Assembly (NCBI GenBank): GCA_030528645.1
Contig: JAUMYM010000003.1
Span: forward strand, 41,521 to 105,520
Origin: Erysipelotrichaceae bacterium
GTDB taxonomy: Bacteria; Bacillota_I; Bacilli_A; Erysipelotrichales; Erysipelotrichaceae
Length of the DNA: 64,000 bases
Direction of reading: 5' to 3'
Position numbers and translations under genes: made by a program
Notes under the pieces: model-generated
Seen by the model: the letters and a program-made list of their open reading frames with translations, nothing else
Told to the model about the DNA's origin: nothing
Databases searched by the model: none
Shown here: positions 1 through 64,000 of the stretch, piece after piece
Position numbering within the stretch: the first letter of the stretch is position 1
Layout of the letters: the number at the start of each line of letters is the position of its first letter

Positions 1-204
1 ATTATGATGTCTTTAAGGATGAAAGAAGGTTTATCTTTAAATGAGTTTAAACGTATATTTCAAAAGGACGTTATGGATGTATATCAAAAACCATTACAAA
101 AATTATTAGAATTAAAGTATTTAGTTATTGAAAATCAATATTTGAAGTGTCAAAACGATAGTTTTCTTTTTCTGCATGATATTTTGATTGAATTTCTTGA
201 TTAA
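1..204 (+). CDS. 3' end of an upstream gene (partial). The C-terminal region resembles the HemW/HemN-like radical-SAM family C-terminal domain.
   Basis: The open frame runs in from the window edge and stops at 204. The motif LSLNEFKRIF and the tail match the HemW-like C-terminal region only weakly. Confidence 0.35.
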   Translation: MMMSLRMKEGLSLNEFKRIFQKDVMDVYQKPLQKLLELKYLVIENQYLKCQNDSFLFLHDILIEFLD

Positions 205-304
205 TTTTACGATAAGTGCTATTATGATATAGCTTTTAATCTAAGTTTTAGGAATTTCCAACCTTTTACTTGGTTTATTAGGTCAATATTTAGGAGGAAA
301 CAAT

Positions 305-571
305 ATGTTAACAAAAGCTGAAAAAACAGCCATCATCAATGAATACGCAAGAGGTACAAATGATACTGGTTCAGTAGAAGTACAAGTTGCTGTATTAACT
401 GCTCAAATCAACCGTTTAACGGAACACTTAAAAGAACATAAGAAAGACTATCATTCAACACGTGGTTTAATGAAAATGGTAGGACGTCGTAAAAATTTCT
501 TAGCATATTTACGTGATAAAGATGTAAATAGATACCGTGATTTAGTTCAAAGACTAGGATTAAGAAAATAG
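305..571 (+). CDS. rpsO: 30S ribosomal protein S15
   Basis: An 88-aa product with a conserved S15 sequence ([18 protein letters not shown]..). A GGAGG ribosome-binding site lies 7 nt upstream. Confidence 0.95.
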
Positions 572-574
572 TAG

Positions 575-597
575 AAATGAGCATTTGCTCATTTTTT
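575..597 (+). terminator. Rho-independent terminator of rpsO
   Basis: The hairpin aatgagc-attt-gctcatt is followed by TTTTTT. Confidence 0.6.
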
Positions 598-670
598 ATT
601 TAATAGAATCAAATATATTATATAGATTTACAATTCATACTATTAAGAGTATATTATAGATATAGTAGAG

Positions 671-1276
671 GTGGAAATGGTACAAGTACTGAAAGCAGAT
701 GTAAAAGATAGTATTGTAAAAGCAGCCAAGAAAGAAATATTAAAAAATGGGTTTGATAAGTTTCGTATGCGTAATATTGCAGATGGAGCTTCGATGACGG
801 TAGGCAATTTATATCGATATTATAAGAATAAAGATGAACTACTAAAACATATTTTAGAGGATGCTTATCATTTAATTAACACAGTGTTAAAACGATATAA
901 TATGGAAACCATTGATTTTGAACATAAACAGATAGATGAAAAACTTATTTTATTGAAAGATTTCATTCTAACTGTTAGCTATGATATTTGTAGTTTATGG
1001 CAAAATCATCGATTGGAAATGCAAATTATGATTAACGATGAAACATACGTAAAACGTATTTTAAATTGGACCATCATATTATTAAAAAAGATTAACAATC
1101 ATTTTAGTTGTAATTTAAAGAGTGACTTATATATTCAAATGAGTGCAATTGCGATTTATGAAGGATTGAAATATGCATTCTTTCATGCGGATTCTTATGA
1201 TGAATTAAGAGAAATTTCCCTTTATTATTTAAAAGAGAATTTCTCAAAATTTATGGATGTTAAGGGAGTTCTATGA
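671..1276 (+). CDS. TetR/AcrR-family transcriptional regulator
   Basis: A 201-aa protein with an N-terminal HTH region (FDKFRMRNIADGASMTVGNLYRYYKNKDELL) typical of TetR. Its stop overlaps the start of the ABC gene (ATGA). Confidence 0.8.
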   Translation: MEMVQVLKADVKDSIVKAAKKEILKNGFDKFRMRNIADGASMTVGNLYRYYKNKDELLKHILEDAYHLINTVLKRYNMETIDFEHKQIDEKLILLKDFILTVSYDICSLWQNHRLEMQIMINDETYVKRILNWTIILLKKINNHFSCNLKSDLYIQMSAIAIYEGLKYAFFHADSYDELREISLYYLKENFSKFMDVKGVL

Positions 1277-1974
1277 GTTTTATTGAATTTAAACAAGTTA
1301 AAAAACATTATCGTAATGGAGAAGTAGATATTTGTGCATTAGAGGATATCTCTTTTTCTATTGAAAAGGGTGAATTGGTTATTATCGCAGGAGCTAGTGG
1401 TGCCGGTAAAAGTACAATTTTAAATATACTTGGGGGTATGGATAATGTTACTTCTGGTAGTGTAATTGTTGATCAGCAAGACATATCAAATAAATCTGAC
1501 TTTGAACTTACAAAATATCGTCGTTATGATATTGGTTTTGTGTTTCAGTTTTATAATTTAGTTGGGAATTTAACAGCTAAAGAGAATGTTGAATTAGCTT
1601 GCCAGCTTTCTAAAGATAGTTTAGATATTGATGATGTTTTACAACGTGTACAACTTTCAATGCGTAAAGCACATTTTCCAAGTCAACTATCCGGGGGAGA
1701 ACAACAACGTGTGGCCATTGCCAGAGCTTTAGCGAAGAATCCTAAATTGTTGTTATGTGATGAACCTACCGGAGCTTTGGATTATCAAACCGGGAAGGCT
1801 ATTTTAAAATTGTTACAAGAAACTTGTCGTAAATATAATATGACTGTTGTGATTATTACTCATAATTTGGCTTTATGTCCAATTGCAGATAAAGTTATTA
1901 AAGTAAAGAGTGGGCGTATTGAATCCGTAGTGAAAAACAATGAACCAATATCAATAGATGATATTGAGTGGTAG
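1273..1974 (+). CDS. ABC transporter ATP-binding protein, MacB/FtsE/LolD-type
   Basis: Walker A ([16 protein letters not shown]), signature ([15 protein letters not shown]) and Walker B ([12 protein letters not shown]) motifs are present. Confidence 0.9.
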
Positions 1975-1975
1975 T

Positions 1976-4900
1976 ATGAAAAAAACCATCTTGAACAACA
2001 CCATTCGTACAATTGTAAAAACAAAATCGCGTTTTTTGTCGATTCTTTTTATTGTGCTTATAGGTGTTAGTTTTTATAGTGGAATACATATGACAAGCTT
2101 TATTATGAGGCATTCAGTCGATGTTTACTATAAAGAAAATAATATGATGGACTATCAAGTTGTATCGAATTATGGACTTGTAAACGAAGATATACAAGCC
2201 TTGAATACCATAGAAGGTTTACATGTATTGCCTGGCTATAGTGTGGATACGCATATTGTTAAGCACCAACAACATATTCCAAGCAAAATAATCAGTATAG
2301 ATATTCATAAACAAACAGAAGCGATCAATCGATTAAGTGTGGTACAAGGACGTTTGCCTAAAAATGCAAATGAAATTGTTTTATTAGATAGTGTATTAAA
2401 AGATGGAATATTTCAACTAGAGGATGAGCTATATTTACCAGAAGATTCATTTTATCAAACTGCTTATCAAGTAGTTGGTTTTGTCAGATCACCAGAGTAT
2501 ATTTCCAAAGTCAAAGGTAAAAATAGTGATGGATTAGATATTGAAGTCATCGGATATATTGATCATTCAAATTTCAAAAGTGATGTCTATCATTTTGCAA
2601 ATCTAATTGTTAATGGCAGTAAACAGTACAATAGTTTTGATAGTGCTTATTTTAATTTTCTAAAACCTTATACAAATCAGTTAAAAGAACTTGGCTATCA
2701 ACAAGCTGAAAGTAGAAAAGAAGAAATTGTTGCAAAGGCAAATGAAACATTAAAGAATGCCAAAGAGGAATATGAAGCACAAAAGAAAACTTATACTGAA
2801 GAAATAGAAAAAGCCAAACAAAAAATTGAAGATGCTAAGCGTGAGATTTTATTAAATGAATCTAAGGTAGAAGCTGGTAAACTTGTATTGGAAAGTACAA
2901 CGCAAGCATCCTTGCTTCAAATCGAATTTTTTGAAAAACAGGTTGTAGAATTACAAGAACAATGGAATGTCTATGAAAGTAATTTTAAACAACAAAATAG
3001 TGAAGTATTAAAACAAAAAGAACGCTTGAACAATGAAAATAAACAACTTGCAGAGCGTTTAACGGAATTAGAGCCTAAGTATAATGAGGTCCAGTTAAAA
3101 ATAGATACAGTAAAAAAAGAGATGGATTCTATTAATGTTCAAATTCAACAACTTAATCAACAATTAAACGATTCCTCTTTGAGTGAAGAAGAAAAAGCTA
3201 CATTAAGATTACAACTATTGGATTTAAATGGAGAGCTTGCAACAAAGTCGGTAGAACTTACAACCCTTCAATTAGACAATCGTTATATGGAGTATCAACA
3301 AATACAACTACAGATTCAAACAAATCTACAAACCATAAAGTTAATTGATGATGGATTAAAAAGTGCTGATACAACCTTAGCAAAGCTACAAGAGCAACTT
3401 GAAGTAGCAAAAGCAAAAGTCGATAAAGCCAAAGAAGATCTTGAAACAAAAAAGGTAGAAGGAGAAAAACAACTGGCAAGCGCTAGGGCCTCTATTGAGC
3501 ATGCAAAAAAAGAATTGGCAAAAGCGCAAGGTGAAGTATCAAAGAATGAAATCAATGGACAAGAACAGTTAGATTTTGCTCTTGATCAAATTACCTTAGC
3601 AGAAGAAAAGATTAAGGCGATTGAAGATGTAACATGGTTTATTTTAGATCGTAGCAAACAATATAGCTATAAAGATTATGAAAGCGCAACTATTCGTATG
3701 GAGAAAATAGCAATGATTTTTCCGGTGTTTTTCTTCTTAATTGCCGCTTTAGTTACCTTAACAACCATGACTCGTCTTATCGAAGAATCAAGATTAGAAA
3801 TTGGGACATTAAAGTCATTAGGGTTCGATTTTAAAACCATTGCCTTTAAATATATGTTTTATGGTTTATCGGCTACTTGTATTGGTTCGATAGTAGGTTT
3901 AATATTAGGTGTTTTTTCCATTCCTAGTGTAATTTATCATTCGTGGAAACTAGAGTATTTATTACCAAACATTCAATATACGATTGATCTAAAAATTATT
4001 TTTATTACGGTCTTTTTATCTATTACGGTGATTTTCCTAACCATTCTTTTATCAATTTATAAAGAATTAATTGAAAAACCGGCGAATCTTTTAAGAGCGA
4101 AACAAGCAGTCAAAGCAAAAACCATCCTTTTAGAACGTATGCCATTTATTTGGAATCGTTTAAGCTTTATTTCAAAGGTAACGATGCGTAATTTAGCACG
4201 TTACAAGAAAAAAGTGATTATGACACTTATTGGTGTTTCAGGGTGTACATCTCTTTTAGTTTGTGGTTTTGGTATTAAAGATAGTATACAAGACATCACG
4301 AAATTGCAATTTCAAGAAATTTATCAATACGATGGGACCGTAACTTTAAAAAATGAATTAACACGAAGTGAAAAACAAACGGTTATACAGTCCATTAAAA
4401 ATATCAAAGGTGTAAAAGACGTTACATTTGTCTCGATGTTCAATGGGAAAGTGAATAATGAAGAAGTAGATGTAATGATAGGTTATGAAGATCAAATAGA
4501 TACGTTCATTCATTTTCGTGACCGTATCACACATCAAACCATTGCATCTTCTGAACCGGGCATTGTATTAAGTGAAAAACTCGCTAAAAAATTAAATGTA
4601 AAGAAACATGATATGGTTACCTTAACAAATAAAGATCAAATTACAAAAGAATTTACTGTTGTTGGTATTGCGGAACATTATGTAGGTCATTTTGCATATA
4701 TTAATCCTCATAGTTATCAGGAGCAATATCGCATGACCATTCATTACAATACTATTTTTGTTAAGGGTCAACAAGAGGAAGTAGTCGATTCCATTAGTGC
4801 TTTACCGGAAGTGTTACATGTAAATTTTTATAATCGTACCATTGAAAATTTTAATAATATGATTCAAAGTTTAAACATTGTAGTGCTTGTTTTAATCGTA

Positions 4901-5272
4901 TCTTCAGCAGCATTAGCCTTTGTTGTATTATATAACTTAACCAATGTAAATATTGCTGAACGTATACGTGAAATCGCAACCATCAAAGTTTTAGGTTTTT
5001 ACAATAAAGAAGTATATAGCTATATATTTAATGAAAATTTAATTCTTGCCCTAGTATCTTCTGCAATAGGGATAATTGTTGGGAAATATCTTCATCAAAC
5101 AATTATGCTTACTGTTGAGTTGGAACAAGTGATGTTTGGAAGAACCATTGCGCCTACAAGTTATATTTTGAGTGTGGCTTTAACAATATGTTTTACTTTT
5201 TTTGTTAATTTAGCTATGAAAAAAAGACTACGTAGTATCGATATGGTAGAATCACTAAAATCGGTAGAATAA
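1976..5272 (+). CDS. ABC transporter permease with tandem FtsX/MacB-type modules and a roughly 320-aa coiled-coil ectodomain
   Basis: The 1,098-aa product has TM1, an extracytoplasmic domain, a long heptad-rich K/E/Q-rich stretch (about 2675..3640) and then two FtsX-like four-helix TM bundles. The alternative start at 1958 overlaps the ATPase gene. Confidence 0.8.
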   Translation: MKKTILNNTIRTIVKTKSRFLSILFIVLIGVSFYSGIHMTSFIMRHSVDVYYKENNMMDYQVVSNYGLVNEDIQALNTIEGLHVLPGYSVDTHIVKHQQHIPSKIISIDIHKQTEAINRLSVVQGRLPKNANEIVLLDSVLKDGIFQLEDELYLPEDSFYQTAYQVVGFVRSPEYISKVKGKNSDGLDIEVIGYIDHSNFKSDVYHFANLIVNGSKQYNSFDSAYFNFLKPYTNQLKELGYQQAESRKEEIVAKANETLKNAKEEYEAQKKTYTEEIEKAKQKIEDAKREILLNESKVEAGKLVLESTTQASLLQIEFFEKQVVELQEQWNVYESNFKQQNSEVLKQKERLNNENKQLAERLTELEPKYNEVQLKIDTVKKEMDSINVQIQQLNQQLNDSSLSEEEKATLRLQLLDLNGELATKSVELTTLQLDNRYMEYQQIQLQIQTNLQTIKLIDDGLKSADTTLAKLQEQLEVAKAKVDKAKEDLETKKVEGEKQLASARASIEHAKKELAKAQGEVSKNEINGQEQLDFALDQITLAEEKIKAIEDVTWFILDRSKQYSYKDYESATIRMEKIAMIFPVFFFLIAALVTLTTMTRLIEESRLEIGTLKSLGFDFKTIAFKYMFYGLSATCIGSIVGLILGVFSIPSVIYHSWKLEYLLPNIQYTIDLKIIFITVFLSITVIFLTILLSIYKELIEKPANLLRAKQAVKAKTILLERMPFIWNRLSFISKVTMRNLARYKKKVIMTLIGVSGCTSLLVCGFGIKDSIQDITKLQFQEIYQYDGTVTLKNELTRSEKQTVIQSIKNIKGVKDVTFVSMFNGKVNNEEVDVMIGYEDQIDTFIHFRDRITHQTIASSEPGIVLSEKLAKKLNVKKHDMVTLTNKDQITKEFTVVGIAEHYVGHFAYINPHSYQEQYRMTIHYNTIFVKGQQEEVVDSISALPEVLHVNFYNRTIENFNNMIQSLNIVVLVLIVSSAALAFVVLYNLTNVNIAERIREIATIKVLGFYNKEVYSYIFNENLILALVSSAIGIIVGKYLHQTIMLTVELEQVMFGRTIAPTSYILSVALTICFTFFVNLAMKKRLRSIDMVESLKSVE

Positions 5273-5536
5273 GCTTTAAGTTGTAGTGTATTTCAAACCA
5301 TAATTTTAAACAATAGAAAATGTGTTTGATTGTAAATTTTGACGAACCTAAATTTATAAAGAATAAATGAAAAAACATAACATTGAAATCAATGAATAAG
5401 ATACTGTTACAACATTCTAGTATGTATAAGATAAAATTGTAAGTGGGATAGTTAATTAAGAAATTTTAAATAAAAAAGAAATTAACAAAGTATTATATAG
5501 AGTGGTTATAAAATTAAGGTTACTTAATAGAACGGA

Positions 5537-5626
5537 ATGCATCGTTTACTCTTTCAAAATTTTAAAAATAGAAATAATTTGGTAATGTCTATTATTTTAT
5601 TATATCTACAATTCTATTTATTTTAA
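5537..5626 (+). other. Possible 29-aa small hydrophobic ORF in the adhesin leader (MHRLLFQNFKNRNNLVMSIILLYLQFYLF)
   Basis: It runs from an ATG to a TAA. The ribosome-binding site (aacgga) is weak and the region is AT-rich, so this could be a chance ORF. Confidence 0.15.
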
Positions 5627-5888
5627 TTGCGGTATGAAAGAAACAATCAAATAAAATTTAACACTTGATTATTTTTAAAAAAATGTTTAAAAATGACTAA
5701 TAATGTGAAAAAAATGTTCTAGTCACTTTTTGTTGAAAATGAATAGTAAATGAATAAATATGCATAATTTTATGTTAGAATACGAAGTTGAATAAATGTA
5801 CTAAATGATTTTATAGTATAAATAAACATTCGTTTTTTAATCAGTAAAAATATAATTAGGAAACTTATTCAAATAAAAGAGGTAAAGT

Positions 5889-8800
5889 ATGTTTAAAAAG
5901 ATTTTTTTAATAGCAATGTTTTTAATCGCATCTATTGCCTATAGATCGATTAGTTTTGCACAAACAGATTCAACTTCAGAAGTAGCGGTAAGGCAAGAAG
6001 CTCCTTTAACTGTGGAGACAGAAACATCGGCGGATAAGGAAACTCAACCAGAAGAAGCTACAGTTACTGAAACAGCAGAAACTTCAGTTGTTGCAGAAGA
6101 AACGGTTGATGCCAATGTTGCCTCTGTTGATGAAGCAGAAGCAAATTTAGATGCAGGTATTTTACCTGCAACGTTAAACGCAACATCAAAACAGTTTGTG
6201 TTTTCAACAAATTTAAATCAACTTATTTCGAATGTTGAAATAAGTGGATTAGTTCAAGATGGACAAGGAAATTATGTTGTAGAACCACATAAAGAATATT
6301 CTATTGACTTATCATTTAGAGAAACTGAAACATTACAGTTTGATATGGGTGATACAGACAAGGAGTTTGTCTATACATTACCAAGTGGATTGGAAGGCAT
6401 TACTTCACAACCAACGAATTTTACCATTAATATCGTCGACCAAAATGGTCCGGCAAGTATTACGGGAAATCAATTTACAGTTGAAAATGGGCAAGTAAAA
6501 GTTCGTTTTAATGTGAATGATCCAAATTATGCTCGTTTAAAATTATTACCAAACGTAGCGTTTGCATTAAGCATTAAAGCTAGCTTTGATGGTACACAAA
6601 CTCAAATTGATTTTGGTAATAATGTTTTATTGAAATTACAATATGAAAACAATGCAAGCTTAGAAATTACAAAATTAGGGAAACAACGTAAGGTTGGGTT
6701 ACCAACAATTGATTATGTAGTGACAGTGAAAACAAAAGGTATTAACCATAATGTGGTGATTAGTGATGCCATTACAGGAACAGCGATTTCACTAAATAAA
6801 GATGTAGTTGTTGAATCAAGCCTAAATGGTGTGTTATCACCTACAATCACTTATAATGAAACAACAGGTGTAAACAAAGGATTTCAGTTCACACTTCCAA
6901 GAACATTAAATAATGAAATTATAACAGTTAAATATTCCGCAGAAGCAGATTTTAGTAAGATTATTGAAAAAGGTAATGACGAACAAACATCCAATACTGC
7001 GATTGCAAAAAGTGATGAAGTAGCACAGGTGGAAGCTTTCCATACATTAAGAAACAACATTGAGACTCTATTGATTGTAAAAACTCATAAAGCTATTCAA
7101 AAGAATCCAACAAATCCTTCTATATTTACCGTTCCTTGGACTATTACAGTAAATGAAAATAAATTAATTGATATGAGTGGAAGAGTTATTGAGGATATTT
7201 TCCGTGCTAGTAGTCAAGATAAGGCGAAATTTACTGGTGATGGCATAGTTATTAAGGTTAGTAAAAAAGATGGAAGTAGTGAAACACGCAATTTAAAATG
7301 GAATGAGAATGGTCTGGTACCTATTAAAAATCAAGACGACAATAATATCGTTGGTTTTAGGTATACAATTCCTGCTACAGATGGATTTTCATCTTATACT
7401 ATAGAAGCAAATTCAGAACTGGATAGTAGTAAGTCGTATGTCAGACTAGTTGTTCAAAATCACGCGAAAATTCTAAACTTAAAGGGAGCCACTGGGCAGG
7501 TTACCATCAATCTTACTCCGGGTGTTGGTCAAGATTTATTAACAGCTAAAAAAGAAGCTGTAAGTGTAAACAGTCAAGAGATTGAATGGAAGATTTCATT
7601 ATCTATTTCAAGGAATGGTTATCCAAGATTAGTTGTTTATGATGATAACAGTAAACGTACGATTGTGGGAAAAACATATAAAGATAAATATATTGCTGAT
7701 TCATTGAAAATAGAAGGATTATATCCTGAAGAGACGTTCAATTTTTTCTTAGACGATGCGGATACAACAGAAGCAAATTCTTTTTCAATTGAGTTTTTTC
7801 AAGATCAAGGAAAAGCTACAAAGGGATTATTACCTAGTAAAGATAATCAAAGTCGTAATTTAATTATCACGTATAAAACAAGGGTTAACCAAGAGCTTTT
7901 AAGAATTGCACACGATCAAGGGTATACAGATACAAATGCCATTCACTTTAACAATATGTCAGCTCGTGTAACATTTGATGATTATGTTGCTGCAAGTAGA
8001 ACTGTAACTCCAAAGTTACAAACTATAGAAAAGAAATACACAGTAACAGATACAGCAACAATAGCGGGAGAAGCATATCCGGTATATAAATATGAAATTG
8101 TATTATCAAATCCAACAAATGAAACAGAAACCATTTTAGATGCCTTTGATGTGAATTATTTGAAATATTACGATGTAAATGGAGTGGTAATTAAAGGTGG
8201 ACCGACAGCGGAAGAACAAACAGTTGTTGGTGGAAATGCAACCGGTGAAGCAACGGTTGATGGTATGAAAATTAATATCCATGAGTTTCCAAAAAATGCC
8301 GGAAAATTATATCCATTCTATAAAGTAGAATATTCATTAATTGTAAAAGATAAAGCGGCTTTAGATGCGTTAAATGCCTTAGCGATTAACGCGCCGGAAG
8401 GATATCCATTAACAAATACAGCAACATGGAATGGATTAACAAGCCAAGTAACAGAAGCGAAACATACACATTTTCCATACGTTGATAAAAAGCTAGACTT
8501 AAATCCAAGTTCAGCAAATGATTATATTGCCGAGTTTTCAATTGTAGTAAATAAATTTGGGCAAGACTTAATTCCAAATGCCAATGCTTTAAGTATATCT
8601 GATACTTTATCAGATAGCTTACGTTTCATCCCGGAATCAGTGGTATATGAACCAGCAGTAAACGCAACTTACAATTATGAAAACAACGTTTTAACATTCA
8701 ATGATTTACCGGATAATCAAAAGATAACAATTAAGTATAAAGCAAAAGTATTAGGAAAAGGACTTGTAAACTTTACAAATACAGCAAAATTCTCAAACTT

Positions 8801-10544
8801 TGAATCAAAGATTGTAAATAATGTAAATATTACTTACACAGGTTTAGGAACGGGAAGTAATCCAAGTATTACATTATTTAAAGTGGATGATATTGATAAT
8901 ACAAAACCGGTACAAGGCGTTGTATTCCAATTATTCTATGTCAATGATGCAGGAGTAGATGTTGCCGTAACTGATAAGAATAATAACAATGTAACCTTTA
9001 CAACAGGCGTAGATGGAAAGGTATTGGTGGTAGGAGATTCAGTCAATCTTGGATGGGCACTATGGAGTGATGGAAGAACCTATAAACTAAGAGAAATCGC
9101 AAGACCAAGTTGGTATTTAGCCAAAGGAGAAGATGTTACATTTAAGTTTAAAGATATTCCGGTAGCTGCAGATGAGTATTCTGTAGTAGGAGAAACGTTA
9201 ATGGTACAAAACAGTCGTGTAAAGACAACGGTAACTGCGACAAAGACATGGGTGAATGGACCGGCAAGCGATCATGTTTCAGTGCCTATGGAATTAACAA
9301 GAAGCAGTGCGACAGTAGCGAAAGAAGTTGTAAATGTAATGCCGGAAATTACAGGAACAGGACCATTTACATATACATGGAAAGATCTACCAAAAACAGA
9401 TACATTAGGGAATAACTATACGTATGAAGTAAAAGAACAAGGTGAAGTAAATAGTGTTTATACAACTGCAGGTGGAAATAGCTATGCAGTAAGTCAAGTA
9501 GGCAATAACATTACAAATACGTATCAAGCTGCCATGACAAGCTTTACGGCAACAAAGGTATGGGAAAATGGACCTGCAAATAGACCAACGATTATGTTAC
9601 AGTTAAAACGAAACGGAACTAATTTTGGTCAACCGGTAGCCCTAGTAAATCAAACGACAAAGACATGGGATAACTTACCAAAGAGTGATGATCAAGGTGT
9701 AGATTATGTCTATAGTGTTGATGAAGTAGGAACACCAACAAACTATAGAAAAGAGCTTGTAAACAATACAACGATTAAGAATACGTATGTGATACCAAAT
9801 ACAACGGTAAAAGCAACAAAGGTATGGGTGAATGGACCTGTAACAGACCATAGCGCTGTTGATATTGAATTGTATCGCAATATTTTAGGACAACCAGAAC
9901 AGTTGGTAAATGTAGCACCAGTACTTTCAGGAACAGGACCATTTACATATACATGGAATAATCTTGAACAAACAGATATACAAGGGAATGAATACATTTA
10001 TACAGTAAAAGAGAAAGGTGTAGTCAACAATGAGGTTGTGATTAATGGTAATACGTATGTTGTAAGTCAAGTAGGTAATACCATTACCAACACATATCGA
10101 AGTGCAGAGATTAGTTTTACAGGTACAAAGGTATGGGAAAATGGACCAACCAATAGACCAAGTATACAGTTACAGTTAAAGCAAAATGGAGTGAACCATT
10201 TAGCACCGGTAACATTAGCGAATGGAACATTAAGTTATACATGGACTAAGTTACCAAAAACAGATCAACAAGGAGTAGACTATGTCTATAGTATTGATGA
10301 AGTCGCTGTACCAGCTAATTATCGTAAGACCATTGTCGATGAACAAACGATTAAGAATATCTATGATCCGGTTGTAATAGTCCCAAGTGGAGGAGCGGAT
10401 GAAGAAGTTGAAAGTGTATCACATAGTGTGAAGATACCAAAAACAGGTGATACAACGAATACAACGTTATATGTTGTCTTTGCTGTAGCGGCATCAGCTG
10501 GTTTAGCTTATGTAGTTCTTAAAAGAAAAAAGAATCGTGATTAA
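5889..10544 (+). CDS. Cell-wall-anchored surface adhesin (signal peptide, Cna-B-type repeats, IPKTG sorting signal), paralog 1
   Basis: It has an N-terminal signal peptide (MFKKIFLIAMFLIASIAYRSISFA). Four Cna-B-like repeats carry TKVWxNGPxxRP / TKTWVNGP motifs. The C-terminus has KIPKTGD followed by a hydrophobic helix and KRKKNRD. The ribosome-binding site is aaagagg. Confidence 0.85.
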   Translation: MFKKIFLIAMFLIASIAYRSISFAQTDSTSEVAVRQEAPLTVETETSADKETQPEEATVTETAETSVVAEETVDANVASVDEAEANLDAGILPATLNATSKQFVFSTNLNQLISNVEISGLVQDGQGNYVVEPHKEYSIDLSFRETETLQFDMGDTDKEFVYTLPSGLEGITSQPTNFTINIVDQNGPASITGNQFTVENGQVKVRFNVNDPNYARLKLLPNVAFALSIKASFDGTQTQIDFGNNVLLKLQYENNASLEITKLGKQRKVGLPTIDYVVTVKTKGINHNVVISDAITGTAISLNKDVVVESSLNGVLSPTITYNETTGVNKGFQFTLPRTLNNEIITVKYSAEADFSKIIEKGNDEQTSNTAIAKSDEVAQVEAFHTLRNNIETLLIVKTHKAIQKNPTNPSIFTVPWTITVNENKLIDMSGRVIEDIFRASSQDKAKFTGDGIVIKVSKKDGSSETRNLKWNENGLVPIKNQDDNNIVGFRYTIPATDGFSSYTIEANSELDSSKSYVRLVVQNHAKILNLKGATGQVTINLTPGVGQDLLTAKKEAVSVNSQEIEWKISLSISRNGYPRLVVYDDNSKRTIVGKTYKDKYIADSLKIEGLYPEETFNFFLDDADTTEANSFSIEFFQDQGKATKGLLPSKDNQSRNLIITYKTRVNQELLRIAHDQGYTDTNAIHFNNMSARVTFDDYVAASRTVTPKLQTIEKKYTVTDTATIAGEAYPVYKYEIVLSNPTNETETILDAFDVNYLKYYDVNGVVIKGGPTAEEQTVVGGNATGEATVDGMKINIHEFPKNAGKLYPFYKVEYSLIVKDKAALDALNALAINAPEGYPLTNTATWNGLTSQVTEAKHTHFPYVDKKLDLNPSSANDYIAEFSIVVNKFGQDLIPNANALSISDTLSDSLRFIPESVVYEPAVNATYNYENNVLTFNDLPDNQKITIKYKAKVLGKGLVNFTNTAKFSNFESKIVNNVNITYTGLGTGSNPSITLFKVDDIDNTKPVQGVVFQLFYVNDAGVDVAVTDKNNNNVTFTTGVDGKVLVVGDSVNLGWALWSDGRTYKLREIARPSWYLAKGEDVTFKFKDIPVAADEYSVVGETLMVQNSRVKTTVTATKTWVNGPASDHVSVPMELTRSSATVAKEVVNVMPEITGTGPFTYTWKDLPKTDTLGNNYTYEVKEQGEVNSVYTTAGGNSYAVSQVGNNITNTYQAAMTSFTATKVWENGPANRPTIMLQLKRNGTNFGQPVALVNQTTKTWDNLPKSDDQGVDYVYSVDEVGTPTNYRKELVNNTTIKNTYVIPNTTVKATKVWVNGPVTDHSAVDIELYRNILGQPEQLVNVAPVLSGTGPFTYTWNNLEQTDIQGNEYIYTVKEKGVVNNEVVINGNTYVVSQVGNTITNTYRSAEISFTGTKVWENGPTNRPSIQLQLKQNGVNHLAPVTLANGTLSYTWTKLPKTDQQGVDYVYSIDEVAVPANYRKTIVDEQTIKNIYDPVVIVPSGGADEEVESVSHSVKIPKTGDTTNTTLYVVFAVAASAGLAYVVLKRKKNRD
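8125..10544 (+). repeat. Copy A of a 2.42 kb near-identical direct repeat, forming the 3' halves of the tandem adhesin genes
   Basis: It is identical to 13142..15561 at an offset of 5,017 bp, with one mismatch seen (8176 T versus 13193 C). Identical antisense ORFs appear in the ORF track at this offset. Confidence 0.85.
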
Positions 10545-10546
10545 CA

Positions 10547-10580
10547 AAAAATGACTAGTAATTAAAAACTAGTCATTTTT
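10547..10580 (+). terminator. Rho-independent terminator of adhesin paralog 1
   Basis: A 12-bp perfect stem (aaaatgactagt / actagtcatttt) with an 8-nt loop and a trailing T-run. Confidence 0.7.
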
Positions 10581-10806
10581 ATGTGTAAATTGTCAAAAAT
10601 TATGTTATTATATAGAACTGTATCGACTCTTTTTCTGCTTCTTCAATATATTATAATTTGTATGAAACCCATAGAGATGTGATAGAATGAAGGTGTAGAT
10701 ATGCCGTTTATATGAAATCACAATGACAACAGAAAATCTTTAGGTCGATAATATAACTATTTAAAAAAAGTAAAGTAACCATATTACTTAAGGAAAGAGG
10801 TACCAT

Positions 10807-13800
10807 ATGTTTAAAAAGATTTTTTTAATCGCTGTATTTCTGATTGCATCTATTGCATATAGAACTCTTAGTTTTGCAGAAACTGAGAAAACGAATATAA
10901 ATACGGAATCAGAAATTTCTACAAACACAGAAACGGAATCGAAAGATGAAGTTTCAACAACGATAACTGTTGATGAAAATGCAGAAAGTACGCCTGTAGT
11001 AGTTGAAGAAAATAATCAAACAACTACAGAAGAAGTAATTGCTACAGAGACATCGCCTGATGTAACAGGTCCGAATAGTACAAATCCTGAAACGTTACCT
11101 GAATCAAGTGAGCTGATGCCTGAAACAACAGAAGAAGTAAATGAAAAAATGACTTTAAATGCGGAAGCAGTAACAGAAGAAAACTTAGATGAAGGGATTA
11201 TTCCTGCAAATATAAATCCGTTATCAAAACAATTTGTATTTGATACAAACTTAAATCAATTCGTAAGTAACTTGGAGATTTCAGGTTTAGTGCAAGATGA
11301 ACAAGGAAATTATGTTGTGGTTCCATATACAGAATATTCCATTGACTTATCATTTAGAGAAACAGAAACATTGCAACTTGATATGGATGATACAGGCAAG
11401 GAGTTTATCTATACATTGCCAAGTGGATTAGAAGGTATTAATTCACAACCGACGAATTTTACGATTAATATTGTTGACCAAAATGGTTCGGCGAGTATTG
11501 CGGGAAATCAATTTACAGTTGAAAATGGACAAGTAAAAGTTCGTTTCAATGTAAATGATCCAAATTATGCTCGTTTAAAATTATTGCCAAATGTAGCGTT
11601 TACCTTAACAATTAAAGCTAGTTTTGATGGCACACAAACTCAAATTGATTTTGGTAATAATGTTGTGATTAAGTTAAAATTTGAAAACAATGCTAGTTTA
11701 GAGATTACAAAAACCGGTGCGCAACGTGGCGTATCATCAAAAATTGTTGATTATACATTAACGGTAAAATCAAATGGTATCAATGAAAATGTTCAAATTG
11801 AAGATGTTATTTCTGGAACAGCATTAAATCTAGATAAAAATTTATACATTGTATCAAGTGTAAAAGGTGAACTGAAACCAACGATTACCTATAACGAGGC
11901 ATCTGGTGTCAATAAAGGCTTCTCTACTACGATTGATCGTATGATTAGTGGAGAAATAGTAACGATTAAATATACTGCAAATATTGATTTTAATAAAATT
12001 ACAGATATTGGTACCGTTGCACAAACTGCAAATAGAGCAACAGCACAAAGTACACAATCACCTATGGTGGAAGCAAATCATAGCTTATATAAGAGTATTG
12101 CTTATAAAGGGGTTGAAAAAAAGGCTTCACCTCCAGTGACAAATCCTGGTAACTCTAATTTACATCAAGTGAGTTGGGAAATTAAGGTCAATGAAGAAAA
12201 GTTATTTGATATGAGTAACCGAGTGATTATGGATGAGGTTCATTCAACAAGTACAGGTGTTATGCATATCGTTGGTACTGGTATCAAAATGCAAGTCACA
12301 AAACCGGATGGTTCTGTTGAAAACAGAAATTTAGCATGGAGTGACTTAACGGTTATTCGTGATGGTAGTGGACGTATCACTTCTTGGAAGTATAATGTTC
12401 CATCAACGGATGGCGTTTCTAGTTATAAAATTACAGTAGACACTGAGGTAGATAGTTCAAATATTTTTGCTCGTTTAGTTGTAGTGAATAAAGCTAAAAT
12501 TGAAGGTATTAAAGAAACATCAGCTTCTCAAGTATTTACACCTGGAGTTGGACAAGATACCTTAACAGCAAAAAAAGAAGCAGTAAGTGTAAATAGTCAG
12601 GAAATTGAATGGAAGATTACCGTTGATGTAGCAAGTAAAGGTTACCCATCGTTCTTTATTGTAGATGATGTTACACGTATATTATATAAAGGAGTAACTT
12701 ATAAAGACGAATTCCTTAAACCAACATTATTGGTAGAAGGATTGTATCCGGAAGAATCCTATAAATTAAATGAAATCTTTAATGGAGATGCTAATACATT
12801 TACTTTGGTGTTCTACCAAAATCAAGAGCAAACCATTGAAGGATTAAAACCAAGTACAAACAATCAGAAACGTTCCATTGTAATTACTTATAAGGCAAAA
12901 GTAAATCAAGAAATTTTAGCTATTGCTCATGCCAATGGATATGCAGACTATACGGCTGAACACCGTAATAACATCTCAGCACGTGTAACATCGGGAGACT
13001 ATGTTGGTGCGGTTGCAAAAGCATACCCAAAAATTCAAACAATTGAAAAGAGCTATCTATCAATGACACAAGAAAATGTCAATGGTGCTCCTTATCCAGT
13101 CTTTAATTATTCAGTTGTAATTTCTAATGTATCTGGAGATCCAGAAACCATTTTAGATGCCTTTGATGTGAATTATTTGAAATATTACGATGCAAATGGA
13201 GTGGTAATTAAAGGTGGACCGACAGCGGAAGAACAAACAGTTGTTGGTGGAAATGCAACCGGTGAAGCAACGGTTGATGGTATGAAAATTAATATCCATG
13301 AGTTTCCAAAAAATGCCGGAAAATTATATCCATTCTATAAAGTAGAATATTCATTAATTGTAAAAGATAAAGCGGCTTTAGATGCGTTAAATGCCTTAGC
13401 GATTAACGCGCCGGAAGGATATCCATTAACAAATACAGCAACATGGAATGGATTAACAAGCCAAGTAACAGAAGCGAAACATACACATTTTCCATACGTT
13501 GATAAAAAGCTAGACTTAAATCCAAGTTCAGCAAATGATTATATTGCCGAGTTTTCAATTGTAGTAAATAAATTTGGGCAAGACTTAATTCCAAATGCCA
13601 ATGCTTTAAGTATATCTGATACTTTATCAGATAGCTTACGTTTCATCCCGGAATCAGTGGTATATGAACCAGCAGTAAACGCAACTTACAATTATGAAAA
13701 CAACGTTTTAACATTCAATGATTTACCGGATAATCAAAAGATAACAATTAAGTATAAAGCAAAAGTATTAGGAAAAGGACTTGTAAACTTTACAAATACA

Positions 13801-15561
13801 GCAAAATTCTCAAACTTTGAATCAAAGATTGTAAATAATGTAAATATTACTTACACAGGTTTAGGAACGGGAAGTAATCCAAGTATTACATTATTTAAAG
13901 TGGATGATATTGATAATACAAAACCGGTACAAGGCGTTGTATTCCAATTATTCTATGTCAATGATGCAGGAGTAGATGTTGCCGTAACTGATAAGAATAA
14001 TAACAATGTAACCTTTACAACAGGCGTAGATGGAAAGGTATTGGTGGTAGGAGATTCAGTCAATCTTGGATGGGCACTATGGAGTGATGGAAGAACCTAT
14101 AAACTAAGAGAAATCGCAAGACCAAGTTGGTATTTAGCCAAAGGAGAAGATGTTACATTTAAGTTTAAAGATATTCCGGTAGCTGCAGATGAGTATTCTG
14201 TAGTAGGAGAAACGTTAATGGTACAAAACAGTCGTGTAAAGACAACGGTAACTGCGACAAAGACATGGGTGAATGGACCGGCAAGCGATCATGTTTCAGT
14301 GCCTATGGAATTAACAAGAAGCAGTGCGACAGTAGCGAAAGAAGTTGTAAATGTAATGCCGGAAATTACAGGAACAGGACCATTTACATATACATGGAAA
14401 GATCTACCAAAAACAGATACATTAGGGAATAACTATACGTATGAAGTAAAAGAACAAGGTGAAGTAAATAGTGTTTATACAACTGCAGGTGGAAATAGCT
14501 ATGCAGTAAGTCAAGTAGGCAATAACATTACAAATACGTATCAAGCTGCCATGACAAGCTTTACGGCAACAAAGGTATGGGAAAATGGACCTGCAAATAG
14601 ACCAACGATTATGTTACAGTTAAAACGAAACGGAACTAATTTTGGTCAACCGGTAGCCCTAGTAAATCAAACGACAAAGACATGGGATAACTTACCAAAG
14701 AGTGATGATCAAGGTGTAGATTATGTCTATAGTGTTGATGAAGTAGGAACACCAACAAACTATAGAAAAGAGCTTGTAAACAATACAACGATTAAGAATA
14801 CGTATGTGATACCAAATACAACGGTAAAAGCAACAAAGGTATGGGTGAATGGACCTGTAACAGACCATAGCGCTGTTGATATTGAATTGTATCGCAATAT
14901 TTTAGGACAACCAGAACAGTTGGTAAATGTAGCACCAGTACTTTCAGGAACAGGACCATTTACATATACATGGAATAATCTTGAACAAACAGATATACAA
15001 GGGAATGAATACATTTATACAGTAAAAGAGAAAGGTGTAGTCAACAATGAGGTTGTGATTAATGGTAATACGTATGTTGTAAGTCAAGTAGGTAATACCA
15101 TTACCAACACATATCGAAGTGCAGAGATTAGTTTTACAGGTACAAAGGTATGGGAAAATGGACCAACCAATAGACCAAGTATACAGTTACAGTTAAAGCA
15201 AAATGGAGTGAACCATTTAGCACCGGTAACATTAGCGAATGGAACATTAAGTTATACATGGACTAAGTTACCAAAAACAGATCAACAAGGAGTAGACTAT
15301 GTCTATAGTATTGATGAAGTCGCTGTACCAGCTAATTATCGTAAGACCATTGTCGATGAACAAACGATTAAGAATATCTATGATCCGGTTGTAATAGTCC
15401 CAAGTGGAGGAGCGGATGAAGAAGTTGAAAGTGTATCACATAGTGTGAAGATACCAAAAACAGGTGATACAACGAATACAACGTTATATGTTGTCTTTGC
15501 TGTAGCGGCATCAGCTGGTTTAGCTTATGTAGTTCTTAAAAGAAAAAAGAATCGTGATTAA
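10807..15561 (+). CDS. Cell-wall-anchored surface adhesin, paralog 2, with an extra Thr/Glu-rich N-terminal low-complexity stretch
   Basis: The signal peptide is MFKKIFLIAVFLIASIAYRTLSFA. The N-terminal region is about 85% identical to paralog 1, the middle has diverged, and the C-terminal 804 aa are identical, including the IPKTG sorting signal. Confidence 0.85.
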   Translation: MFKKIFLIAVFLIASIAYRTLSFAETEKTNINTESEISTNTETESKDEVSTTITVDENAESTPVVVEENNQTTTEEVIATETSPDVTGPNSTNPETLPESSELMPETTEEVNEKMTLNAEAVTEENLDEGIIPANINPLSKQFVFDTNLNQFVSNLEISGLVQDEQGNYVVVPYTEYSIDLSFRETETLQLDMDDTGKEFIYTLPSGLEGINSQPTNFTINIVDQNGSASIAGNQFTVENGQVKVRFNVNDPNYARLKLLPNVAFTLTIKASFDGTQTQIDFGNNVVIKLKFENNASLEITKTGAQRGVSSKIVDYTLTVKSNGINENVQIEDVISGTALNLDKNLYIVSSVKGELKPTITYNEASGVNKGFSTTIDRMISGEIVTIKYTANIDFNKITDIGTVAQTANRATAQSTQSPMVEANHSLYKSIAYKGVEKKASPPVTNPGNSNLHQVSWEIKVNEEKLFDMSNRVIMDEVHSTSTGVMHIVGTGIKMQVTKPDGSVENRNLAWSDLTVIRDGSGRITSWKYNVPSTDGVSSYKITVDTEVDSSNIFARLVVVNKAKIEGIKETSASQVFTPGVGQDTLTAKKEAVSVNSQEIEWKITVDVASKGYPSFFIVDDVTRILYKGVTYKDEFLKPTLLVEGLYPEESYKLNEIFNGDANTFTLVFYQNQEQTIEGLKPSTNNQKRSIVITYKAKVNQEILAIAHANGYADYTAEHRNNISARVTSGDYVGAVAKAYPKIQTIEKSYLSMTQENVNGAPYPVFNYSVVISNVSGDPETILDAFDVNYLKYYDANGVVIKGGPTAEEQTVVGGNATGEATVDGMKINIHEFPKNAGKLYPFYKVEYSLIVKDKAALDALNALAINAPEGYPLTNTATWNGLTSQVTEAKHTHFPYVDKKLDLNPSSANDYIAEFSIVVNKFGQDLIPNANALSISDTLSDSLRFIPESVVYEPAVNATYNYENNVLTFNDLPDNQKITIKYKAKVLGKGLVNFTNTAKFSNFESKIVNNVNITYTGLGTGSNPSITLFKVDDIDNTKPVQGVVFQLFYVNDAGVDVAVTDKNNNNVTFTTGVDGKVLVVGDSVNLGWALWSDGRTYKLREIARPSWYLAKGEDVTFKFKDIPVAADEYSVVGETLMVQNSRVKTTVTATKTWVNGPASDHVSVPMELTRSSATVAKEVVNVMPEITGTGPFTYTWKDLPKTDTLGNNYTYEVKEQGEVNSVYTTAGGNSYAVSQVGNNITNTYQAAMTSFTATKVWENGPANRPTIMLQLKRNGTNFGQPVALVNQTTKTWDNLPKSDDQGVDYVYSVDEVGTPTNYRKELVNNTTIKNTYVIPNTTVKATKVWVNGPVTDHSAVDIELYRNILGQPEQLVNVAPVLSGTGPFTYTWNNLEQTDIQGNEYIYTVKEKGVVNNEVVINGNTYVVSQVGNTITNTYRSAEISFTGTKVWENGPTNRPSIQLQLKQNGVNHLAPVTLANGTLSYTWTKLPKTDQQGVDYVYSIDEVAVPANYRKTIVDEQTIKNIYDPVVIVPSGGADEEVESVSHSVKIPKTGDTTNTTLYVVFAVAASAGLAYVVLKRKKNRD
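13142..15561 (+). repeat. Copy B of the 2.42 kb near-identical direct repeat
   Basis: See copy A. Divergence resumes immediately after the stop codon. Confidence 0.85.
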
Positions 15562-15568
15562 ATAACAA

Positions 15569-15594
15569 AGAAGGAATAGAGATTCCTTCTTTTA
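15569..15594 (+). terminator. Rho-independent terminator of adhesin paralog 2
   Basis: Stem agaaggaat / attccttct with loop agag and a trailing TTT. Confidence 0.6.
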
Positions 15595-15737
15595 CTATAA
15601 AGGATAAAATTATGCAATGAATCTGGTTTTTCACTGGATAATAACCTTTTGAAATCGATATACTTATCATTTTTGTGATGATAAATATAATATTTATGAT
15701 AAAATAGTTAGAGAGAAAATTAAGAGGAAAATGTAAA

Positions 15738-17933
15738 ATGGCTAAAGAAATTTTTAGTATGGATTTTTATGGGCGTAATTTGACGGTAGAAACAGGCGAA
15801 ATTGCGAAACAAGCTGGGGGATCAGTTTTAGTAAGATATGAAGATACGGTAGTGTTATCAACAGCTACAGCTTCAAAACAAGCAAAAGACACTGATTTTT
15901 TCCCATTAACAGTTACGTTTGAAGAAAAACTATATTCTGCAGGAAAAATTCCTGGTGGATTTTTAAGAAGAGAAGGTAGACCTTCTGAACACGCTACTTT
16001 AACGGCACGTTTGATTGACCGACCAATTCGTCCGTTATTTGCGGAAGGTTTTCGTAATGAAGTGCAAGTAGTCAATACGGTACTTTCAACAAATACAGAT
16101 GTATCACCTGAAATGGCAGCTATGTTTGGTGCTTCTCTTGCATTATGTGTAAGTAATATTCCATTCAATGGACCGATTGCTGGTGTTATTGTCGGTAGAG
16201 TGGATGGAGAATTTATTATTAACCCAACAGTAGAGCAACAAGAAAAAAGTGATATTCACTTAGCAGTAGCTGGTACAAAAGATGCGATTAACATGGTTGA
16301 AGCCGGTGCAAAAGAAGTAAGTGAAGAAGTTATGTTGGATGCTTTATTTTTTGGACATGATGCGATTAAACAATTATGTGCATTTCAAGAAGAAATTATG
16401 TTGAAGTGTGCAAAAGAAAAAATGGATGTAGTTTTATATGAAATCAATCCAATGATTAAAGCACTGGTAGATGAAAAGGGTAAACAACGTATTGAAGAAG
16501 CAGTATCGATCAAAGGTAAATTGGAACGTTATGGTAAAATTGATGAATTAACGGAAGAGATGTGCTTATTAGTTGAAGCAATGACTTTTGAAAATGATAA
16601 AGCAAAAGAAAAAGCAGTAAAACAATGTAAAGAATATTGTACAGAAATTGAAGCAAATGAAGTGCGTCGTTTAATTTCTGTGGATAAAATTAGACCGGAT
16701 GGTCGTAAAGTGGATGAAATTCGTCCGTTAAACTCGCAAATAGATTTATTGCCTCGTGTACATGGTTCAGCATTGTTTACACGTGGAGAAACACAAGTGT
16801 TATCGGTAACCACATTAGGTGCGTTGGGTGATAATCAAATTATTGATGATTTAACAGATGTAGAAGAAAAACGTTTCATGCATCACTATAATTTCCCACC
16901 ATATTCCGTTGGTGAAGTAGGAAGAATTGGCTCACCAGGTCGTCGTGAAATTGGTCATGGTGCTTTAGGTGAACGTGCTCTTGCGCAAGTATTGCCAAGT
17001 GAAGAGGAGTTTCCATATGCAATACGTACGGTTGCTGAAGTATTAGAATCAAATGGTTCTTCTTCGCAAGCTTCGATTTGTGCTGGTACAATGTCTTTAA
17101 TGGCAGCAGGTGTACCAATTAAAGCGCCGGTAGCAGGGATTGCGATGGGGCTTGTTACATATGGAGAACACTATACAGTGCTAAGTGATATTCAAGGTAT
17201 GGAAGATCACTTTGGGGATATGGATTTTAAAGTGGCAGGGACTAATGCAGGTATTACTGCATTACAAATGGATATTAAAATTGAAGGTATTCGTCGTGAT
17301 ATTTTAGTGGAAGCCTTGGCTCAAGCGAAAAAAGGACGTCAAGAAATCATGGCAAATATGATGGAATGTATTGATGAACCACGCAAAGAAGTAAGTAAAT
17401 ACGCTCCAAAGATGGTTACACTTACAATTCCTGTTGATAAGATTCGTGAAGTCATTGGTACTGGTGGAAAAATGATTAACCAAATCATTGAAGAATGTAA
17501 TCAAGTTAAAATTGATATTGAAGATGATGGACGTTGTGTTATTTATCATAATGATATGGACGCATTAAATAAGGCAAAGGCGATGATTGAAGCAATTATT
17601 AAAGAAGCTAAAGTTGGTGAAATTTATGAATCCAAAGTGGTTCGTATTGAAAAATTTGGAGCTTTTGTTGAATTGTTTACAGGAACAGATGCGTTACTTC
17701 ATGTATCAAAAATTAGTCATCAACGTGTAGATAAGCCGGAAAGTGTATTAAAACTTGGTGATGTTGTACGTGTTATTGTGACCGAAATTGATGATAAAGG
17801 ACGTGTAAATGTATCTGCCAAAGATTTAATTGAAAAACCAGAAACTCTTCAAGAAGAAAGTGATAAAAAAGCAGAAGAAAAACCGGTTGAGAAAAAATCA
17901 GGTGAAAAGCGTTTCTTTAAGAAAAAAGATTAA
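15738..17933 (+). CDS. pnp: Polyribonucleotide nucleotidyltransferase (PNPase)
   Basis: A 731-aa protein with two RNase PH domains, a KH domain and a C-terminal S1 domain. It is strongly conserved (e.g. [17 protein letters not shown]). Confidence 0.95.
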
Positions 17934-17935
17934 AT

Positions 17936-18571
17936 ATGAGAATGCGTAAAAAAAAGTGGGCACTTCCTTTTTTACAAGAACACAGTGAAGTGGCTTTACA
18001 AAATCCAGTACATTTAAAAGGTAACTGGAATACTGTTTCCACTCAAAGACCAATACATTTAGAAATAGGTGTAGGTAAAGGCGGTTATATCAATCAAATG
18101 GCTTTGCAATATCCTGATGCCTTTTGGGTTGGTATTGAAAAAGATGTAAATGTTGTATGTATTGCCGTTAAGAATTTTATACGTCAAGAAAATGAGAATG
18201 AACTTTTTATAACAAATGATGCTAGTGAATTAGAACAATGGTTTGATAAAGAAGAAATTGATGTTATACATTTAAATTTCTCAGATCCATGGCCTAAAAA
18301 AGGCTATCGTAAGCGTCGTTTGTCGAGTGATGGTTTTGTTAGTAAATACCATGATATTTTAAAAGAAAATGGTAAAATTATTTTAAAAACAGATAATAAA
18401 ATTTTATTTGAATTTTCAGTTGTTGAAATACTTAAGTCAAACTTTACACTAGAGGAATTAAGTGTGGATTTTCGTAGAGAAGAACACCAAGAAGATGCAA
18501 TTACAGAATATGAAGCGAAATTTATGGCGTTAAATCAACCGATTTATCGTGCGATTTTCAAGAAGATTTAA
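17936..18571 (+). CDS. trmB: tRNA (guanine46-N7)-methyltransferase
   Basis: A 211-aa protein with the SAM-binding motif IEIGVGKGGYI and NFSDPWPKK. Confidence 0.85.
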   Translation: MRMRKKKWALPFLQEHSEVALQNPVHLKGNWNTVSTQRPIHLEIGVGKGGYINQMALQYPDAFWVGIEKDVNVVCIAVKNFIRQENENELFITNDASELEQWFDKEEIDVIHLNFSDPWPKKGYRKRRLSSDGFVSKYHDILKENGKIILKTDNKILFEFSVVEILKSNFTLEELSVDFRREEHQEDAITEYEAKFMALNQPIYRAIFKKI

Positions 18572-18572
18572 A

Positions 18573-18600
18573 AATAGACACGTTGTGTCTATTTTTTTCA
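18573..18600 (+). terminator. Rho-independent terminator after trmB
   Basis: aaatagacac-gtt-gtgtctattt followed by TTTTT. Confidence 0.65.
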
Positions 18601-18672
18601 AGGGAAAAGTATTGGTAAATATCTATGATTTCATAGATGAATATTGTATAATTTTTAAGAAAGGTAAAGATT

Positions 18673-19716
18673 ATGAAAAAACTATTAATTTTATTATTAT
18701 CTTTATTCATTTTTTTAAATGGATGTCAAGTTGAAAAACAAGTTATTTCATATACTGTCTATCCGATTGGATATTTATTAGATCGTATAGGTGGTAATCG
18801 TGTGGAAACTATATCGTTACAAAAACAAGAAATGATACAACGCGCACAAGCTGTTGAAGAGTTTGATGAAATTTTAAAGCGAAGTTCTCTTTTGTTTCAT
18901 CTTGGAGAATTAGAGCCATATTTGGATGTGAACCGTAGTAATATTGAAAAAAGCAAAGTCATTACCAATGATTTATCATCAAACAATGCTATTTATGAAT
19001 TTAAGCGTTATACCAGAGTTTATGTGGATGGTAAAGAGTCTTACATTGAAGGACCATACTATAATTCTAAAGTATTTGATACCATTGATGTGAATGCTAA
19101 AGATTTACATTTATGGTTAGATCCTATTTCAATGATTTCCATGGCAAAAGAAATTAAGACTTATTTAGCAAGCAATTATGTGGAACAATCTAGCTATTTT
19201 AATGAAAATTACGATAAACTAGTCAATGATTTAGTGCGTTTAGATGCACAATATCAATTATTAGCTCAAAAGTGTAAAGATGAAAATAAATCGGTTAAGT
19301 TTGTATCTATGTCTGCAAGCTTTGGAAACTGGCAAAAAGCTTATGGATTTCAAGTATATCCGGTAATCTTAAGTAAATATGGAGTACTACCAAATCAGGA
19401 ACAACTTTCAGTGATTAAAAGTCGTATTATTGAAAATGAAGTAAAATATATTGCATACGAACCAAATATGACTGAAGATATGATTGCTTTGTTTAATGAA
19501 TTGGAATCTGAATTACATTTAACACGTGTAAATTTAAGTAATATTTCTTCGCTTACTTCTTCTCAAGAAAATGATAATAAAGATTATTTATCAATTATGT
19601 ATGAAAATTTAAATGTTTTAGAGAATATGATTACAGAAAATGTGGATGTAAATACGGAAGAAGTGCAAGAAGATGCAGAAGCAGTTGAAACAGAAAAGGA
19701 AACAAATAAGTCGTAA
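18673..19716 (+). CDS. Lipoprotein resembling the ZnuA/TroA-type metal-binding solute-binding protein family, with an acidic C-terminal tail
   Basis: Lipobox LNGC. The N-terminal YTVYPIGYLLDRIGGNRVETISL resembles the cluster-9 solute-binding-protein start. No adjacent ABC partner genes are present. Confidence 0.45.
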   Translation: MKKLLILLLSLFIFLNGCQVEKQVISYTVYPIGYLLDRIGGNRVETISLQKQEMIQRAQAVEEFDEILKRSSLLFHLGELEPYLDVNRSNIEKSKVITNDLSSNNAIYEFKRYTRVYVDGKESYIEGPYYNSKVFDTIDVNAKDLHLWLDPISMISMAKEIKTYLASNYVEQSSYFNENYDKLVNDLVRLDAQYQLLAQKCKDENKSVKFVSMSASFGNWQKAYGFQVYPVILSKYGVLPNQEQLSVIKSRIIENEVKYIAYEPNMTEDMIALFNELESELHLTRVNLSNISSLTSSQENDNKDYLSIMYENLNVLENMITENVDVNTEEVQEDAEAVETEKETNKS

Positions 19717-19749
19717 TACAGATTGCGACTTATTTTATAGGTAAAAGGA

Positions 19750-22323
19750 ATGGAAAAAATATTATTAATCGATGGGAACTCCATGTTATTTCGAGGTTAT
19801 TATGCAACGTGTTATACACGTATGATGAAGACATCAAGCGGAATACCAACCAATGCCGTCTTTGCATTTAGTACGATGATGGATAAGGCAATAAAAAAAA
19901 TTGAGCCCAAGTATGTAGTGGTGGCATTTGATAAGGGAAAAAAGACGTTTCGTCACGATTTGTATGAAGATTATAAAGGTGGTCGTAAAGCAGCTCCTGA
20001 AGATTTAGTGCCACAGTTTTCATTGGTGCGTGAATTTTTAAAGGCATATAATATTCCTTACATTGAAGAAGAAAACATTGAAGCAGATGATATTATAGGC
20101 TCTTTAGCTAAAAAATATCCTGATCATGAAGTTAATATCTTAACAAGTGACCGTGATTTACTCCAAGTTATTGATACAACAACCAGTGTCTATTTAATGA
20201 AAAAAGGTATTACAGATATGCAACTGGTAGATGAAGAAACTTTAAAAGAAGAATTTCATTTACGTCCTTTACAAATCATTGATTTAAAGGGGTTAATGGG
20301 TGATAGTGCCGATAATATAAAAGGTGTTATGGGGATTGGAGAAAAAACTGCTTTAAAACTTTTGGAAGATTATCAATCGATTGAAAAAATTTATGAAAAT
20401 ATTGATCATATCAAAGGAAAATTAAAAGAAAAGTTATTGCTAGATAAAGAAAGTGCCTTTCTATCGAAACAATTAGCGACGATTAAAACCGATGTTTCAA
20501 TTCCTCTTTCCTTAGAAGATTTTTTATTTCAACCGAATTATGAAACATTATTGAAATTCTATCATCAATATGAAATGCGTCATTTGGCAGCTTCGATTGA
20601 TGTTACCGATGCTAGTGAAATTACATATCAAGTTGTAAAAAAAGTTTCTAAAGATTTACTTCATGCATATGCGATTCTTGATTTTCAACGTGATTATTTC
20701 GATTATTTTAATCCAAATGTCTATGGGTTAAGTATCTATTTTAATGGAAAAATTGAATATATTGCTTTAGAAGATTTAAAACAAGATGAAGAAACATTAG
20801 CGTTTCTAATGAGCGAAAAAGAGAAAGTTGTTTATGATGTTAAGGCATTGTATCACTTGATGGATGGGATTCATGTACCCATTCATGGCTTTCTTTATGA
20901 TGTTATGATTGCTTGTTTTTTAAATGATACTTCTTTAACAGATTACGAGAAAATGATTACCCATTATGATTTAAAAGAAGAGTTTACGTTAAAGGATTTA
21001 TTTGGGTTAGAAAGTAAACCAAAACTTCCGGATGCAGAAGTTCTTGCAAAACATAGTGCGAATCGTATTAAGAATATCGCAACCGTCTATCATATTGTAA
21101 AAAGTGAAATTCAAGAAAAAGAAATGGAACAGTTACTTCTAGAGGTTGAATTACCACTTGCACATGTATTGTATAAAATGGAAAAAGAAGGTATTTGCAT
21201 CAATACAGATGTATTAGATCAAATTAGTAATGATACATTAAATAAGATGCAAGAATTGTCCAATACAATTTACCAATATGTGGATACTACATTTAATTTG
21301 AATTCACCAAAACAACTTGCGGAAGTTTTATTTGATAAACTACAATTGCCTAGCAATAAAAAGCGTAGTACATCACAAGATATTTTAGAGAAATTGATTG
21401 GAAAACATCCGATTATTGAGGATATACTACTTTATCGTAAGTATAGTAAGTTATATTCTACCTATGCGGAAGGTTTAAAGAAATATGTAGGTAGTGACTT
21501 GAAAATACACACCATTTATAATCAAGTGCAAACCGCTACAGGGCGTTTATCTTCTACTGATCCAAATTTACAAAACATTAGTGTTAAGGATGAAGAAAGT
21601 AAAGAAATACGTAAGGCTTTTATTGCAAGTAAAGATAGCATATTATTAAGTTGTGATTATTCACAGATTGAATTACGTATGCTTGCGCATCTTGCTAAAG
21701 AAGAAAAACTCATTGATGCTTTTAAGCATGATTTAGACATTCATACAAAGACAGCTATGGACATCTTCCATATTCAGGAAACAGAAATGACTCCAGCTTA
21801 TCGTAGAGCTGCTAAGGCTGTAAATTTTGGTATTATTTATGGTATGAGTGAGTTTGGTTTATCACAACAAATTCATGTAAGTATCAATCAAGCAAAAGAG
21901 TTTATAAATAATTATTTCGCTACATATCCAAATATCAAACACTATATGGAGCATGTAATTCAACATGCGGTAGAATCAGGGTATGCAAGTACAATTTTAA
22001 AACGTCGTCGTTATATTAAAGAATTAAAAGATAGTAATTATATGATGAAAGAATTTGGTAAGCGTGCAGCTATGAATACACCAATTCAAGGTAGTGCTGC
22101 TGATTTATTAAAATTAGCAATGATTCAGATTGATAAAAAGATGGAAGGGTTACAATCAAAAATGATTTTAACGGTCCACGATGAATTGATTTTTGATGTT
22201 TTAGAAAGTGAATTTGATCAAGTATTAGCAATTGTTTTAGAAGGGATGGAAAATGCTATGAAGTTAAGTGTTCCTTTAAAAGTTTCTTATAGTAAAGGTA
22301 CTTCATGGTATGATGCAAAATAA
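19750..22323 (+). CDS. polA: DNA polymerase I
   Basis: An 857-aa protein with 5'-3' exonuclease, 3'-5' exonuclease-like and polymerase domains (RRAAKAVNFGIIYG, HDELIF). Confidence 0.95.
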   Translation: MEKILLIDGNSMLFRGYYATCYTRMMKTSSGIPTNAVFAFSTMMDKAIKKIEPKYVVVAFDKGKKTFRHDLYEDYKGGRKAAPEDLVPQFSLVREFLKAYNIPYIEEENIEADDIIGSLAKKYPDHEVNILTSDRDLLQVIDTTTSVYLMKKGITDMQLVDEETLKEEFHLRPLQIIDLKGLMGDSADNIKGVMGIGEKTALKLLEDYQSIEKIYENIDHIKGKLKEKLLLDKESAFLSKQLATIKTDVSIPLSLEDFLFQPNYETLLKFYHQYEMRHLAASIDVTDASEITYQVVKKVSKDLLHAYAILDFQRDYFDYFNPNVYGLSIYFNGKIEYIALEDLKQDEETLAFLMSEKEKVVYDVKALYHLMDGIHVPIHGFLYDVMIACFLNDTSLTDYEKMITHYDLKEEFTLKDLFGLESKPKLPDAEVLAKHSANRIKNIATVYHIVKSEIQEKEMEQLLLEVELPLAHVLYKMEKEGICINTDVLDQISNDTLNKMQELSNTIYQYVDTTFNLNSPKQLAEVLFDKLQLPSNKKRSTSQDILEKLIGKHPIIEDILLYRKYSKLYSTYAEGLKKYVGSDLKIHTIYNQVQTATGRLSSTDPNLQNISVKDEESKEIRKAFIASKDSILLSCDYSQIELRMLAHLAKEEKLIDAFKHDLDIHTKTAMDIFHIQETEMTPAYRRAAKAVNFGIIYGMSEFGLSQQIHVSINQAKEFINNYFATYPNIKHYMEHVIQHAVESGYASTILKRRRYIKELKDSNYMMKEFGKRAAMNTPIQGSAADLLKLAMIQIDKKMEGLQSKMILTVHDELIFDVLESEFDQVLAIVLEGMENAMKLSVPLKVSYSKGTSWYDAK

Positions 22324-23138
22324 TGCCAGAGTTACCGGAAGTAGAAACCGTTGTACGCACATTGAAGCAAGCTGTTAAAGATTGTAAGATTGTTCAGGTA
22401 GATATTTATTGGAATAATATTATTGTTGGTGATCTTCAAACTTTTAAATCTTCGTTAATCGGACAAACATTTAGAGGTTTTAAACGTCGAGGTAAGTACA
22501 TTATCTTTGAGTTGGATGATTGTAGTCTATTGTCTCATTTGCGTATGGAAGGTAAGTATTTTATTAAAGATTCTAATGATAAAAGGGAAAAGCATGAGCA
22601 TGTTATTTTTACTTTAGATAATGGTAAAACATTGAGGTATCATGATACTAGAAAATTTGGTAAAATGGAAGTAATTCCAAAGAGTAAGGACTATGTACAA
22701 TTAAAGAATTTAGGGGTAGAACCTTTAAGTCGTAAATTGAATGAAACTTATGTATCAAACTATATTAAAAATACAAAACAATGTATGAAACAACTGTTAT
22801 TAGATCAATCTTTCATTGCCGGTATTGGAAATATTTATGCGGATGAAATATTGTTTAGAATGAAAGTACATCCCAAAAAGATTGCAAAAGAATTAACATC
22901 TCAAGAGATTAAAGATCTTGTTTATTATACAAAATATGTTTTAAAAGGTGCTATAAAGGCAGGAGGAACAACAATTCGTTCGTATACGTCTTCGCTTGGT
23001 ATTACAGGTCGTTTTCAATTAAAATTAAAGGTACATATGCGTAAAGATGAACCTTGTTATCTATGTAAAGAAAAGATTGTAAAAGAAGTGGTTGCTCAAA
23101 GGGGGACATATTATTGTCCAAGGTGTCAAAGTTTATGA
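22323..23138 (+). CDS. mutM: Formamidopyrimidine-DNA glycosylase
   Basis: It begins with MPELPEVE and has a C-terminal zinc finger (CxxC...CPRCQ). Confidence 0.9.
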   Translation: MPELPEVETVVRTLKQAVKDCKIVQVDIYWNNIIVGDLQTFKSSLIGQTFRGFKRRGKYIIFELDDCSLLSHLRMEGKYFIKDSNDKREKHEHVIFTLDNGKTLRYHDTRKFGKMEVIPKSKDYVQLKNLGVEPLSRKLNETYVSNYIKNTKQCMKQLLLDQSFIAGIGNIYADEILFRMKVHPKKIAKELTSQEIKDLVYYTKYVLKGAIKAGGTTIRSYTSSLGITGRFQLKLKVHMRKDEPCYLCKEKIVKEVVAQRGTYYCPRCQSL

Positions 23139-23707
23139 AAATTGCGATTACAGGTTTAATGGGAAGTGGAAAAAGTACGGTTGCTAATATATTTAGAGAA
23201 CTGGGTTATCCTGTGTTTGATGCTGATGAGGTTGCTAAATCCTTTTTAAAGAAGGATAGTAAGGGTTATCATGAAGTATTAAATACATTTGGTGAAGATG
23301 TATTAGATGAACATTATGAAATTGATAAGGGTTTTCTTGCTAAATTGGTTTTTCAAAATAAAGAATGTAAAGAGGCCTTGGAAGGAATTATTCATCCTCT
23401 TGTTAAAGAAGCGTTACTTAAAGAAATGAAAAATAAAAAGGTATTTATTGCTGAGGTACCATTGTTGTTTGAAGCTCATTTTGATCAATATTTTGATGAA
23501 ATATTGTATGTAGATACCAGTGAAGAACATTTATTACAACGATTAGAAGCCAGAAATATGACAAAAGAAGAGATACAAGCACGTTTAAAAAATCAAATGA
23601 CAAGACAAGAAAAAAAAGCCAAAGCGACATATATAATTAAAAATGAAGAAGATATTGATGCACTGAAAAAAGAAGTAATGCATGTGATTAAAAAATGGGG
23701 TATTTAA
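23135..23707 (+). CDS. coaE: Dephospho-CoA kinase
   Basis: It starts MKIAITGLMGSGKST with a P-loop. The ATGA overlaps the mutM stop. The ORF track begins at a TTG 21 nt upstream. Confidence 0.85.
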   Translation: MKIAITGLMGSGKSTVANIFRELGYPVFDADEVAKSFLKKDSKGYHEVLNTFGEDVLDEHYEIDKGFLAKLVFQNKECKEALEGIIHPLVKEALLKEMKNKKVFIAEVPLLFEAHFDQYFDEILYVDTSEEHLLQRLEARNMTKEEIQARLKNQMTRQEKKAKATYIIKNEEDIDALKKEVMHVIKKWGI

Positions 23708-24892
23708 ATGTTAAAAGGAAAAGATTTATATAAAGTATCCATTAATGAGTTAATGAATCAAAATCAATTAACTTCTTTAATGATGCTTTATCAACCGATT
23801 ATAGGTCATAAGGCTGTTATTTTATATTTAACATTGATTCAAGATGTACGTCATGCTAGAGGGTTTGAAACCTTCAATCGTTTGATCAACATTTTACAGA
23901 TGAGTATTGAAGAGATTGACCAGGCTCGAATGCGTTTAGAAGAGTATCAACTTCTAACTACATTTTGTAAATCAAGTGATCTTAAAGATTCATATATATT
24001 TATTATTCATGCCCCTAAATCCTGTGATGTATTTTTTAAAAATGATGTATTTTCACGTTTATTAATGAAATATTTAGATAGTAAACAATATGAAACAACA
24101 TTAAATCGTTTAATTAAACCAAGCTTAGATGTTGCTGAATATAAAAACATTACTAAGAAGTTTAATGTTGATTCTATACGATGGAATGAAGAAAATGAAC
24201 AAGAATTTAAAGCAATTAAACCAAACTATAAGTTTAATGAAGATGTTCAAGTACATATTAATTTTGATTATCATAAGTTCTTATTTAATTTATCGAGTTT
24301 GAATTTCCCCATTGCAGAGCGTAGTGCAGAAAATTTAAGATTAATTGGAGAAATTGCTACAATCTATGGAATAAGTGCAGATCAAATGCGTATTTTAGTT
24401 GGAAAATGCAGTTCTATAGAAACCGGTCGTTTTGATGTGGAACGTTTTAAAAAATTAGCACAAGCTTATATTCCAAAAGAAGTAGTAAAAGAAAGTAATA
24501 TTTATAAATTGCCATGTGCTTCCTTTTTGCAATCGAAACAAAATGGTATTGAAGTAACTTATCAAGATAAACAATTACTGGAAGATTTGGTGTTAAAAAT
24601 GAAATTAAAACCAGAGGTAGTGAATGTTTTGGTTGAGTATATCTTAAATACGAATGATCAGCGTTTAATACGAAGATATGTAGAACAAATTGCTGCTACT
24701 TGGATTCGCAAGGGAATCGAAGAGTATCAACAAGCTCTTGATGAAGTAAAGAATTACCAAGAACAACAAATTACTACAAGTAAGAAAATGAAAAAGAAAA
24801 TGAAAGCACCTAATTACACTAAGCCGGAAGAAGTGGAAAATGAAGAACATCTTCAAGATATACTACAGTGGCTTGATAAGGAGGTAAAATAA
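23708..24892 (+). CDS. Replication initiation / membrane attachment protein (DnaB-like, DnaD-domain family)
   Basis: A 394-aa protein directly upstream of dnaI, in the canonical Firmicute dnaB-dnaI arrangement. The sequence similarity is judged by eye only. Confidence 0.55.
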   Translation: MLKGKDLYKVSINELMNQNQLTSLMMLYQPIIGHKAVILYLTLIQDVRHARGFETFNRLINILQMSIEEIDQARMRLEEYQLLTTFCKSSDLKDSYIFIIHAPKSCDVFFKNDVFSRLLMKYLDSKQYETTLNRLIKPSLDVAEYKNITKKFNVDSIRWNEENEQEFKAIKPNYKFNEDVQVHINFDYHKFLFNLSSLNFPIAERSAENLRLIGEIATIYGISADQMRILVGKCSSIETGRFDVERFKKLAQAYIPKEVVKESNIYKLPCASFLQSKQNGIEVTYQDKQLLEDLVLKMKLKPEVVNVLVEYILNTNDQRLIRRYVEQIAATWIRKGIEEYQQALDEVKNYQEQQITTSKKMKKKMKAPNYTKPEEVENEEHLQDILQWLDKEVK

Positions 24893-25803
24893 TGGAACCT
24901 TTAGTATTTAAACCTGTTGAATTAGATGAGGATTTAAAGCAAGAAAAACAAGCATTAATTGTGCAATTAAAGAAGAATCCTATCGTAATAGATTTTTTAA
25001 AGAAATATAAATTAAATTCAAGCTATGTGGAGGAGTTTCCATATCGTTTTAAGACTTGGATCGATTCTAAAGATCAATGTGCATATTGTGTTGGTTTCGA
25101 AAACTGTAATCAAGAAACTAATGGAGTACACTTAGATTTAATTTATGATGGAAATCTTGAGTATGTCTATAGACCTTGTCCATATCAACTTGAAGCAAAT
25201 AAGAAGCTAGAACATGTAAAGAATTATAAACGCAATCACTTGCCTTTACAGTTGCAGAGTGTTTTTTTTCAAGATATTGACACCAAAAAAGAAAAAGTTG
25301 CTTATTTACAAGTATTTAAAGATATTGTTTCTTGGTATAAGCATCCAACATCAAAAGGTTTTTATTTATGGGGTAATGTAGGAGTTGGTAAAACTTATCT
25401 ATTAGCTTGTTTAAGTAATGCACTAGCAAAAGAAGGACATAAAGTTGCTTTTATTCATGTTCCAACGTTTGTACTTGAAATGAAAAATTTATTTTATGAT
25501 AACGAAGAATTCCAACGACGTATTACAACATTAATGGAAGTTCCATATTTATTTTTTGATGATATTGGTGCAGAAAATGCAACACCTTGGATTCGTGATG
25601 AACTATTATTGCCTATCTTAGAGTATCGTATGCATAATGGTGCCATTACCATGTTTACAAGTAATTTAAATTTTGAAATGTTACATGATCACTATGTATT
25701 GAATGCACATGGACATGAAGAAACATTGAAAGCGACTCGTTTTTTAGAACGTGTGCGTTTTTTAGCCAAAGAAGTAGAATTAATTGGTTTGAATCGTAGA
25801 TGA
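24892..25803 (+). CDS. dnaI: Primosomal helicase loader DnaI
   Basis: An N-terminal Cys-rich zinc motif (CAYCVGFENC, CPY) and an AAA+ Walker A (GNVGVGKTYLL). Confidence 0.8.
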   Translation: MEPLVFKPVELDEDLKQEKQALIVQLKKNPIVIDFLKKYKLNSSYVEEFPYRFKTWIDSKDQCAYCVGFENCNQETNGVHLDLIYDGNLEYVYRPCPYQLEANKKLEHVKNYKRNHLPLQLQSVFFQDIDTKKEKVAYLQVFKDIVSWYKHPTSKGFYLWGNVGVGKTYLLACLSNALAKEGHKVAFIHVPTFVLEMKNLFYDNEEFQRRITTLMEVPYLFFDDIGAENATPWIRDELLLPILEYRMHNGAITMFTSNLNFEMLHDHYVLNAHGHEETLKATRFLERVRFLAKEVELIGLNRR

Positions 25804-25887
25804 GGATTTCTTAGGTTCTGGTAATATTATACTTTTCAAATGTGCAATAAAATGTTATCATTTTATAGATTGAAAAGAGGTTTAGCA

Positions 25888-26850
25888 ATGATTAGAAGGA
25901 TAGGTATATTGACTTCTGGTGGCGATTCACCTGGAATGAATGCTGCAATTCGTGCAGTGACTAGAACGGCTTTGTCAAATGGCATTGAAGTTGTAGGTAT
26001 TAAGGATGGATATCGTGGACTTTATGAAGGAAACTTCATGAGTATGAAAAAGACAGATGTATCGGATATTTTAGATCGTGGTGGAACAAAATTAGGTTCT
26101 GCTCGTTTAAAAGAGTTTAAAGATGTAAAAGTACAGGAAAAATGTGTTGAGAATCTTAAAAAATCTGGTATTGATGCCATTGTGGTAATTGGTGGAGATG
26201 GTTCTTATCGTGGAGCTTTAGCTCTTACCAAGTTAGGGATTAATTGTATTGGTTTACCAGGAACCATTGACAATGATATTCCGGGTACAGATTATACAAT
26301 AGGGTTTGATACAGCTTTAAATACAGTAGTAGAAGCAGTAGATAAGCTTCGTGACACATCAAGTTCACACCATCGTTGTTCGGTTGTGGAAGTGATGGGA
26401 AATCACTGTGGGGATTTGGCTTTATGGGCTGGTATTTCTTGTGGTGCTGAAATTGTTGTTACACCTGAAACAGGTTATGATGAAGTAGAAATTCTAGAAA
26501 AATTAATGTATTTAGATCGTAATGTTAATAAAAATCATGCGATTGTCATTATTTCTGAAAAAATGACGCATGTTGAAGATTTAGCAAATAAAATTTCAAA
26601 TCATACAGGTTTTTCGGGTCGTGCTACTGTTTTAGGGCATATACAAAGAGGCGGAAGTCCTACTCCATTTGACCGTGTATTGGCATCACGCATGGGAGAA
26701 AAAGCTGTTGATTTATTAATGGCTGGTGTTGGTGGTCATTGTGTTGGCATTTTAGAAAATAAGATTATTTCGATGCCAATTGAAGAAGCTTTATCCACAT
26801 TAAAAACATCAAGAAAGCAATTATATCGATTATTTGATCGATTAGTTTAG
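25888..26850 (+). CDS. pfkA: ATP-dependent 6-phosphofructokinase
   Basis: MIRRIGILTSGGDSPGMNAAIRAV and GGDGS motifs. The ribosome-binding site is aaagagg. The ORF-track start at 25840 is an upstream extension. Confidence 0.9.
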   Translation: MIRRIGILTSGGDSPGMNAAIRAVTRTALSNGIEVVGIKDGYRGLYEGNFMSMKKTDVSDILDRGGTKLGSARLKEFKDVKVQEKCVENLKKSGIDAIVVIGGDGSYRGALALTKLGINCIGLPGTIDNDIPGTDYTIGFDTALNTVVEAVDKLRDTSSSHHRCSVVEVMGNHCGDLALWAGISCGAEIVVTPETGYDEVEILEKLMYLDRNVNKNHAIVIISEKMTHVEDLANKISNHTGFSGRATVLGHIQRGGSPTPFDRVLASRMGEKAVDLLMAGVGGHCVGILENKIISMPIEEALSTLKTSRKQLYRLFDRLV

Positions 26851-26864
26851 AAAGAGGGTTAAGA

Positions 26865-28280
26865 ATGAGTAAGCAAACAAAGATTGTATGTACAATTGGT
26901 CCAGCAAGTGAATCGGTAGAAATGATTACAAAGTTGGCTAATGAAGGAATGAACATTGTTCGTTTAAATTTTTCTCACGGTTCTTTTGAAGAACATTTAA
27001 ATCGTATTCACATGGTTCGTGAAGTTGTTGAGAAAACAGGTATCAATTTAGGTATCATGTTAGATACAAAAGGACCTGAAATTCGTTTAGGTATGTTCAA
27101 GAACGATAAAGAAGACTATGTAAAAGGGGATATCGTTAAGATATGTAAAAAGGAAATTGAAGGTACAAAGGAAATGTTCCATATTCAATGTCCTGAACTT
27201 TTCGATGATGTTAAAGTTGGGAACTATATTTTAATTAATGATGGAAAACAACGCTTAACTGTATTAGAAAACGATGGAGAAGTATTAACTTGTCGTGTAG
27301 AAGTAACAGGTCCAATTTCATCAAGAAAAGGATGTAATGTTCCTGGTGTAAAATTAAGTATGCCATTTATTTCTCCGAAAGATGATGCAGATATTCGTTT
27401 TGGATGTCGCAATGATGTGGATTTCATTGCTGCATCATTTGTGCGTAGAGCAGAAGATGTATTAGCAATTCGTAAGATTTTAATTGAAGAAGGAAAACCG
27501 GCAATTAATATTATCGCTAAAATTGAAAACCAAGAAGGTTTTGATAATCTAGAATCTATTTTAGAAGTAGCAGATGGTGTTATGGTTGCTCGTGGTGATT
27601 TGGGGGTAGAAGTTGAAACACAATTCGTTCCTATCTATCAAAAACAAATTATTAAAACAGCAAATATATTTGGTAAACCGGTTATTACAGCTACACATAT
27701 GTTAGATTCTATGACACAAAATCCTCGTCCAACAAGAGCTGAGGCAAGTGATGTGTGTAATGCGGTATTAGATGGTTCAGATGCAGTTATGTTATCTGCA
27801 GAATCAGCTGCTGGAGAATATCCTGTAGAAGCAGTTCGTACGATGGCTACAATCGCTTCGGCTGCCGAAAAAATGATTCCATATCGTGAGCGTTTAGATC
27901 AATTAAAACATTCAAATGATAAATCAGTACAAGATGCGATTGGTATTTCTATTTCAGATGCTTGTTTAACATTGGATATCGGTGCGATTGTTGTATTTAC
28001 ACAAGGCGGTACTACAGCAAGACGTATTTCTAAGTTTAGACCATGTGTTCCAATTTTAGCTGTTACATTTAATCATTCAACACAAAGAAAATTAAATTCT
28101 TATTGGGGTGTAAAAGCGATTTATTCAGATGTACAAAATGAAATGACAAATGATGATGAATTAGCAAGTAAAATCGCTAAAGAACATGGTTTAAAACCAG
28201 GCCAATTAATTATCATATCTGCAGGTTATCCAACCGGAGAAGGTAGTGCAAATATGATGAAGATCATTGAAGTAAAATAA
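26865..28280 (+). CDS. pyk: Pyruvate kinase
   Basis: A 471-aa protein with KIVCTIGPAS and MVARGDLGVE motifs. It sits immediately after pfkA, the conserved pfkA-pyk operon. Confidence 0.95.
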   Translation: MSKQTKIVCTIGPASESVEMITKLANEGMNIVRLNFSHGSFEEHLNRIHMVREVVEKTGINLGIMLDTKGPEIRLGMFKNDKEDYVKGDIVKICKKEIEGTKEMFHIQCPELFDDVKVGNYILINDGKQRLTVLENDGEVLTCRVEVTGPISSRKGCNVPGVKLSMPFISPKDDADIRFGCRNDVDFIAASFVRRAEDVLAIRKILIEEGKPAINIIAKIENQEGFDNLESILEVADGVMVARGDLGVEVETQFVPIYQKQIIKTANIFGKPVITATHMLDSMTQNPRPTRAEASDVCNAVLDGSDAVMLSAESAAGEYPVEAVRTMATIASAAEKMIPYRERLDQLKHSNDKSVQDAIGISISDACLTLDIGAIVVFTQGGTTARRISKFRPCVPILAVTFNHSTQRKLNSYWGVKAIYSDVQNEMTNDDELASKIAKEHGLKPGQLIIISAGYPTGEGSANMMKIIEVK

Positions 28281-28283
28281 AGT

Positions 28284-28317
28284 AAAAACTCTATTCCTAT
28301 TTGAATAGAGTTTTTTT
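28284..28317. terminator. Bidirectional rho-independent terminator between pyk and convergent rnj
   Basis: A 13-bp stem (aaaaactctattc / gaatagagttttt) flanked by A-runs and T-runs. Confidence 0.7.
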
Positions 28318-28322
28318 GTTTA

Positions 28323-30116
28323 TTACTTTCCTTTTTGATTTTTATTTGCTAGTAATAGTGCATCTTTATGATTTAAAATAACAGGAATCACAATAGGATT
28401 ACGATTTGTCTTCTTAAATAGAAATGGCTCTAAGGATGAACGGATAGTATTTTTTAATTCACCAAAAGTTGTACGTTGTTGCATTTTCTTTTTCAAAGCT
28501 TCATAGACTACTAATTCAGCTTCTTTTAATAGAGTTTGACTTTCTTTGATAAAGACAAAGCCACGAGAAACAATATTTGGACGACACAGTATTTTATTGT
28601 ATCGAGAATCAATAGAAACAATAACAGATACTAGACCATTTTCACCTAGAATTTTACGATCACGTATCACGGATGTAGATAATCCTGAAGTATCATTTCC
28701 ATCTACATAAATATCATCTGTTTGAATACGCATATTCGCTTGGAAACATTCACCATCTCTTAATACAATGACATCTCCATTAGAACATATAAAGTTATTT
28801 TCAGGTTTTACTCCTGTTTCCACAGCACTTTCAGCATGAAGCTTCAACATTTTATATTCACCATGAACAGGCATAAAATATTTCGGTTTAATTAATTGTA
28901 ACATCAATTTTTGTTCTTCTTTAGAAGCATGTCCAGTGGTATGTAACGAAGCTAAAGGTGAGTTAACAATGACATTTGCTCCAACACGTGTTAGTTGATT
29001 TACAATCACAGAAACATTTGTTGCATTACCAGGAATTGGAGAAGAAGAAAAGACAACAGTATCTCCAGGAATAATCTTAATATGCTTATGTGTACCATTG
29101 GCAATACGACTTAAGGCAGCTAGGCTTTCTCCTTGTGAACCGGTACATACAATACATATTTTTTCTGCCGGTAGAGTGTTTAACTCTTCCGGTGATACAA
29201 AATTTGATTTTTTTACAGTAATTGTTTTTAAATTTAAACCAATCGCAACAACATTTTCCATTGAACGACCAAAGACTGCAATTTTACGTCCACAATCTAC
29301 AGCAGCTTGAATGATTTGTGATAAACGATGTACGTTGGAAGCAAAAGTTGAAACAATTAATCTACCTGGTGTTTTTCTAGTAATATCTAAGATGGATTGT
29401 GCTACTTTCTTTTCACTAATCGAAAACCCTTCTACTTCAGCATTTGTTGAATCAGATAATAAAAGAGTTACACCAATTTGACCTATGTAAGCCATTTTTT
29501 GATAATCTGAGTTTGTACCAACCGGAGTTAAATCAAATTTAAAATCTCCAGTTTCTACAATTCTACCGTTAGGTGTATTAATTAAAACACCTAATGAATC
29601 CGGTATAGAGTGTACTGTATTGAAAAAACCAATACTAAAATGTGTTGTCTTAATGGATGTAGAAGCATCAATTTCCACTAGTTTTGTAGCTTTTGACATG
29701 CGTCGTTCTTCTAATTTCTTTTCAATAAGTGCGCACGCAAAGCGAGGGGCATGGATCTTTTCAATTGGTAAAACTTGTAATAAGAAAGGAATACCTCCAA
29801 TATGATCTTCATGTCCATGTGTAATGATAAGGGCTTTTACCTTTTCTTTATTTTGTACTAGATGGGTATAATCACATATGACATAATCAACCCCTAATAA
29901 TTCATCATCAGGAAATTTTACTCCTGCATCTATGACAATGATTTCATCATCATGTTGGAAACAATACATATTTTTTCCAACTTCACCTAAACCTCCAAGG
30001 GCATAGACTAACGTATCTTTTTTAAAATCAATCTGATTATCTGTATATACGGTTTCTACAACCTTGCGACGAGAGGCATATTTTCTTGGTGCTTTAACAC
30101 CGTTTTTTTGATTCAT
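28323..30116 (-). CDS. rnj: Ribonuclease J (metallo-beta-lactamase / beta-CASP)
   Basis: HGHEDHIGG motif and beta-CASP region in a 597-aa product. The true start may be internal. Confidence 0.85.
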   Translation of the reverse strand: MNQKNGVKAPRKYASRRKVVETVYTDNQIDFKKDTLVYALGGLGEVGKNMYCFQHDDEIIVIDAGVKFPDDELLGVDYVICDYTHLVQNKEKVKALIITHGHEDHIGGIPFLLQVLPIEKIHAPRFACALIEKKLEERRMSKATKLVEIDASTSIKTTHFSIGFFNTVHSIPDSLGVLINTPNGRIVETGDFKFDLTPVGTNSDYQKMAYIGQIGVTLLLSDSTNAEVEGFSISEKKVAQSILDITRKTPGRLIVSTFASNVHRLSQIIQAAVDCGRKIAVFGRSMENVVAIGLNLKTITVKKSNFVSPEELNTLPAEKICIVCTGSQGESLAALSRIANGTHKHIKIIPGDTVVFSSSPIPGNATNVSVIVNQLTRVGANVIVNSPLASLHTTGHASKEEQKLMLQLIKPKYFMPVHGEYKMLKLHAESAVETGVKPENNFICSNGDVIVLRDGECFQANMRIQTDDIYVDGNDTSGLSTSVIRDRKILGENGLVSVIVSIDSRYNKILCRPNIVSRGFVFIKESQTLLKEAELVVYEALKKKMQQRTTFGELKNTIRSSLEPFLFKKTNRNPIVIPVILNHKDALLLANKNQKGK

Positions 30117-30130
30117 ATATTCTCCTTTAT

Positions 30131-30706
30131 TTAATCTAATAAAATCGCATCTTTTTTTATTTCAAATGGATCTTCTTGATTAATATGGTCATAAAATAAA
30201 ATGCCATTTAAGTGATCCATTTCATGTTGTAAGACAATAGCTAAGAAATTTCTAGCTTTGATTTGAACTTGTTTTTTTGTTAAGTAATCCCATGCATCAA
30301 TTTTAATACGTGCACTACGATATACATAGCCTGGATGAGGGTCTTCTACTGAAAGACATCCTTCTCCACTTTTAAGAGCAATCTGTTGTATGGATGAAGA
30401 TACAATTCTAGGATTGATTAATGCATATTCATAATGAATTAATTGACCGTTATGATCATAATCATCACAAATGACAACCAACATTTTCTTAGGAATACCA
30501 ATTTGTATGGCTGCAATTCCAACAGCCGGTTTCAATTTTTCTTTTACTGCAAGTTCTTCATCAGTGCTATTTTTAACATAGGTATACATACTTTGTATAA
30601 TGTCTTCATCTTCCTGTGATAAAGGCATAGAAACAGCTGTGCTTTTTTGACGAATGTCAATGTTTAAATCACAATCTTTAATGATTGTATCTATATTTAT
30701 TATCAT
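30131..30706 (-). CDS. def: Peptide deformylase
   Basis: GIAAIQIG, EGCLS and HEMDHL motifs. Confidence 0.9.
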   Translation of the reverse strand: MIINIDTIIKDCDLNIDIRQKSTAVSMPLSQEDEDIIQSMYTYVKNSTDEELAVKEKLKPAVGIAAIQIGIPKKMLVVICDDYDHNGQLIHYEYALINPRIVSSSIQQIALKSGEGCLSVEDPHPGYVYRSARIKIDAWDYLTKKQVQIKARNFLAIVLQHEMDHLNGILFYDHINQEDPFEIKKDAILLD

Positions 30707-30800
30707 AATAAAATCTTCCTTTACATTTACAAATTATAATGATAATTTGATTATAATCAAGGTATATAATATGATAAAATGAAATAGCACGAGGTTATTT

Positions 30801-31991
30801 ATGAAAATAAGAATGCAAGAAATTATCAAGATGTTATTTAAAATTGATTTACGAATCTTTCTTTCAACAATCATGTTATCTTTTGTTGGTCTTTTAATGA
30901 TTGCCTCGGCTTCTATGGGATTAAAAACAGGTGATAATAGTTTTTTAATTTCAATTTTATTTAAACAATTTATTTTTGTTGTATCCGGATTGTTTATGAT
31001 AGTTTTTTGTATTCGTTACTTTAATTTTAACATATTAGCAAAAAACATGACAAAAATTATGTATATAACAGCTGTATTATTACTTGTTGCTGGTTTTTCT
31101 AAGGAAGTAGGGGGAGCAAAGGCTTGGATTACAATACCACTTCCTGGTTTAAAGGTATCGATTCAACCGAGTGAATTTGCAAAAATTACGGTGATTTTAA
31201 TGGTTACAAATTTTTTATCTGATAAACGAGATATGAATGTTTCAGAATGGGATTTTTCTAAAAAGACTCTTGTTTGGTTTGTTTTATACCTTTTTTTAAT
31301 CTTAGTGTTACAGTCTGACTTAGGTAGCGCTTCGGTATTACTATTTATCGGTATGATGATTTATTTAATACCAACCCATCGTTTATTGTATCGTTATCAA
31401 CGATGGAACATGTTGTTTATTGTTTTGGGTGTTTTTGGAGTAGCACTACTATTATCTCCAATCGGAGTTAAAATTATTAGTTCCTTAGGCATTGCTGATT
31501 ATAAAGTCAATCGTTTTATTGTAGCTGCAGATCCTTTTTCTGATAAATTGGGTACAGGTTATCAATTGGTAAATGGTTTGATTAGTTTTGCTTCTGGAGG
31601 TTTGTTTGGTTTAGGTTTTGGTACTTCCATACGTAAATATACGAATTTTCCTGCTGCAAATACGGATTTTATCTTAGCGATTATTGTAGAAGAATTAGGT
31701 ATTGTAGGTTTTATGATTATATTTATATGCTACATCCTTATTATTTATCGTTTATTTTACTGGGCATTAAAAATGAAGAATCAAAAAGGAAAGGTCATTT
31801 TAATAGGCACCGCCATGTATATTTTTATTCACTTTGTTTTCAATGTTGGTGGTGGTACAGCATTAATCCCATTAACCGGAGTTCCTTTATTGATGATTTC
31901 ACAAGGAGGTTCTTCGACGATGTCCATTATGATGTGTATAGGACTTTCTTTATCCGTTATTCAGATGTATAAGTCAGGAGTCATTGTCTAA
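30801..31991 (+). CDS. SEDS-family peptidoglycan glycosyltransferase (FtsW/RodA)
   Basis: A 396-aa polytopic membrane protein with SEDS-like conserved loops (PSEFAKI, TDFI). Confidence 0.75.
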   Translation: MKIRMQEIIKMLFKIDLRIFLSTIMLSFVGLLMIASASMGLKTGDNSFLISILFKQFIFVVSGLFMIVFCIRYFNFNILAKNMTKIMYITAVLLLVAGFSKEVGGAKAWITIPLPGLKVSIQPSEFAKITVILMVTNFLSDKRDMNVSEWDFSKKTLVWFVLYLFLILVLQSDLGSASVLLFIGMMIYLIPTHRLLYRYQRWNMLFIVLGVFGVALLLSPIGVKIISSLGIADYKVNRFIVAADPFSDKLGTGYQLVNGLISFASGGLFGLGFGTSIRKYTNFPAANTDFILAIIVEELGIVGFMIIFICYILIIYRLFYWALKMKNQKGKVILIGTAMYIFIHFVFNVGGGTALIPLTGVPLLMISQGGSSTMSIMMCIGLSLSVIQMYKSGVIV

Positions 31992-32536
31992 TGAGAATTA
32001 TTGCTGGAGAATATCGTCATCGCATGCTAAAGACACTACCTGGTAATACTACAAGACCAACACTAGATAAGGTAAAGGAAGCTGTATTTTCTAGTTTAGG
32101 AACGTATTTTCAAGCTGAAGCGATGTTGGATTTATTTAGTGGTTCTGGAGCGATTGGCTTAGAAGCAAAAAGTCGTGGATTTCAGCATGTATATTTTAAT
32201 GACAATAATAAAGAGGCTGTAAAAATTATTAAAGAAAACATCACTTCTTTAAAGGCGCAACAATGTTACGTAAGTCAGTTATCTTATCAAGATTGCTTAG
32301 CGCAATTAGCTAAAAAAGGTGTAAAGTTTCAATTGATATATCTTGATCCACCTTATCATTTAAAGGTTGTTGATGAAATTCTTAAATTAGTTGACAAGTA
32401 TGAATTATTGGATCAGGGTGGTAGGGTAGTTGTTGAATCATTAAAAGAAGAGGAAATTTCAAGTTGTGCATCTATTATAAAATATAAAGAGGCAAACTAT
32501 GGTATTAGTAAGATTACGTATTTAAAAAAGGAGTAA
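31991..32536 (+). CDS. rsmD: 16S rRNA (guanine966-N2)-methyltransferase
   Basis: DLFSGSGAIGLEA and DPPY motifs. It sits upstream of coaD, the conserved pairing. Confidence 0.85.
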   Translation: MRIIAGEYRHRMLKTLPGNTTRPTLDKVKEAVFSSLGTYFQAEAMLDLFSGSGAIGLEAKSRGFQHVYFNDNNKEAVKIIKENITSLKAQQCYVSQLSYQDCLAQLAKKGVKFQLIYLDPPYHLKVVDEILKLVDKYELLDQGGRVVVESLKEEEISSCASIIKYKEANYGISKITYLKKE

Positions 32537-32539
32537 AGT

Positions 32540-33022
32540 ATGAAAGCATTGTATCCCGGATCATTTGATCCTATTACGAAAGGACATATTGATATTATTG
32601 AACGAGCTTGCAAGATGTATGAGGAGGTTGTAGTAGCTATTATGACTAACCCTAAAAAACAAGCAACGTTTTCACAGGAAAAAAGAAAAGAATGGATTGA
32701 AAAAAGTACAGCTCACTTAAAGAATGTAAAGATTATTGTAGGAAGTGGATTAACCATTGATTTGGCAAAACGTTTAAATATCCATGTATTAATTCGCGGT
32801 ATCCGTGCAGTTGCTGATTACGAGTATGAACTGCAACAAGCTACAACAAATATGATGTTAGATCATGAAATTGAAACAGTGTTTTTAGTGGCTAAACCTG
32901 AATTTTCTTTTTTAAGTAGCAGTGTAGCAAAAGAGGTTGCCAGTTATCAAGGGGATATTCGTAACATGATTCCGGAAGAAATTATTGATGAGGTATTATT
33001 AAAGTTTAGTAAGAATCCGTAA
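32540..33022 (+). CDS. coaD: Phosphopantetheine adenylyltransferase
   Basis: ALYPGSFDPITKGH motif in a 160-aa product. Confidence 0.9.
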   Translation: MKALYPGSFDPITKGHIDIIERACKMYEEVVVAIMTNPKKQATFSQEKRKEWIEKSTAHLKNVKIIVGSGLTIDLAKRLNIHVLIRGIRAVADYEYELQQATTNMMLDHEIETVFLVAKPEFSFLSSSVAKEVASYQGDIRNMIPEEIIDEVLLKFSKNP

Positions 33023-33063
33023 TATCATTTTTAAATGACTATAAAGATGGTATAATAAAACAT

Positions 33064-34116
33064 ATGAAAAAAATATTTAAAAGTTACCTATTCAATATAT
33101 TAGTAATTGTATCTTTTACGATACTTGCATTATATTTTACCTTAAAAGATGATTTTAAAACGATTATCAATACTTTGGCGAATGTTAAGATTCCATATTT
33201 ATTGTTGGTCTTAGGTTTGGTGTTATTGATACAAGTATTAATCGGTATGATTCTAACAACGATTACTAAATTAAGTAATCCACATTATAAGTTACGCTAT
33301 GGCATTGTTAACGCCTTAGTAGCAACTTTTTTTCATGGTATTACTCCAAGTGCTTCCGGTGGTCAATTTGCTCAAGTATATGTTTTTAAAAAGCAAGGTG
33401 TTGATATTGCGGATAGTGCAAGTGTACTATGGATGGATTTTATTATTTATCAGGCAACGATGTGTCTTACTGTGTTGTTGTTAATTTTATTGCGTTTTAC
33501 TTATTTTTATCAAAAATATAGTCAGTTTTATATCTTTGTTCTGTTAGGTTTTTTAATTAATGCGTTTGTTATTTTTGGTTTATGGGCGATTGCTCGTTTT
33601 AAATCTGTTTATACTTTTTTAACAACCACATTAATTCGTATTGCACACAAGTTTCGTATAGTAAAAGATATCGATGCAACTTTGCACAATATTGATGTAC
33701 AATTGGAAAAGTTTAAACAAGAAACAGATAAGTTGAAAAAGCATAAATCTATTATTATCAAGTGTATTATTTTAAATGTAATTCGTTGTTTGCTATATTA
33801 TGCAGTTCCTTATTTTGTATATATTGCTTTAGGTTTTGAGGTACATCCGGGTATGTTGGTTTCTATGATGGCTCTTACTTCCTTTGTTTCTATGACAACG
33901 GCATTTATTCCAATTCCGGGAGCCAGTGGGGGTACTGAGGCAGTATTTACCTTGATGTTTTCAGCGATTATGGGTTTAAAAGCATCAAAAAGTGTCATGA
34001 TTTTATGGCGTTTTGCATCCTTTTATTTCATTATGTTGGTAGGTGCATTGGCGTTTGTATATTCAAAGGCAAGTAAAGAAGTGGAGGTTCATCATGAAGA
34101 TAGGCATATTTACTGA
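33064..34116 (+). CDS. UPF0104 / lysyl-phosphatidylglycerol-synthase-TM-like (flippase-like) membrane protein
   Basis: A 350-aa protein with about 8 TM segments, charged loops and an ASGGQFAQ motif. It overlaps the downstream GT4 gene. Confidence 0.55.
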   Translation: MKKIFKSYLFNILVIVSFTILALYFTLKDDFKTIINTLANVKIPYLLLVLGLVLLIQVLIGMILTTITKLSNPHYKLRYGIVNALVATFFHGITPSASGGQFAQVYVFKKQGVDIADSASVLWMDFIIYQATMCLTVLLLILLRFTYFYQKYSQFYIFVLLGFLINAFVIFGLWAIARFKSVYTFLTTTLIRIAHKFRIVKDIDATLHNIDVQLEKFKQETDKLKKHKSIIIKCIILNVIRCLLYYAVPYFVYIALGFEVHPGMLVSMMALTSFVSMTTAFIPIPGASGGTEAVFTLMFSAIMGLKASKSVMILWRFASFYFIMLVGALAFVYSKASKEVEVHHEDRHIY

Positions 34117-36094
34117 TACATATACTCCCGATATTAATGGGGTAGTATCTTCGGTTGTAACATTAAAAAATAGCTTAGAAAAAAATGGACATGAAGTCTA
34201 TGTGGTGACCACTTATCCGGGATTATTAAAAATTCAAAGAGAGAATAATGTGTTTCGTTTACCTGGGATTGAGTTAAAGTTTCTATATGGCTATGTATTA
34301 ACAAGTCCATTACATTTAAGTTTGGTGGATGAACTGGATCAATTACAGTTAGATTTAATCCATGTTCATACAGAGTTTGGGATTGGTATTTTTGCACGTA
34401 TAGTGGCAAAAAGTTTAAATATCCCATTGATTTCCACTTATCATACAACGTATGAAGACTATACACATTATATCAATTTCTTAAAGTTAAGTAGTATTGA
34501 TGAAATTGCTAAAAAAGCAGTTGCCAATTTAAGTAAGATGTATGGAGATTCATCTACGGAAGTTATTGCGCCTTCTGAAAAAACCAAAGAGATGCTGATG
34601 CGTTATAAAATTCGTTCTAAAGTGCATGTCGTTCCAACTGGTCTGGATTTAGATAAATTTAATCCTAAAAATAAAGTAGCATCTAAAGTAATGGCCATTA
34701 AAGAAGAATGTGGTATTAAAGAGGGTACTAAGATGCTTCTATATGTCGGTCGTATTGCAAAAGAAAAGGCGATTGATGTCGTTATTGAAGGTTTTAAGGA
34801 AGTAAAAGAAAAAAAATTAAATATTAAATTTGTAGTGGTTGGTGGTGGTCCTGACTTGGAAGGGCTACAGAAGCTAACAAGTGAATATGATTTGCAGGAT
34901 TACATTGTCTTTTTAGGTCGTAGAAGTGCCGATGTGGTTGCGGATTATTACTTAGCTGCAGATGCCTTTATTTCAGCTTCTTTAAGTGAAACACAAGGAG
35001 TTACTTTCATTGAGGCATTAGCAAGTGCTTTACCCGTATTTGCACGTAAAGATGATGTCATTGTTGATTTAGTATTAGATGGTAAAACAGGCTATTACTT
35101 TAATGAAGAAAAATCTCTTGCTACATGTTTAAAATTGTTTTTAGAGTTATCCAAAGAAGAATTAAAACGCATGCAAGAATGTGCGCTAGAAGTAGTTAAA
35201 CCATATGACATGAATGTGTTTTATCATAAGATTATGGAAGTATATCAAAGTAGTATTGATTTATATCGAAATCAATTCAAAGTAAAAGCTATTTCAAATA
35301 AAAATGATTATGTTACGGTTACATTTACTTCTTATAATAAAAAAGAAACAAAGATGATGATTAATATTGACTCTTTAATTAAATATGGGTTAAGAAAAGA
35401 TGTTGTAGTAACAAAAGATACGATAGATTTACTTTTGAAAGAAGAAAGTGTAGTAAAAGCCTATGATGCTTGTTTAAAGAAGATTGTATTAAAGGATCGT
35501 TCTCGCAAAGAAATGTATGATTTTTTAACACAAAAAACAACATTAGATATTGAAGATATCAATAATATTATTGAAAAACTAGAACAACGTGGTTTAATTG
35601 ATGATTATAAGTATGCCAAAGGACAAGTTTATAACTTAAATTTACTGCTACAAGGACCATTTAAAATTTCTAAATTTTTAAAGAAAAAAGGAATTTCTAT
35701 GGATATCATTGAAGAAGTAGTGAATAAAGAGATAAAACAGGAAGATGAAGATAAACATGCATTAATGTATGCGAACAAAGTGGTGTCTACGATTAAAGGG
35801 AAGTCATTTAAAATGAAGAAGATTCTTTTAAAAGAAAAAATGTTTCATCAGGGCTTTTCTAAAGATGTAATTGATGTAGTAATCGATAAGGTTGATTTTG
35901 GTGCAGATGACTTAAATCAAATGAATACATTAAAAAAAGTAGTGAATAAGGCTTATAAACGCTATAGCAATAAATATAAGGGCAGCAAATTAAGAAACAA
36001 TATATTTCGTTATTGTTTAATGCAAGGGTTTGAAGTGGAAGATATCTACTCAATATTAAATGAAATGGAGTGGGATGATGAGTCAAAAAATTAA
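34094..36094 (+). CDS. GT4 glycosyltransferase (diacylglycerol glucosyltransferase-like N-terminus MKIGIFTDTYTPDINGVV) fused in frame to a C-terminal RecX-like domain
   Basis: GGAGG ribosome-binding site at 34080. The GT-B fold signatures fall in residues 1 to about 400. The C-terminal roughly 255 aa (about 35330..36094) show the RecX-like helical repeat pattern (RSRKEMYDFLTQK..., GLIDDYKYAKG). There is no stop between the two parts. Confidence 0.65.
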   Translation: MKIGIFTDTYTPDINGVVSSVVTLKNSLEKNGHEVYVVTTYPGLLKIQRENNVFRLPGIELKFLYGYVLTSPLHLSLVDELDQLQLDLIHVHTEFGIGIFARIVAKSLNIPLISTYHTTYEDYTHYINFLKLSSIDEIAKKAVANLSKMYGDSSTEVIAPSEKTKEMLMRYKIRSKVHVVPTGLDLDKFNPKNKVASKVMAIKEECGIKEGTKMLLYVGRIAKEKAIDVVIEGFKEVKEKKLNIKFVVVGGGPDLEGLQKLTSEYDLQDYIVFLGRRSADVVADYYLAADAFISASLSETQGVTFIEALASALPVFARKDDVIVDLVLDGKTGYYFNEEKSLATCLKLFLELSKEELKRMQECALEVVKPYDMNVFYHKIMEVYQSSIDLYRNQFKVKAISNKNDYVTVTFTSYNKKETKMMINIDSLIKYGLRKDVVVTKDTIDLLLKEESVVKAYDACLKKIVLKDRSRKEMYDFLTQKTTLDIEDINNIIEKLEQRGLIDDYKYAKGQVYNLNLLLQGPFKISKFLKKKGISMDIIEEVVNKEIKQEDEDKHALMYANKVVSTIKGKSFKMKKILLKEKMFHQGFSKDVIDVVIDKVDFGADDLNQMNTLKKVVNKAYKRYSNKYKGSKLRNNIFRYCLMQGFEVEDIYSILNEMEWDDESKN

Positions 36095-37016
36095 AGATTT
36101 AAATTTAGGTGAAGTGGTAACGATGCCTGTTTTAATTACGACATTTTCTACGGCTAAGACGACAAGTGGAGCAACCTATTTAACGTTATATCTTCAAGAT
36201 GCTTCTGCTGGCTTAGAATCAAAGTGTTGGGATGTAAAAGAAGATATGTTGAAATCGTTGAAAGCGGGTTTAGTATTTCAAGTAACGTTTGAAGTCTTAA
36301 AATATAAAAATGCATTACAAGGGAAAGTGTACAATATTGTTCCGATGGATCAATCTACCATCCATATAGAAGATTTCTTAATTACATCGAAAGTTCCTGT
36401 AGAACAACTACAACAAGTTGTAAAGCAAAATATTAATGCGATAGGTAATGAAATTATACGTAAGATTATTATTGAGCTTTATAAAGAATATCACGATGCA
36501 TTTTTTCGTTATCCGGCAGCTAGCAAAAATCATCATAATTTTGTTGGTGGTTTGGCAACCCATGTGGTTGGTATGTTAAATCTTGCGAATCATTTATGTG
36601 ACTTATATCCACTATTATCACGTGATTTAATGTTAGCAGGGGTATTACTACATGATTTGGGAAAAGTTAATGAACTATCAGGTCCTATTAATACAGAATA
36701 TACGATGGAAGGGAAACTCATAGGACATATCTCTATTATGAATGCTAAGATATATGAAGTAAGCCATCGTTTAGGTTATCAAGATAGTGAAGAGGCTATT
36801 TTACTTCGTCATTTAGTATTATCGCATCATGGACAACTGGAATATGGTTCTCCTGTAATGCCATTGATTTTAGAAGCTGAAATGTTGCATTTCATCGATA
36901 ATATTGATGCACGTATGAATACATTGGAGAAGGCTTTTTCAGAAGTGAAAGCAGGAGAATTTACTACAAAGTTATTCCCTATGGAAAATCGTAGTTTTTA
37001 TAAACATAATTTATAA
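36075..37016 (+). CDS. yhaM: 3'-5' exoribonuclease YhaM (OB-fold plus HD domain)
   Basis: An N-terminal OB fold and the HD motifs HHNFVGGLATH and LSHHGQLEYGSP. The ribosome-binding site is ggagtggg. Confidence 0.75.
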   Translation: MMSQKIKDLNLGEVVTMPVLITTFSTAKTTSGATYLTLYLQDASAGLESKCWDVKEDMLKSLKAGLVFQVTFEVLKYKNALQGKVYNIVPMDQSTIHIEDFLITSKVPVEQLQQVVKQNINAIGNEIIRKIIIELYKEYHDAFFRYPAASKNHHNFVGGLATHVVGMLNLANHLCDLYPLLSRDLMLAGVLLHDLGKVNELSGPINTEYTMEGKLIGHISIMNAKIYEVSHRLGYQDSEEAILLRHLVLSHHGQLEYGSPVMPLILEAEMLHFIDNIDARMNTLEKAFSEVKAGEFTTKLFPMENRSFYKHNL

Positions 37017-37017
37017 A

Positions 37018-37045
37018 GTGTTGAGGATACTCAACATTTTATTTA
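37018..37045 (+). terminator. Rho-independent terminator after yhaM
   Basis: gtgttgag-gata-ctcaacat followed by TTTATTTAT. Confidence 0.5.
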
Positions 37046-37084
37046 TAGCTTTTTCTTTTGCTATAATAGAGAAAAGGAGTAAGT

Positions 37085-39298
37085 ATGAACAAAACAATAA
37101 AAACCATTATCTTAAGAATAATTCTTCCAGGCATTGTATTAGCGCTATGTTTTTTACCTTTATTAATTGGTCGTATACAATACGCTGGATATGATATAAA
37201 TAATGAATATTTAATTTATTATCAAAGCTTTAAACAACATATTTTAGATGGAACAATTCCATTGTGGGATTTTCAATCTTTTTTAGGAAATAATTTTATT
37301 GCTTCAAAATCTTATTATTTTATAGGAGATCTTTTTGCATACTTACCAGTTTTTTTAAATAAGATACCTGTACAATATGTTATGGTTTTAAGTCATATCC
37401 TTAAATTATTACTAGCATATAATTTATTCTACAGCTTACTTCAATACGTTCAATTAAAAAATAGAACAAAAGTTTTATTTTCACTCCTTTATATCTTTAG
37501 TGGCTTTAGTTTAGTATTCTTTGGACAACCTATGTTTTTAACAACCTATAGTTTGTTTCCGTTGTTACTAATTGCGATTGAACGATATATACGATTCCAT
37601 AAAATAGGTTTTATTTATCTAGCAAGTTTGTTGCTTGTTATGGCTAATTACTATTTATTCTGGTCAATTTCAATGTTTTTAATGGTGTATTGGCCAATTC
37701 GTTATTTTATGCAACATGAATTTCATTGGAAACCTTTTTTAAAGCAATCTTTTTTAGCTATTGTAATCTATATGCTTGGAGCATTAAGCTATGCAGTTGT
37801 ATTATTGCCGACAGCTTTATTTTTAAGACAGAGTCCACGTGTTGATTCTTTTCATTTAGCATGGTTTTATAAGCCTGATGTATATTTTAATATCTTACAA
37901 AATGTATTTAGCTATCCAAGCAATGTAAGCTATTCTAAGACTTTATTTAGCAGTAATTATTATCGTTATGATCAAATACCACTCTATGTTTCTTTCATTG
38001 TGTTTCCATTGCTATTACAAATAAAACAATGCTTTAACAAAAAACAAGTACATCTTCTTTTAGTTGCTTTTGCAATCGCAGTAATGATCTTAGTTATACC
38101 AATGGGTGGAAGTTTCATGCATGGTTTTGCAGAATCCAGTCATCGATGGGTGTTTATGCTGGCAACTGTTTTTTTGCTTATTGCAGCAATCGTTTATGAT
38201 CAGCATAAGTTTCATAAGAAACTGACTTTATTAGCACTTTTTATACAGATAGTAATCGTTTTAGGCTTACTATTTATTGCAAAAGATCGTTTTCTTCAAC
38301 ATCGTTATGAATTATTCTTGTTTGGCTTTTCTATTGTCGGGGTTTTCTTTTTCTATTTATATCAAACAGGAAAATTAAAGAAAAGTATACTAGTGGTTTT
38401 TATACTTTTAGAAGTTATATTAAATTACACTTGGTCAAATGTACAATATCAACTCAAATATCAAAATGGGTATCATAGTTTAAATAAAGATTACTTTAGT
38501 CAAGAAGTTCTTTCTATATTAAAAGAAGATAATGCACGTACCAGTATTTATCAATATTATGTAGGCATTGATTTTGATAAAGATTTTTTAAATAATGTAG
38601 GTATCTATTATGGATTTAATACGACTATGGGTTATGATAGTGTGTATCATCATAGCTTAAAGCCATTTTTACAAATGATTAATGAAATCTATTGGTGGTT
38701 TCAAGTAGTTGACTATGATGCTTTACAGATGTTAAGTACAAAGTATTATATTGTAAAAGATAAAAATGAATTACCGCATGAACAATTTACACCTTTAGGA
38801 AGTTTGGGTAAGAGTGAGTATTTACTCTTTGAAGATCAACAGTATCTTCCTATGGGGTATACGTATGTAGATACCATTACGTTTGAAGAGTTGTATCAAT
38901 ATGATTACTATACACAACTTCATCACATGAAGAATCGCTTAGTCACCAATCAACAACAACCATTGAGTGGAACACGTAGCTACCTAAAAGATTTTCAAAT
39001 TCAAAAAAACACCATTAAAGGAAATATTGATGTGAATGGAAATCAATATTTATTCTTTTCGATTCCTTATGATGAAGGTTGGACATGTTATGTCAATGGA
39101 AAAGTAATGCCGATTCAAAAAGCACACCAAGGATTTATGGCAATTTATTTACAGGAAGGACACCATGAAATTACCTTGACGTTTATACCAAATGGTTTGA
39201 AAAAAGGGATGTTGTTGAGTGTTGTCGCGATTGTAAGTTATGTTATGATAGTTGTATTGCATCATGTATATAACAAAAGAAGGGAAAAACGGGTATGA
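37085..39298 (+). CDS. YfhO-family polytopic membrane protein (GT-C-type glycosyltransferase)
   Basis: A 737-aa protein with many TM segments and a C-terminal extracytoplasmic domain, the architecture typical of YfhO. Confidence 0.7.
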   Translation: MNKTIKTIILRIILPGIVLALCFLPLLIGRIQYAGYDINNEYLIYYQSFKQHILDGTIPLWDFQSFLGNNFIASKSYYFIGDLFAYLPVFLNKIPVQYVMVLSHILKLLLAYNLFYSLLQYVQLKNRTKVLFSLLYIFSGFSLVFFGQPMFLTTYSLFPLLLIAIERYIRFHKIGFIYLASLLLVMANYYLFWSISMFLMVYWPIRYFMQHEFHWKPFLKQSFLAIVIYMLGALSYAVVLLPTALFLRQSPRVDSFHLAWFYKPDVYFNILQNVFSYPSNVSYSKTLFSSNYYRYDQIPLYVSFIVFPLLLQIKQCFNKKQVHLLLVAFAIAVMILVIPMGGSFMHGFAESSHRWVFMLATVFLLIAAIVYDQHKFHKKLTLLALFIQIVIVLGLLFIAKDRFLQHRYELFLFGFSIVGVFFFYLYQTGKLKKSILVVFILLEVILNYTWSNVQYQLKYQNGYHSLNKDYFSQEVLSILKEDNARTSIYQYYVGIDFDKDFLNNVGIYYGFNTTMGYDSVYHHSLKPFLQMINEIYWWFQVVDYDALQMLSTKYYIVKDKNELPHEQFTPLGSLGKSEYLLFEDQQYLPMGYTYVDTITFEELYQYDYYTQLHHMKNRLVTNQQQPLSGTRSYLKDFQIQKNTIKGNIDVNGNQYLFFSIPYDEGWTCYVNGKVMPIQKAHQGFMAIYLQEGHHEITLTFIPNGLKKGMLLSVVAIVSYVMIVVLHHVYNKRREKRV

Positions 39299-40773
39299 AT
39301 AAAATACTAAATAAAGATAAACTATTAATGTTGATAGGTGGAGTATTTATTTATGTGTTATTTTATTATATTTCTAAGCAAACACCATTGGCTGGCGATG
39401 ATTGGGGTTATGCCTTTAATGGATTAAATGATAATATTTTTCACACAATATCTCATTTCTATACGAATTGGTCGGGTAGAGTTTTTAGTGAGTTTTACAG
39501 TTTAACTGTCATACCTCAGAAGTGGTTGTGGAATCTACTTAATCCTTTGTTATTTCTGTTTATTTATTATATGTTAATAAAAATTATAAATAAGAAATCT
39601 TATGTCATCTATGTTGGAGTACTTATGTTCATGTTAAGTGTATCCAATCACATGCGCATGCAAACTTACACATGGCTTACCGGTACAGGGTTTTATACAA
39701 TAGCCTTGTTAAGTTTATTAGTGTATCTATACATCATTAAAAGTGTCTTACTACATAAAAAACAATTTAATCTGTATCGTATTCTAATCGCAATCTTATG
39801 CAATGTACAAATATCGATGAGTATGGAAAATGCAGCTATTATTTTAGTGCTTTTAAATATGAGTGTTTTAGTCTATGCATACATCTATAAAAAAGAATAT
39901 TTTAAAATCTTTTTTCTTATTTTTATCTTTAATCTTGTAGCTTTTGCGGTATTATTCTTTGCACCGGGTTCTTCACAAAGACTATTGAGGGATCATGCTG
40001 ATTGGGTTTCATTATCTGTTTTTGAGAAGATAAGTATCAACTGGAAGCATTTTATGTATTACACATTCTTAAGTAGTCCTATTTTATTTTCGTTTTTTAA
40101 TATTGTAAGTTTAATACATATATTTACGAATTGGAAACAGAATAAATATGTAAAGAGTATGATAGCTTTGATTATTATGATGAGTTTTTTATTCCTCTTT
40201 GCTGAAAAACTGCACATATCTTGGCTGGTAGATATGAAAGATATACGCATTGTGATTTTCCTTACTGTTTATTATTTTTTGTATGCTATTAGTATCTTTT
40301 ATGTACTTTATCATGTTTTCGAAAGAACCTTATTTATAGAAGTAAGTGTATATATTGTTCTTGCAGGAGTAAGTAATGCTGTTATGATGATGAGTCCAAT
40401 TTTTGCAGCTCGTTCCAGTTTGTATACGTATTATTTATTAGTATTAGTTGTGTTACTTCTGATGAATGAGTTAAAAGGAAAAAGTATCTATCCAATCTTT
40501 GTAGTTATTTCTATAGGCATTATTGGTATAAAGACCATTAATTATATTAAAATATATCAAACAGTTAGCCACTTTCATCATATGCGTATGCAACAAATTC
40601 AATATTATCAAGATAATCCAAATGAAAAAGAAGCATGGCTTGTACGCATGCCTACTGAATTAATTCATTCTTATGATATAGAATTGAATGATACTTATCA
40701 TCAAGAAGTATTTAAAAAATATTTTAAATTAAATCCGGAAATGAAGCTCATATTCTATAATCATAAAAAGTAA
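39295..40773 (+). CDS. Polytopic membrane protein, possibly a GT-C-like glycosyltransferase
   Basis: A 492-aa protein with about 12 TM segments and a DDWGY motif after TM1. It is translationally coupled (ATGA) to the YfhO-like gene. Confidence 0.45.
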   Translation: MNKILNKDKLLMLIGGVFIYVLFYYISKQTPLAGDDWGYAFNGLNDNIFHTISHFYTNWSGRVFSEFYSLTVIPQKWLWNLLNPLLFLFIYYMLIKIINKKSYVIYVGVLMFMLSVSNHMRMQTYTWLTGTGFYTIALLSLLVYLYIIKSVLLHKKQFNLYRILIAILCNVQISMSMENAAIILVLLNMSVLVYAYIYKKEYFKIFFLIFIFNLVAFAVLFFAPGSSQRLLRDHADWVSLSVFEKISINWKHFMYYTFLSSPILFSFFNIVSLIHIFTNWKQNKYVKSMIALIIMMSFLFLFAEKLHISWLVDMKDIRIVIFLTVYYFLYAISIFYVLYHVFERTLFIEVSVYIVLAGVSNAVMMMSPIFAARSSLYTYYLLVLVVLLLMNELKGKSIYPIFVVISIGIIGIKTINYIKIYQTVSHFHHMRMQQIQYYQDNPNEKEAWLVRMPTELIHSYDIELNDTYHQEVFKKYFKLNPEMKLIFYNHKK

Positions 40774-40799
40774 AAAAGCTATTGTTAAATAGCTTTTTA
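40774..40799. terminator. Bidirectional terminator between convergent genes
   Basis: aaaaagctatt-gtta-aatagcttttt. Confidence 0.6.
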
Positions 40800-42986
40800 T
40801 TGTGGTCCTTTTGAAATTTGGAACTTGAATACAGTACTTGGATCATAATCTCCTGAACCGGGATAATCTCCAACTAGTTGCCCGACATTTTCATCTGAAT
40901 GTACTAATTCAATTTGAATTTGACTATCCGGAACACCTAAAGATTTTAAGTAATTTGTAATAATCGTTTTTGATTCATCCGCAGAAGTGGAATTAACAAT
41001 CTTTATTTGTACATCAATAATCGTAATTTTCTCTACAGGTTTTTTACCTAAAGATGCTTTACATGATACAGATTTTCCTGATATAGAACAATCGTAAGTG
41101 ATTCCACTTGCAACTGTATCAGAGTATTCATCTACAAAGTTTAATGTTAATCCAGCACCTTGGTTATTAAGTGTTGCTAAGTGTTGGTTTGCTTGTTCTT
41201 TGGTTTTGTTGTTGAAATCAGAGACATTAATTGGTAGTTGACCACGTGATAAAGTCAGTGTGATTTCTGTATTAATAGCGACTTTGGTACCTGAGGCAAT
41301 ACTTTGATTCACTACTTCATCTTTTGGTTTACTACTCCAATTTGTTTCAGATACAAATTTGAATTTTAAACCATTTACACTACATCCAGTATTGGCACAT
41401 GGTTTTTGACTTCCAATATAATTACCTACAACAATACCTGCACCTTTTGATTTTTTACAACTAATTGTATTACCGGTTACTTTACAGTCATAAAGTAAGT
41501 TTGCGGCAACAGTATCATTAAAGTCTCCACCATCTACAGTTAATTTGAAGTTAGCCCCTTGATTGTTGTAAGTTGCTAAAGTGGTTCTAGCTGCTTCTTC
41601 GGTTTGGTTATTGTATTGTGCTAAGTCAGGTTTGTAAGCTCCTTTTGAAGTTGTATAGTTGATAGAAGATCCTTTTTTAAATTCTCCTGTAACATTAGTA
41701 ACGATGTTATCTTTTGCATAAGAGCTATAAGATTCTCCAGTTTTATTTGGTACAAGTCCTTGTTTCTTTAAGAAGGTAATAAATTCATTTTCAGGCTTAT
41801 TAACATAGCTATCTACTTTAATAAGTTGTCCTTTGCTGACTTTAATTTTAATTTTACTACCCGGTTTAATACTATTTAATTTTGTTGTTGGTTTATCAAT
41901 TTCTTTTCCATCAACAATCATAGAGATAATATTGTTTTCTGCAACTTTGTTGTTTACTTCGTTAATATATTCAACACTGATATTTGCAGATTCATTGTTA
42001 CTCTTATTCAATTTTGCAATGTAACTTTCAAAATCTGCTTTTGATTTTCCTACATAATTATTTAATGGTACAAAACCAATAGAGATATAGGCAGTGAGTT
42101 TACTATTGGGTTTAATCTTAGAGTTGGCTTTTGGATTCGTAGAAATAATTAATCCACTTGCTACAGTTGGACTATAAGAATCAACAAAGGTAACAGAAAT
42201 TTTATTGGCTTTTGCCCATTTTGATAAAGCCGCTTTTTCTTTTCCATTAAAGTTTTCTAAGACAATGCCTTTTCCACTAGATAATACAACTTTTACTTTA
42301 GAACCAGTTGTAGAAGCTTCATTAGCCTTCGGATTTTGTGATACTACTTTACCTTCGGATATACTATCAGAGGCTTCACTTGTAAAGGAAACACTCATAT
42401 TATTTGTTTTCGCCCATGCTTGAATATTTTCTTTTGTAAAGTCTTTAAAGTCCGGAATAATAATTGGTAAACCCACAGAATCTGTTCCGGCAGAAATAGA
42501 AACTAAAATAACTTCACTACGTTTGGCTTGGTTACCGGTAATATTTAATTTAACAAATTTTCCTTTGGCGATTTCTTGATGAGGAATGTACTCTACAGTT
42601 ACATCTGTAAATAATTGTTCTTTAAACCAAGCTGTAATTTCTGCTTCTGTTTTATCTTTAAAGTCAATAAGATCAACTAGTTTATCAGGGTCACTTCCTT
42701 TTGAAACCGTAAAGCTAATCTTTTGTTTAATTGGTTTATTTTTTTCAATAGATTGACTTATTACAATGTCTTTTTCGATTGTTTCACTAAATTCGTAGAG
42801 AATTTCAATCTTATCACTTTTCACTTTATGTTTCTCTTGCCAAGCAATTACTTCTGCAATATTTTTATTTACAAAATCTTCTGCTTTTAATTGTGGTGAA
42901 AAAAATAAGAATGCTAATGCAGCCACGACGAATGTGCCTAAAATTCCTGTAATAATCAATAAAATTTTAGTTGTATTATTTTTCAT
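40797..42986 (-). CDS. Membrane-anchored protein with multiple PASTA-like repeats and Cys-rich inserts
   Basis: An N-terminal TM segment (ILLIITGILGTFVVAALAFLFF) followed by repeated units of about 70 aa ending in ...SKG / ...SSGKG. Two Cys clusters are present. There is no kinase or PBP domain. Confidence 0.55.
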   Translation of the reverse strand: MKNNTTKILLIITGILGTFVVAALAFLFFSPQLKAEDFVNKNIAEVIAWQEKHKVKSDKIEILYEFSETIEKDIVISQSIEKNKPIKQKISFTVSKGSDPDKLVDLIDFKDKTEAEITAWFKEQLFTDVTVEYIPHQEIAKGKFVKLNITGNQAKRSEVILVSISAGTDSVGLPIIIPDFKDFTKENIQAWAKTNNMSVSFTSEASDSISEGKVVSQNPKANEASTTGSKVKVVLSSGKGIVLENFNGKEKAALSKWAKANKISVTFVDSYSPTVASGLIISTNPKANSKIKPNSKLTAYISIGFVPLNNYVGKSKADFESYIAKLNKSNNESANISVEYINEVNNKVAENNIISMIVDGKEIDKPTTKLNSIKPGSKIKIKVSKGQLIKVDSYVNKPENEFITFLKKQGLVPNKTGESYSSYAKDNIVTNVTGEFKKGSSINYTTSKGAYKPDLAQYNNQTEEAARTTLATYNNQGANFKLTVDGGDFNDTVAANLLYDCKVTGNTISCKKSKGAGIVVGNYIGSQKPCANTGCSVNGLKFKFVSETNWSSKPKDEVVNQSIASGTKVAINTEITLTLSRGQLPINVSDFNNKTKEQANQHLATLNNQGAGLTLNFVDEYSDTVASGITYDCSISGKSVSCKASLGKKPVEKITIIDVQIKIVNSTSADESKTIITNYLKSLGVPDSQIQIELVHSDENVGQLVGDYPGSGDYDPSTVFKFQISKGPQ

Positions 42987-43120
42987 ATACTCCCTCCAAG
43001 AGTAATTATAGCATAATATATTCTTTTAAATATAACACTTTTGTAATGTATAAAAATCATTGTCAAGACTTTCATATCTTTTAAAAAATGATAAACTATA
43101 GAAGATTAAAGGAGTTAACT

Positions 43121-45259
43121 ATGGAACAATTAATTAAGCCTATTGCACAAGAATTAAAGATAGAAGTAGAACAAATCAATAACACGTTGAAATTGTTGGA
43201 AGAAGGGAATACGGTACCTTTTATTGCTCGTTATCGTAAAGAAATGACCAAGGGGTTAGATGAAGAACAGATTTTATATATTCAAAAACAATATGAATAT
43301 CAAGTTAATTTAGCAAAACGTAAAGAAGATGTTTTAAGAATTATTGAAACACAAGGAAAACTAACACCGGAAATTGTTGAAGCAATTCATCAATGTACAA
43401 AATTATCACAAGTAGAAGATATTTATCGACCATATCAACAAAAACGTAAAACAAGAGCGACCGAAGCAACTCGTAAAGGTTTAAAACCACTTGCGGATTG
43501 GATATTAACGTTACCTAAAACAGGAGATTTAAATCAAGAAGCATTAAAGTACTTAAATGAAGAAGTGACATCGGTTGAAGATGCTTTAGCAGGGGCAAGT
43601 GATATTATTGCAGAAGTAGTGAGTGATCAAGCAAAGTTAAGATGGAAAATAAAAGATTCTATCTATAACTATGGTCGTCTTGTAAGCAAAGTGAAAAAGA
43701 CACATAGTGATGAAAAACAAGTTTATAAAATGTATTATGATTATAGTGAAAAACTAACAACGATTATGCCACATCGCATTATGGCAATGAAACGTGGTGA
43801 AAAAGAAAAAGTTCTAACGATTTCTATGGATTATAACCAAGCCTACTTAATTAAGTATGCCGTATATGGATTGATGAGGGATAAAGAAACCATTGCAAAA
43901 GACTTGATTGTACATGCGGTAGAAGATGGATTAAAGCGTTTGGCATTTCCTTCTGTAGAACGTGAAATACGTAGTGAATTGGAAGAAAAAGCTGAGAAAC
44001 AATCCATTGAAGTCTTTAGTTTAAATGTTGAAAAATTATTGTTACAACCACCTTTAAAAGGAAAATATATCTTAGGTTTTGATCCGGCTTTTCGTACTGG
44101 GTGTAAGCTAGCGGTGTTAGATTCTACCGGAAAGATGTTAAAAATTGAAAAAATTTTTCCTCATGCTCCAATCAATAAGAAACAAGAAGCAGAAAAAATT
44201 TTATTAGGTTTATTTAAAGAATTCCCAATTGAAATCATAGCGATTGGAAATGGCACAGCCTCAAGAGAATCTGAACATTTTGTAGCAGAAGTTATTCGTA
44301 AACATCACTTAGATTTACAATATACTATTGTTTCTGAAGCGGGAGCTTCTGTATATAGTGCAAGTGAAATTGCACGTAGTGAATTTCCGGATTTAAATGT
44401 GGAAGAACGTAGTGCTATTTCCATTGGACGACGTTTATTAGATCCATTAGCGGAATTAATTAAAATTGATCCAAAGAGTATAGGTGTAGGACAATATCAA
44501 CATGATTTGGCAGTAAAACAACTCAATGAACGTTTGGATTTTGCAGTTTTAAAAAGTGTAAATAGAGTAGGGGTTGATTTAAATACGGCAAGCAATGAAT
44601 TGTTGATGCACGTTTCAGGTTTAACCAAAGCGACAGCCAAATCTATTATTGATTATCGCAATGAACATGGTCGCTTTCAAAATCGTTTGGAATTAACGAA
44701 AGTAAAAAAACTTGGTCCAAAAGCCATTCAACAAGCATCAGGATTTTTACGTATTAATGATTCTTTAGAAATACTAGATAAAACAAGTATCCATCCGGAG
44801 AGCTATCCCCTTGCATATAAACTTTTAGATACCCTTGGAAATCATCCTCTTGGTAGTGAAGCTATACAATTAGCTATTTCAAAATTAAATATAGAAGACT
44901 GTATGAAAGAATTCAATGTGGATCGTTATACCTTGGAAGATATTTTAGATGCTTTAAAAATGCCGCTACGAGATTATCGTGACAGTTACGATGGCCCCCT
45001 TTTAAAAAGTGATGTTTTAGATTTAAAAGATTTAACCGTAGGGATGAAGCTACAAGGTGTGATTCGCAATGTAGTAGACTTTGGAGCATTTGTAGACATC
45101 GGTTTACATGAAGATGGGTTGGTTCATATATCAAAAATGAGCAAAGAAAAAGTGGTACACCCAAGTGAATTAGTATCGGTTAATGATATTGTTGATGTAT
45201 GGGTATATCAAATTGATACACAACGTGAAAAAGTACAACTAAGTCTTATGGAAGTGTAG
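43121..45259 (+). CDS. tex: Transcription accessory protein Tex (YqgF/RuvC-like, HhH and S1 domains)
   Basis: It is conserved end to end (VPFIARYRKE, C-terminal S1 with GLVHISK). The ribosome-binding site is aaaggag. The ORF-track start at 43088 is an extension. Confidence 0.85.
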   Translation: MEQLIKPIAQELKIEVEQINNTLKLLEEGNTVPFIARYRKEMTKGLDEEQILYIQKQYEYQVNLAKRKEDVLRIIETQGKLTPEIVEAIHQCTKLSQVEDIYRPYQQKRKTRATEATRKGLKPLADWILTLPKTGDLNQEALKYLNEEVTSVEDALAGASDIIAEVVSDQAKLRWKIKDSIYNYGRLVSKVKKTHSDEKQVYKMYYDYSEKLTTIMPHRIMAMKRGEKEKVLTISMDYNQAYLIKYAVYGLMRDKETIAKDLIVHAVEDGLKRLAFPSVEREIRSELEEKAEKQSIEVFSLNVEKLLLQPPLKGKYILGFDPAFRTGCKLAVLDSTGKMLKIEKIFPHAPINKKQEAEKILLGLFKEFPIEIIAIGNGTASRESEHFVAEVIRKHHLDLQYTIVSEAGASVYSASEIARSEFPDLNVEERSAISIGRRLLDPLAELIKIDPKSIGVGQYQHDLAVKQLNERLDFAVLKSVNRVGVDLNTASNELLMHVSGLTKATAKSIIDYRNEHGRFQNRLELTKVKKLGPKAIQQASGFLRINDSLEILDKTSIHPESYPLAYKLLDTLGNHPLGSEAIQLAISKLNIEDCMKEFNVDRYTLEDILDALKMPLRDYRDSYDGPLLKSDVLDLKDLTVGMKLQGVIRNVVDFGAFVDIGLHEDGLVHISKMSKEKVVHPSELVSVNDIVDVWVYQIDTQREKVQLSLMEV

Positions 45260-45270
45260 GGAGGATATGT

Positions 45271-45819
45271 ATGTATTATAAGAAAATTGTCGGAGAAGAC
45301 ATTTATTTATCACCAATGGATTATAAAAATGAAGTAGATGTGGTAACAAGATGGCTAAATGAAGATTATGATATTGCCTATAATAACAGTTTTTATCAAA
45401 CCATCTTTACAAATGAAAAAGTATTTAAATTATTGGAAGATTGGTCAAGTGGTGATTGTTCGTTATCCATTGTTACAAAGGATAACGATACATTTATCGG
45501 TCATATCAGTTTGTTTCATTATCGTAAAATTGAAAATGGTGCAACCTTAGGTATTTATGTTGATGAAGTTTATCGAGGAAAGGGCTATGGAAAACAAGCG
45601 ATTACTTTATTACTTGAATATGCTTTTAAAACTTTAAATTATAATTTTATTCGAATTGAAGTATTTGCCTATAATGAAAAAGCGTTGGCTCTTTATCGTA
45701 GTTTAGGCTTTCAAGATGCAGGTAGTTATCGTAGAGGTAAATATCATCAAGGAAACTATTACGATACAATGGTGTTAGATATTCTAAAAGAAGAGTTTTT
45801 AAAAGAAACAAATAAATAG
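45271..45819 (+). CDS. GNAT-family N-acetyltransferase
   Basis: The acetyl-CoA-binding motif VYRGKGYGKQAI. Confidence 0.7.
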   Translation: MYYKKIVGEDIYLSPMDYKNEVDVVTRWLNEDYDIAYNNSFYQTIFTNEKVFKLLEDWSSGDCSLSIVTKDNDTFIGHISLFHYRKIENGATLGIYVDEVYRGKGYGKQAITLLLEYAFKTLNYNFIRIEVFAYNEKALALYRSLGFQDAGSYRRGKYHQGNYYDTMVLDILKEEFLKETNK

Positions 45820-45881
45820 AAGTATATGGTTTGTAAACGCTATAATTCTATGTTATTTTTAATATATAAAAGGAGATTGTT

Positions 45882-47420
45882 ATGTTAGCAAATAAAGAAG
45901 ATTTATACAACATTATCACCTCTGATACGTTGACGTATCACCAAAAATTAATGAGTTTAGGAAATGCGGCAGAACGCTTGTTTAATCCAATGGAATTATT
46001 AGGCTATACGCAAGAAGAATGGGATTATATTAATAATCAAATGATTTGTGATTTAAATGAAGGATATGCGATTTATCGCCCTCGTTATATTATTCCGGAT
46101 TATAGTGTATATATGAAAAATGGCTGTAAGTTTTTAGACTTACCAGCACCAAAGGATTTAGATGAAGCATTAGATGGTTTATTAATTTTATACTCTCATG
46201 TTCCATCAATTACAACCTATCCAGTATTCATTGGACATTTAGATATGCTTTTAGATCCATTTGTAAAAGATGAACAACAAGATTATATAAAGATTAAACG
46301 TTTCTTGAATCATATTGATAAAATGATTCCAGATTCATTTTGTCATGCCAATGTAGGACCTAAGGATACCTTAGCAGGTCGTTTGATTTTAAAAGCAGTG
46401 ATTGAACTTCAAAATCCAACACCGAATATGTCGATTAAGTATAATAAAGAAACTACATCAAGAGAATTTGCGGAACTTGCAGCAAAAGCATGTTTATTAG
46501 TTTCAAAACCATCATTTGCAAATGATGAATATTACAAGAGTGATTTAGGCGACTATGCTTTAGCAAGTTGTTATAATGCCTTACCACTTGCAGGAGGAGC
46601 TTACACCCTTACTCGTTTACGTTTAGGTACGATTGCAAAAGGAGCAAGTTCTACTGAAGATATGGTAAATCATTTATTACCTAAAGTAGCAAAACTTGCC
46701 CTATCTACTATGGATAAAAGACATCGTTTCTTAGTAGAAAAATCAAATTACTTTAAGACTGATTTCTTAACAAAAGAAGGCTTCTTAAAACGTGATAATT
46801 TTACAAGTATGATTGCCATTGTTGGTTTAGCGGATGCTGTAAATCACTTCTTAGCACTAGAAGGTATTTCTGAAACATTCGGGTCATCTACTCGTGGAGA
46901 TGAAATTGCAACAATGATTATGGAAAAACTGAAAGAAGTGAATGATAATCATGAAGGTGTTTATGTAGGAAGAACAAAGAATCGTTATTTATTACATGCT
47001 CAAGTTGGAGCAGGCTTACATGAAGAAGACAAAAACAATACTCCGGCTCATCGTGTGAAAGTAGGGCAAGAACCAATGTTGTTAGATCATTTAAAACAAT
47101 CTGCACCATTCCATAAGTATTTCCCATCAGGAACAGGTGATTTATTTGCCTTTGATCAAACGTATGTAGATCATTTAGATGCAGTCGTTGATATTATTGA
47201 TGGAGCTTTTGCTTTAGGGTATCGTTATATTACAACGTATTTAAAGAATACAGATTTAATACGTGTAACAGGTTACTTAGTGAAAAAGAGTGAAGTAGAA
47301 AAATATCGTAAAGGTGAAGTTGTTTTACGTGATACTACTTGGTATGGTTCGCAAACAGATGACAATGCACAAGTATTTGATCGTTCTTTAAGAGATGAGG
47401 CTAATGTTGCCGGAAAGTAA
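45882..47420 (+). CDS. YjjI-family glycyl-radical enzyme
   Basis: A 512-aa protein with the C-terminal glycyl-radical motif RVTGY (Gly codon at 47271..47273). It is immediately followed by a radical-SAM activase whose start overlaps it. Confidence 0.7.
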   Translation: MLANKEDLYNIITSDTLTYHQKLMSLGNAAERLFNPMELLGYTQEEWDYINNQMICDLNEGYAIYRPRYIIPDYSVYMKNGCKFLDLPAPKDLDEALDGLLILYSHVPSITTYPVFIGHLDMLLDPFVKDEQQDYIKIKRFLNHIDKMIPDSFCHANVGPKDTLAGRLILKAVIELQNPTPNMSIKYNKETTSREFAELAAKACLLVSKPSFANDEYYKSDLGDYALASCYNALPLAGGAYTLTRLRLGTIAKGASSTEDMVNHLLPKVAKLALSTMDKRHRFLVEKSNYFKTDFLTKEGFLKRDNFTSMIAIVGLADAVNHFLALEGISETFGSSTRGDEIATMIMEKLKEVNDNHEGVYVGRTKNRYLLHAQVGAGLHEEDKNNTPAHRVKVGQEPMLLDHLKQSAPFHKYFPSGTGDLFAFDQTYVDHLDAVVDIIDGAFALGYRYITTYLKNTDLIRVTGYLVKKSEVEKYRKGEVVLRDTTWYGSQTDDNAQVFDRSLRDEANVAGK

Positions 47421-48186
47421 TCTAGAAGAAATCTATGTAAAATTGCATCGCATTATTCCCTTTTCAAATGTAGAAGGACAAGGAAATCGTTGCAGTATAT
47501 TTCTTCAAGGCTGTAACATCAATTGTTTATACTGTCATAATCCAGAAACCATTCCAACAGATGATGAACATGCTAAGGTGGTTAGTTTAGCTTATATTTT
47601 AAACGAAATAAAAAAATCGATGCCATTTATTCGAGGCATTACTGTATCTGGTGGAGAACCAACCTTACATTATAAAAAGCTAGTACCTTTGTTTAAAGAA
47701 GTTAGAAAGTTAGGTTTAACTTGTTATCTGGATTCAAATGGTTTCTTTGACTTTGAAAAGATGAAAGAGTTAATAGAAGTAACAGATAAATTTCTATTTG
47801 ATATTAAGGGTATTGGAAGTGGTTTAGAATATCTATGTTTTGATTTGAGAAATGTAAAGGGTGAAGAAAGTAAGAATGAAGTAACAAAGCCATCTTATAT
47901 GAGTCAAAACATTGAAAATTTAAGAAAGCTTTTGCCCTTAGGTAAAATTGAAGAAGTAAGATTGGTTCATATCAAAGGATTTTATGATTCATATAAGACG
48001 GTCGATGCCATTGTAAGTGTGGTCAAAGGGTATCCTGAAGTATTATTTAAACTCATTCGGGTACACGGAAAAGGTGCACGAAATGAAGCTTTTATTACAA
48101 ATAAAATGCCAAGTATCCAGGAACATGAAGCACTTGCTGAATATGCTAAAAGCATAGGTTTACAACACATTGTAGTAATTAATTAA
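47395..48186 (+). CDS. Glycyl-radical-enzyme activating protein (radical SAM, YjjW-like)
   Basis: CNINCLYCHN, a CX3CX2C motif, near the N-terminus. The glycine-rich SAM motif is GGEPT. Confidence 0.8.
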   Translation: MRLMLPESNLEEIYVKLHRIIPFSNVEGQGNRCSIFLQGCNINCLYCHNPETIPTDDEHAKVVSLAYILNEIKKSMPFIRGITVSGGEPTLHYKKLVPLFKEVRKLGLTCYLDSNGFFDFEKMKELIEVTDKFLFDIKGIGSGLEYLCFDLRNVKGEESKNEVTKPSYMSQNIENLRKLLPLGKIEEVRLVHIKGFYDSYKTVDAIVSVVKGYPEVLFKLIRVHGKGARNEAFITNKMPSIQEHEALAEYAKSIGLQHIVVIN

Positions 48187-48213
48187 ACACTTCCAAGCTT
48201 GGAAGTGTTTTTA
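48186..48213 (+). terminator. Rho-independent terminator after the activase gene
   Basis: A perfect palindrome aacacttccaagcttggaagtgtt followed by TTTT. Confidence 0.7.
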
Positions 48214-48272
48214 ATCATAAGGATTGATTTATTTTTAAAAAAGAATTATGATGAAACCTCATTGTTAAATTT

Positions 48273-48668
48273 TTGGAGGTAAACATGAAAAAATTAATGA
48301 TTAGTATGATTGCATTACTTGCTTTAACAGCTTGTAGCTTGAAAGAAGGAAAAGAAACAGAAGTAACAACTATGCAAACAAGTGAAACAACAACCGTAGA
48401 AAGTTCAACAGAAACAGAAACAACTACAGCAAGTGAAGAAGTTACACTAACCGTAGAAGAACTTGCTGCGTTTAATGGAAAAGATGGAGAAAAAGCATAT
48501 ATTGCAGTAAATGGTGTCATTTATGATGTAACGGATCATCCATTATGGATTGATGGTCAACACAATGGATATACTGCCGGTTTAGATTTAAGTGAAGAGA
48601 TTACAAGATCTCCTCATGGAGAAGTTGTTTTAAAAGACTTACCCGTTGTTGGTAAATTAGCACAATAA
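48273..48668 (+). CDS. Lipoprotein with a cytochrome-b5-like heme/steroid-binding domain
   Basis: Lipobox LTACS, a Thr/Glu-rich linker, and a C-terminal domain with EELAAFNGKDGEKAYIAVNGVIYDVT, which looks cyt-b5-like. Confidence 0.55.
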   Translation: MEVNMKKLMISMIALLALTACSLKEGKETEVTTMQTSETTTVESSTETETTTASEEVTLTVEELAAFNGKDGEKAYIAVNGVIYDVTDHPLWIDGQHNGYTAGLDLSEEITRSPHGEVVLKDLPVVGKLAQ

Positions 48669-48670
48669 AA

Positions 48671-48696
48671 ATAACGTCGAGCGACGTTATTTTTAT
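48671..48696. terminator. Bidirectional terminator
   Basis: ataacgtc-gagc-gacgttat followed by TTTTATTTT. Confidence 0.6.
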
Positions 48697-49865
48697 TTTA
48701 ATAATTCTAAATATAAATTTTTAATATCTTCAAATGTCGGATCTTTTGGATTTCCTGGTCGACATGCATCATCCATTGCAGATTGTGTTAAGAAATCAAG
48801 ATCTTCTACATTTACAATGCCTTTTAATGTAGTTGGAATACCAACGTCCATTGCTAATTGTCTTACAGCATCACATGCAGCTTTACGATATTGTTTTTGA
48901 TTCATAGAATCTACATCTTTTACACCCATAGCTCTTGCGATTTCACGATATTTACTTCCTGTTGCAGATGCATTGTATTTCATAACAGTTGGTAGAATAA
49001 TCGCATTTGCAATACCATGAGGTGTGTCATATAAAGCACCTAATGGATGTGCCATAGAGTGTACAATACCTAAACCAACATTAGAAAATCCCATACCGGC
49101 TAAATATTGTCCTAATGCCATATCTTCATAAGCTTTTTTATTATTCTTTACTGCTTTGCGTAATGAACGAGCAATGACTTCAATTGCTTTTAAGTGGAAC
49201 ATATCACTCATTTCCCAAGCCCCTTTGGTGATATATCCTTCAATCGCATGTGTTAAAGCATCCATACCTGTTGCTGCCGTTAAAGATTTTGGCATGGATT
49301 CCATCATTTCACTATCAACAAAGGCAACAATTGGTAAACAGTTAGGATCTACACATACCATTTTACGATTTTTCGCAACATCAGTAATTACATAGTTAAT
49401 CGTAACTTCTGCAGCTGTACCAGCTGTTGTTGGAATAGCCATAATTGGAACACAAGGATTCTTAGTTGGTGCTAATCCTTCTAAACTTCTTACATTTTTA
49501 AACTTTGGATTTGTAAGAATAATACCAATGGCTTTTGCTGTATCAATGCTTGATCCTCCACCAATGGCAATGATGTAATCTGCTTTTGATTGTTTAAAAG
49601 CTTCTACACCATTTTTAACATTTTCAATCGTTGGATTTGCTTTAATGTCTGTAAACATTACATATTTTAGATTATGTTCATCTAAAAGATTTGTAACTTT
49701 TGTTGATACATTGAATTTGACTAAATCCGGATCGGTACATACAAATGCTTTTTTGAATCCACGTGCTTTGATTTCATTTACAATTTCTTGAATGCATCCA
49801 GCTTTGTGGTAAGAACGTTCATTTAAGATAATGCGATTCGACATATATAAAACCCTCCTTGACAA
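48693..49865 (-). CDS. Iron-containing alcohol dehydrogenase (lactaldehyde/propanediol oxidoreductase-like)
   Basis: GGGSSIDTAK and the metal-binding His cluster (HSMAHPLG). Confidence 0.85.
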   Translation of the reverse strand: MSRRVLYMSNRIILNERSYHKAGCIQEIVNEIKARGFKKAFVCTDPDLVKFNVSTKVTNLLDEHNLKYVMFTDIKANPTIENVKNGVEAFKQSKADYIIAIGGGSSIDTAKAIGIILTNPKFKNVRSLEGLAPTKNPCVPIMAIPTTAGTAAEVTINYVITDVAKNRKMVCVDPNCLPIVAFVDSEMMESMPKSLTAATGMDALTHAIEGYITKGAWEMSDMFHLKAIEVIARSLRKAVKNNKKAYEDMALGQYLAGMGFSNVGLGIVHSMAHPLGALYDTPHGIANAIILPTVMKYNASATGSKYREIARAMGVKDVDSMNQKQYRKAACDAVRQLAMDVGIPTTLKGIVNVEDLDFLTQSAMDDACRPGNPKDPTFEDIKNLYLELLK

Positions 49866-49955
49866 TATTTTAACAATATTTTTATATTTAATAAAGTAAA
49901 TTTGTATTAATTTTTTAAAATAATAGTGTTAAAATACTACACAGGAGGAAAGAAA

Positions 49956-51722
49956 ATGAAAAAAATTGTAGTAGGTTTACTATCATTTTTTATGCTAATC
50001 TCACTTGTTGCTTGTAATACAACAAAGAAAAGTAGTGGTATAAAAGATGGTACATACACTGGTAGTGGACAAGGAAACAATGGTCCAATCAGTGTTGAAG
50101 TGGTTGTAAAAGACACAAAATTAAATGAAATTAAAGTAACGGAACACAATGAAACAAAAGGCTTAGGTGATGTTGCCATGGATGCAATCATTGCACTTAT
50201 GATTGAAAACAATACAACAAATACAGATGTTGTAACAGGTGCAACGTATTCATCAAAGGGACTTCAAGAAGCGGTAAATGATGCATTAATGAAGGCAGGA
50301 GCTACAAAAGAGGATATTGCTAAGTATCCATTGGCATCATTTGTAAAAGAAGAATTAGAATCAGAATATACATTTGATGTCGTTATTATTGGAGCCGGTG
50401 GTGCTGGTTTATCTGCTGCCATTGAGGCAAGTAAAAACGGTGCAAGTGTTGTGGTATTAGAAAAAACACCAGCTGCAGGAGGAAACACACTTGTTTCAGG
50501 TGGTGGTATCAATGCTGCCAATACAAGACAACAAATTGGCTTAAATATTGAAGATACAGCAAAAATTTTCTATAACGATACGTTAAAAGGTGGAGATAAC
50601 CAAGGAGATCCAAAACTTGTAAAAGTAATGACTGAAAAGTCTTTAGAAGCTGCAGATTGGTTAATGGATGAAATTGGTGTTGAATTCATCAGCGATCGTG
50701 TACAACAATTCGGTGGTCATTCAAAACCAAGAGCGTTAATACCAGTTGGTAATAAAGGGGTTGAATTAATCAATAAATTGTTAAAAGTTGCAGAGGCACA
50801 AGGTGTTAGAGTATTCTATAACATGGAAGCTACAAAGCTTGAAAAACAAGATGATACTGTGAATGCTGTTTATGCAACAAAAGATGGCAAAGAAATTAAA
50901 TTTAATGCATCAAAAGGGATTGTTGTTGCAACTGGTGGTTTTGCAGCTAACTTAGAAATGCGTAAAGAATACAATCCAAACTATGATGAACGTTTTAAAA
51001 CAACAGCTACTTTAGCAAGTACTGGTGATGGTATTATCATGGCACAAGGTGTTGGTGCTGATGTTGTATCTATGGAATACATCCAAGTATATCCAACATG
51101 TAATCCAATAACAGGTATTATTTCTTATGTTGCGAATTCACGCTTTGATGGGGCATTGTTATTTAATCAAGAAGGAACACGTTTTGTAAATGAAATGGGT
51201 CGTCGTGATGATATTTCAAATGCTATTTTAAATCAAACTGGTCAAGTGGCTTACTTGGTATGGGGTCAAGAGATTGAGACAGTTGGAACTATGACACAAC
51301 TTCATAAAGTTGAATTTGAACAATGGCAAAAAGATGATTTGATTTATGTTGCTGAAACTCTTGAAGATGCAGCAAACCACTATGGTATTGATGCTGCAAA
51401 ATTACAAGAAACAATTGCTGCATATAATGAATCTATCAAAGATGAAGTAGATGAAGACTTCAACAAAGGTGGTAAATTACGTCCAATTAGTGAAGGTAAA
51501 TTCTACATTCAAAAAGTAGTACCAAGTACACACCATACAATGGGTGGATTAAAGATCAATGAACATGCGGAAGTTATTGATACAAATGGAAATGTAATCA
51601 AAGGTTTATTCGCAGCTGGTGAAGTAACTGGTGGTATCCATGGTACAAACCGTTTAGGTGGTAATGCGATTACAGACATCATTGTATTTGGTCGTATTGC
51701 TGGTACAAATGTAAGTAAATAG
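49956..51722 (+). CDS. Extracytoplasmic flavocytochrome-type reductase lipoprotein: FMN-bind domain plus FAD-binding fumarate/urocanate-reductase-like domain
   Basis: Lipobox LVAC. The FMN_bind flavinylation motif DVVTGATYSS lies at about 50235..50246. The FAD motif is VIIGAGGAGLSAA and the C-terminal motif is HHTMGGL. The ribosome-binding site is aggagga. Confidence 0.8.
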   Translation: MKKIVVGLLSFFMLISLVACNTTKKSSGIKDGTYTGSGQGNNGPISVEVVVKDTKLNEIKVTEHNETKGLGDVAMDAIIALMIENNTTNTDVVTGATYSSKGLQEAVNDALMKAGATKEDIAKYPLASFVKEELESEYTFDVVIIGAGGAGLSAAIEASKNGASVVVLEKTPAAGGNTLVSGGGINAANTRQQIGLNIEDTAKIFYNDTLKGGDNQGDPKLVKVMTEKSLEAADWLMDEIGVEFISDRVQQFGGHSKPRALIPVGNKGVELINKLLKVAEAQGVRVFYNMEATKLEKQDDTVNAVYATKDGKEIKFNASKGIVVATGGFAANLEMRKEYNPNYDERFKTTATLASTGDGIIMAQGVGADVVSMEYIQVYPTCNPITGIISYVANSRFDGALLFNQEGTRFVNEMGRRDDISNAILNQTGQVAYLVWGQEIETVGTMTQLHKVEFEQWQKDDLIYVAETLEDAANHYGIDAAKLQETIAAYNESIKDEVDEDFNKGGKLRPISEGKFYIQKVVPSTHHTMGGLKINEHAEVIDTNGNVIKGLFAAGEVTGGIHGTNRLGGNAITDIIVFGRIAGTNVSK

Positions 51723-51727
51723 ATTTG

Positions 51728-51751
51728 GGAATCCTTAGGGATTCCTTTTTT
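51728..51751 (+). terminator. Rho-independent terminator
   Basis: ggaatcc-ttag-ggattcc followed by TTTTTT. Confidence 0.65.
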
Positions 51752-51806
51752 ATGATAATAGTAGGTGAAACTAAAATTTTAGTATATAATCTACATGAGG
51801 TGAACT

Positions 51807-52313
51807 ATGAAAATAATAATGGATGAAGCCATGATGAAACGCTCATTGGTGCGTATTGCTCATGAAATTATTGAAACAAATAAAGGAACACAAGATTTGG
51901 TGTTAGTCGGTATTAAAACAAGAGGTATTTACTTAGCAAAACGTTTAAAATCAATCATTGAATCCTTTGAAGTTTGTAACATACCTTGTGGTAGTATTGA
52001 TATTCAACCATGGCGAGATGATGTAAGGGAAGTAATACCAACGATGGATTTAGGTATTGATGTAAAAGATAAGATTGTGATTTTAGTGGATGATGTTTTA
52101 TTTTCAGGAAGAACAACAAGAGCTGCGATGGATGGGGTAATGCATTATGGTAGAGCACGTGAAATTCATTTGGCAGTTTTAGTGGATCGAGGACATCGTC
52201 AACTTCCAATTAAAGCTGATTATGTTGGTAAAAATGTTCCTACAAGTAAGGATGAAGTTGTAAAAGTCATGCTTTTAGAACATGATTTAGAAGATAAAGT
52301 AGTCATTTTATAA
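51807..52313 (+). CDS. pyrR: Pyrimidine operon regulator / uracil phosphoribosyltransferase PyrR
   Basis: A 168-aa protein with the PRPP-binding motif VILVDDVLFSGRT. Confidence 0.85.
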   Translation: MKIIMDEAMMKRSLVRIAHEIIETNKGTQDLVLVGIKTRGIYLAKRLKSIIESFEVCNIPCGSIDIQPWRDDVREVIPTMDLGIDVKDKIVILVDDVLFSGRTTRAAMDGVMHYGRAREIHLAVLVDRGHRQLPIKADYVGKNVPTSKDEVVKVMLLEHDLEDKVVIL

Positions 52314-52421
52314 AAAATCTTTGTGAAAAATATTAAAAATTTAATAAAGTGTCCTCTGGGCACTTTTATTCACTCTGGGAATAGATTATAATAATATAGA
52401 CAAGGAAGTAGGAGGAAGATT

Positions 52422-55400
52422 ATGACAAAAACATATATGTCTATGGATGGTAACAATGCTGCTGCGCATTGTGCCTATGCTTTTACTGAGATTGCTGCGA
52501 TATATCCAATCACACCATCTTCTACAATGGCAGAAGTAGTGGATGCTTGGGCATCAAGCGGACGTAAAAACATTTTTGATTCAGTAGTGAAAGTTACAGA
52601 AATGCAATCAGAAGGTGGAGCTGCAGGGGCAGTTCACGGTGCTTTACAAGGTGGAGCATTATCAACAACATTTACTGCATCACAAGGTTTATTATTAATG
52701 ATTCCAAATATCTATAAGATGGCTGGGGAACTATTACCGGGAGTAATTCATGTAGCTGCGCGTGCAATTGCTGGTCGTGCTTTAAGTATCTTTGGAGATC
52801 ATGAGGACATTTATGCTGCAAGACAAACAGGTGTTTGTATGTTGGCATCACATTCTGTGCAAGAAGCTATGGACTTAGCTGGGGTAGCGCATTTAAGTGC
52901 CATTAAAGGATCAGCTCCATTTATTCATTTTTTTGATGGATTTAGAACATCACATGAAATTCAAAAAATTGAAGTTATGGATCAAGAATTTTTAAAGAGT
53001 TTATTAGATAGAGAAGCGTTAAATAAGTTTAAAGCAAGCGCTTTAAACCCACATAGTAATCCGGTTACACGTGGTGGAGCTGAAAACGATGATATTTTCT
53101 TCCAAACACGTGAAGCTCAAAATAAACATTACAATGCCATTCCTGACATTGTAAATGAATACATGAAGAAAATTAGCGAACATACAGGACGTGAGTATGC
53201 ACCATTTACATACTATGGAGCAAGTGATGCAACACGTGTTATTGTTGCGATGGGTTCTGTAACTGAAACAATTAAAGAAGTAGTAAATCGTTTAAATAGT
53301 GAAGGTGAAAAAGTAGGTTTAATTAAAGTACACCTATATCGTCCTTTCTCTGTGAAATATTTAAAAGCGGTGTTTCCAGAAACGTGTACAAAGATTGCTG
53401 TTTTAGACCGTACAAAAGAAATGGGTGCTCGTGAACCATTATACTTAGATATTACAGAAGCATTTAAGAATACTGGTAAAGTGATTATTGGTGGTCGTTA
53501 TGGATTAAGTTCAAAAGATACAACACCAAATCAAATTAAAGCTGTGTATGATGAATTAAATAAAGAGCAACCAAAAGAAGAATTTACAATTGGTATTGTA
53601 GATGACGTAACGCATTTAAGTTTAGAAGTAGATCCGGAATTCTATATTAAAAGTGACAGTACAGCATGTTTATTTTATGGTTTAGGTTCAGATGGTACAG
53701 TGTCTGCGAATAAATCATCCATTAAAATCATTGGTGATAATACAGATCAGTATGCACAAGCTTATTTCCAATATGACTCTAAAAAAGCTGGTGGGGTTAC
53801 AAAATCACACTTAAGATTTGGTAAGAGTCCGATTTTATCAACCTATTATGTAGACTATGCTGACTTTATTTCATGTTCTTTAGATACGTATGTATTAAAA
53901 TATGATATGATTCGCTACTTAAAGAAGGGTGGAACATTCTTATTAAATACAAGTTATACGGCTGAAGAAATTGAAAGTCGTATGCCAAATCGTCTGTTAA
54001 AGAAACTGGCGGATAAACAAGCAAAATTCTATATTATTAATGCTACAAAGATTGCCAATGAAATTGGTATGGGTCGTAGAACAAATACAATTTTACAATC
54101 TGCGTTCTTTGCTTTAAATGAACAGATTATGCCTTATGAAAAAGCGGTAGAATTGATGAAGTATATGGCGAAAAAGGCATATTCTAAAAAAGGTGATGAA
54201 ATTGTTGAATTAAACTACAAAGCCATTGATTCAGGTAAAGGTGGTTTAGTTGAAGTTGAAGTGAAAGAAAGTTGGAAAGATTTAACTTATAACACAAAAC
54301 GTGAAACAACAGGTGATGAATATTTTGATAACTATGTAACACCAATTAATGAAATGGAAGGATATGATTTACCGGTAAGTACATTCCTTGATTACAATAT
54401 CTTAGATGGTTCCTTACATAGTAATGTTGCCTTTAAAGAAAAACGTACTACAGCACCACAAGTTCCAAGTTGGAATCCAGATAACTGTATTCAATGTGGT
54501 TTCTGTTCGTATGTATGTCCACATGGAACAATTCGTACATTCTTATTAACAGATGAAGAAGTAGCCAATGCACCAATGGAATTTGCTACATTAAAAGGTG
54601 CTGGCAAGGGTGTTGATCATTTGAAATATCGTATTCAAGTATCTCCAGCAAACTGTGTTGGATGTAGTTTATGTGTGGTTGAATGTCCAGGTAAAGGTGG
54701 AAATAAAGCCTTAACAATGGTTGACACACATACAGTTATTCATGAAGAGCCTCTTGCAGATTATATGTATAAAGAGTTAGATTATAAGACAGATTTATTC
54801 CCAACAACAACAGTAAAAGGCTCTCAATTCCAAATGCCTTACTTTGAAGTATCAGGGGCATGTCCTGGATGTGGAGAAACTCCATATTATAAATTAGTAA
54901 CTCAACTATATGGTCGTGATATGTTAGTAGCTAATGCTACAGGATGTTCAATGATTTATAGTTCATCTGTACCAACAAGTCCATTTGTATCAGATAAAAA
55001 TGGTGAAGGGGTTGCTTGGGGGAACTCATTGTTTGAAGATAATGCAGAATATGGTTATGGTATGGCATTAGCTCAAAACTATAAAGAAGCACGTATCTTA
55101 CAAATTATGGAAGAAAATTTAGAATCAGACTGTAAAGAAGCCTTTACAAAATATATAGAAGCAAAAGAAAATCGTGATTTACAACGTCAATGTAAAGATG
55201 AAGTAATTGCAGCTGTAAAAGCATCAAGCAATGAAGCTGTAAAAGAATTACTTGAGTATGAACGTGACTTAGTAGGTAAGTCTGTATGGATTATCGGTGG
55301 AGATGGTTGGGCTTACGATATTGGTTTTGGTGGTTTAGACCATGTAATTGCCAATGACATTAATGTTAACGTGTTAATTTTAGATACGGAAGTATATTCA

Positions 55401-55916
55401 AATACAGGTGGTCAATCTTCAAAAGCATCACCACTATCATCAATTGCGAAGTTTGCTGCTGGTGGTAAGCCAACTGGTAAAAAAGACTTAGGACAAATTG
55501 CAATGGCTTATGGACATGTTTATGTTGCTCAAGTAGCAATGGGTGCAAACAAGCAACAAACATTAAATGCCTTTAAAGAAGCGGAAAGTTATCCGGGTCC
55601 ATCATTAATCATTGCTTACTCTCCATGTATTGAACATGGTATTAAGGGTGGTTTAATGAATCATCAACGTACACAAGCAAAAGCAGTTGAATGTGGATAC
55701 TTCACATTGTATCGTTTTGACCCACGTAAAGAAAAACCATTAACAATTGACTCAAAAGCACCAAACTTTGAATTGTTTAATGACTTTATCTTAAGTGAAA
55801 CACGTTATTCACAATTACCTAAGTTAAAAGGTGAAACAGCTTATGAGTTATTTGAAAGAAGTAAAAATGACTCAATCAAACGTTATAATCGTCTAGTGCG
55901 TTTATCAAAAGACTAG
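52422..55916 (+). CDS. nifJ: Pyruvate:ferredoxin (flavodoxin) oxidoreductase
   Basis: A 1,164-aa protein. Two 4Fe-4S ferredoxin motifs (CIQCGFCSYVCPHG and CVGCSLCVVECP) and a TPP-binding motif (GGDGWAYDIG). Confidence 0.92.
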   Translation: MTKTYMSMDGNNAAAHCAYAFTEIAAIYPITPSSTMAEVVDAWASSGRKNIFDSVVKVTEMQSEGGAAGAVHGALQGGALSTTFTASQGLLLMIPNIYKMAGELLPGVIHVAARAIAGRALSIFGDHEDIYAARQTGVCMLASHSVQEAMDLAGVAHLSAIKGSAPFIHFFDGFRTSHEIQKIEVMDQEFLKSLLDREALNKFKASALNPHSNPVTRGGAENDDIFFQTREAQNKHYNAIPDIVNEYMKKISEHTGREYAPFTYYGASDATRVIVAMGSVTETIKEVVNRLNSEGEKVGLIKVHLYRPFSVKYLKAVFPETCTKIAVLDRTKEMGAREPLYLDITEAFKNTGKVIIGGRYGLSSKDTTPNQIKAVYDELNKEQPKEEFTIGIVDDVTHLSLEVDPEFYIKSDSTACLFYGLGSDGTVSANKSSIKIIGDNTDQYAQAYFQYDSKKAGGVTKSHLRFGKSPILSTYYVDYADFISCSLDTYVLKYDMIRYLKKGGTFLLNTSYTAEEIESRMPNRLLKKLADKQAKFYIINATKIANEIGMGRRTNTILQSAFFALNEQIMPYEKAVELMKYMAKKAYSKKGDEIVELNYKAIDSGKGGLVEVEVKESWKDLTYNTKRETTGDEYFDNYVTPINEMEGYDLPVSTFLDYNILDGSLHSNVAFKEKRTTAPQVPSWNPDNCIQCGFCSYVCPHGTIRTFLLTDEEVANAPMEFATLKGAGKGVDHLKYRIQVSPANCVGCSLCVVECPGKGGNKALTMVDTHTVIHEEPLADYMYKELDYKTDLFPTTTVKGSQFQMPYFEVSGACPGCGETPYYKLVTQLYGRDMLVANATGCSMIYSSSVPTSPFVSDKNGEGVAWGNSLFEDNAEYGYGMALAQNYKEARILQIMEENLESDCKEAFTKYIEAKENRDLQRQCKDEVIAAVKASSNEAVKELLEYERDLVGKSVWIIGGDGWAYDIGFGGLDHVIANDINVNVLILDTEVYSNTGGQSSKASPLSSIAKFAAGGKPTGKKDLGQIAMAYGHVYVAQVAMGANKQQTLNAFKEAESYPGPSLIIAYSPCIEHGIKGGLMNHQRTQAKAVECGYFTLYRFDPRKEKPLTIDSKAPNFELFNDFILSETRYSQLPKLKGETAYELFERSKNDSIKRYNRLVRLSKD

Positions 55917-55929
55917 TCTTTAAAAGATA

Positions 55930-55958
55930 AAGAGTGTTGAAGTTCAGCACTCTTTTTA
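55930..55958 (+). terminator. Rho-independent terminator after nifJ
   Basis: agagtgttgaa / ttcagcactct stem followed by TTTTTAT. Confidence 0.65.
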
Positions 55959-56127
55959 TATGTAGGTTTTCCTATATTCATTTCTAATAAGAAACATGAT
56001 AGAATAATTCGTAATAGAATTATCAATTTAATGTGCTATTTTATGGCATAATGAATGCAAAGAATAGAAATTATTTAGAGTGCTATACGTTAGATGGTTA
56101 TTTTAGTATAATAAAAAAGGTGATTGT

Positions 56128-57132
56128 ATGAAAGTGTTGTTATATTTTGAAGGTGAAAATTTTATAAGTACTTCTGGAATTGGACGTGCGCAGAAGCATC
56201 AAATTAAAGCATTGATGAGCCAAGGAATTGAATATACAACAGATCCATTTGATGATTATGATATATTGCATATCAATACGTATGGATTAAATTCCAATTC
56301 AATGATTAATAAAGCTCGTAAAGAAAATAAACCGGTTATTTATCATGCGCATTCTACGGAAGAAGATTTTCGTAATTCCTTTATCTTATCGAATCAATTA
56401 GCTCCTGCTTTTAAGAAGATTATTGTTTCGTTATATCGCTTGGCAGATGAAATTATCACACCAACGCCATATTCAAAAATGTTGTTAGAGGGTTATGGAA
56501 TTGATCTACCAATTACCGCAATTAGTAATGGTATTGATTTAACTCGCTTTCAATATAATGCTGAAAAGGTAAAAGCGTATCGTAAATACTTTAGTTTAAA
56601 AGAAGATGATAAAGTTGTTTTATCTGTTGGTTTGTATTTTGAACGAAAGGGTTTATTGGATTTTTTTGAAGTAGCTAGACGTTTACCTGAATATAAATTT
56701 ATTTGGTTTGGAGATACGCCGTTATATTCTGTACCACGTGTTATTCGTGAGGCGATTGATCAATGTCCAAGTAATGTTATTTTACCTGGTTATGTAAAAG
56801 GTGCTATTATTGATGGAGCATATCTGAATGCGGATTGTTTCTTTTTTCCTTCTAATGAAGAAACGGAAGGGATTGTAGTGCTAGAGGCACTTGCAAGCAA
56901 GCAGAAGGTTGTTTTAAGAGATATAGGGGCTTTTGATCCATGGCTAAAAGATAAAGTGAATTGTTATAAAGGAAAAACCATTGAAGATTTTGTTGGGTTA
57001 GTAAGAGGTTCCGTAGAAAATACACTACCAAATCTTACAGAAGAAGGATATAAGGTAGCGGAAAGCAGATCAATTGAAAATGTTGGTAAGCAATTAAAAG
57101 AAGTGTATGAACGTGTATTATATAAGAAATAG
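56128..57132 (+). CDS. GT4-family glycosyltransferase (glycolipid synthase-like)
   Basis: A 334-aa protein with a GT-B C-terminal motif (EETEGIVVLEALA). Confidence 0.7.
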   Translation: MKVLLYFEGENFISTSGIGRAQKHQIKALMSQGIEYTTDPFDDYDILHINTYGLNSNSMINKARKENKPVIYHAHSTEEDFRNSFILSNQLAPAFKKIIVSLYRLADEIITPTPYSKMLLEGYGIDLPITAISNGIDLTRFQYNAEKVKAYRKYFSLKEDDKVVLSVGLYFERKGLLDFFEVARRLPEYKFIWFGDTPLYSVPRVIREAIDQCPSNVILPGYVKGAIIDGAYLNADCFFFPSNEETEGIVVLEALASKQKVVLRDIGAFDPWLKDKVNCYKGKTIEDFVGLVRGSVENTLPNLTEEGYKVAESRSIENVGKQLKEVYERVLYKK

Positions 57133-57182
57133 AAGCTAAGTTTTAGGACTTAGTTTTTAATTTGTAAATTTTTTGAAAGAAA

Positions 57183-57209
57183 TTAGCACTTTTTTGTTGA
57201 CAGTGCTAA
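57183..57209 (+). promoter_or_regulatory. CIRCE operator 1 (TTAGCACTT-N9-CAGTGCTAA) overlapping a sigma-A-type promoter (-35 TTGACA at 57197..57202, -10 TATGAT at 57220..57225)
   Basis: It matches the CIRCE consensus TTAGCACTC-N9-GAGTGCTAA at 16 of 18 positions. The spacer is exactly 9 nt. Confidence 0.8.
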
Positions 57210-57226
57210 AAATGTGTTATATGATT

Positions 57227-57253
57227 TTAGCAGACATCAGTTATGAGTGCTAA
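57227..57253 (+). promoter_or_regulatory. CIRCE operator 2 (TTAGCAGAC-N9-GAGTGCTAA) between the promoter and the hrcA ribosome-binding site
   Basis: It matches the consensus at 16 of 18 positions with a 9-nt spacer. It sits directly 5' of GGAGG and the GTG start of hrcA. Confidence 0.75.
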
Positions 57254-57265
57254 GGAGGTGGCAAA

Positions 57266-58285
57266 GTGTTAACGAAACGACGTTTAGAGATCTTCAAGTG
57301 TATTGTTGATGAATTTATTCAAACGGCAGAACCTGTTGGCTCAAAAACGATTATGGAAAAGTATAACTTGCCATATTCAAGTGCGACCATTCGAAATGAC
57401 ATGATGTATTTAGAAGATATTGGATATTTAGAAAAGACGCATACTTCAAGTGGACGTGTACCCTCAACAAAAGGGTATCGATTCTATGTGGAACATTTAA
57501 TGCAGACCCATATTGATGAGCGTGTTGAATATGCGGTAGCAAATATCTTTGATCGTAAATCAAATATAGATGAAGCAATAAAAGAGAGTTGTGAAATCTT
57601 ATCGCAAATGACCAATCTTGCAAGTGGAGTGTTAGGACCGGATGCTTCCAATCAATTATTGGAGCATATTAAACTCTTTCCACTAGATAGCAAAAAAGCT
57701 GTGTGTGTGTTTATCACAGATTGTGGACATACGGAAAATCGAACATTTGATTTTCATACCGAAGTTTCTTTGGAAGATATACAAAGTTGTTGTGAAATAT
57801 TAAATGATCGTTTGAAAGGTACAAGAATTATAGACTTAGTGGATAAGATGCAATCTTTAAAACCGATTTTAGCACAGAGTGTAAAACGTCATGAAGTCTT
57901 ATTTAATGCCTTTTTAAAAGCATTTATCAAATTTGCAAGTGACAATGTATATTTTGCAGGAACAAACAATATGTTGTATCAACCAGAGTTTTCAGATATT
58001 GAAAAACTAAGAAGTTTAATGAAAATGTTGGGTGATAGTTCTCTTTGGAGAAAAATTGACAGTCCTTCTAATGAGCTTATGATTAAAACAAGTTCAGGAT
58101 CTTCGTTAGTATGGATGGATGATGTTGCTGTAGTAACAAGTCGCTTTCGATTAAATGATGCAGAAGAAGGAAAACTTATGGTAGTTGGTCCATCGCGAAT
58201 GGATTATGATCGTATTGTGGGCTTACTAGAATATATTTCAGATTCAATTGAACGATTATATAGAAATGGAGCAAAAGATGACTGA
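57266..58285 (+). CDS. hrcA: Heat-inducible transcription repressor HrcA (GTG start)
   Basis: A 339-aa protein at the conserved first position of the hrcA-grpE-dnaK-dnaJ operon. Its N-terminal winged HTH is conserved. Confidence 0.9.
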   Translation: MLTKRRLEIFKCIVDEFIQTAEPVGSKTIMEKYNLPYSSATIRNDMMYLEDIGYLEKTHTSSGRVPSTKGYRFYVEHLMQTHIDERVEYAVANIFDRKSNIDEAIKESCEILSQMTNLASGVLGPDASNQLLEHIKLFPLDSKKAVCVFITDCGHTENRTFDFHTEVSLEDIQSCCEILNDRLKGTRIIDLVDKMQSLKPILAQSVKRHEVLFNAFLKAFIKFASDNVYFAGTNNMLYQPEFSDIEKLRSLMKMLGDSSLWRKIDSPSNELMIKTSSGSSLVWMDDVAVVTSRFRLNDAEEGKLMVVGPSRMDYDRIVGLLEYISDSIERLYRNGAKDD

Positions 58286-58841
58286 GGTAAAAAAAGAAGT
58301 ACTTGAAGAAGTAAAGGAGGAGACGTGTTGTACGAATCAAGAGACAACATGTAAATGTGAACATCAACAAGAAACCATCGATCCTCAAGAAGAATTGATA
58401 AACAGGATTGAGGCTTTACAAAAAGAAAATGATAAATTAAAGAATGATTATGCAAAAGCGTATGCGGATACGGAAAACACACGCAAACGACTGATGAGTG
58501 ATTTTGAATTAAATAAGAAATATCGCATTCAAAGCTTTGCATTGGATATTTTACCGGTAATCGATAATTTGGAGCGTTCATTAAAAGGACCACATGAAAA
58601 TGTCGATGAAAATTATATAAAAGGTATTGAAATGATTTATCATCAATTGATTCATGCCTTAAATAAAGAAGGTGTAGAAGAAGTTGATACAAGTGGTGAA
58701 TTTGATGCAAACTTTCATCAAGCATTAATGGTTGAAAAAGTGGAAGGAGTACCTTCCAACCAAGTGATTGAAGTATTGCAAAAAGGATATAAGTTAAAAG
58801 ATCGTATATTACGTGCCGCAATGGTAAAAGTAAGCGAATAG
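58278..58841 (+). CDS. grpE: Nucleotide exchange factor GrpE
   Basis: GGAG ribosome-binding site 6 nt upstream. The start overlaps the hrcA stop. The GrpE C-terminal beta-domain is conserved (..LKDRILRAAMVKV). Confidence 0.9.
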   Translation: MTEVKKEVLEEVKEETCCTNQETTCKCEHQQETIDPQEELINRIEALQKENDKLKNDYAKAYADTENTRKRLMSDFELNKKYRIQSFALDILPVIDNLERSLKGPHENVDENYIKGIEMIYHQLIHALNKEGVEEVDTSGEFDANFHQALMVEKVEGVPSNQVIEVLQKGYKLKDRILRAAMVKVSE

Positions 58842-61881
<3,040 letters not shown>

Positions 61882-61882
61882 T

Positions 61883-63007
61883 TTGATGGCAGATAAAAGA
61901 GATTATTATGAAATATTAGGATTAAGTAAGTCGGCAAGTGATCAAGAAATTAAAAAGGCTTATCGACAATTAGCTAAAAAATATCATCCTGATGTAAATA
62001 AAGAACCTGGTGCAGAAGCAAAATTTAAAGAAATTAATGAAGCTTATGAAGTACTAAGTGATCCAACAAAAAAGGCAAATTATGATCAATTTGGTCATGC
62101 TGCTAATGATCCTAATTTTGGAGGTTTTGGTGGCTTTAATCAAGCTGACTTTGGTGATTTTTCAGATATTTTTGGTTCCTTCTTTGGTGGTGGTTTCTCT
62201 TCAGGAGCTTCTAGAAATAGCAATGGACCAAGACGAGGGCAAGATCGCTATATGCAGATGAAGGTTACTTTTAATGAAGCGGTCTTTGGTGTAAATAAAA
62301 CCATTAAACTGGATATTGATGAAGTCTGTGATGATTGTCATGGAAGCGGTGCTTATTCGAAAGATGACATTAAAGTGTGTGATCAATGTAAAGGAACGGG
62401 TCGTGTTGTTACGCAACAAAGAACACCATTTGGAGTGTTCCAAAGTCAAAGTGTATGTTCAACATGTAATGGAACAGGGAAAAAGATTACACGCAAATGT
62501 AAGAAGTGTCATGGAGAGGGATCCATTCATAAGCACATTGATGTAGAAGTAAAAATTCCGGCAGGTGTAGATACAGGGCAACAATTACGTATATCAGGTA
62601 AAGGATATAAAGGAAGCAATGGTGGACCAAATGGAGACTTATACATTGAAATTATCGTTGCTAGACATGAGCATTTTATGCGAGATGGAAAAAATATCTT
62701 TATCAAGATTCCTATTTCCGCTATTGATGCTGCACTTGGTACAAGCATTGATATTCCAACGGTTCATGGGGAAGTTACATTGCAAATTCCTGCAGGAACA
62801 CAACCAAATCAACAATTCCGTTTAAAAAATAAAGGAATCAAAGATTTACGTAGTTCAACTATGGGTGATCAATATGTAGAAGTATTGGTGGAAATACCAA
62901 CTAAGTTATCAAAAAGTGAAAAAGAACTTTATGAGAAATTAAAAGCAGAAACGAAAAAAGAAGGTCGTGAATCTGTTTTTGAAAAATTTAAAAAAGCATT
63001 TAAGTAA
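61883..63007 (+). CDS. dnaJ: Chaperone protein DnaJ
   Basis: A J domain (YHPDVNK), a G/F-rich region and four CxxCxGxG zinc-finger repeats. Confidence 0.95.
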
Positions 63008-63040
63008 GAGAGTCATCTCTTACTTAAAAAAGCAATCACA

Positions 63041-63067
63041 TTAGCACTCAATGTATTAAAGTGCTAA
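63041..63067 (+). promoter_or_regulatory. CIRCE operator (TTAGCACTC-N9-AAGTGCTAA) immediately upstream of the clpB ribosome-binding site
   Basis: It matches the consensus at 17 of 18 positions with a 9-nt spacer. It is followed by AAGGAGG and then the ATG at 63078. Confidence 0.8.
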
Positions 63068-63077
63068 AGGAGGTATT

Positions 63078-64000
63078 ATGAATATAGAAAAAATGACCGA
63101 TCGTCTTAAAGAAATTATTTATCAAGCTGCCAATTATGCAAAAGAATGTAAACATCCAACCATTAATAGTCAACATATCTTAAAATTCTTATTGGAAGAT
63201 GATTATATTGTTACTTTATTTCATGAATTACATATAGATATACAGGTAGCTAGAAATCTTAATGAAGGGTATTTAAAATCACTTCCAACAGTAGATCAAA
63301 GTGATTTAAAACTTGACCAGGATATAAATGCTGTGTATCAGACAGCTTTAAAGATGCAACAAGAAAACCAAGATCAATATTTAAGTTCTATTTCTATGTT
63401 TCTTGCAATTATATTTAGCAATCATCCAACGTGTAAAGAAATTGTACAGAAATTAAATTTATCAAAACATCAATTACAACAATTAGATTATGAAAAAAAA
63501 GGTGGTGAAAAAATGAATACTCCAAATAGTGAAAATCAAATCGATGCATTAAATAAATATGGTAGAGATTTAGTAAAAGATGTCAGTGATGGTAAAATTG
63601 ATCCGGTAATCGGTAGAGATGAAGAAATTCGTCGTATTATTGAAATTTTATCACGTAAAACAAAAAATAATCCTGTTTTAATTGGTGAACCGGGTGTTGG
63701 GAAAACAGCAATTGTGGAAGGATTAGCATGGCGTATCTTTAATAAAGATGTGCCCAGTGGTTTAAAGAATAAAAAATTAATTGAATTAGATATGGGATCA
63801 TTAATTGCTGGTGCTAAGTATCGTGGTGAATATGAAGAACGTCTAAAAGCGGTTTTAAATGAAGTTAAAAAAGCAAGTGGTAATATTATTTTATTTATTG
63901 ATGAAATTCATAATTTAGTAGGTGCCGGTAAAAGTGAAGGTTCTATGGATGCGGCGAATTTATTAAAACCAATGTTAGCTCGTGGAGAACTAAAATGTAT
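63078..64000 (+). CDS. clpB: ATP-dependent chaperone ClpB (5' partial, truncated by the window end)
   Basis: A Clp N-domain, then the first AAA+ module ([15 protein letters not shown]) and the ClpB-typical ..LNKYGRDL.. motif. Confidence 0.8.

Follow-up and report, generated by a model that had tools for sequence, protein, structure and literature searches.

The genes for ribosomal protein S15 (rpsO) and polynucleotide phosphorylase (pnp) are adjacent in the textbook arrangement of E. coli and Bacillaceae. The E. coli rpsO–pnp operon and the Bacillaceae rpsO–pnpA pair have the same two genes in the same order and orientation as the Erysipelotrichaceae locus analysed here. In contrast to these pairs, rpsO and pnp are 15.2 kb apart in the window, which is the whole stretch of 64,000 nucleotides that was analysed; three terminators lie between the two genes, and pnp is preceded by a promoter-like site of its own. 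Two other groups of described systems resemble the contents of this gap. E. coli YbbAP(-TesA) and the other type VII ABC systems, MacB, LolCDE, FtsEX, BceAB and HrtBA, consist of a separate ATPase and a single-chain permease, and the permease of the gap has, as theirs do, a pair of FtsX four-helix modules together with a pair of extracytoplasmic domains. Sortase-anchored, MSCRAMM-like adhesins with a Cna_B stalk, such as the B-region of S. aureus Cna, share with the two largest proteins of the gap a signal peptide, Cna_B and SpaA/DUF11 Ig-like domains and a sorting signal, and tandem adhesin paralogues with homogenised repeats share with them a diverged head followed by an identical stalk. Genomic islands and integrative elements share with the locus accessory genes that break conserved synteny. 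The gap is the result of lineage-specific locus erosion and not a mobile island, a finding that is real but ordinary, and it is probably a layered, chromosomally native accessory region rather than a single mobile insertion.

The features of the locus are as follows.

4..204 (+): 3' end of a hemN-like radical SAM gene (HemN_C, E 1e-9), the conserved left flank of the backbone
305..571 (+): rpsO, ribosomal protein S15 (Ribosomal_S15, E 1e-35)
573..596 (+): terminator-like hairpin and T-run after rpsO (pattern scan; -11.3 kcal/mol, z -3.8)
627..655 (+): promoter-like site TTTACA-17-TATATT upstream of tetR (consensus scan, 10/12 matches)
671..1276 (+): TetR-family regulator (TetR_N, E 1.4e-11, 44.5 bits against a cut-off of 24)
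1273..1974 (+): ABC ATPase of the MacB/LolD/FtsE/YbbA type (ABC_tran, E 3e-35)
1958..5272 (+): fused (duplicated) type VII ABC permease, YbbP-like (two FtsX, MacB_PCD)
5273..5888 (no strand): non-coding spacer rich in AT (GC 0.20), where the adhesin layer has its left junction
5889..10544 (+): adhesin paralogue 1, 1551 aa (signal peptide, DUF11 and SpaA-like domains, four Cna_B, Gram_pos_anchor, IPKTG)
8177..10544 and 13194..15561 (+): 2,368-bp tract of exact identity, ending at the stop codon
10548..10580 (+): terminator hairpin after adhesin 1 (-16.1 kcal/mol, z -6.3)
10807..15561 (+): adhesin paralogue 2, 1584 aa (four Cna_B, SpaA, Gram_pos_anchor, IPKTG)
15567..15592 (+): terminator hairpin after adhesin 2 (-12.0 kcal/mol, z -4.35)
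15664..15691 (+): promoter-like site TTATCA-16-TATAAT before pnp (scan)
15738..17933 (+): pnp, polynucleotide phosphorylase (two RNase_PH, KH, S1)

The gap thus holds the genes of a TetR-family regulator, of an ABC ATPase with its FtsX permease (1104 aa) and of a tandem pair of Cna_B/IPKTG adhesins, which are accessory, contiguous and all in one orientation. The first-pass annotation had listed the same genes (rpsO, TetR, an ABC exporter, two adhesins and pnp), and profile matches bear out both this content and its coordinates. The terminator that it ascribed to rpsO corresponds to the hairpin and T-run at 573–596. The family backbone fmt–lepA–hemN–rpsO–pnp is seen in many relatives, and the 15 kb are derived relative to this backbone, in agreement with the earlier claim that an accessory block interrupts a conserved locus. 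The full hemN-like gene is seen in population contigs. The spacer at 5273..5888 contains neither an open reading frame nor a mobile-element remnant. Downstream of pnp lie trmB, a znuA-like gene, polA, mutM, coaE and further core genes, and the part of the window checked beyond pnp (17936–36094) is housekeeping. The host is an Erysipelotrichaceae bacterium linked to the dog mouth.

Three terminator-like hairpins interrupt the stretch from rpsO to pnp, which contains four transcription units, and so the two genes do not form an operon of adjacent, co-transcribed genes. An inverted repeat, ATACT-N6-AGTAT, inside the promoter-like site upstream of tetR is a candidate operator. A fold scan found no terminator directly 3' of the permease gene. 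The stem arms of the terminator after adhesin 2 are conserved in an alignment with the isolate OH741_COT-311, and the loop is different. The site at 15664..15691 may give pnp its own transcription start; both of its hexamers are conserved in L005, of which the spacer differs at two positions, and the same hexamers are present in OH741_COT-311.

The tetR stop codon overlaps the ATPase start (ATGA), and the ATPase gene in turn overlaps the start of the permease gene, so that the permease has an adjacent cognate ATPase, as expected of a type VII ABC system. The regulator has the N-terminal TetR helix-turn-helix domain that defines the family, and its matches to efflux repressor models are all sub-threshold. 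The ATPase matches the LolD, DevA, FtsE, MacB and YbbA models with E values of 1e-50 to 1e-62, all below the equivalog cut-offs. In the permease, FtsX four-helix modules occur together with a large extracytoplasmic domain that separates TM1 from TM2 (Pfam, AF2 and Foldseek), which is the fold class of type VII ABC permeases. Population gene calls start the permease at 1976, giving 1098 aa. The top Foldseek match of its AF2 model (pLDDT 79.9) is E. coli YbbAP (9ge6_A, E 7e-19, TM 0.61 normalised to the target), and matches to YbbAP, LolCDE, BceAB, MacB, HrtBA and FtsEX range from E 1e-5 to 7e-19. In contrast to this structural likeness, sequence identity is only ~9–15%. The first extracytoplasmic domain of the AF2 model contains a helical hairpin of ~325 residues, which YbbP does not have, formed by helices 229–403 and 410–553 (~175 and 144 residues). 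If extended, the modelled helices would be ~20–25 nm long. Unlike its type VII relatives, the locus has no TesA-like hydrolase, membrane-fusion protein or two-component system, and it has a TetR partner and a monoderm host. Since no membrane-fusion adaptor gene of the MacA/YknX type is present in 599–5888, the locus does not encode a tripartite MacAB-like pump. A strict YbbAP–TesA equivalog was also considered and rejected, as there is no hydrolase gene at the locus, the YbbA model gives 172.7 bits against a cut-off of 336, and there is no YbbP equivalog match.

The three overlapping genes make up a tetR–abcA–permease operon encoding a type VII (MacB/YbbAP-like) ABC machine; TetR would control the operon, repressing it until a ligand binds. 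By analogy with the superfamily, of which the YbbAP–TesA mechanism (PMC12646458) and MacB mechanotransmission (PMC5985334) have been described, the pump would use ATP-driven mechanotransmission for expelling or extracting a hydrophobic or antimicrobial compound on the outer side of the membrane. More than 100 full-length homologues of ~1100 aa exist and the architecture is common in Firmicutes, so the permease is not unusual, contrary to the first-pass annotation. No paper in the literature searched deals with YbbP-like permeases of ~1100 aa whose helical hairpin is so long. It is quite improbable that the permease belongs to an uncharacterised, widespread Firmicute branch of type VII transporters in which the hairpin spans the thick monoderm wall and acts as a mechanotransmitter or fused 'adaptor' rather than as part of a simple drug pump. 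In a weaker form of this reading, the ABC machine would cooperate with the sortase and the two adhesins in a surface module, its components having been acquired around one backbone.

Both adhesins had been described as LPXTG-like, and LPXTG-type anchors are indeed present, the actual motif being IPKTG. The sorting signal (IPKTG...LKRKKNRD) matches Gram_pos_anchor with E 2e-5 and TIGR01167 with 26 bits against a cut-off of 15.9, and together the signal peptide, sorting motif, hydrophobic segment and basic tail identify a sortase-anchored surface protein. A sortase is also present in the genome: population contigs L087 and L092 carry, ~3.7 kb before the first position of the window, a class B sortase gene (TIGR03064, E 1e-46, 158.7 bits against a curated cut-off of 153.75) that separates fmt from lepA, an arrangement seen in this species only. 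The locus differs from MSCRAMM-like adhesins in having IPKTG instead of LPXTG and a class B enzyme as the sole nearby sortase, which would be the likely anchoring enzyme for the adhesins. A sortase-assembled pilus locus was considered and rejected, with no class C sortase nearby, no E-box-like motif and one loose FPKN match. The collagen-binding Cna A domain was not detected in the adhesins. The adhesin head (~residues 100–750) has no Pfam or PDB sequence match; that of adhesin 1 is all-beta, in a model too poor for assigning a fold class. Adhesin 1 is identical to an NCBI protein annotated 'Cna B-type domain-containing protein [Erysipelotrichaceae bacterium]'.

The two adhesins are identical from ~residue 760 to the C-terminus, and the heads have diverged to 38–90% amino acid identity and 47–93% DNA identity. 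The exact 3' identity of the genes suggests that the stalk and anchor halves were homogenised by gene conversion or by a partial duplication of recent date, although the identity may have been exaggerated in part when the source assembly was polished to a consensus.

The linkage of rpsO and pnp is loose in the order as a whole. Of 27 informative Erysipelotrichales loci, 17 have the two genes separated and 10 have them adjacent, whereas in other Bacilli they are apart in only 2 of 49 loci and adjacent in 47. The gaps of the other Erysipelotrichales loci hold assorted cargo, and separation is also seen in Streptococcus sanguinis (L084). Where the linkage is already loose, a further split would cost nothing, because the adhesins have separate terminators and pnp has its own promoter.

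Two other species, L006 and L007, come nearest (PNPase identity 80% and 78%), and both fall in the clade of the window in a neighbour-joining tree of PNPase. In L006 the order is hemN–rpsO–TetR–ABC–permease–[desulfoferrodoxin and an ISL3 fragment]–pnp, in L007 it is TetR–ABC–permease–55 bp–pnp, and neither locus has an adhesin match. The adhesin layer is seen only in the window lineage and in OH741_COT-311 (PNPase 98% identical). On the layered reading that we prefer, the ancestor that the window lineage shares with the two nearest sampled species would already have carried the triad upstream of pnp. A single Cna_B stalk adhesin gene would later have been placed between the permease gene and pnp in the window/OH741_COT-311 lineage only, and would then have been duplicated in tandem, its heads diverging, perhaps towards different ligands. 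Few relatives were sampled between 80% and 98% PNPase identity, and the gain of the adhesin is accordingly poorly dated.

Permease identity among the window, L006 and L007 is only 34–41% and the permease tree is star-like, and ATPase identity among them (67–70%) is no higher than that to homologues in unrelated contexts (62–78%), so the orthology of the triad across the three loci rests on position and not on sequence. The triad may have been acquired independently, or replaced by xenologues, at the same site. A triad of this kind also occurs in L014, where it lies on the opposite side of rpsO and clusters with permeases of the Lachnospiraceae type, which makes at least one separate triad event likely.

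It is possible that the adhesin was ancestral and then lost. In a purely ancestral layout, the clade ancestor would have had rpsO–TetR–ABC–adhesin–pnp, and L006, with an insertion sequence involved, and L007 would have lost the adhesin. Adhesin genes are generally gained and lost quickly, and the ISL3 transposase fragment and an unrelated gene lie exactly at the adhesin position in L006, suggesting turnover at the site. This layout is nevertheless unlikely, as L007 has no remnant in its 55 bp between permease and pnp, none of ~30 relatives has anything resembling an adhesin within 10 kb of pnp, and the closest other adhesin homologues are only 34% identical and in unrelated contexts.

A single horizontally acquired island, in which TetR–ABC and adhesins entered together as one surface/export module, would account for a contiguous, co-oriented and wholly accessory 15 kb and for adhesins without close homologues in the flanks of relatives. 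It is very unlikely, however, given that L006 and L007 carry the triad without adhesins, so that the block is not present or absent as one unit, and that homologous ABC pairs elsewhere never adjoin adhesins; nothing therefore ties export to the adhesins functionally. The composition is native as well. GC is 0.324 in the block and 0.320 outside, GC3 of the block genes is 0.19–0.22 against 0.20 +/- 0.03, and their corrected codon-usage divergence falls inside the range shown by 35 other window genes, so the skew against the flanks for which a check had been proposed does not exist. No integrase, recombinase or transposase is found among the open reading frames of 1–22000, as had been noted earlier, and an Rfam scan of 1–20000 found no RNA family, tRNA included. 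The direct repeats to be looked for at the block edges were not found; the intergenic regions share only AT-rich 8–13-mers at chance level. The locus thus lacks an integrase, a tRNA target and flanking repeats, is native in composition and combines parts of unequal phyletic age, so that it is not a genomic island or mobile element, and no insertion mechanism is visible.

The block or the second adhesin copy is extremely unlikely to be a chimeric join or duplicated collapse in a metagenome-assembled contig. The window does come from such a contig, exact 2.4-kb repeats are hard to assemble, the junction between the adhesins (10545–10806) is supported by the window only, and the contig index gave no exact match to either adhesin or to the permease. 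Against this, short-read contigs of ~10 samples join hemN–rpsO–TetR–ABC–permease to the adhesin 5' end and four samples and the isolate genome join the adhesin 3' end to pnp, so that independent contigs support both junctions and the placement is not an artefact of the source contig. Contigs L001, L002 and L004 end 30 nt within the edge of the repeat, which reads as the branch point of a true repeat if their assembly used k=31, and the heads, which differ by 10–50%, show that two distinct adhesin genes exist.

The layered reading retains part of what the first-pass annotation proposed. The accessory interruption of the backbone stands; its origin as one inserted surface/export module in a single event is not supported, in view of the triad without adhesins in the two nearest species and the native composition. 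Synteny in relatives, which it named as the check, speaks partly against an insertion, in that a relative shows the same rpsO–TetR–ABC–pnp order and the pair is apart in most Erysipelotrichales loci. Its fallback, an old insertion or simply the layout of this lineage, comes nearest to the truth.

What looks like a '15-kb insertion' can be the sum of separate, fully ameliorated events, and annotation and island-calling pipelines should not score the rpsO–pnp gap as a mobile element. The rpsO–pnp pair is a weak synteny anchor in Erysipelotrichales, and the adhesin repeat breaks the short-read assemblies of the species. The family of ~1100-aa hairpin permeases, common in gut and oral Firmicutes, may merit separate study, and the two adhesins are candidates for attaching a canine-oral Erysipelotrichaceae species to its host.

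Every gene named between rpsO and pnp in the first-pass annotation is present at its coordinates in the open reading frame (ORF) listing and in Pfam/NCBIfam scans, and the terminator ascribed to rpsO has been found as a terminator-like hairpin. The features of the interval are as follows.

305-571: rpsO
573-596: terminator-like hairpin 3′ of rpsO
627-655: promoter-like site ahead of the tetR–ATPase–permease operon
671-1276: TetR regulator
1273-1974: ABC ATPase
1958-5272: permease of 1104 amino acids with two FtsX stretches and one MacB_PCD
5889-10544: first large surface protein (adhesin 1), with Cna_B (four) and SpaA-like (one) domains and an anchor signal of motif IPKTG
10807-15561: second large surface protein (adhesin 2), with the same set of domains and the same anchor signal and motif
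15738-17933: pnp

The DNA of the window is low in GC (0.32) and belongs to Erysipelotrichaceae, and its PNPase shares 98% identity with the one from the isolate 'Erysipelotrichaceae bacterium OH741_COT-311' (OH741). In about ten samples, independent short-read contigs join hemN–rpsO–TetR–ABC–permease to the 5′ end of an adhesin gene, and four other contigs and the OH741 isolate contig join the 3′ end of an adhesin gene to its terminator and pnp. Since independent contigs carry both junctions, the arrangement between rpsO and pnp is real and fixed in the window species. The genes checked downstream are housekeeping genes (trmB, znuA-like, polA, mutM, coaE, dnaB/dnaI-like, pfkA, pyk, rnj, def and ftsW), and membrane-lipid and glycosyltransferase genes lie beyond ftsW.

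The linkage between rpsO and pnp was counted in 27 Erysipelotrichales-like loci with enough flanking sequence and in 49 other Bacilli loci. The two genes are adjacent in 10 of the 27, split by 1.3-6.5 kb in 8, and in 9 rpsO is absent within at least 9 kb upstream of pnp, whereas they are adjacent in 47 of the 49 other Bacilli loci, Streptococcus sanguinis being one of the two exceptions. Because of this difference, separation of rpsO and pnp is a feature of the wider family, an outcome that the first-pass annotation had itself set against the idea of an insertion into a conserved locus. The cargo of the split loci is unrelated, comprising type I ABC exporter pairs, a lipoprotein, peptidase T-like genes, an aminotransferase with MgtE, and membrane proteins. 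A literature search on rpsO/pnp in Erysipelotrichaceae has found nothing specific.

A PNPase-anchored scan, which returned 80 loci with flanks of up to 10 kb and was combined with tblastn using the proteins of the window as queries, has shown that the backbone fmt–lepA–hemN–rpsO–pnp is present in many Erysipelotrichaceae. The clade of the window, as defined in a PNPase neighbor-joining tree, takes in the loci L006, L007 and L030. L006, from one of the two nearest other species (PNPase identity 80%), has the order hemN–rpsO–TetR–ABC–permease–[1.6 kb]–pnp, and L007, from the other (78%), has TetR–ABC–permease–55 bp–pnp in a different upstream context with rpsO not within 10 kb; in L030, ecf/truA genes precede pnp. 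Among the relatives scanned, adhesin homologues less than 10 kb from pnp are confined to OH741. At the adhesin position, L006 carries a desulfoferrodoxin gene and an ISL3-family transposase fragment, the latter on the opposite strand (L006:8384-9442), and therefore the permease/pnp junction is a site of turnover. In the more distant relative L014 (PNPase identity 71%), hemN and rpsO flank a TetR–ABC–permease triad of this type (4803-9850), and rpsO and pnp are adjacent. Since the L014 permease clusters with Lachnospiraceae-type sequences, a module of this type was probably placed beside rpsO here in an independent event. Another Erysipelotrichaceae metagenome-assembled genome has Cas-like ORFs at a distance of a few kb on the upstream side of pnp (L008:4000-7000), followed by a stretch that translates to one repeated peptide on both strands and that we read, from ORF translations alone, as a candidate CRISPR array.

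The interval had been proposed to be one surface/export module inserted between rpsO and pnp. The split itself is real, but the triad occurs without the adhesins in L006 and L007, so that a single module or mobile island is disfavoured relative to stepwise accretion. No skew in composition appears: GC is 0.324 in the block and 0.320 in the remaining window, GC3 is 0.19-0.22 for genes of the block and 0.20 ± 0.03 for 35 other genes, and the length-corrected codon-usage divergence of the block genes does not depart from the distribution seen in those others, indicating that the block is not compositionally foreign. Nor has a repeat search with all-versus-all blastn of the five intergenic regions found direct repeats at the block edges other than chance AT-rich 8-13-mers. 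No integrase or transposase ORF was found in 1-22000, as had been noted before, and an Rfam scan of 1-20000 at E ≤ 0.1 gave no RNA family match.

The three genes of the triad (tetR, ATPase, permease) overlap in their reading frames and make up one apparent operon. An AlphaFold2 model of the permease built with 26 homologues (pLDDT 79.9) has eight transmembrane helices in two FtsX modules and two extracytoplasmic domains, and an antiparallel helical hairpin of about 175 and 144 residues (residues 229-403 and 410-553) projects from the first of these domains. A Foldseek search with this model has placed it nearest to E. coli YbbAP (9ge6_A, E 7e-19), followed by LolCDE, BceAB, HrtBA, MacB and FtsEX, and thus the permease is a fused, YbbP-like type VII ABC permease. 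YbbAP–TesA has recently been described to extract hydrophobic compounds from the membrane (PMC12646458), and mechanotransmission is the working mode of MacB-type machines (PMC5985334). By analogy, we infer that the triad may carry out TetR-controlled extrusion or extraction. The permease had been called unusual, but its architecture is common: over 100 full-length homologues (about 1100 amino acids, 32-36% identity), including a Dorea formicigenerans 'FtsX-like permease family protein', form a YbbP-like family common in Firmicutes, and they occur in varied chromosomal contexts with the ATPase adjacent and without adhesins. In the library of papers searched, none deals with this long-hairpin family, and nothing specific came up on Firmicutes permeases of the coiled-coil type VII ABC kind.

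Between the loci of the window, L006 and L007, identity is 34-41% for the permease and 67-70% for the ATPase, the latter not above that of out-of-context homologues. Sequence does not establish orthology of the triad, as the trees are star-like and the identity matrices uninformative; shared ancestry of the triad in these three loci is claimed on the basis of conserved position and order. The exact permease sequence is not on record in the contig index, and a metagenome scan with the permease as query gave one distant (35%) match only. A 3.7-kb Logan contig from another sample (P0006), too short for context, encodes a full-length permease 78% identical to that of the window, pointing to a further related species with the same ABC system. 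The divergence between these two permeases is even along the protein, and therefore gives no hint of diversifying selection on any one region.

The spacer between the permease gene and adhesin 1 (5273-5888; 616 bp, GC 0.20, no ORF) is unusually long for such a compact region. It has no homology to the spacers of L006, L007 and L014 by blastn and tblastx, and six-frame translation reveals no pseudogene. No terminator lies directly 3′ of the permease gene, the only candidate being a weak hairpin at 5694-5725. The spacer may act as a promoter or regulatory region for the adhesin.

Adhesin genes 1 and 2 are tandem paralogues, each followed by its own terminator (10548-10580 and 15567-15592); ahead of pnp lies a promoter-like site (15664-15691), both hexamers of which are also found in OH741. 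In their first 2.2 kb the two adhesin genes are 47-93% identical in DNA, with one conserved domain at 77-93%, and their heads are 38-90% identical in protein. Beyond about residue 760 the two proteins do not differ, and 8177-10544 and 13194-15561 are exactly 100% identical in DNA over 2,368 bp up to the stop codon. An old duplication homogenised by recent gene conversion would fit this pattern, as would a partial duplication of recent date that copied the stalk/anchor half. Three short-read contigs carrying the adhesin 3′ end and pnp (L001, L002 and L004) end 30 nt inside the boundary of this repeat, which can be read as a true repeat branch point if they were assembled with k=31. Inside each adhesin (9221-10365 and 14238-15382), the Cna_B stalk in turn consists of two duplicated units of about 575 bp with 72-77% identity. 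For the head, a PDB sequence search gave no match, relaxed Pfam searches gave only DUF11 and a weak, sub-threshold match to the pilin-backbone-like GramPos_pilinBB, and a model from five sequences is all-beta with a pLDDT of 55.7, too uncertain for a fold search. A pilus reading was rejected, there being no class C sortase and no E-box. The nearest other adhesin homologues (34% identity) lie in unrelated contexts on higher-GC contigs, and exact-sequence look-ups in the contig index show neither adhesin on record.

Two population contigs of the window species (L092:1807-2520 and L087:328-1041) carry a gene for a class B sortase (TIGR03064, above cut-off) in the interval from fmt to lepA, some 3.7 kb upstream of position 1 of the window; lepA, hemN, rpsO and the ABC operon separate it from the adhesin genes. 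It occupies this position in the window species only, fmt and lepA being directly adjacent in six relatives. Class B sortases of clostridia take (S/P)PXTG-type motifs, making IPKTG a plausible predicted substrate, and this sortase is likely to be the putative anchoring enzyme of both adhesins.

The rpsO–pnp split is thus best explained by stepwise, lineage-specific accretion, which would have taken place at a junction generally unstable in the family. All components of the block belong to known kinds, and only the long-hairpin YbbP-like permease family has some wider curiosity value.

Follow-up and report, generated by a model that had tools for sequence, protein, structure and literature searches.

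The window, that is, the whole stretch of 64,000 nucleotides that was analysed, derives from a metagenome-assembled genome (MAG) of an oral Erysipelotrichaceae bacterium; coordinates of genes, domains, and blocks given below refer to its + strand. Gene A (5889-10544) is an ORF of 1551 aa for an LPXTG-type cell-wall-anchored surface protein that exactly matches a protein of an NCBI MAG (MDO4701401.1), and gene B (10807-15561; MDO4701402.1) encodes a paralog of 1584 aa, as expected from a sequence-only reading of this DNA, which had described two tandem surface proteins of roughly 1,550 aa. The intergenic A-B spacer (10545-10806; 262 nt of unique sequence) contains a terminator-like hairpin 3' of gene A (10546-10581), a promoter-like site upstream of gene B (10723-10752), and the ribosome-binding site of gene B. 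Another terminator-like hairpin, unrelated in sequence to the first, lies 3' of gene B (15567-15592, strand not assigned); all three kinds of element (hairpin, promoter-like site, and ribosome-binding site) appear to be present separately for each gene. The flanking genes in the window (TetR, ABC transporter, pnp, trmB, znuA-like, and polA) are housekeeping genes, no mobile-element genes were seen among them, and GC content is uniform along the locus.

From N- to C-terminus, both products consist of a signal peptide, a head of approximately 880 aa with Ig-like domains, a stretch that weakly matches SpaA, four Cna_B domains, and the IPKTG anchor. Both open with MFKKIFLIA(M/V)FLIASIAYR..SFA, judged by eye to be an N-terminal Sec signal peptide (A, 5889-5963, MFKKIFLIAMFLIASIAYRSISFA/QT as read from the translation, with a putative cleavage site; B, the equivalent at 10807-10881). 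The SpaA/prealbumin-like domain (Pfam PF17802; aa 993-1088 of A, 8865-9152) scores 22.4 bits (E = 1.3e-4), under the cut-off of 23.1; its copy in B lies at 13882-14169. The four Cna_B domains (PF05738; A, 9222-10373, aa ~1112-1495; B, 14239-15390) stand in tandem between head and anchor, the arrangement of a Cna_B-stalk adhesin; all four stretches were matched (E = 7.9e-40 in A and 1.6e-36 in B), and the region consists of two 576-nt units with a mutual identity of 72-77%. The sorting motif IPKTG (A, 10434-10448, aa 1516; B, 15451-15465, aa 1549) is followed by the hydrophobic span TTLYVVFAVAASAGLAYVVL and a KRKKNRD tail, the make-up of a sorting signal, and both Gram_pos_anchor (PF00746; 24.8 bits vs. 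a cut-off of 20) and TIGR01167 (26.3 vs. 15.9 bits) recognize it. The two products are predicted sortase substrates and are presumed to be adhesins. No sortase was found among the scanned window ORFs; in the genome of a cultured isolate, OH741_COT-311 (see below), the syntenic contig L003 possesses a PF04203 sortase (692-1405) approximately 8.6 kb upstream of its counterpart of gene A, a position that by synteny would fall approximately 2.8 kb before the first base of the window.

The head is widespread and carries no family annotation. A Pfam search, even at E <= 5, returned no N2-N3 pair (SdrG/ClfA/Cna A-region families) in it; the only matches were a sub-threshold GramPos_pilinBB, DUF11 (26.8 vs. 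24.6 bits), and a weak GBS104-like Ig domain. A PDB sequence search gave no match. The predicted head model is all-beta with a pLDDT of 69 (moderate confidence), and its top structural matches were the PrgB Ig-like domains (8beg_B), Bap (7c7u_A), the SspB C-terminal domain (2wza), and Cna (2f68). In Enterococcus PrgB, Staphylococcus Bap, Streptococcus SspB (AgI/II), and Cna, as in the heads described here, beta-sandwich domains are strung together on a sortase-anchored protein, but the identity is only 9-11% and the TM-scores are very low, so that the similarity is one of fold class and not of family membership. Three more specific classes were considered and rejected. For a strict-sense MSCRAMM, defined by a dock-lock-latch pair of IgG-like domains (N2-N3), there is no such Pfam or PDB sequence match here, Cna appearing only as a low-TM fold match; a thioester-domain (TED) adhesin would need a Cys-Gln thioester pair in an N-terminal domain, and neither protein contains a single cysteine; a Gram-positive pilus subunit is at odds with the flanking genes listed above, which include neither a pilus-specific sortase nor pilin partners, and with the SpaA score already given.

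The most conspicuous feature of the pair is a 3' block of 2,420 nt (aa 746-1551 of A plus the stop codon), present at 8125-10544 in gene A and at 13142-15561 in gene B. Self-alignment placed the copies at an offset of exactly 5,017 bp, as had been claimed from inspection, and the T/C difference spotted by eye at 8176/13193 turned out to be the only mismatch in the whole block. It is non-synonymous (Val763 in A, Ala796 in B), and the unbroken perfect run is 8177-10544 (2,368 nt). The earlier description of 804 identical C-terminal residues should thus be read as 804 of 805 matching from aa 747 onward, with unbroken identity over the last 788 aa only. Across the 806 codons, dS between the copies is 0. 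Both edges are sharp: at 8124/8125, identity changes within a few bases from about 58-60% to 100%, and it ends, as first noticed by eye, with the first base after the stop codons (10545 C vs. 15562 A), from where the flanks are unrelated. Chance can be excluded as the source of the block's identity because identity between the genes is no more than 58% in the adjoining 1.45 kb. The block had been equated with a conserved stalk; stalk and anchor are indeed included, but it begins at aa 746, approximately 250 aa N-terminal of the weak SpaA-like match, and takes in that much of the head. The block cuts into the conserved head module and does not follow a head/stalk boundary.

Identity between A and B is uneven upstream of the block. 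The signal peptides are 84% identical, the Glu/Thr-rich linker (aa 26-107) only 43% with large indels, and the first folded domain, here called the N block (A, aa 108-260, 6210-6668; B, aa 148-300, 11248-11706), 87% at the amino acid and 86% at the nucleotide level with a dS of 0.55; the N block is an older homogenised tract. The figure of about 85% first given for the N-termini therefore holds for the signal peptide and the N block, but not for the linker between them. The middles (A, aa 261-745, 6669-8123; B, aa 301-778, 11707-13140) have clearly diverged, as had been noted, with 47% aa and 58% nt identity, a dN of 0.48, and saturated dS. They are not variable in the sense first suggested: between species, each middle has a dN/dS of approximately 0.12, a sign of purifying selection, and they are therefore two stable types rather than hypervariable regions. 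The middles presumably give the two proteins different binding or antigenic properties.

The comparison set comprised three genomes of two species: the window MAG, a sister MAG, and OH741_COT-311, a canine-oral isolate of a different species with an Illumina assembly. The isolate has an equivalent tandem pair, genes A' and B'. On its contig 9 (L003), TetR-ABC-FtsX genes are followed by gene A', which stops 158 nt into the block, whereas contig 17 (L004) begins approximately 100 nt ahead of the block end and holds the block end, spacer, gene B', and block start on one contig; both contigs stop at the equivalent of 8282/13299. The window spacer aligns with L004 1-476 at 68.5% identity, and the two spacers are most likely orthologous. 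Identity between A' and B' sets in at the counterpart of window base 8125, with two mismatches in 158 nt, so that the block starts at the same base in both species. For the isolate's block, the comparison used these 158 nt and roughly 100 nt at its other end, and the interspecies comparison of the block covers 53 codons (aa 746-798).

Within these limits, the four sequences group in opposite ways along the gene. Informative sites in the middle (aa 261-745) favor grouping by orthology over grouping by genome, 270 to 17, whereas grouping by genome is favored in the N block (aa 108-260; 43 to 4) and at the start of the 3' block (aa 746-798; 33 to 1). The middles of A and B are 77% and 81% identical at the nucleotide level to their isolate orthologs, compared with 58% between paralogs, and the middle of B is 99.6% identical to that on the sister-MAG contig L002. 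In the N block, the isolate pair is 92.5% identical (dS 0.20), whereas orthologs of the two species are 79% identical (dS 0.83-1.06). At the block start, dS is 0.00 in the window and 0.03 in the isolate but about 1.1-1.2 between species, and the block ends are at least 98-99% identical within a genome vs. 78% between species. Since the middles group by orthology and the ends by genome, the duplication is older than the species split, and homogenisation of the two tracts has proceeded separately in the two lineages. In the window, A and B last differ at 8176; the corresponding position is the equivalent of 8183/8184 in the isolate and, by inference, of 8202 in the sister MAG, which fits repeated events with slightly different endpoints. 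Nine sites (six of them synonymous) distinguish the sister-MAG block, and the window copies agree with each other at all nine.

Taken from the sequence comparison, the pattern is one of long-running concerted evolution, in which paralogs are closer than orthologs in the affected tracts only, with near-zero dS and sharp breakpoints; intragenomic gene conversion would explain it most simply, in preference to other recombination routes. We consider it likely that A and B go back to an ancient tandem duplication and that two tracts have since been overwritten within each genome by gene conversion, the middle being retained as two types. The sequence-only reading had proposed concerted evolution of an adhesin pair, and the second species, with the same pair and ends that are closer within a genome, bears this out; its recent gene conversion stands as conversion-like homogenisation, but not as one recent event: what is seen now is the latest stage of a process that ran separately in two or more lineages and acted on two tracts differing in age.

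Four other explanations deserve attention. One is that the duplication is real but its identity overstated, the blocks being, for example, 97-99.9% alike, collapsed into one graph edge and traversed twice, with the printed 100% a consensus. We regard this as possible though on the unlikely side. The source is a MAG, and the exact value of 100% is uncertain because a repeat collapsed in a de Bruijn graph and walked twice gives identical copies by construction; the assembly procedure may by itself have produced the printed identity, and the true one could be slightly below 100%. The perfect run begins, at 8177, directly after the last A/B difference, which fits graph-assembly collapse as well as biology. 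The repeat is, at 2.4 kb, longer than usual short-read insert sizes, and the sister-MAG contigs L001 and L002 meet at 13220-13274 with an overlap of exactly 55 nt at the block edge, suggestive of k=55 graph assembly. This explanation presupposes such an assembly for the window MAG, and homogenisation is real regardless, given block ends far more alike within a genome than between species. Overstated identity alters the degree of homogenisation and not the conclusion of concerted evolution. It is extremely improbable, by comparison, that A and B are alleles from two co-occurring strains misjoined in the MAG. MAGs can merge strains, and the two genes do have their ends in common, but the pure-culture genome contains both, its contig L004 carries gene B' in physical linkage with the spacer and a block end on one side and with a block start on the other, gene A' stands after the same ABC-transporter genes, and the sister-MAG contigs are consistent with the same graph. 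Two copies are also indicated by the same repeat junctions in independent assemblies (sister MAG and isolate).

A young tandem duplication followed by replacement of one middle with a horizontally acquired divergent cassette is very unlikely, even if the mosaic of a single genome could not tell it from conversion. The isolate, of a species at a synonymous divergence of about 1, has orthologs of both middles and of the spacer in the same gene order, so the pair is old; the uniform GC content also speaks against horizontal transfer of a cassette. Were the block a relic of that old duplication, its copies would differ as much from each other as between species, and no such differences are present. 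The 3' region is better conserved in distant homologs too, and one might ask whether purifying selection alone, without recombination, keeps the 3' halves identical. The probability of this is negligible: synonymous differences escape protein selection, yet the copies show a dS of 0 where the same codons reach about 1.1 between species, and identity ceases exactly at the stop codon.

Under the preferred reading, ancient duplication with gene conversion, the pair would have arisen before the window species and OH741_COT-311 split, and aa 108-260 and aa 746 to the stop would since have been recopied between the copies within each genome. Non-reciprocal homologous recombination is the likely mechanism; for example, a break or stalled fork in one copy could be repaired from the other, 5 kb away. 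The tracts would be self-limiting if recombination needs near-identical copies both to start and to resolve: homology runs out at the stop codon, and at aa 746 identity drops to about 58%, an edge that selection for two different middles would strengthen. The outcome would be two proteins with stalk, anchor, and proximal head in common and different mid-head domains. We give little credence to the further idea that the homogenised tracts, whose edges are conserved across species, are no passive by-product but are maintained as recombination handles for swapping, deleting, or re-pairing a mid-head cassette of approximately 485 aa between two expression sites, or for its exchange with incoming DNA; chimeras, silent cassettes, and phase-variable repeats were not seen in the three genomes. 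If true, this would be a Gram-positive counterpart of adhesin switching of the bab or pilE/pilS type, with binding or antigenic variation within a population.

Tandem staphylococcal sdrC-sdrD-sdrE encode LPXTG adhesins with divergent A domains and common B repeats and anchor regions, but differ from the window pair in head and repeat chemistry (Ser-Asp repeats). Staphylococcus aureus fnbA and fnbB are closely linked, separately transcribed LPXTG-anchored adhesin genes with C-terminal repeats about 95% identical, N-terminal A domains about 45% identical, and a conserved N1 before divergent N2-N3 (PMC2894786). Identities in the window pair are similarly arranged (N block 87%, middle 47%, C block about 100%). 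However, the heads are unrelated in sequence, the window stalk is folded Cna_B where FnBPs have disordered fibronectin-binding repeats, and the window tract is longer and near-perfect, with homogenisation that took place separately in each of two species. Helicobacter pylori babA/babB/babC likewise have conserved ends (an N-terminal homology region and a C-terminal part >90% identical) around a variable but paralog-conserved middle, and their loci are known to undergo intragenomic gene conversion (PMC4552749). These, however, encode Gram-negative outer-membrane proteins at dispersed loci rather than in tandem, and bab conversion yields chimeras and moves a CT-repeat phase-variation switch, whereas neither chimeras nor a long simple repeat were seen in the window pair. 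In long-lasting prokaryotic concerted evolution, within-species paralogs are recurrently closer than between-species orthologs, mostly for core pathway or complex genes homogenised over their full length (Wang & Chen 2018, PMC6053082); here, two tracts of a surface protein are homogenised and the middle is protected.

The pattern is thus already known from other bacterial adhesin pairs (fnbA/fnbB, babA/babB), and A/B is a further, clean example that overturns no existing ideas: a pair of bacterial surface proteins whose concerted evolution is limited to well-bounded tracts, with equal tract edges in two species and a protected, presumably functionally distinct middle. Two-copy evidence in all three genomes, despite a repeat that is a ready substrate for loss of the gene B head, suggests selection for keeping both genes. 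The products are probably among the main surface proteins of canine-oral Erysipelotrichaceae [G-1], a barely studied group. On the practical side, the repeat had been flagged as a likely site of assembly collapse, and both the sister-MAG and the isolate Illumina assemblies do break at the 5' edge of the block. In this lineage, short-read assemblies are interrupted by the 2.4-kb direct repeat, which can also mask variants that separate the two copies, and two of the three genomes carry only partial annotations of both genes.

Two ORFs lie in tandem on the forward strand of the window, gene A at 5889-10544 (1551 aa) and gene B at 10807-15561 (1584 aa), and a base-by-base comparison at an offset of 5,017 confirms the near-identical 2.42 kb 3' block that a sequence-only reading had proposed for them. 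Over 2,420 nt, 8125-10544 and 13142-15561 differ at a single position (8176 T, 13193 C), and the longest perfect run between the two genes is 8177-10544 (2,368 nt). Immediately 5' of 8125, the identity between A and B falls to about 55-65%; at the other end, divergence does set in at the first base past each TAA, as had been claimed, and the downstream flanks are unrelated. In both copies, a repeat finder located two 576-nt units inside the block, with a mutual identity of 72-77%.

At the protein level, the earlier claims need some adjustment. The T/C difference changes the encoded residue (A has Val763, B has Ala796) and interrupts the supposedly identical C-terminal 804 aa: from aa 747 onward 804 of 805 residues match, and the fully identical stretch is the last 788 aa. 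The figure of about 85% for the N-termini holds for the signal peptide and for aa 108-260 (the N block), but not for the Glu/Thr-rich linker between them, which is 43% identical in A and B, with large indels.

The history of the pair can be read against OH741, a cultured canine-oral isolate of Erysipelotrichaceae [G-1] sp. COT-311 known from an A5-miseq assembly of Illumina reads (PMC6557473), which belongs to a different species and shares 84% nucleotide identity with the window in the ABC-transporter genes. Its contig 9 carries a sortase gene and, further on, the TetR, ABC, and FtsX genes followed by A', which is cut by the contig end at 797 codons. Contig 17 (2,792 nt) opens with the final 33 codons of a gene for an LPXTG protein, followed by a spacer homologous to that of the window and by B', which is cut by the contig end at 827 codons. 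Both contigs stop at one homologous position (window 8282/13299); their final 158 nt are identical except for two adjacent mismatches, and the identity starts at the base equivalent to window 8125. In a pure culture, therefore, A' and B' stand in tandem as A and B do, and their shared 3' block starts at the same base.

A codon alignment of the four sequences (A, B, A', and B'), extending up to window 8282, gives opposite groupings in different segments. In the middle (aa 263-745), nucleotide identity is 77% and 81% between orthologs and 58% (window) and 59% (isolate) between paralogs, and 270 parsimony-informative sites support orthology against 17 for grouping by genome and 10 for the crossed arrangement. 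In the N block (aa 108-262), orthologs are 79% identical and paralogs 86% (window) and 92.5% (isolate), the sites being split 4, 43, and 2 in the same order; at the start of the 3' block (aa 746-798), the values are 78% for orthologs and 98.7% and 98.1% for paralogs, with 1, 33, and 0 sites. Near aa 260/261 and again near aa 745/746, the grouping switches sharply.

Synonymous divergence gives a similar picture. Between species, dS is about 0.9-1.2 in all segments. Between paralogs, the N block has a dS of 0.55 in the window and 0.20 in the isolate, the block start has 0.00 in the window and 0.03 in the isolate, and the value across the window's whole 806-codon block is 0. The middles show a dN/dS of about 0.12 between species, that is, purifying selection, and a dN of about 0.48-0.51 between paralogs. 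As far as these two lineages go, the site patterns and dS values show that the A/B duplication is older than the species split, that the two middles are old, stable types, and that the N block and the 3' block were homogenised separately in each lineage and at different times. An old duplication with tracts homogenised lineage by lineage matches the definition of concerted evolution, which had been suggested from the window and which the isolate extends to two tracts, with recurrent events and conserved boundaries; the interspecies comparison of the 3' block covers its two ends, as represented on contigs 9 and 17, and a scan of genome contigs for further isolate sequence led back to contig 9 only.

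The repeat had been flagged as a likely site of assembly collapse. The products of A and B match MDO4701401.1 and MDO4701402.1 exactly, from a 145,798-nt contig of a metagenome-assembled "Erysipelotrichaceae bacterium". In a sister metagenome-assembled genome (MAG; GCA_030532865.1), the locus is in pieces: contig L002 corresponds to window 11305-13274 (the middle of B), and contig L001 begins at 13220, within the 3' block, and extends past pnp as far as polA. Their overlap is exactly 55 nt, as if a k=55 graph had branched on entering the repeat; contigs of both the isolate and the sister MAG thus break near the 5' edge of the block, as one would expect of such a site. The other end of L002, at window 11305, lies inside the N block, where A and B of the window have no exact run in common longer than 33 nt, so resemblance between the window's A and B does not account for this break. 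It could come from a coverage gap, from mixed strains, or from an N-block conversion tract that is longer or more recent in that strain.

A chimera produced by strain mixing is ruled out by the presence of both genes in tandem in the pure culture, and identity maintained by selection only was also considered and rejected. Greater caution is needed over how exact the identity is. The window comes from a MAG whose assembler is unstated, and its printed 100% may have been forced if the 2.4-kb repeat was a single graph edge walked twice, merging minor differences between A and B. The two window copies share one allele at all 9 sites that differ from the (collapsed) block of the sister MAG, and agreement at 9 of 9 sites is also expected of a collapsed consensus. 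Forced identity would, however, affect only the degree (exactly 100% versus, say, 99%); the pair and the pattern of concerted evolution are unaffected, since both rest on the comparison with the isolate.

Non-reciprocal gene conversion between the A and B copies would be the economical explanation of the homogenised tracts, because unequal crossing-over within the block would delete or triplicate the head of B rather than homogenise the copies with both genes kept. Under gene conversion, the 3' edge would fall where homology runs out at the stop codon; at the 5' edge, upstream identity would be too low for strand exchange, and a tract, once formed, would tend to renew itself within the same limits. 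Selection for two distinct middles would sharpen that edge. The last A/B difference near it lies at 8176 in the window, at the equivalent of 8183/8184 in the isolate, and at the equivalent of 8202 in the sister MAG (the last inferred from the junction k-mer), and such shifting positions would be expected from recurrent events whose endpoints vary. In the structural model, the edge corresponds to residue 647 of the modelled segment, within a high-confidence run (611-760, pLDDT 74-91) rather than at any low-confidence linker, and by profile search it falls within the conserved head module. The tract, therefore, does not neatly separate stalk from head: the idea of a conserved stalk with variable middles stands insofar as the middles have diverged and the 3' block is shared, but the block edge cuts into the head.

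Both proteins consist of a signal peptide, an acidic Thr-rich linker, a head of about 880 aa, a weak SpaA/prealbumin-like match, a stalk of four Cna_B domains, and a sorting signal in which IPKTG is followed by a hydrophobic span and KRKKNRD. The head module occupies window 6200-8860 in A (aa ~105-990) and 11240-13880 in B. Pfam at relaxed thresholds gave nothing specific for it, only weak or borderline matches (sub-threshold SpaA, GramPos_pilinBB, and GBS104-like Ig, with DUF11 just above the cut-off in the last ~110 aa), and a PDB sequence search with the head returned no relatives. An 893-position profile built from A aa 100-1000 together with B, the fragments from the isolate, and a pair of distant homologs had 703 matches among 1.84 billion cluster representatives (434 at E < 1e-30); among the 150 listed, nearly all span almost the whole profile in a single stretch, in proteins of 1,000-4,700 aa. 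By this profile, the head is a widespread conserved module without a family annotation. Word-indexed protein searches, in which Cna_B proteins filled most of the 8,000 candidates considered, yielded very few relatives, including the isolate fragments (P0008 and P0009), and metagenome contigs scanned with the four-sequence alignment yielded none. The distant homologs P0002 and P0003 are single-copy on their contigs, so the tandem arrangement belongs to this lineage in particular and is not a family-wide habit.

The AlphaFold model of the head is all-beta and of moderate quality (pLDDT 69, pTM 0.40). Among PDB structures, Foldseek ranks PrgB (Ig-like domains) highest, followed by Bap, the SspB C-terminal domain, and Cna, amid generic multi-Ig proteins; with a moderate model, these matches support a "chain of Ig-like domains" but no further detail. 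We conclude, as regards fold class, that A and B encode sortase-anchored surface proteins built on such a chain, presumed to be adhesins. A thioester adhesin was rejected since neither protein contains a cysteine, and a pilus operon was likewise considered for the locus and rejected.

The same pattern is found in Staphylococcus aureus fnbA/fnbB, which are closely linked and transcribed separately, with a repeat region 95% identical versus 45% in the A domains and a conserved N1 (PMC2894786), and in Helicobacter pylori babA/babB/babC, where N- and C-terminal homology regions flank a middle variable region conserved within each paralog, and where intragenomic gene conversion is documented (PMC4552749). 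The A/B pair is unrelated to either in sequence and belongs to an almost unstudied lineage, but the phenomenon is the same. The finding is a useful caution for anyone assembling or annotating genomes of this group, and a clean case for teaching.

Upstream of the pair are genes for a TetR regulator, an ABC ATPase, and a MacB/FtsX permease; downstream are pnp, trmB, a ZnuA-like protein gene, polA, and more housekeeping genes. GC content is even over the pair and its flanking genes (31-38%), on which ground horizontal acquisition of the locus was rejected. A and B are each preceded by a Shine-Dalgarno sequence of their own and followed by a terminator-like hairpin (10546-10581 after A and 15567-15592 after B, unrelated in sequence), and the 262-nt spacer holds a promoter-like site (10723-10752), from which we infer that A and B are transcribed separately. 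An Rfam scan of the whole window returned no families. The non-coding 616 nt upstream of A (5273-5888) are unusually long, with ~24% GC, several promoter-like sites, and no Rfam match. The first codons of both genes contain A5 and T7 runs (5903-5920 and 10821-10838; ATGTTTAAAAAGATTTTTTTAAT), the sole simple-repeat feature near either start and not long enough to suggest slipped-strand phase variation.

On isolate contig 9 (L003), the sortase gene (PF04203, 692-1405) lies between fmt and lepA, ~8.6 kb upstream of A'; by synteny, the equivalent position would lie ~2.8 kb ahead of the window's first base, which would account for the lack of a sortase in the window. A 683-aa ORF at 34043-36094 (+) begins at GTG and has GT4 glycosyltransferase domains (aa 31-379) together with a match to the RecX first-helix domain (aa 473-513). 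Its start overlaps the preceding ORF (33064-34116), and it represents either a fusion or two genes read through as one. The ~200-aa ORFs at 58204-58821 (-) and 58248-58841 (+) overlap almost totally on opposite strands, and at most one is likely to be real.

Follow-up and report, generated by a model that had tools for sequence, protein, structure and literature searches.

In the DNA of a gut-type Erysipelotrichaceae bacterium analyzed here (the window, a whole stretch of 64 kb), a glycosyltransferase of the GT4 family and a RecX module are encoded by one gene, mgs::recX. Its open reading frame extends from ATG 34094 to a TAA stop over 666 codons without internal stop or frame change, which bears out an earlier note on this DNA that had placed both parts in one frame with no separating stop or frameshift. 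The fusion is genuine, is spread across the whole order Erysipelotrichales and is maintained by selection. It is probably ancient as well, and its product probably acts as a single bifunctional protein on the cytoplasmic side of the membrane. RecX itself is familiar as a small protein that exists free in the cell and restrains RecA at the nucleoid. The fusion has apparently not been described so far, since a full-text literature search (RecX together with glycosyltransferase/fusion, YhaM, Erysipelothrix or Mgs) returned no description of it. Databases give the fused proteins an automated name, which is ‘RecX family transcriptional regulator’ for some and ‘glycosyltransferase’ for others and in each case conceals one half of the molecule.

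Architecture of the fusion protein

The features of the locus are collected in Table 1. ATG 34094 is the true start of mgs::recX, given that all homologues begin at the methionine of an MKIG/MRIG sequence; the upstream GTG 34043 found in the mechanical ORF list was rejected on the same grounds. Full-length homologues of the fusion protein measure 655–668 aa. Both halves are matched end to end in profile searches, a check that the earlier note had suggested.

Table 1. Features of the mgs::recX locus and of a second glycolipid gene in the window
Feature	Position	Strand	Remarks
Flippase-like membrane protein (LPG_synthase_TM, TIGR00374)	33064..34116	+	3′ end overlaps fusion start by 23 nt
Shine-Dalgarno GGAGG	34083..34087	+	6 nt 5′ of ATG 34094; direct sequence reading
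mgs::recX fusion gene	34094..36094	+	666 codons, then TAA stop at 36092-36094
GT4/GT-B domain, Mgs-like (residues 1-394)	34094..35275	+	NF049988, Pfam, fold matches
E299-x7-E307 motif (SETQGVTFIEA)	34988..35014	+	GT4 catalytic-site signature
N-terminal beta-strand module of long-form RecX (residues 395-455)	35276..35458	+	AF2, NF010733 start
RecX helical-repeat region (residues 456-666), tandem three-helix units	35459..36091	+	Pfam, PDB sequence and fold matches
yhaM, 3′-5′ exoribonuclease YhaM, HD domain	36060..37016	+	NF010007
Second glycolipid glycosyltransferase, IagA/BgsA family (334 aa)	56128..57132	+	NF053513

The N-terminal part of about 400 aa, previously described as being of the GT4 type, is confirmed as such. 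Residues 1–394 align with positions 1–394 of the 398 of the NCBIfam Mgs model NF049988 (E 1e-87, 295 bits), and the Pfam domains Glyco_transf_4 (residues 14–188, 105 bits) and Glycos_transf_1 (residues 202–362, 110 bits) are found well over their cut-offs. The best Foldseek matches of this half are MshA, BshA and PimA (E 1e-22 to 1e-18). Residues E299, T300, Q301, G302, T304 and E307 are invariant among 121 homologues; they belong to the EX7E motif of the C-terminal GT-B domain, a motif that marks the catalytic site in retaining enzymes of the GT4 family. Despite its full-length alignment, this half misses the equivalog cut-off of NF049988 (400 bits), a score that does not establish equivalence to Mgs or the specificity for sugar and acceptor; on sequence criteria it is best called Mgs-like. 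The Mgs of Acholeplasma laidlawii (AlMGS) resembles it in GT4/GT-B architecture, in the full-length match to NF049988 and in the EX7E motif, but the known enzyme ends at about 398 aa, while the fusion protein runs on into RecX.

The C-terminal part had been described as RecX-like from about nt 35330. The assignment stands, with residues 396–659 aligned to positions 6–264 of the 267 of the NCBIfam long-form RecX model NF010733 (E 1e-37); the boundary was slightly late, the true one lying at about residue 395 (nt 35276), because a long-form RecX carries a beta-strand module of about 60 residues ahead of its helical repeats. Within these repeats, Pfam recognizes RecX_HTH1 (residues 456–496, 35.7–39.5 bits for a cut-off of 26) and RecX_HTH3 (residues 610–655; 25.4 bits with the whole protein, 29.6 bits with the C-terminal half alone); RecX_HTH2 attains only 14.9–16.9 bits, under its cut-off. 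Helix triplets are visible in the AF2 model of this half. Its sequence matches in the PDB are 3E3V (1.8e-11) and 3D5L (2.8e-7), and in the fold search all six chains at E <= 1e-3 are RecX proteins (3D5L, 3E3V, 3C1D and 3DFG), with target-normalised TM values of 0.76–0.86, E. coli and Xanthomonas RecX being among them. The values for the Lactobacillus long-form structures 3D5L and 3E3V are 0.81–0.86, and no significant fold match other than RecX was found among PDB structures. Core positions D468, E473, D504, G533, G587 and G645 are common to fused and stand-alone RecX proteins. With 130–133 bits, the RecX half stays under the equivalog cut-off of NF010733 (240 bits) as the glycosyltransferase half does under that of its own model, so that both modules are to be regarded as divergent. 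The general plan is that of the long-form RecX of Firmicutes, such as B. subtilis RecX/YfhG (264 aa), namely about 270 aa in which tandem three-helix repeats come after an N-terminal beta module. However, B. subtilis RecX is a free protein, whereas RecX here makes up the last 40 % of a glycosyltransferase of 666 aa and, instead of being a small stand-alone gene product, is joined in frame to a 394-residue enzyme.

The junction is devoid of any flexible linker in the AF2 model. The last helix of the GT-B fold (residues 373–392) is followed from residue 394 by a RecX strand, the strands around the junction being 394–402, 407–413 and 418–423, and pLDDT remains at 84–92 throughout, with 84–89 where the helix gives way to these strands. 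How the two halves are oriented towards each other is uncertain, as seen from a pTM of 0.65 against a pLDDT of 88. Across 121 sequences the length of the junction is fixed, with almost no indels and only one variable position. The homologue alignment contains no conserved methionine at residues 395–470 that could serve as an internal start for a free RecX. The electrostatics of the domains were not discriminating.

Distribution, selection and detached recX genes

A survey of protein clusters yielded at least 120 clusters with the fused architecture (659–668 aa, 45–97 % identity). Among the best 80 loci from species-representative genomes of Erysipelotrichales, all 80 are fused, in the same register, which answers the question of orthologues that the earlier note had raised; the genera concerned include Erysipelothrix, Thomasclavelia, Holdemanella, Bulleidia and Anaerorhabdus. 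An independent assembly encoding a protein 97 % identical to that of the window is fused too. In 11 close pairs, dN/dS amounts to 0.03–0.10 for the glycosyltransferase half and 0.03–0.14 for the RecX half; as read from these coding sequences, purifying selection is equally strong on both. Profiles, RecX fold, in-register loci and dN/dS of both halves all support the genuine GT4-RecX fusion that had earlier been offered as one of two options.

Stand-alone recX is confined to a small number of lineages, which are either derived or branch deeply. In a few lineages nested within the fused clade, recX is a separate gene with yhaM still adjoining; with YhaM as marker, the detached lineages are 64–75 % identical to their fused neighbours versus a median of 46 %. 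Genomes with a detached recX include GCA_023395655.1, GCA_903789495.1 and GCA_017437985.1. Given this nesting, the detached genes are best read as secondary fissions and not as the ancestral state. The stand-alone RecX proteins start exactly at the domain border (profile positions 388–398), and a glycosyltransferase remnant, sought at their N-terminus as proof of deletion, was not found. In one locus (L093), mgs lies beside the detached recX with an ATGA stop/start overlap and a change of frame. At matched YhaM divergence, the values for detached versus fused RecX are 0.31 vs 0.44 and 0.31 vs 0.54, the detached proteins being the more diverged; this faster divergence suggests that the fused state adds constraint on RecX. 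The covalent link is not indispensable, since recX survives fission. Seven contexts of stand-alone recX were examined in Erysipelotrichales; each corresponds to the yhaM-linked locus, with no separate canonical recX among them.

Two other candidates for separate genes were rejected. L060, considered as an ancestral two-gene state, comes from a MAG and owes its split to just one in-frame TAA. P0122 (268 aa), considered as a close free RecX, comes from a 1.2-kb contig and its cluster includes fragments named glycosyltransferase; it is probably a cut-off piece of a fused gene.

Genomic context

The fusion gene is translationally coupled to its upstream and downstream neighbours. The flippase-like gene directly precedes it in 49 of the 80 related loci. 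Downstream, the product of yhaM matches positions 1–310 of the 314 of NF010007 (E 2e-104), and its likely start is ATG 36075 or 36078, located after GGAG 36067–36070 and overlapping the end of the fusion gene. This gene directly follows the fusion in 73 of the 80 loci (it is about 0.9 kb off in one, and six contigs end first), and it likewise directly follows each of the stand-alone recX genes inspected in Erysipelotrichales. The IagA/BgsA-family enzyme scores 498.7 bits with NF053513 (cut-off 460) and likely catalyzes the next step after Mgs; its gene is unlinked to the fusion here, while a GT4 paralogue of about 335 aa occurs within a few kb in about 37 of the 80 loci. A BgsA/IagA enzyme over cut-off and a flippase-like gene upstream provide supporting context for Mgs activity. 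A YfhO gene also lies near recX in the window, as in B. subtilis, but the 80 other loci gave no YfhO match and the linkage is treated as a coincidence.

Signals tying the locus to RecA regulation were sought over the whole window. Neither recA nor lexA occurs within its 64 kb, which contain no exact GAAC-N4-GTTC SOS box; relaxed matches are at chance level, with none near the fusion gene. The promoter and terminator scan gave counts that did not surpass those of shuffled sequence, the DNA having a GC content of 32 %, and no terminator-like site was found on the + strand at 30801–40773.

This context departs from what is known of other recX genes. In Firmicutes in general, recX has no conserved genome context (Cardenas et al., PMC3527212), while here yhaM always comes after recX. 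In Proteobacteria and Actinobacteria such as E. coli and Mycobacterium, which have recA-recX operons, RecX dosage is likewise set by genetic coupling (PMC3527212). There, however, the partner is recA and the means is co-transcription, whereas here the partners are a lipid glycosyltransferase, attached by covalent fusion, and YhaM, attached by gene overlap.

Proposed membrane tethering and possible roles of RecX

In the bifunctional protein that we favor, the GT4 half would synthesize alpha-glucosyl-diacylglycerol, the first step towards a glycolipid/lipoteichoic-acid anchor, and the BgsA/IagA enzyme and flippase-like protein would act after it. AlMGS is a monotopic enzyme bound to the cytosolic membrane face via an amphipathic helix (PMC6506492); by analogy, the fusion protein would likewise be monotopic on the inner membrane face, so that its C-terminal RecX would be cytoplasmic. 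Being joined straight onto the last helix of the Mgs-like domain, RecX would be synthesized in a 1:1 ratio to the lipid enzyme and would stay at the membrane rather than diffuse over the nucleoid. Such a tethering by the glycosyltransferase, already raised in the earlier note, is a reasonable proposal on the model of AlMGS. Again by analogy, the module may keep its Bacillus-type role, with binding of RecA, which we infer, and destabilization of RecA filaments. B. subtilis RecX modulates the SOS response, depolymerizes RecA filaments and acts on the nucleoid (PMC3527212, PMC5587729); anchoring to the membrane could interfere with a role of this kind. The fusion most likely dates from near the base of the order, when two neighbours in a translationally coupled mgs-recX-yhaM series lost the stop between them, and would have been undone a few times since.

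The loss of a stop could also have been neutral, leaving independent domains as ‘beads on a string’, with no adaptive value in their membrane tethering or 1:1 stoichiometry. This explanation, which we consider rather unlikely, accords with a cluster in which adjoining, overlapping genes are the rule, with the existence of a split-adjacent state with ATGA overlap and with the several lineages that live with a detached recX. However, neutral fusions usually have variable linkers, and the junction here is of fixed length and predicted to be structured; in addition, the fused state has been kept across the whole order with rare reversals, and RecX diverges faster when detached.

It is quite doubtful, although conceivable, that the RecX module has been co-opted away from RecA, either as a regulatory, oligomerization or partner-binding element of the glycosyltransferase, or to work with YhaM on nucleic-acid 3′ ends. 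The recX-yhaM pairing, invariant in the order whether mgs is attached or not, would fit such a shift, as would the single Lactobacillales example outside the order (Atopobacter), in which recX lies beside mutY, the RecX scores under the equivalog cut-off and the lack of any visible recA or SOS link in the window. Yet the whole RecX architecture is retained, the conserved core positions are those of stand-alone RecX, the fold agrees with that of RecX from E. coli and Xanthomonas, and the seven yhaM-linked contexts give no sign of a canonical recX having taken over the RecA role.

The sequencing or assembly error formerly raised as the second option has a negligible probability: nothing speaks for it (the only split examples are the in-frame TAA of L060 and the frame change of L093), relatives with separate genes are few and nested inside the fused clade, the same fused ORF is recovered from hundreds of independent assemblies, including that with 97 % identity, and both halves are under selection.

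In a genuine and selectively maintained fusion, RecX has become the tail of a lipid enzyme, probably one of the membrane surface, throughout an order to which the pathogens of the genus Erysipelothrix and numerous genera of the gut belong. This raises the question of whether RecA regulation in Erysipelotrichales has a membrane-proximal component; membrane-associated RecA storage structures have been reported in E. coli (PMC6363387). It also leads one to ask why recX and the YhaM exonuclease are inseparable in the order, and what role is played by the extra N-terminal module of long-form RecX. A bolder proposal, unlikely but worth stating, is that the covalent link is itself the function and that RecX, apparently the sole one of these bacteria, is anchored throughout the order to a glycolipid-initiating enzyme at the inner membrane face. 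If so, the control of RecA filaments would be physically linked to the membrane, or else envelope lipid synthesis would respond to the condition of RecA and DNA, and the co-translated YhaM may take part. This would constitute an undescribed and direct coupling, at the protein level, between the handling of DNA damage and the biogenesis of the cell envelope.

Composition and structure of the fusion protein

The mgs::recX gene, whose ATG follows a GGAGG at a spacing of 6 nt in the sequence, is read without internal stop or frame change over its entire length, as the earlier note had claimed. Its N-terminal part, proposed there to be a GT4 glycosyltransferase, is matched end to end by the NCBIfam model for alpha-monoglucosyl-diacylglycerol synthase (Mgs; NF049988, residues 1-394, model positions 1-394 of 398, E 1e-87). 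The proposed RecX-like part is likewise covered by the model for long-form RecX (NF010733, residues 396-659, model positions 6-264 of 267, E 1e-37), and Pfam detects two glycosyltransferase domains, RecX_HTH1, RecX_HTH3 and, weakly, RecX_HTH2. Both modules appear complete yet divergent, the divergence being read from scores under the NCBI equivalog cut-offs (295 bits against 400 for NF049988, 130-133 against 240 for NF010733). The E299-x7-E307 and GR..EK motifs of the GT half are kept without exception in an alignment of 121 sequences.

Coordinates of the features (window positions unless another locus is named)
Feature	Position	Strand	Residues of fusion	Remark
mgs::recX	34094..36094	+		One ORF, 666 codons, TAA end
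Glyco_transf_4			14-188	Pfam
Glycos_transf_1			202-362	Pfam
N-terminal beta module of long-form RecX	35276..35458		395-455	
RecX_HTH1			456-496	Pfam, 35.7 bits, cut-off 26
RecX_HTH3			610-655	Pfam, 25.4 bits in whole protein, 29.6 in C-half alone
yhaM	36060..37016			Exonuclease gene directly after recX
YfhO and DUF6056 genes	37085..40773			Membrane proteins after yhaM
GT4 paralogue, ~335 aa	56128..57132			IagA/BgsA family, score over cut-off
Tandem paralogous surface-protein genes	5889..10544 and 10807..15561			~1550 aa, C-terminal Cna_B repeats; identical 14-mers at 8217 and 13234
PASTA-repeat protein, 728 aa	40797..42986	-		Sole match to the PASTA repeats of Stk1/PknB kinases (model positions 367-551 of 563), without a detected kinase domain
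YjjI-like glycyl-radical enzyme paired with its radical-SAM activase	45882..48186			
mgs/recX border in split locus L093	5001..5004 of L093			Different frames, ATGA overlap
In-frame TAA in L060	6132..6134 of L060			RecX N-terminal module

Structural data agree with this division. By sequence, the RecX half matches Lactobacillus RecX in the PDB (3E3V at 1.8e-11, 3D5L at 2.8e-7); the AF2 model made of this half alone is confident (pLDDT 90, pTM 0.75), and its matches at E <= 1e-3 are all RecX structures: 3D5L and 3E3V again, 3C1D from E. coli and 3DFG from Xanthomonas (TM 0.76-0.86, target-normalised). The full-length model (pLDDT 88, pTM 0.65) resembles the GT4 enzymes MshA, BshA and PimA over ~400 columns, and none of its structure matches is a solved chain covering both halves. 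In this model the last GT-B helix (373-392) runs straight into beta strands 394-402, 407-413 and 418-423, and pLDDT stays at 84-92 through the junction; a disordered linker is therefore absent from the predicted structure. These strands form the N-terminal module of long-form RecX, ahead of the tandem three-helix repeats. This module bears a weak likeness to small beta-barrels (Mop/tungbindin, Sso7d, SH3-like; Foldseek E 0.2-2) and apparently corresponds to RecX_N (PF27462) in newer Pfam, going by precomputed matches of Atopobacter RecX.

Conservation and gene neighbourhood

Among 5.8 billion proteins searched, at least 120 clusters of 659-668 aa cover 99-100 % of the fusion at 45-97 % identity; named members belong to Erysipelotrichaceae MAGs and Anaerorhabdus, and annotations vary between 'RecX family transcriptional regulator', 'glycosyltransferase' and '1,2-diacylglycerol 3-alpha-glucosyltransferase'. 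In a survey of one genome per GTDB species, all of the best 80 loci encode the full fusion, in genera including Erysipelothrix, Bulleidia, Solobacterium, Holdemania, Holdemanella, Amedibacillus, Thomasclavelia, Breznakia, Traorella, Merdibacter, Lactimicrobium and Anaerorhabdus; a few relatives have separate genes. Across the 121 sequences, length around the junction varies only at residue 414, no conserved internal methionine lies nearby, and pairs of sequences share on average 55 % identity in the GT half and 45 % in the RecX half. Residues D468, E473, D504, L529, G533, G587 and G645 are invariant or nearly so, and are also conserved on alignment with stand-alone RecX proteins. Nei-Gojobori dN/dS values for 11 closely related pairs are 0.03-0.10 (GT half) and 0.03-0.14 (RecX half); against L094, an independent assembly 97 % identical to the window, they are 0.059 and 0.069. 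Judged from these coding sequences, selection maintains both halves, and the genuine fusion that the earlier note had considered is borne out. One rumen MAG (RUG12927, locus L060) carries a single in-frame TAA in an otherwise collinear fused gene; either a nonsense mutation or a sequencing error may account for it.

In the window, mgs::recX belongs to a long co-directional cluster (ftsW, rsmD, coaD, a flippase-like LPG_synthase_TM gene, mgs::recX, yhaM, yfhO, DUF6056) with overlapping or very short gene borders, and a scan found no terminator-like site on the same strand within it. The yhaM gene is directly 3' of the fusion in 73 of the 80 loci and ~0.9 kb away in one, while six contigs end earlier; the flippase-like gene is directly 5' in 49/80. 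The mgs::recX product is a real, conserved and selected two-module protein, translationally coupled to the flippase-like gene and yhaM. Around 37 of the 80 loci have a GT4 paralogue of ~335 aa nearby; the copy in the window scores over the cut-off for the IagA/BgsA family, which makes the glycolipid anchor of lipoteichoic acid. YfhO also follows in L094, and no match to it occurs in the 80 other loci. Neither recA, lexA nor an SOS box is found within the 64 kb.

Separate recX genes and probable fission

The RecX half, searched exhaustively against 1.84 billion representatives, gave 1905 matches at E <= 1e-3, of which the best 150 comprise 26 fused proteins (610-667 aa), many fragments and some genuine stand-alone proteins of 263-291 aa, several bearing Erysipelotrichales names. 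Every stand-alone RecX starts at the domain border (profile positions 388-398 of 662). The contexts are HTH(divergent)-recX-yhaM-murT-gatD, HAD-recX-yhaM (several loci), LPG_synthase_TM-recX-yhaM-murT-gatD, which is the window arrangement without the GT domain, and, in the split locus L093, GT4-LPG_synthase_TM-mgs(392 aa)-recX(270 aa)-yhaM-murT-gatD. Fused or free, recX in Erysipelotrichales (L001-L093) is directly followed by the gene for the YhaM exonuclease, mostly with stop/start codon overlap. One case outside the order, in Atopobacter (Lactobacillales), has recX beside mutY without mgs or yhaM, in agreement with the published lack of a conserved recX context in Firmicutes (PMC3527212).

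Lineages were placed by the adjacent YhaM, whose identity is 75 % between L093 and its fused neighbour L043 and 64-65 % between the GT-less, murT-gatD-context loci L081 and L087 and fused Bulleidia/Solobacterium-type neighbours (median against fused lineages, 46 %). These three lineages are placed by YhaM identity inside the fused clade, so fission is the parsimonious reading for them. For this placement the ranking by identity carries more weight than the YhaM tree, a neighbour-joining one without bootstrap, in which the HAD-recX-yhaM group branches deeply. Within the fused clade the fusion appears to have been undone independently at least three times (L093, L081, L085, L087, L089, L091, L092), once by a frame change and twice with the GT part gone from the locus. 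At equal YhaM divergence, detached RecX is more diverged than fused RecX: detached-versus-fused identity is 0.31 (n = 54) against 0.44 fused-versus-fused (n = 136) in the 60-70 % YhaM bin, and 0.31 (n = 3) against 0.54 (n = 23) in the 70-85 % bin, the pairs being non-independent and three lineages alone feeding both bins. This is consistent with an extra constraint on RecX in the fused state.

Possible function and significance

By family analogy, it is rather probable that the GT half makes Glc-DAG at the cytosolic membrane face, like the Acholeplasma laidlawii enzyme AlMGS, which works there by means of an amphipathic helix together with anionic lipids (PMC6506492). The rigidly joined RecX module would then be cytoplasmic, membrane-proximal and in 1:1 ratio with the enzyme, and would probably still destabilise RecA filaments, an activity demonstrated for B. 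subtilis RecX (PMC3527212, PMC5587729). Since E. coli is known to form assemblies of RecA at the membrane (PMC6363387), a membrane-proximal RecX is plausible, though they are no evidence for it. A neutral fusion devoid of spatial meaning is unlikely, as the junction is fixed and structured, the fusion is retained throughout the order and detached RecX is more diverged. A RecX fold co-opted into a RecA-independent role, possibly with YhaM, is more doubtful still, and an artefact, such as the sequencing error raised by the earlier note, can be dismissed given the independent L094 assembly and the many fused clusters.

Fusion sequences are already public under partial names, and a full-text literature search found no paper on the mgs::recX fusion, on recX paired with yhaM or on RecX in Erysipelotrichia. 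As the GT and RecX families are both well known, only the architecture and linkage are new. The fusion would surprise a RecA specialist and gives experimenters a clean point of entry.
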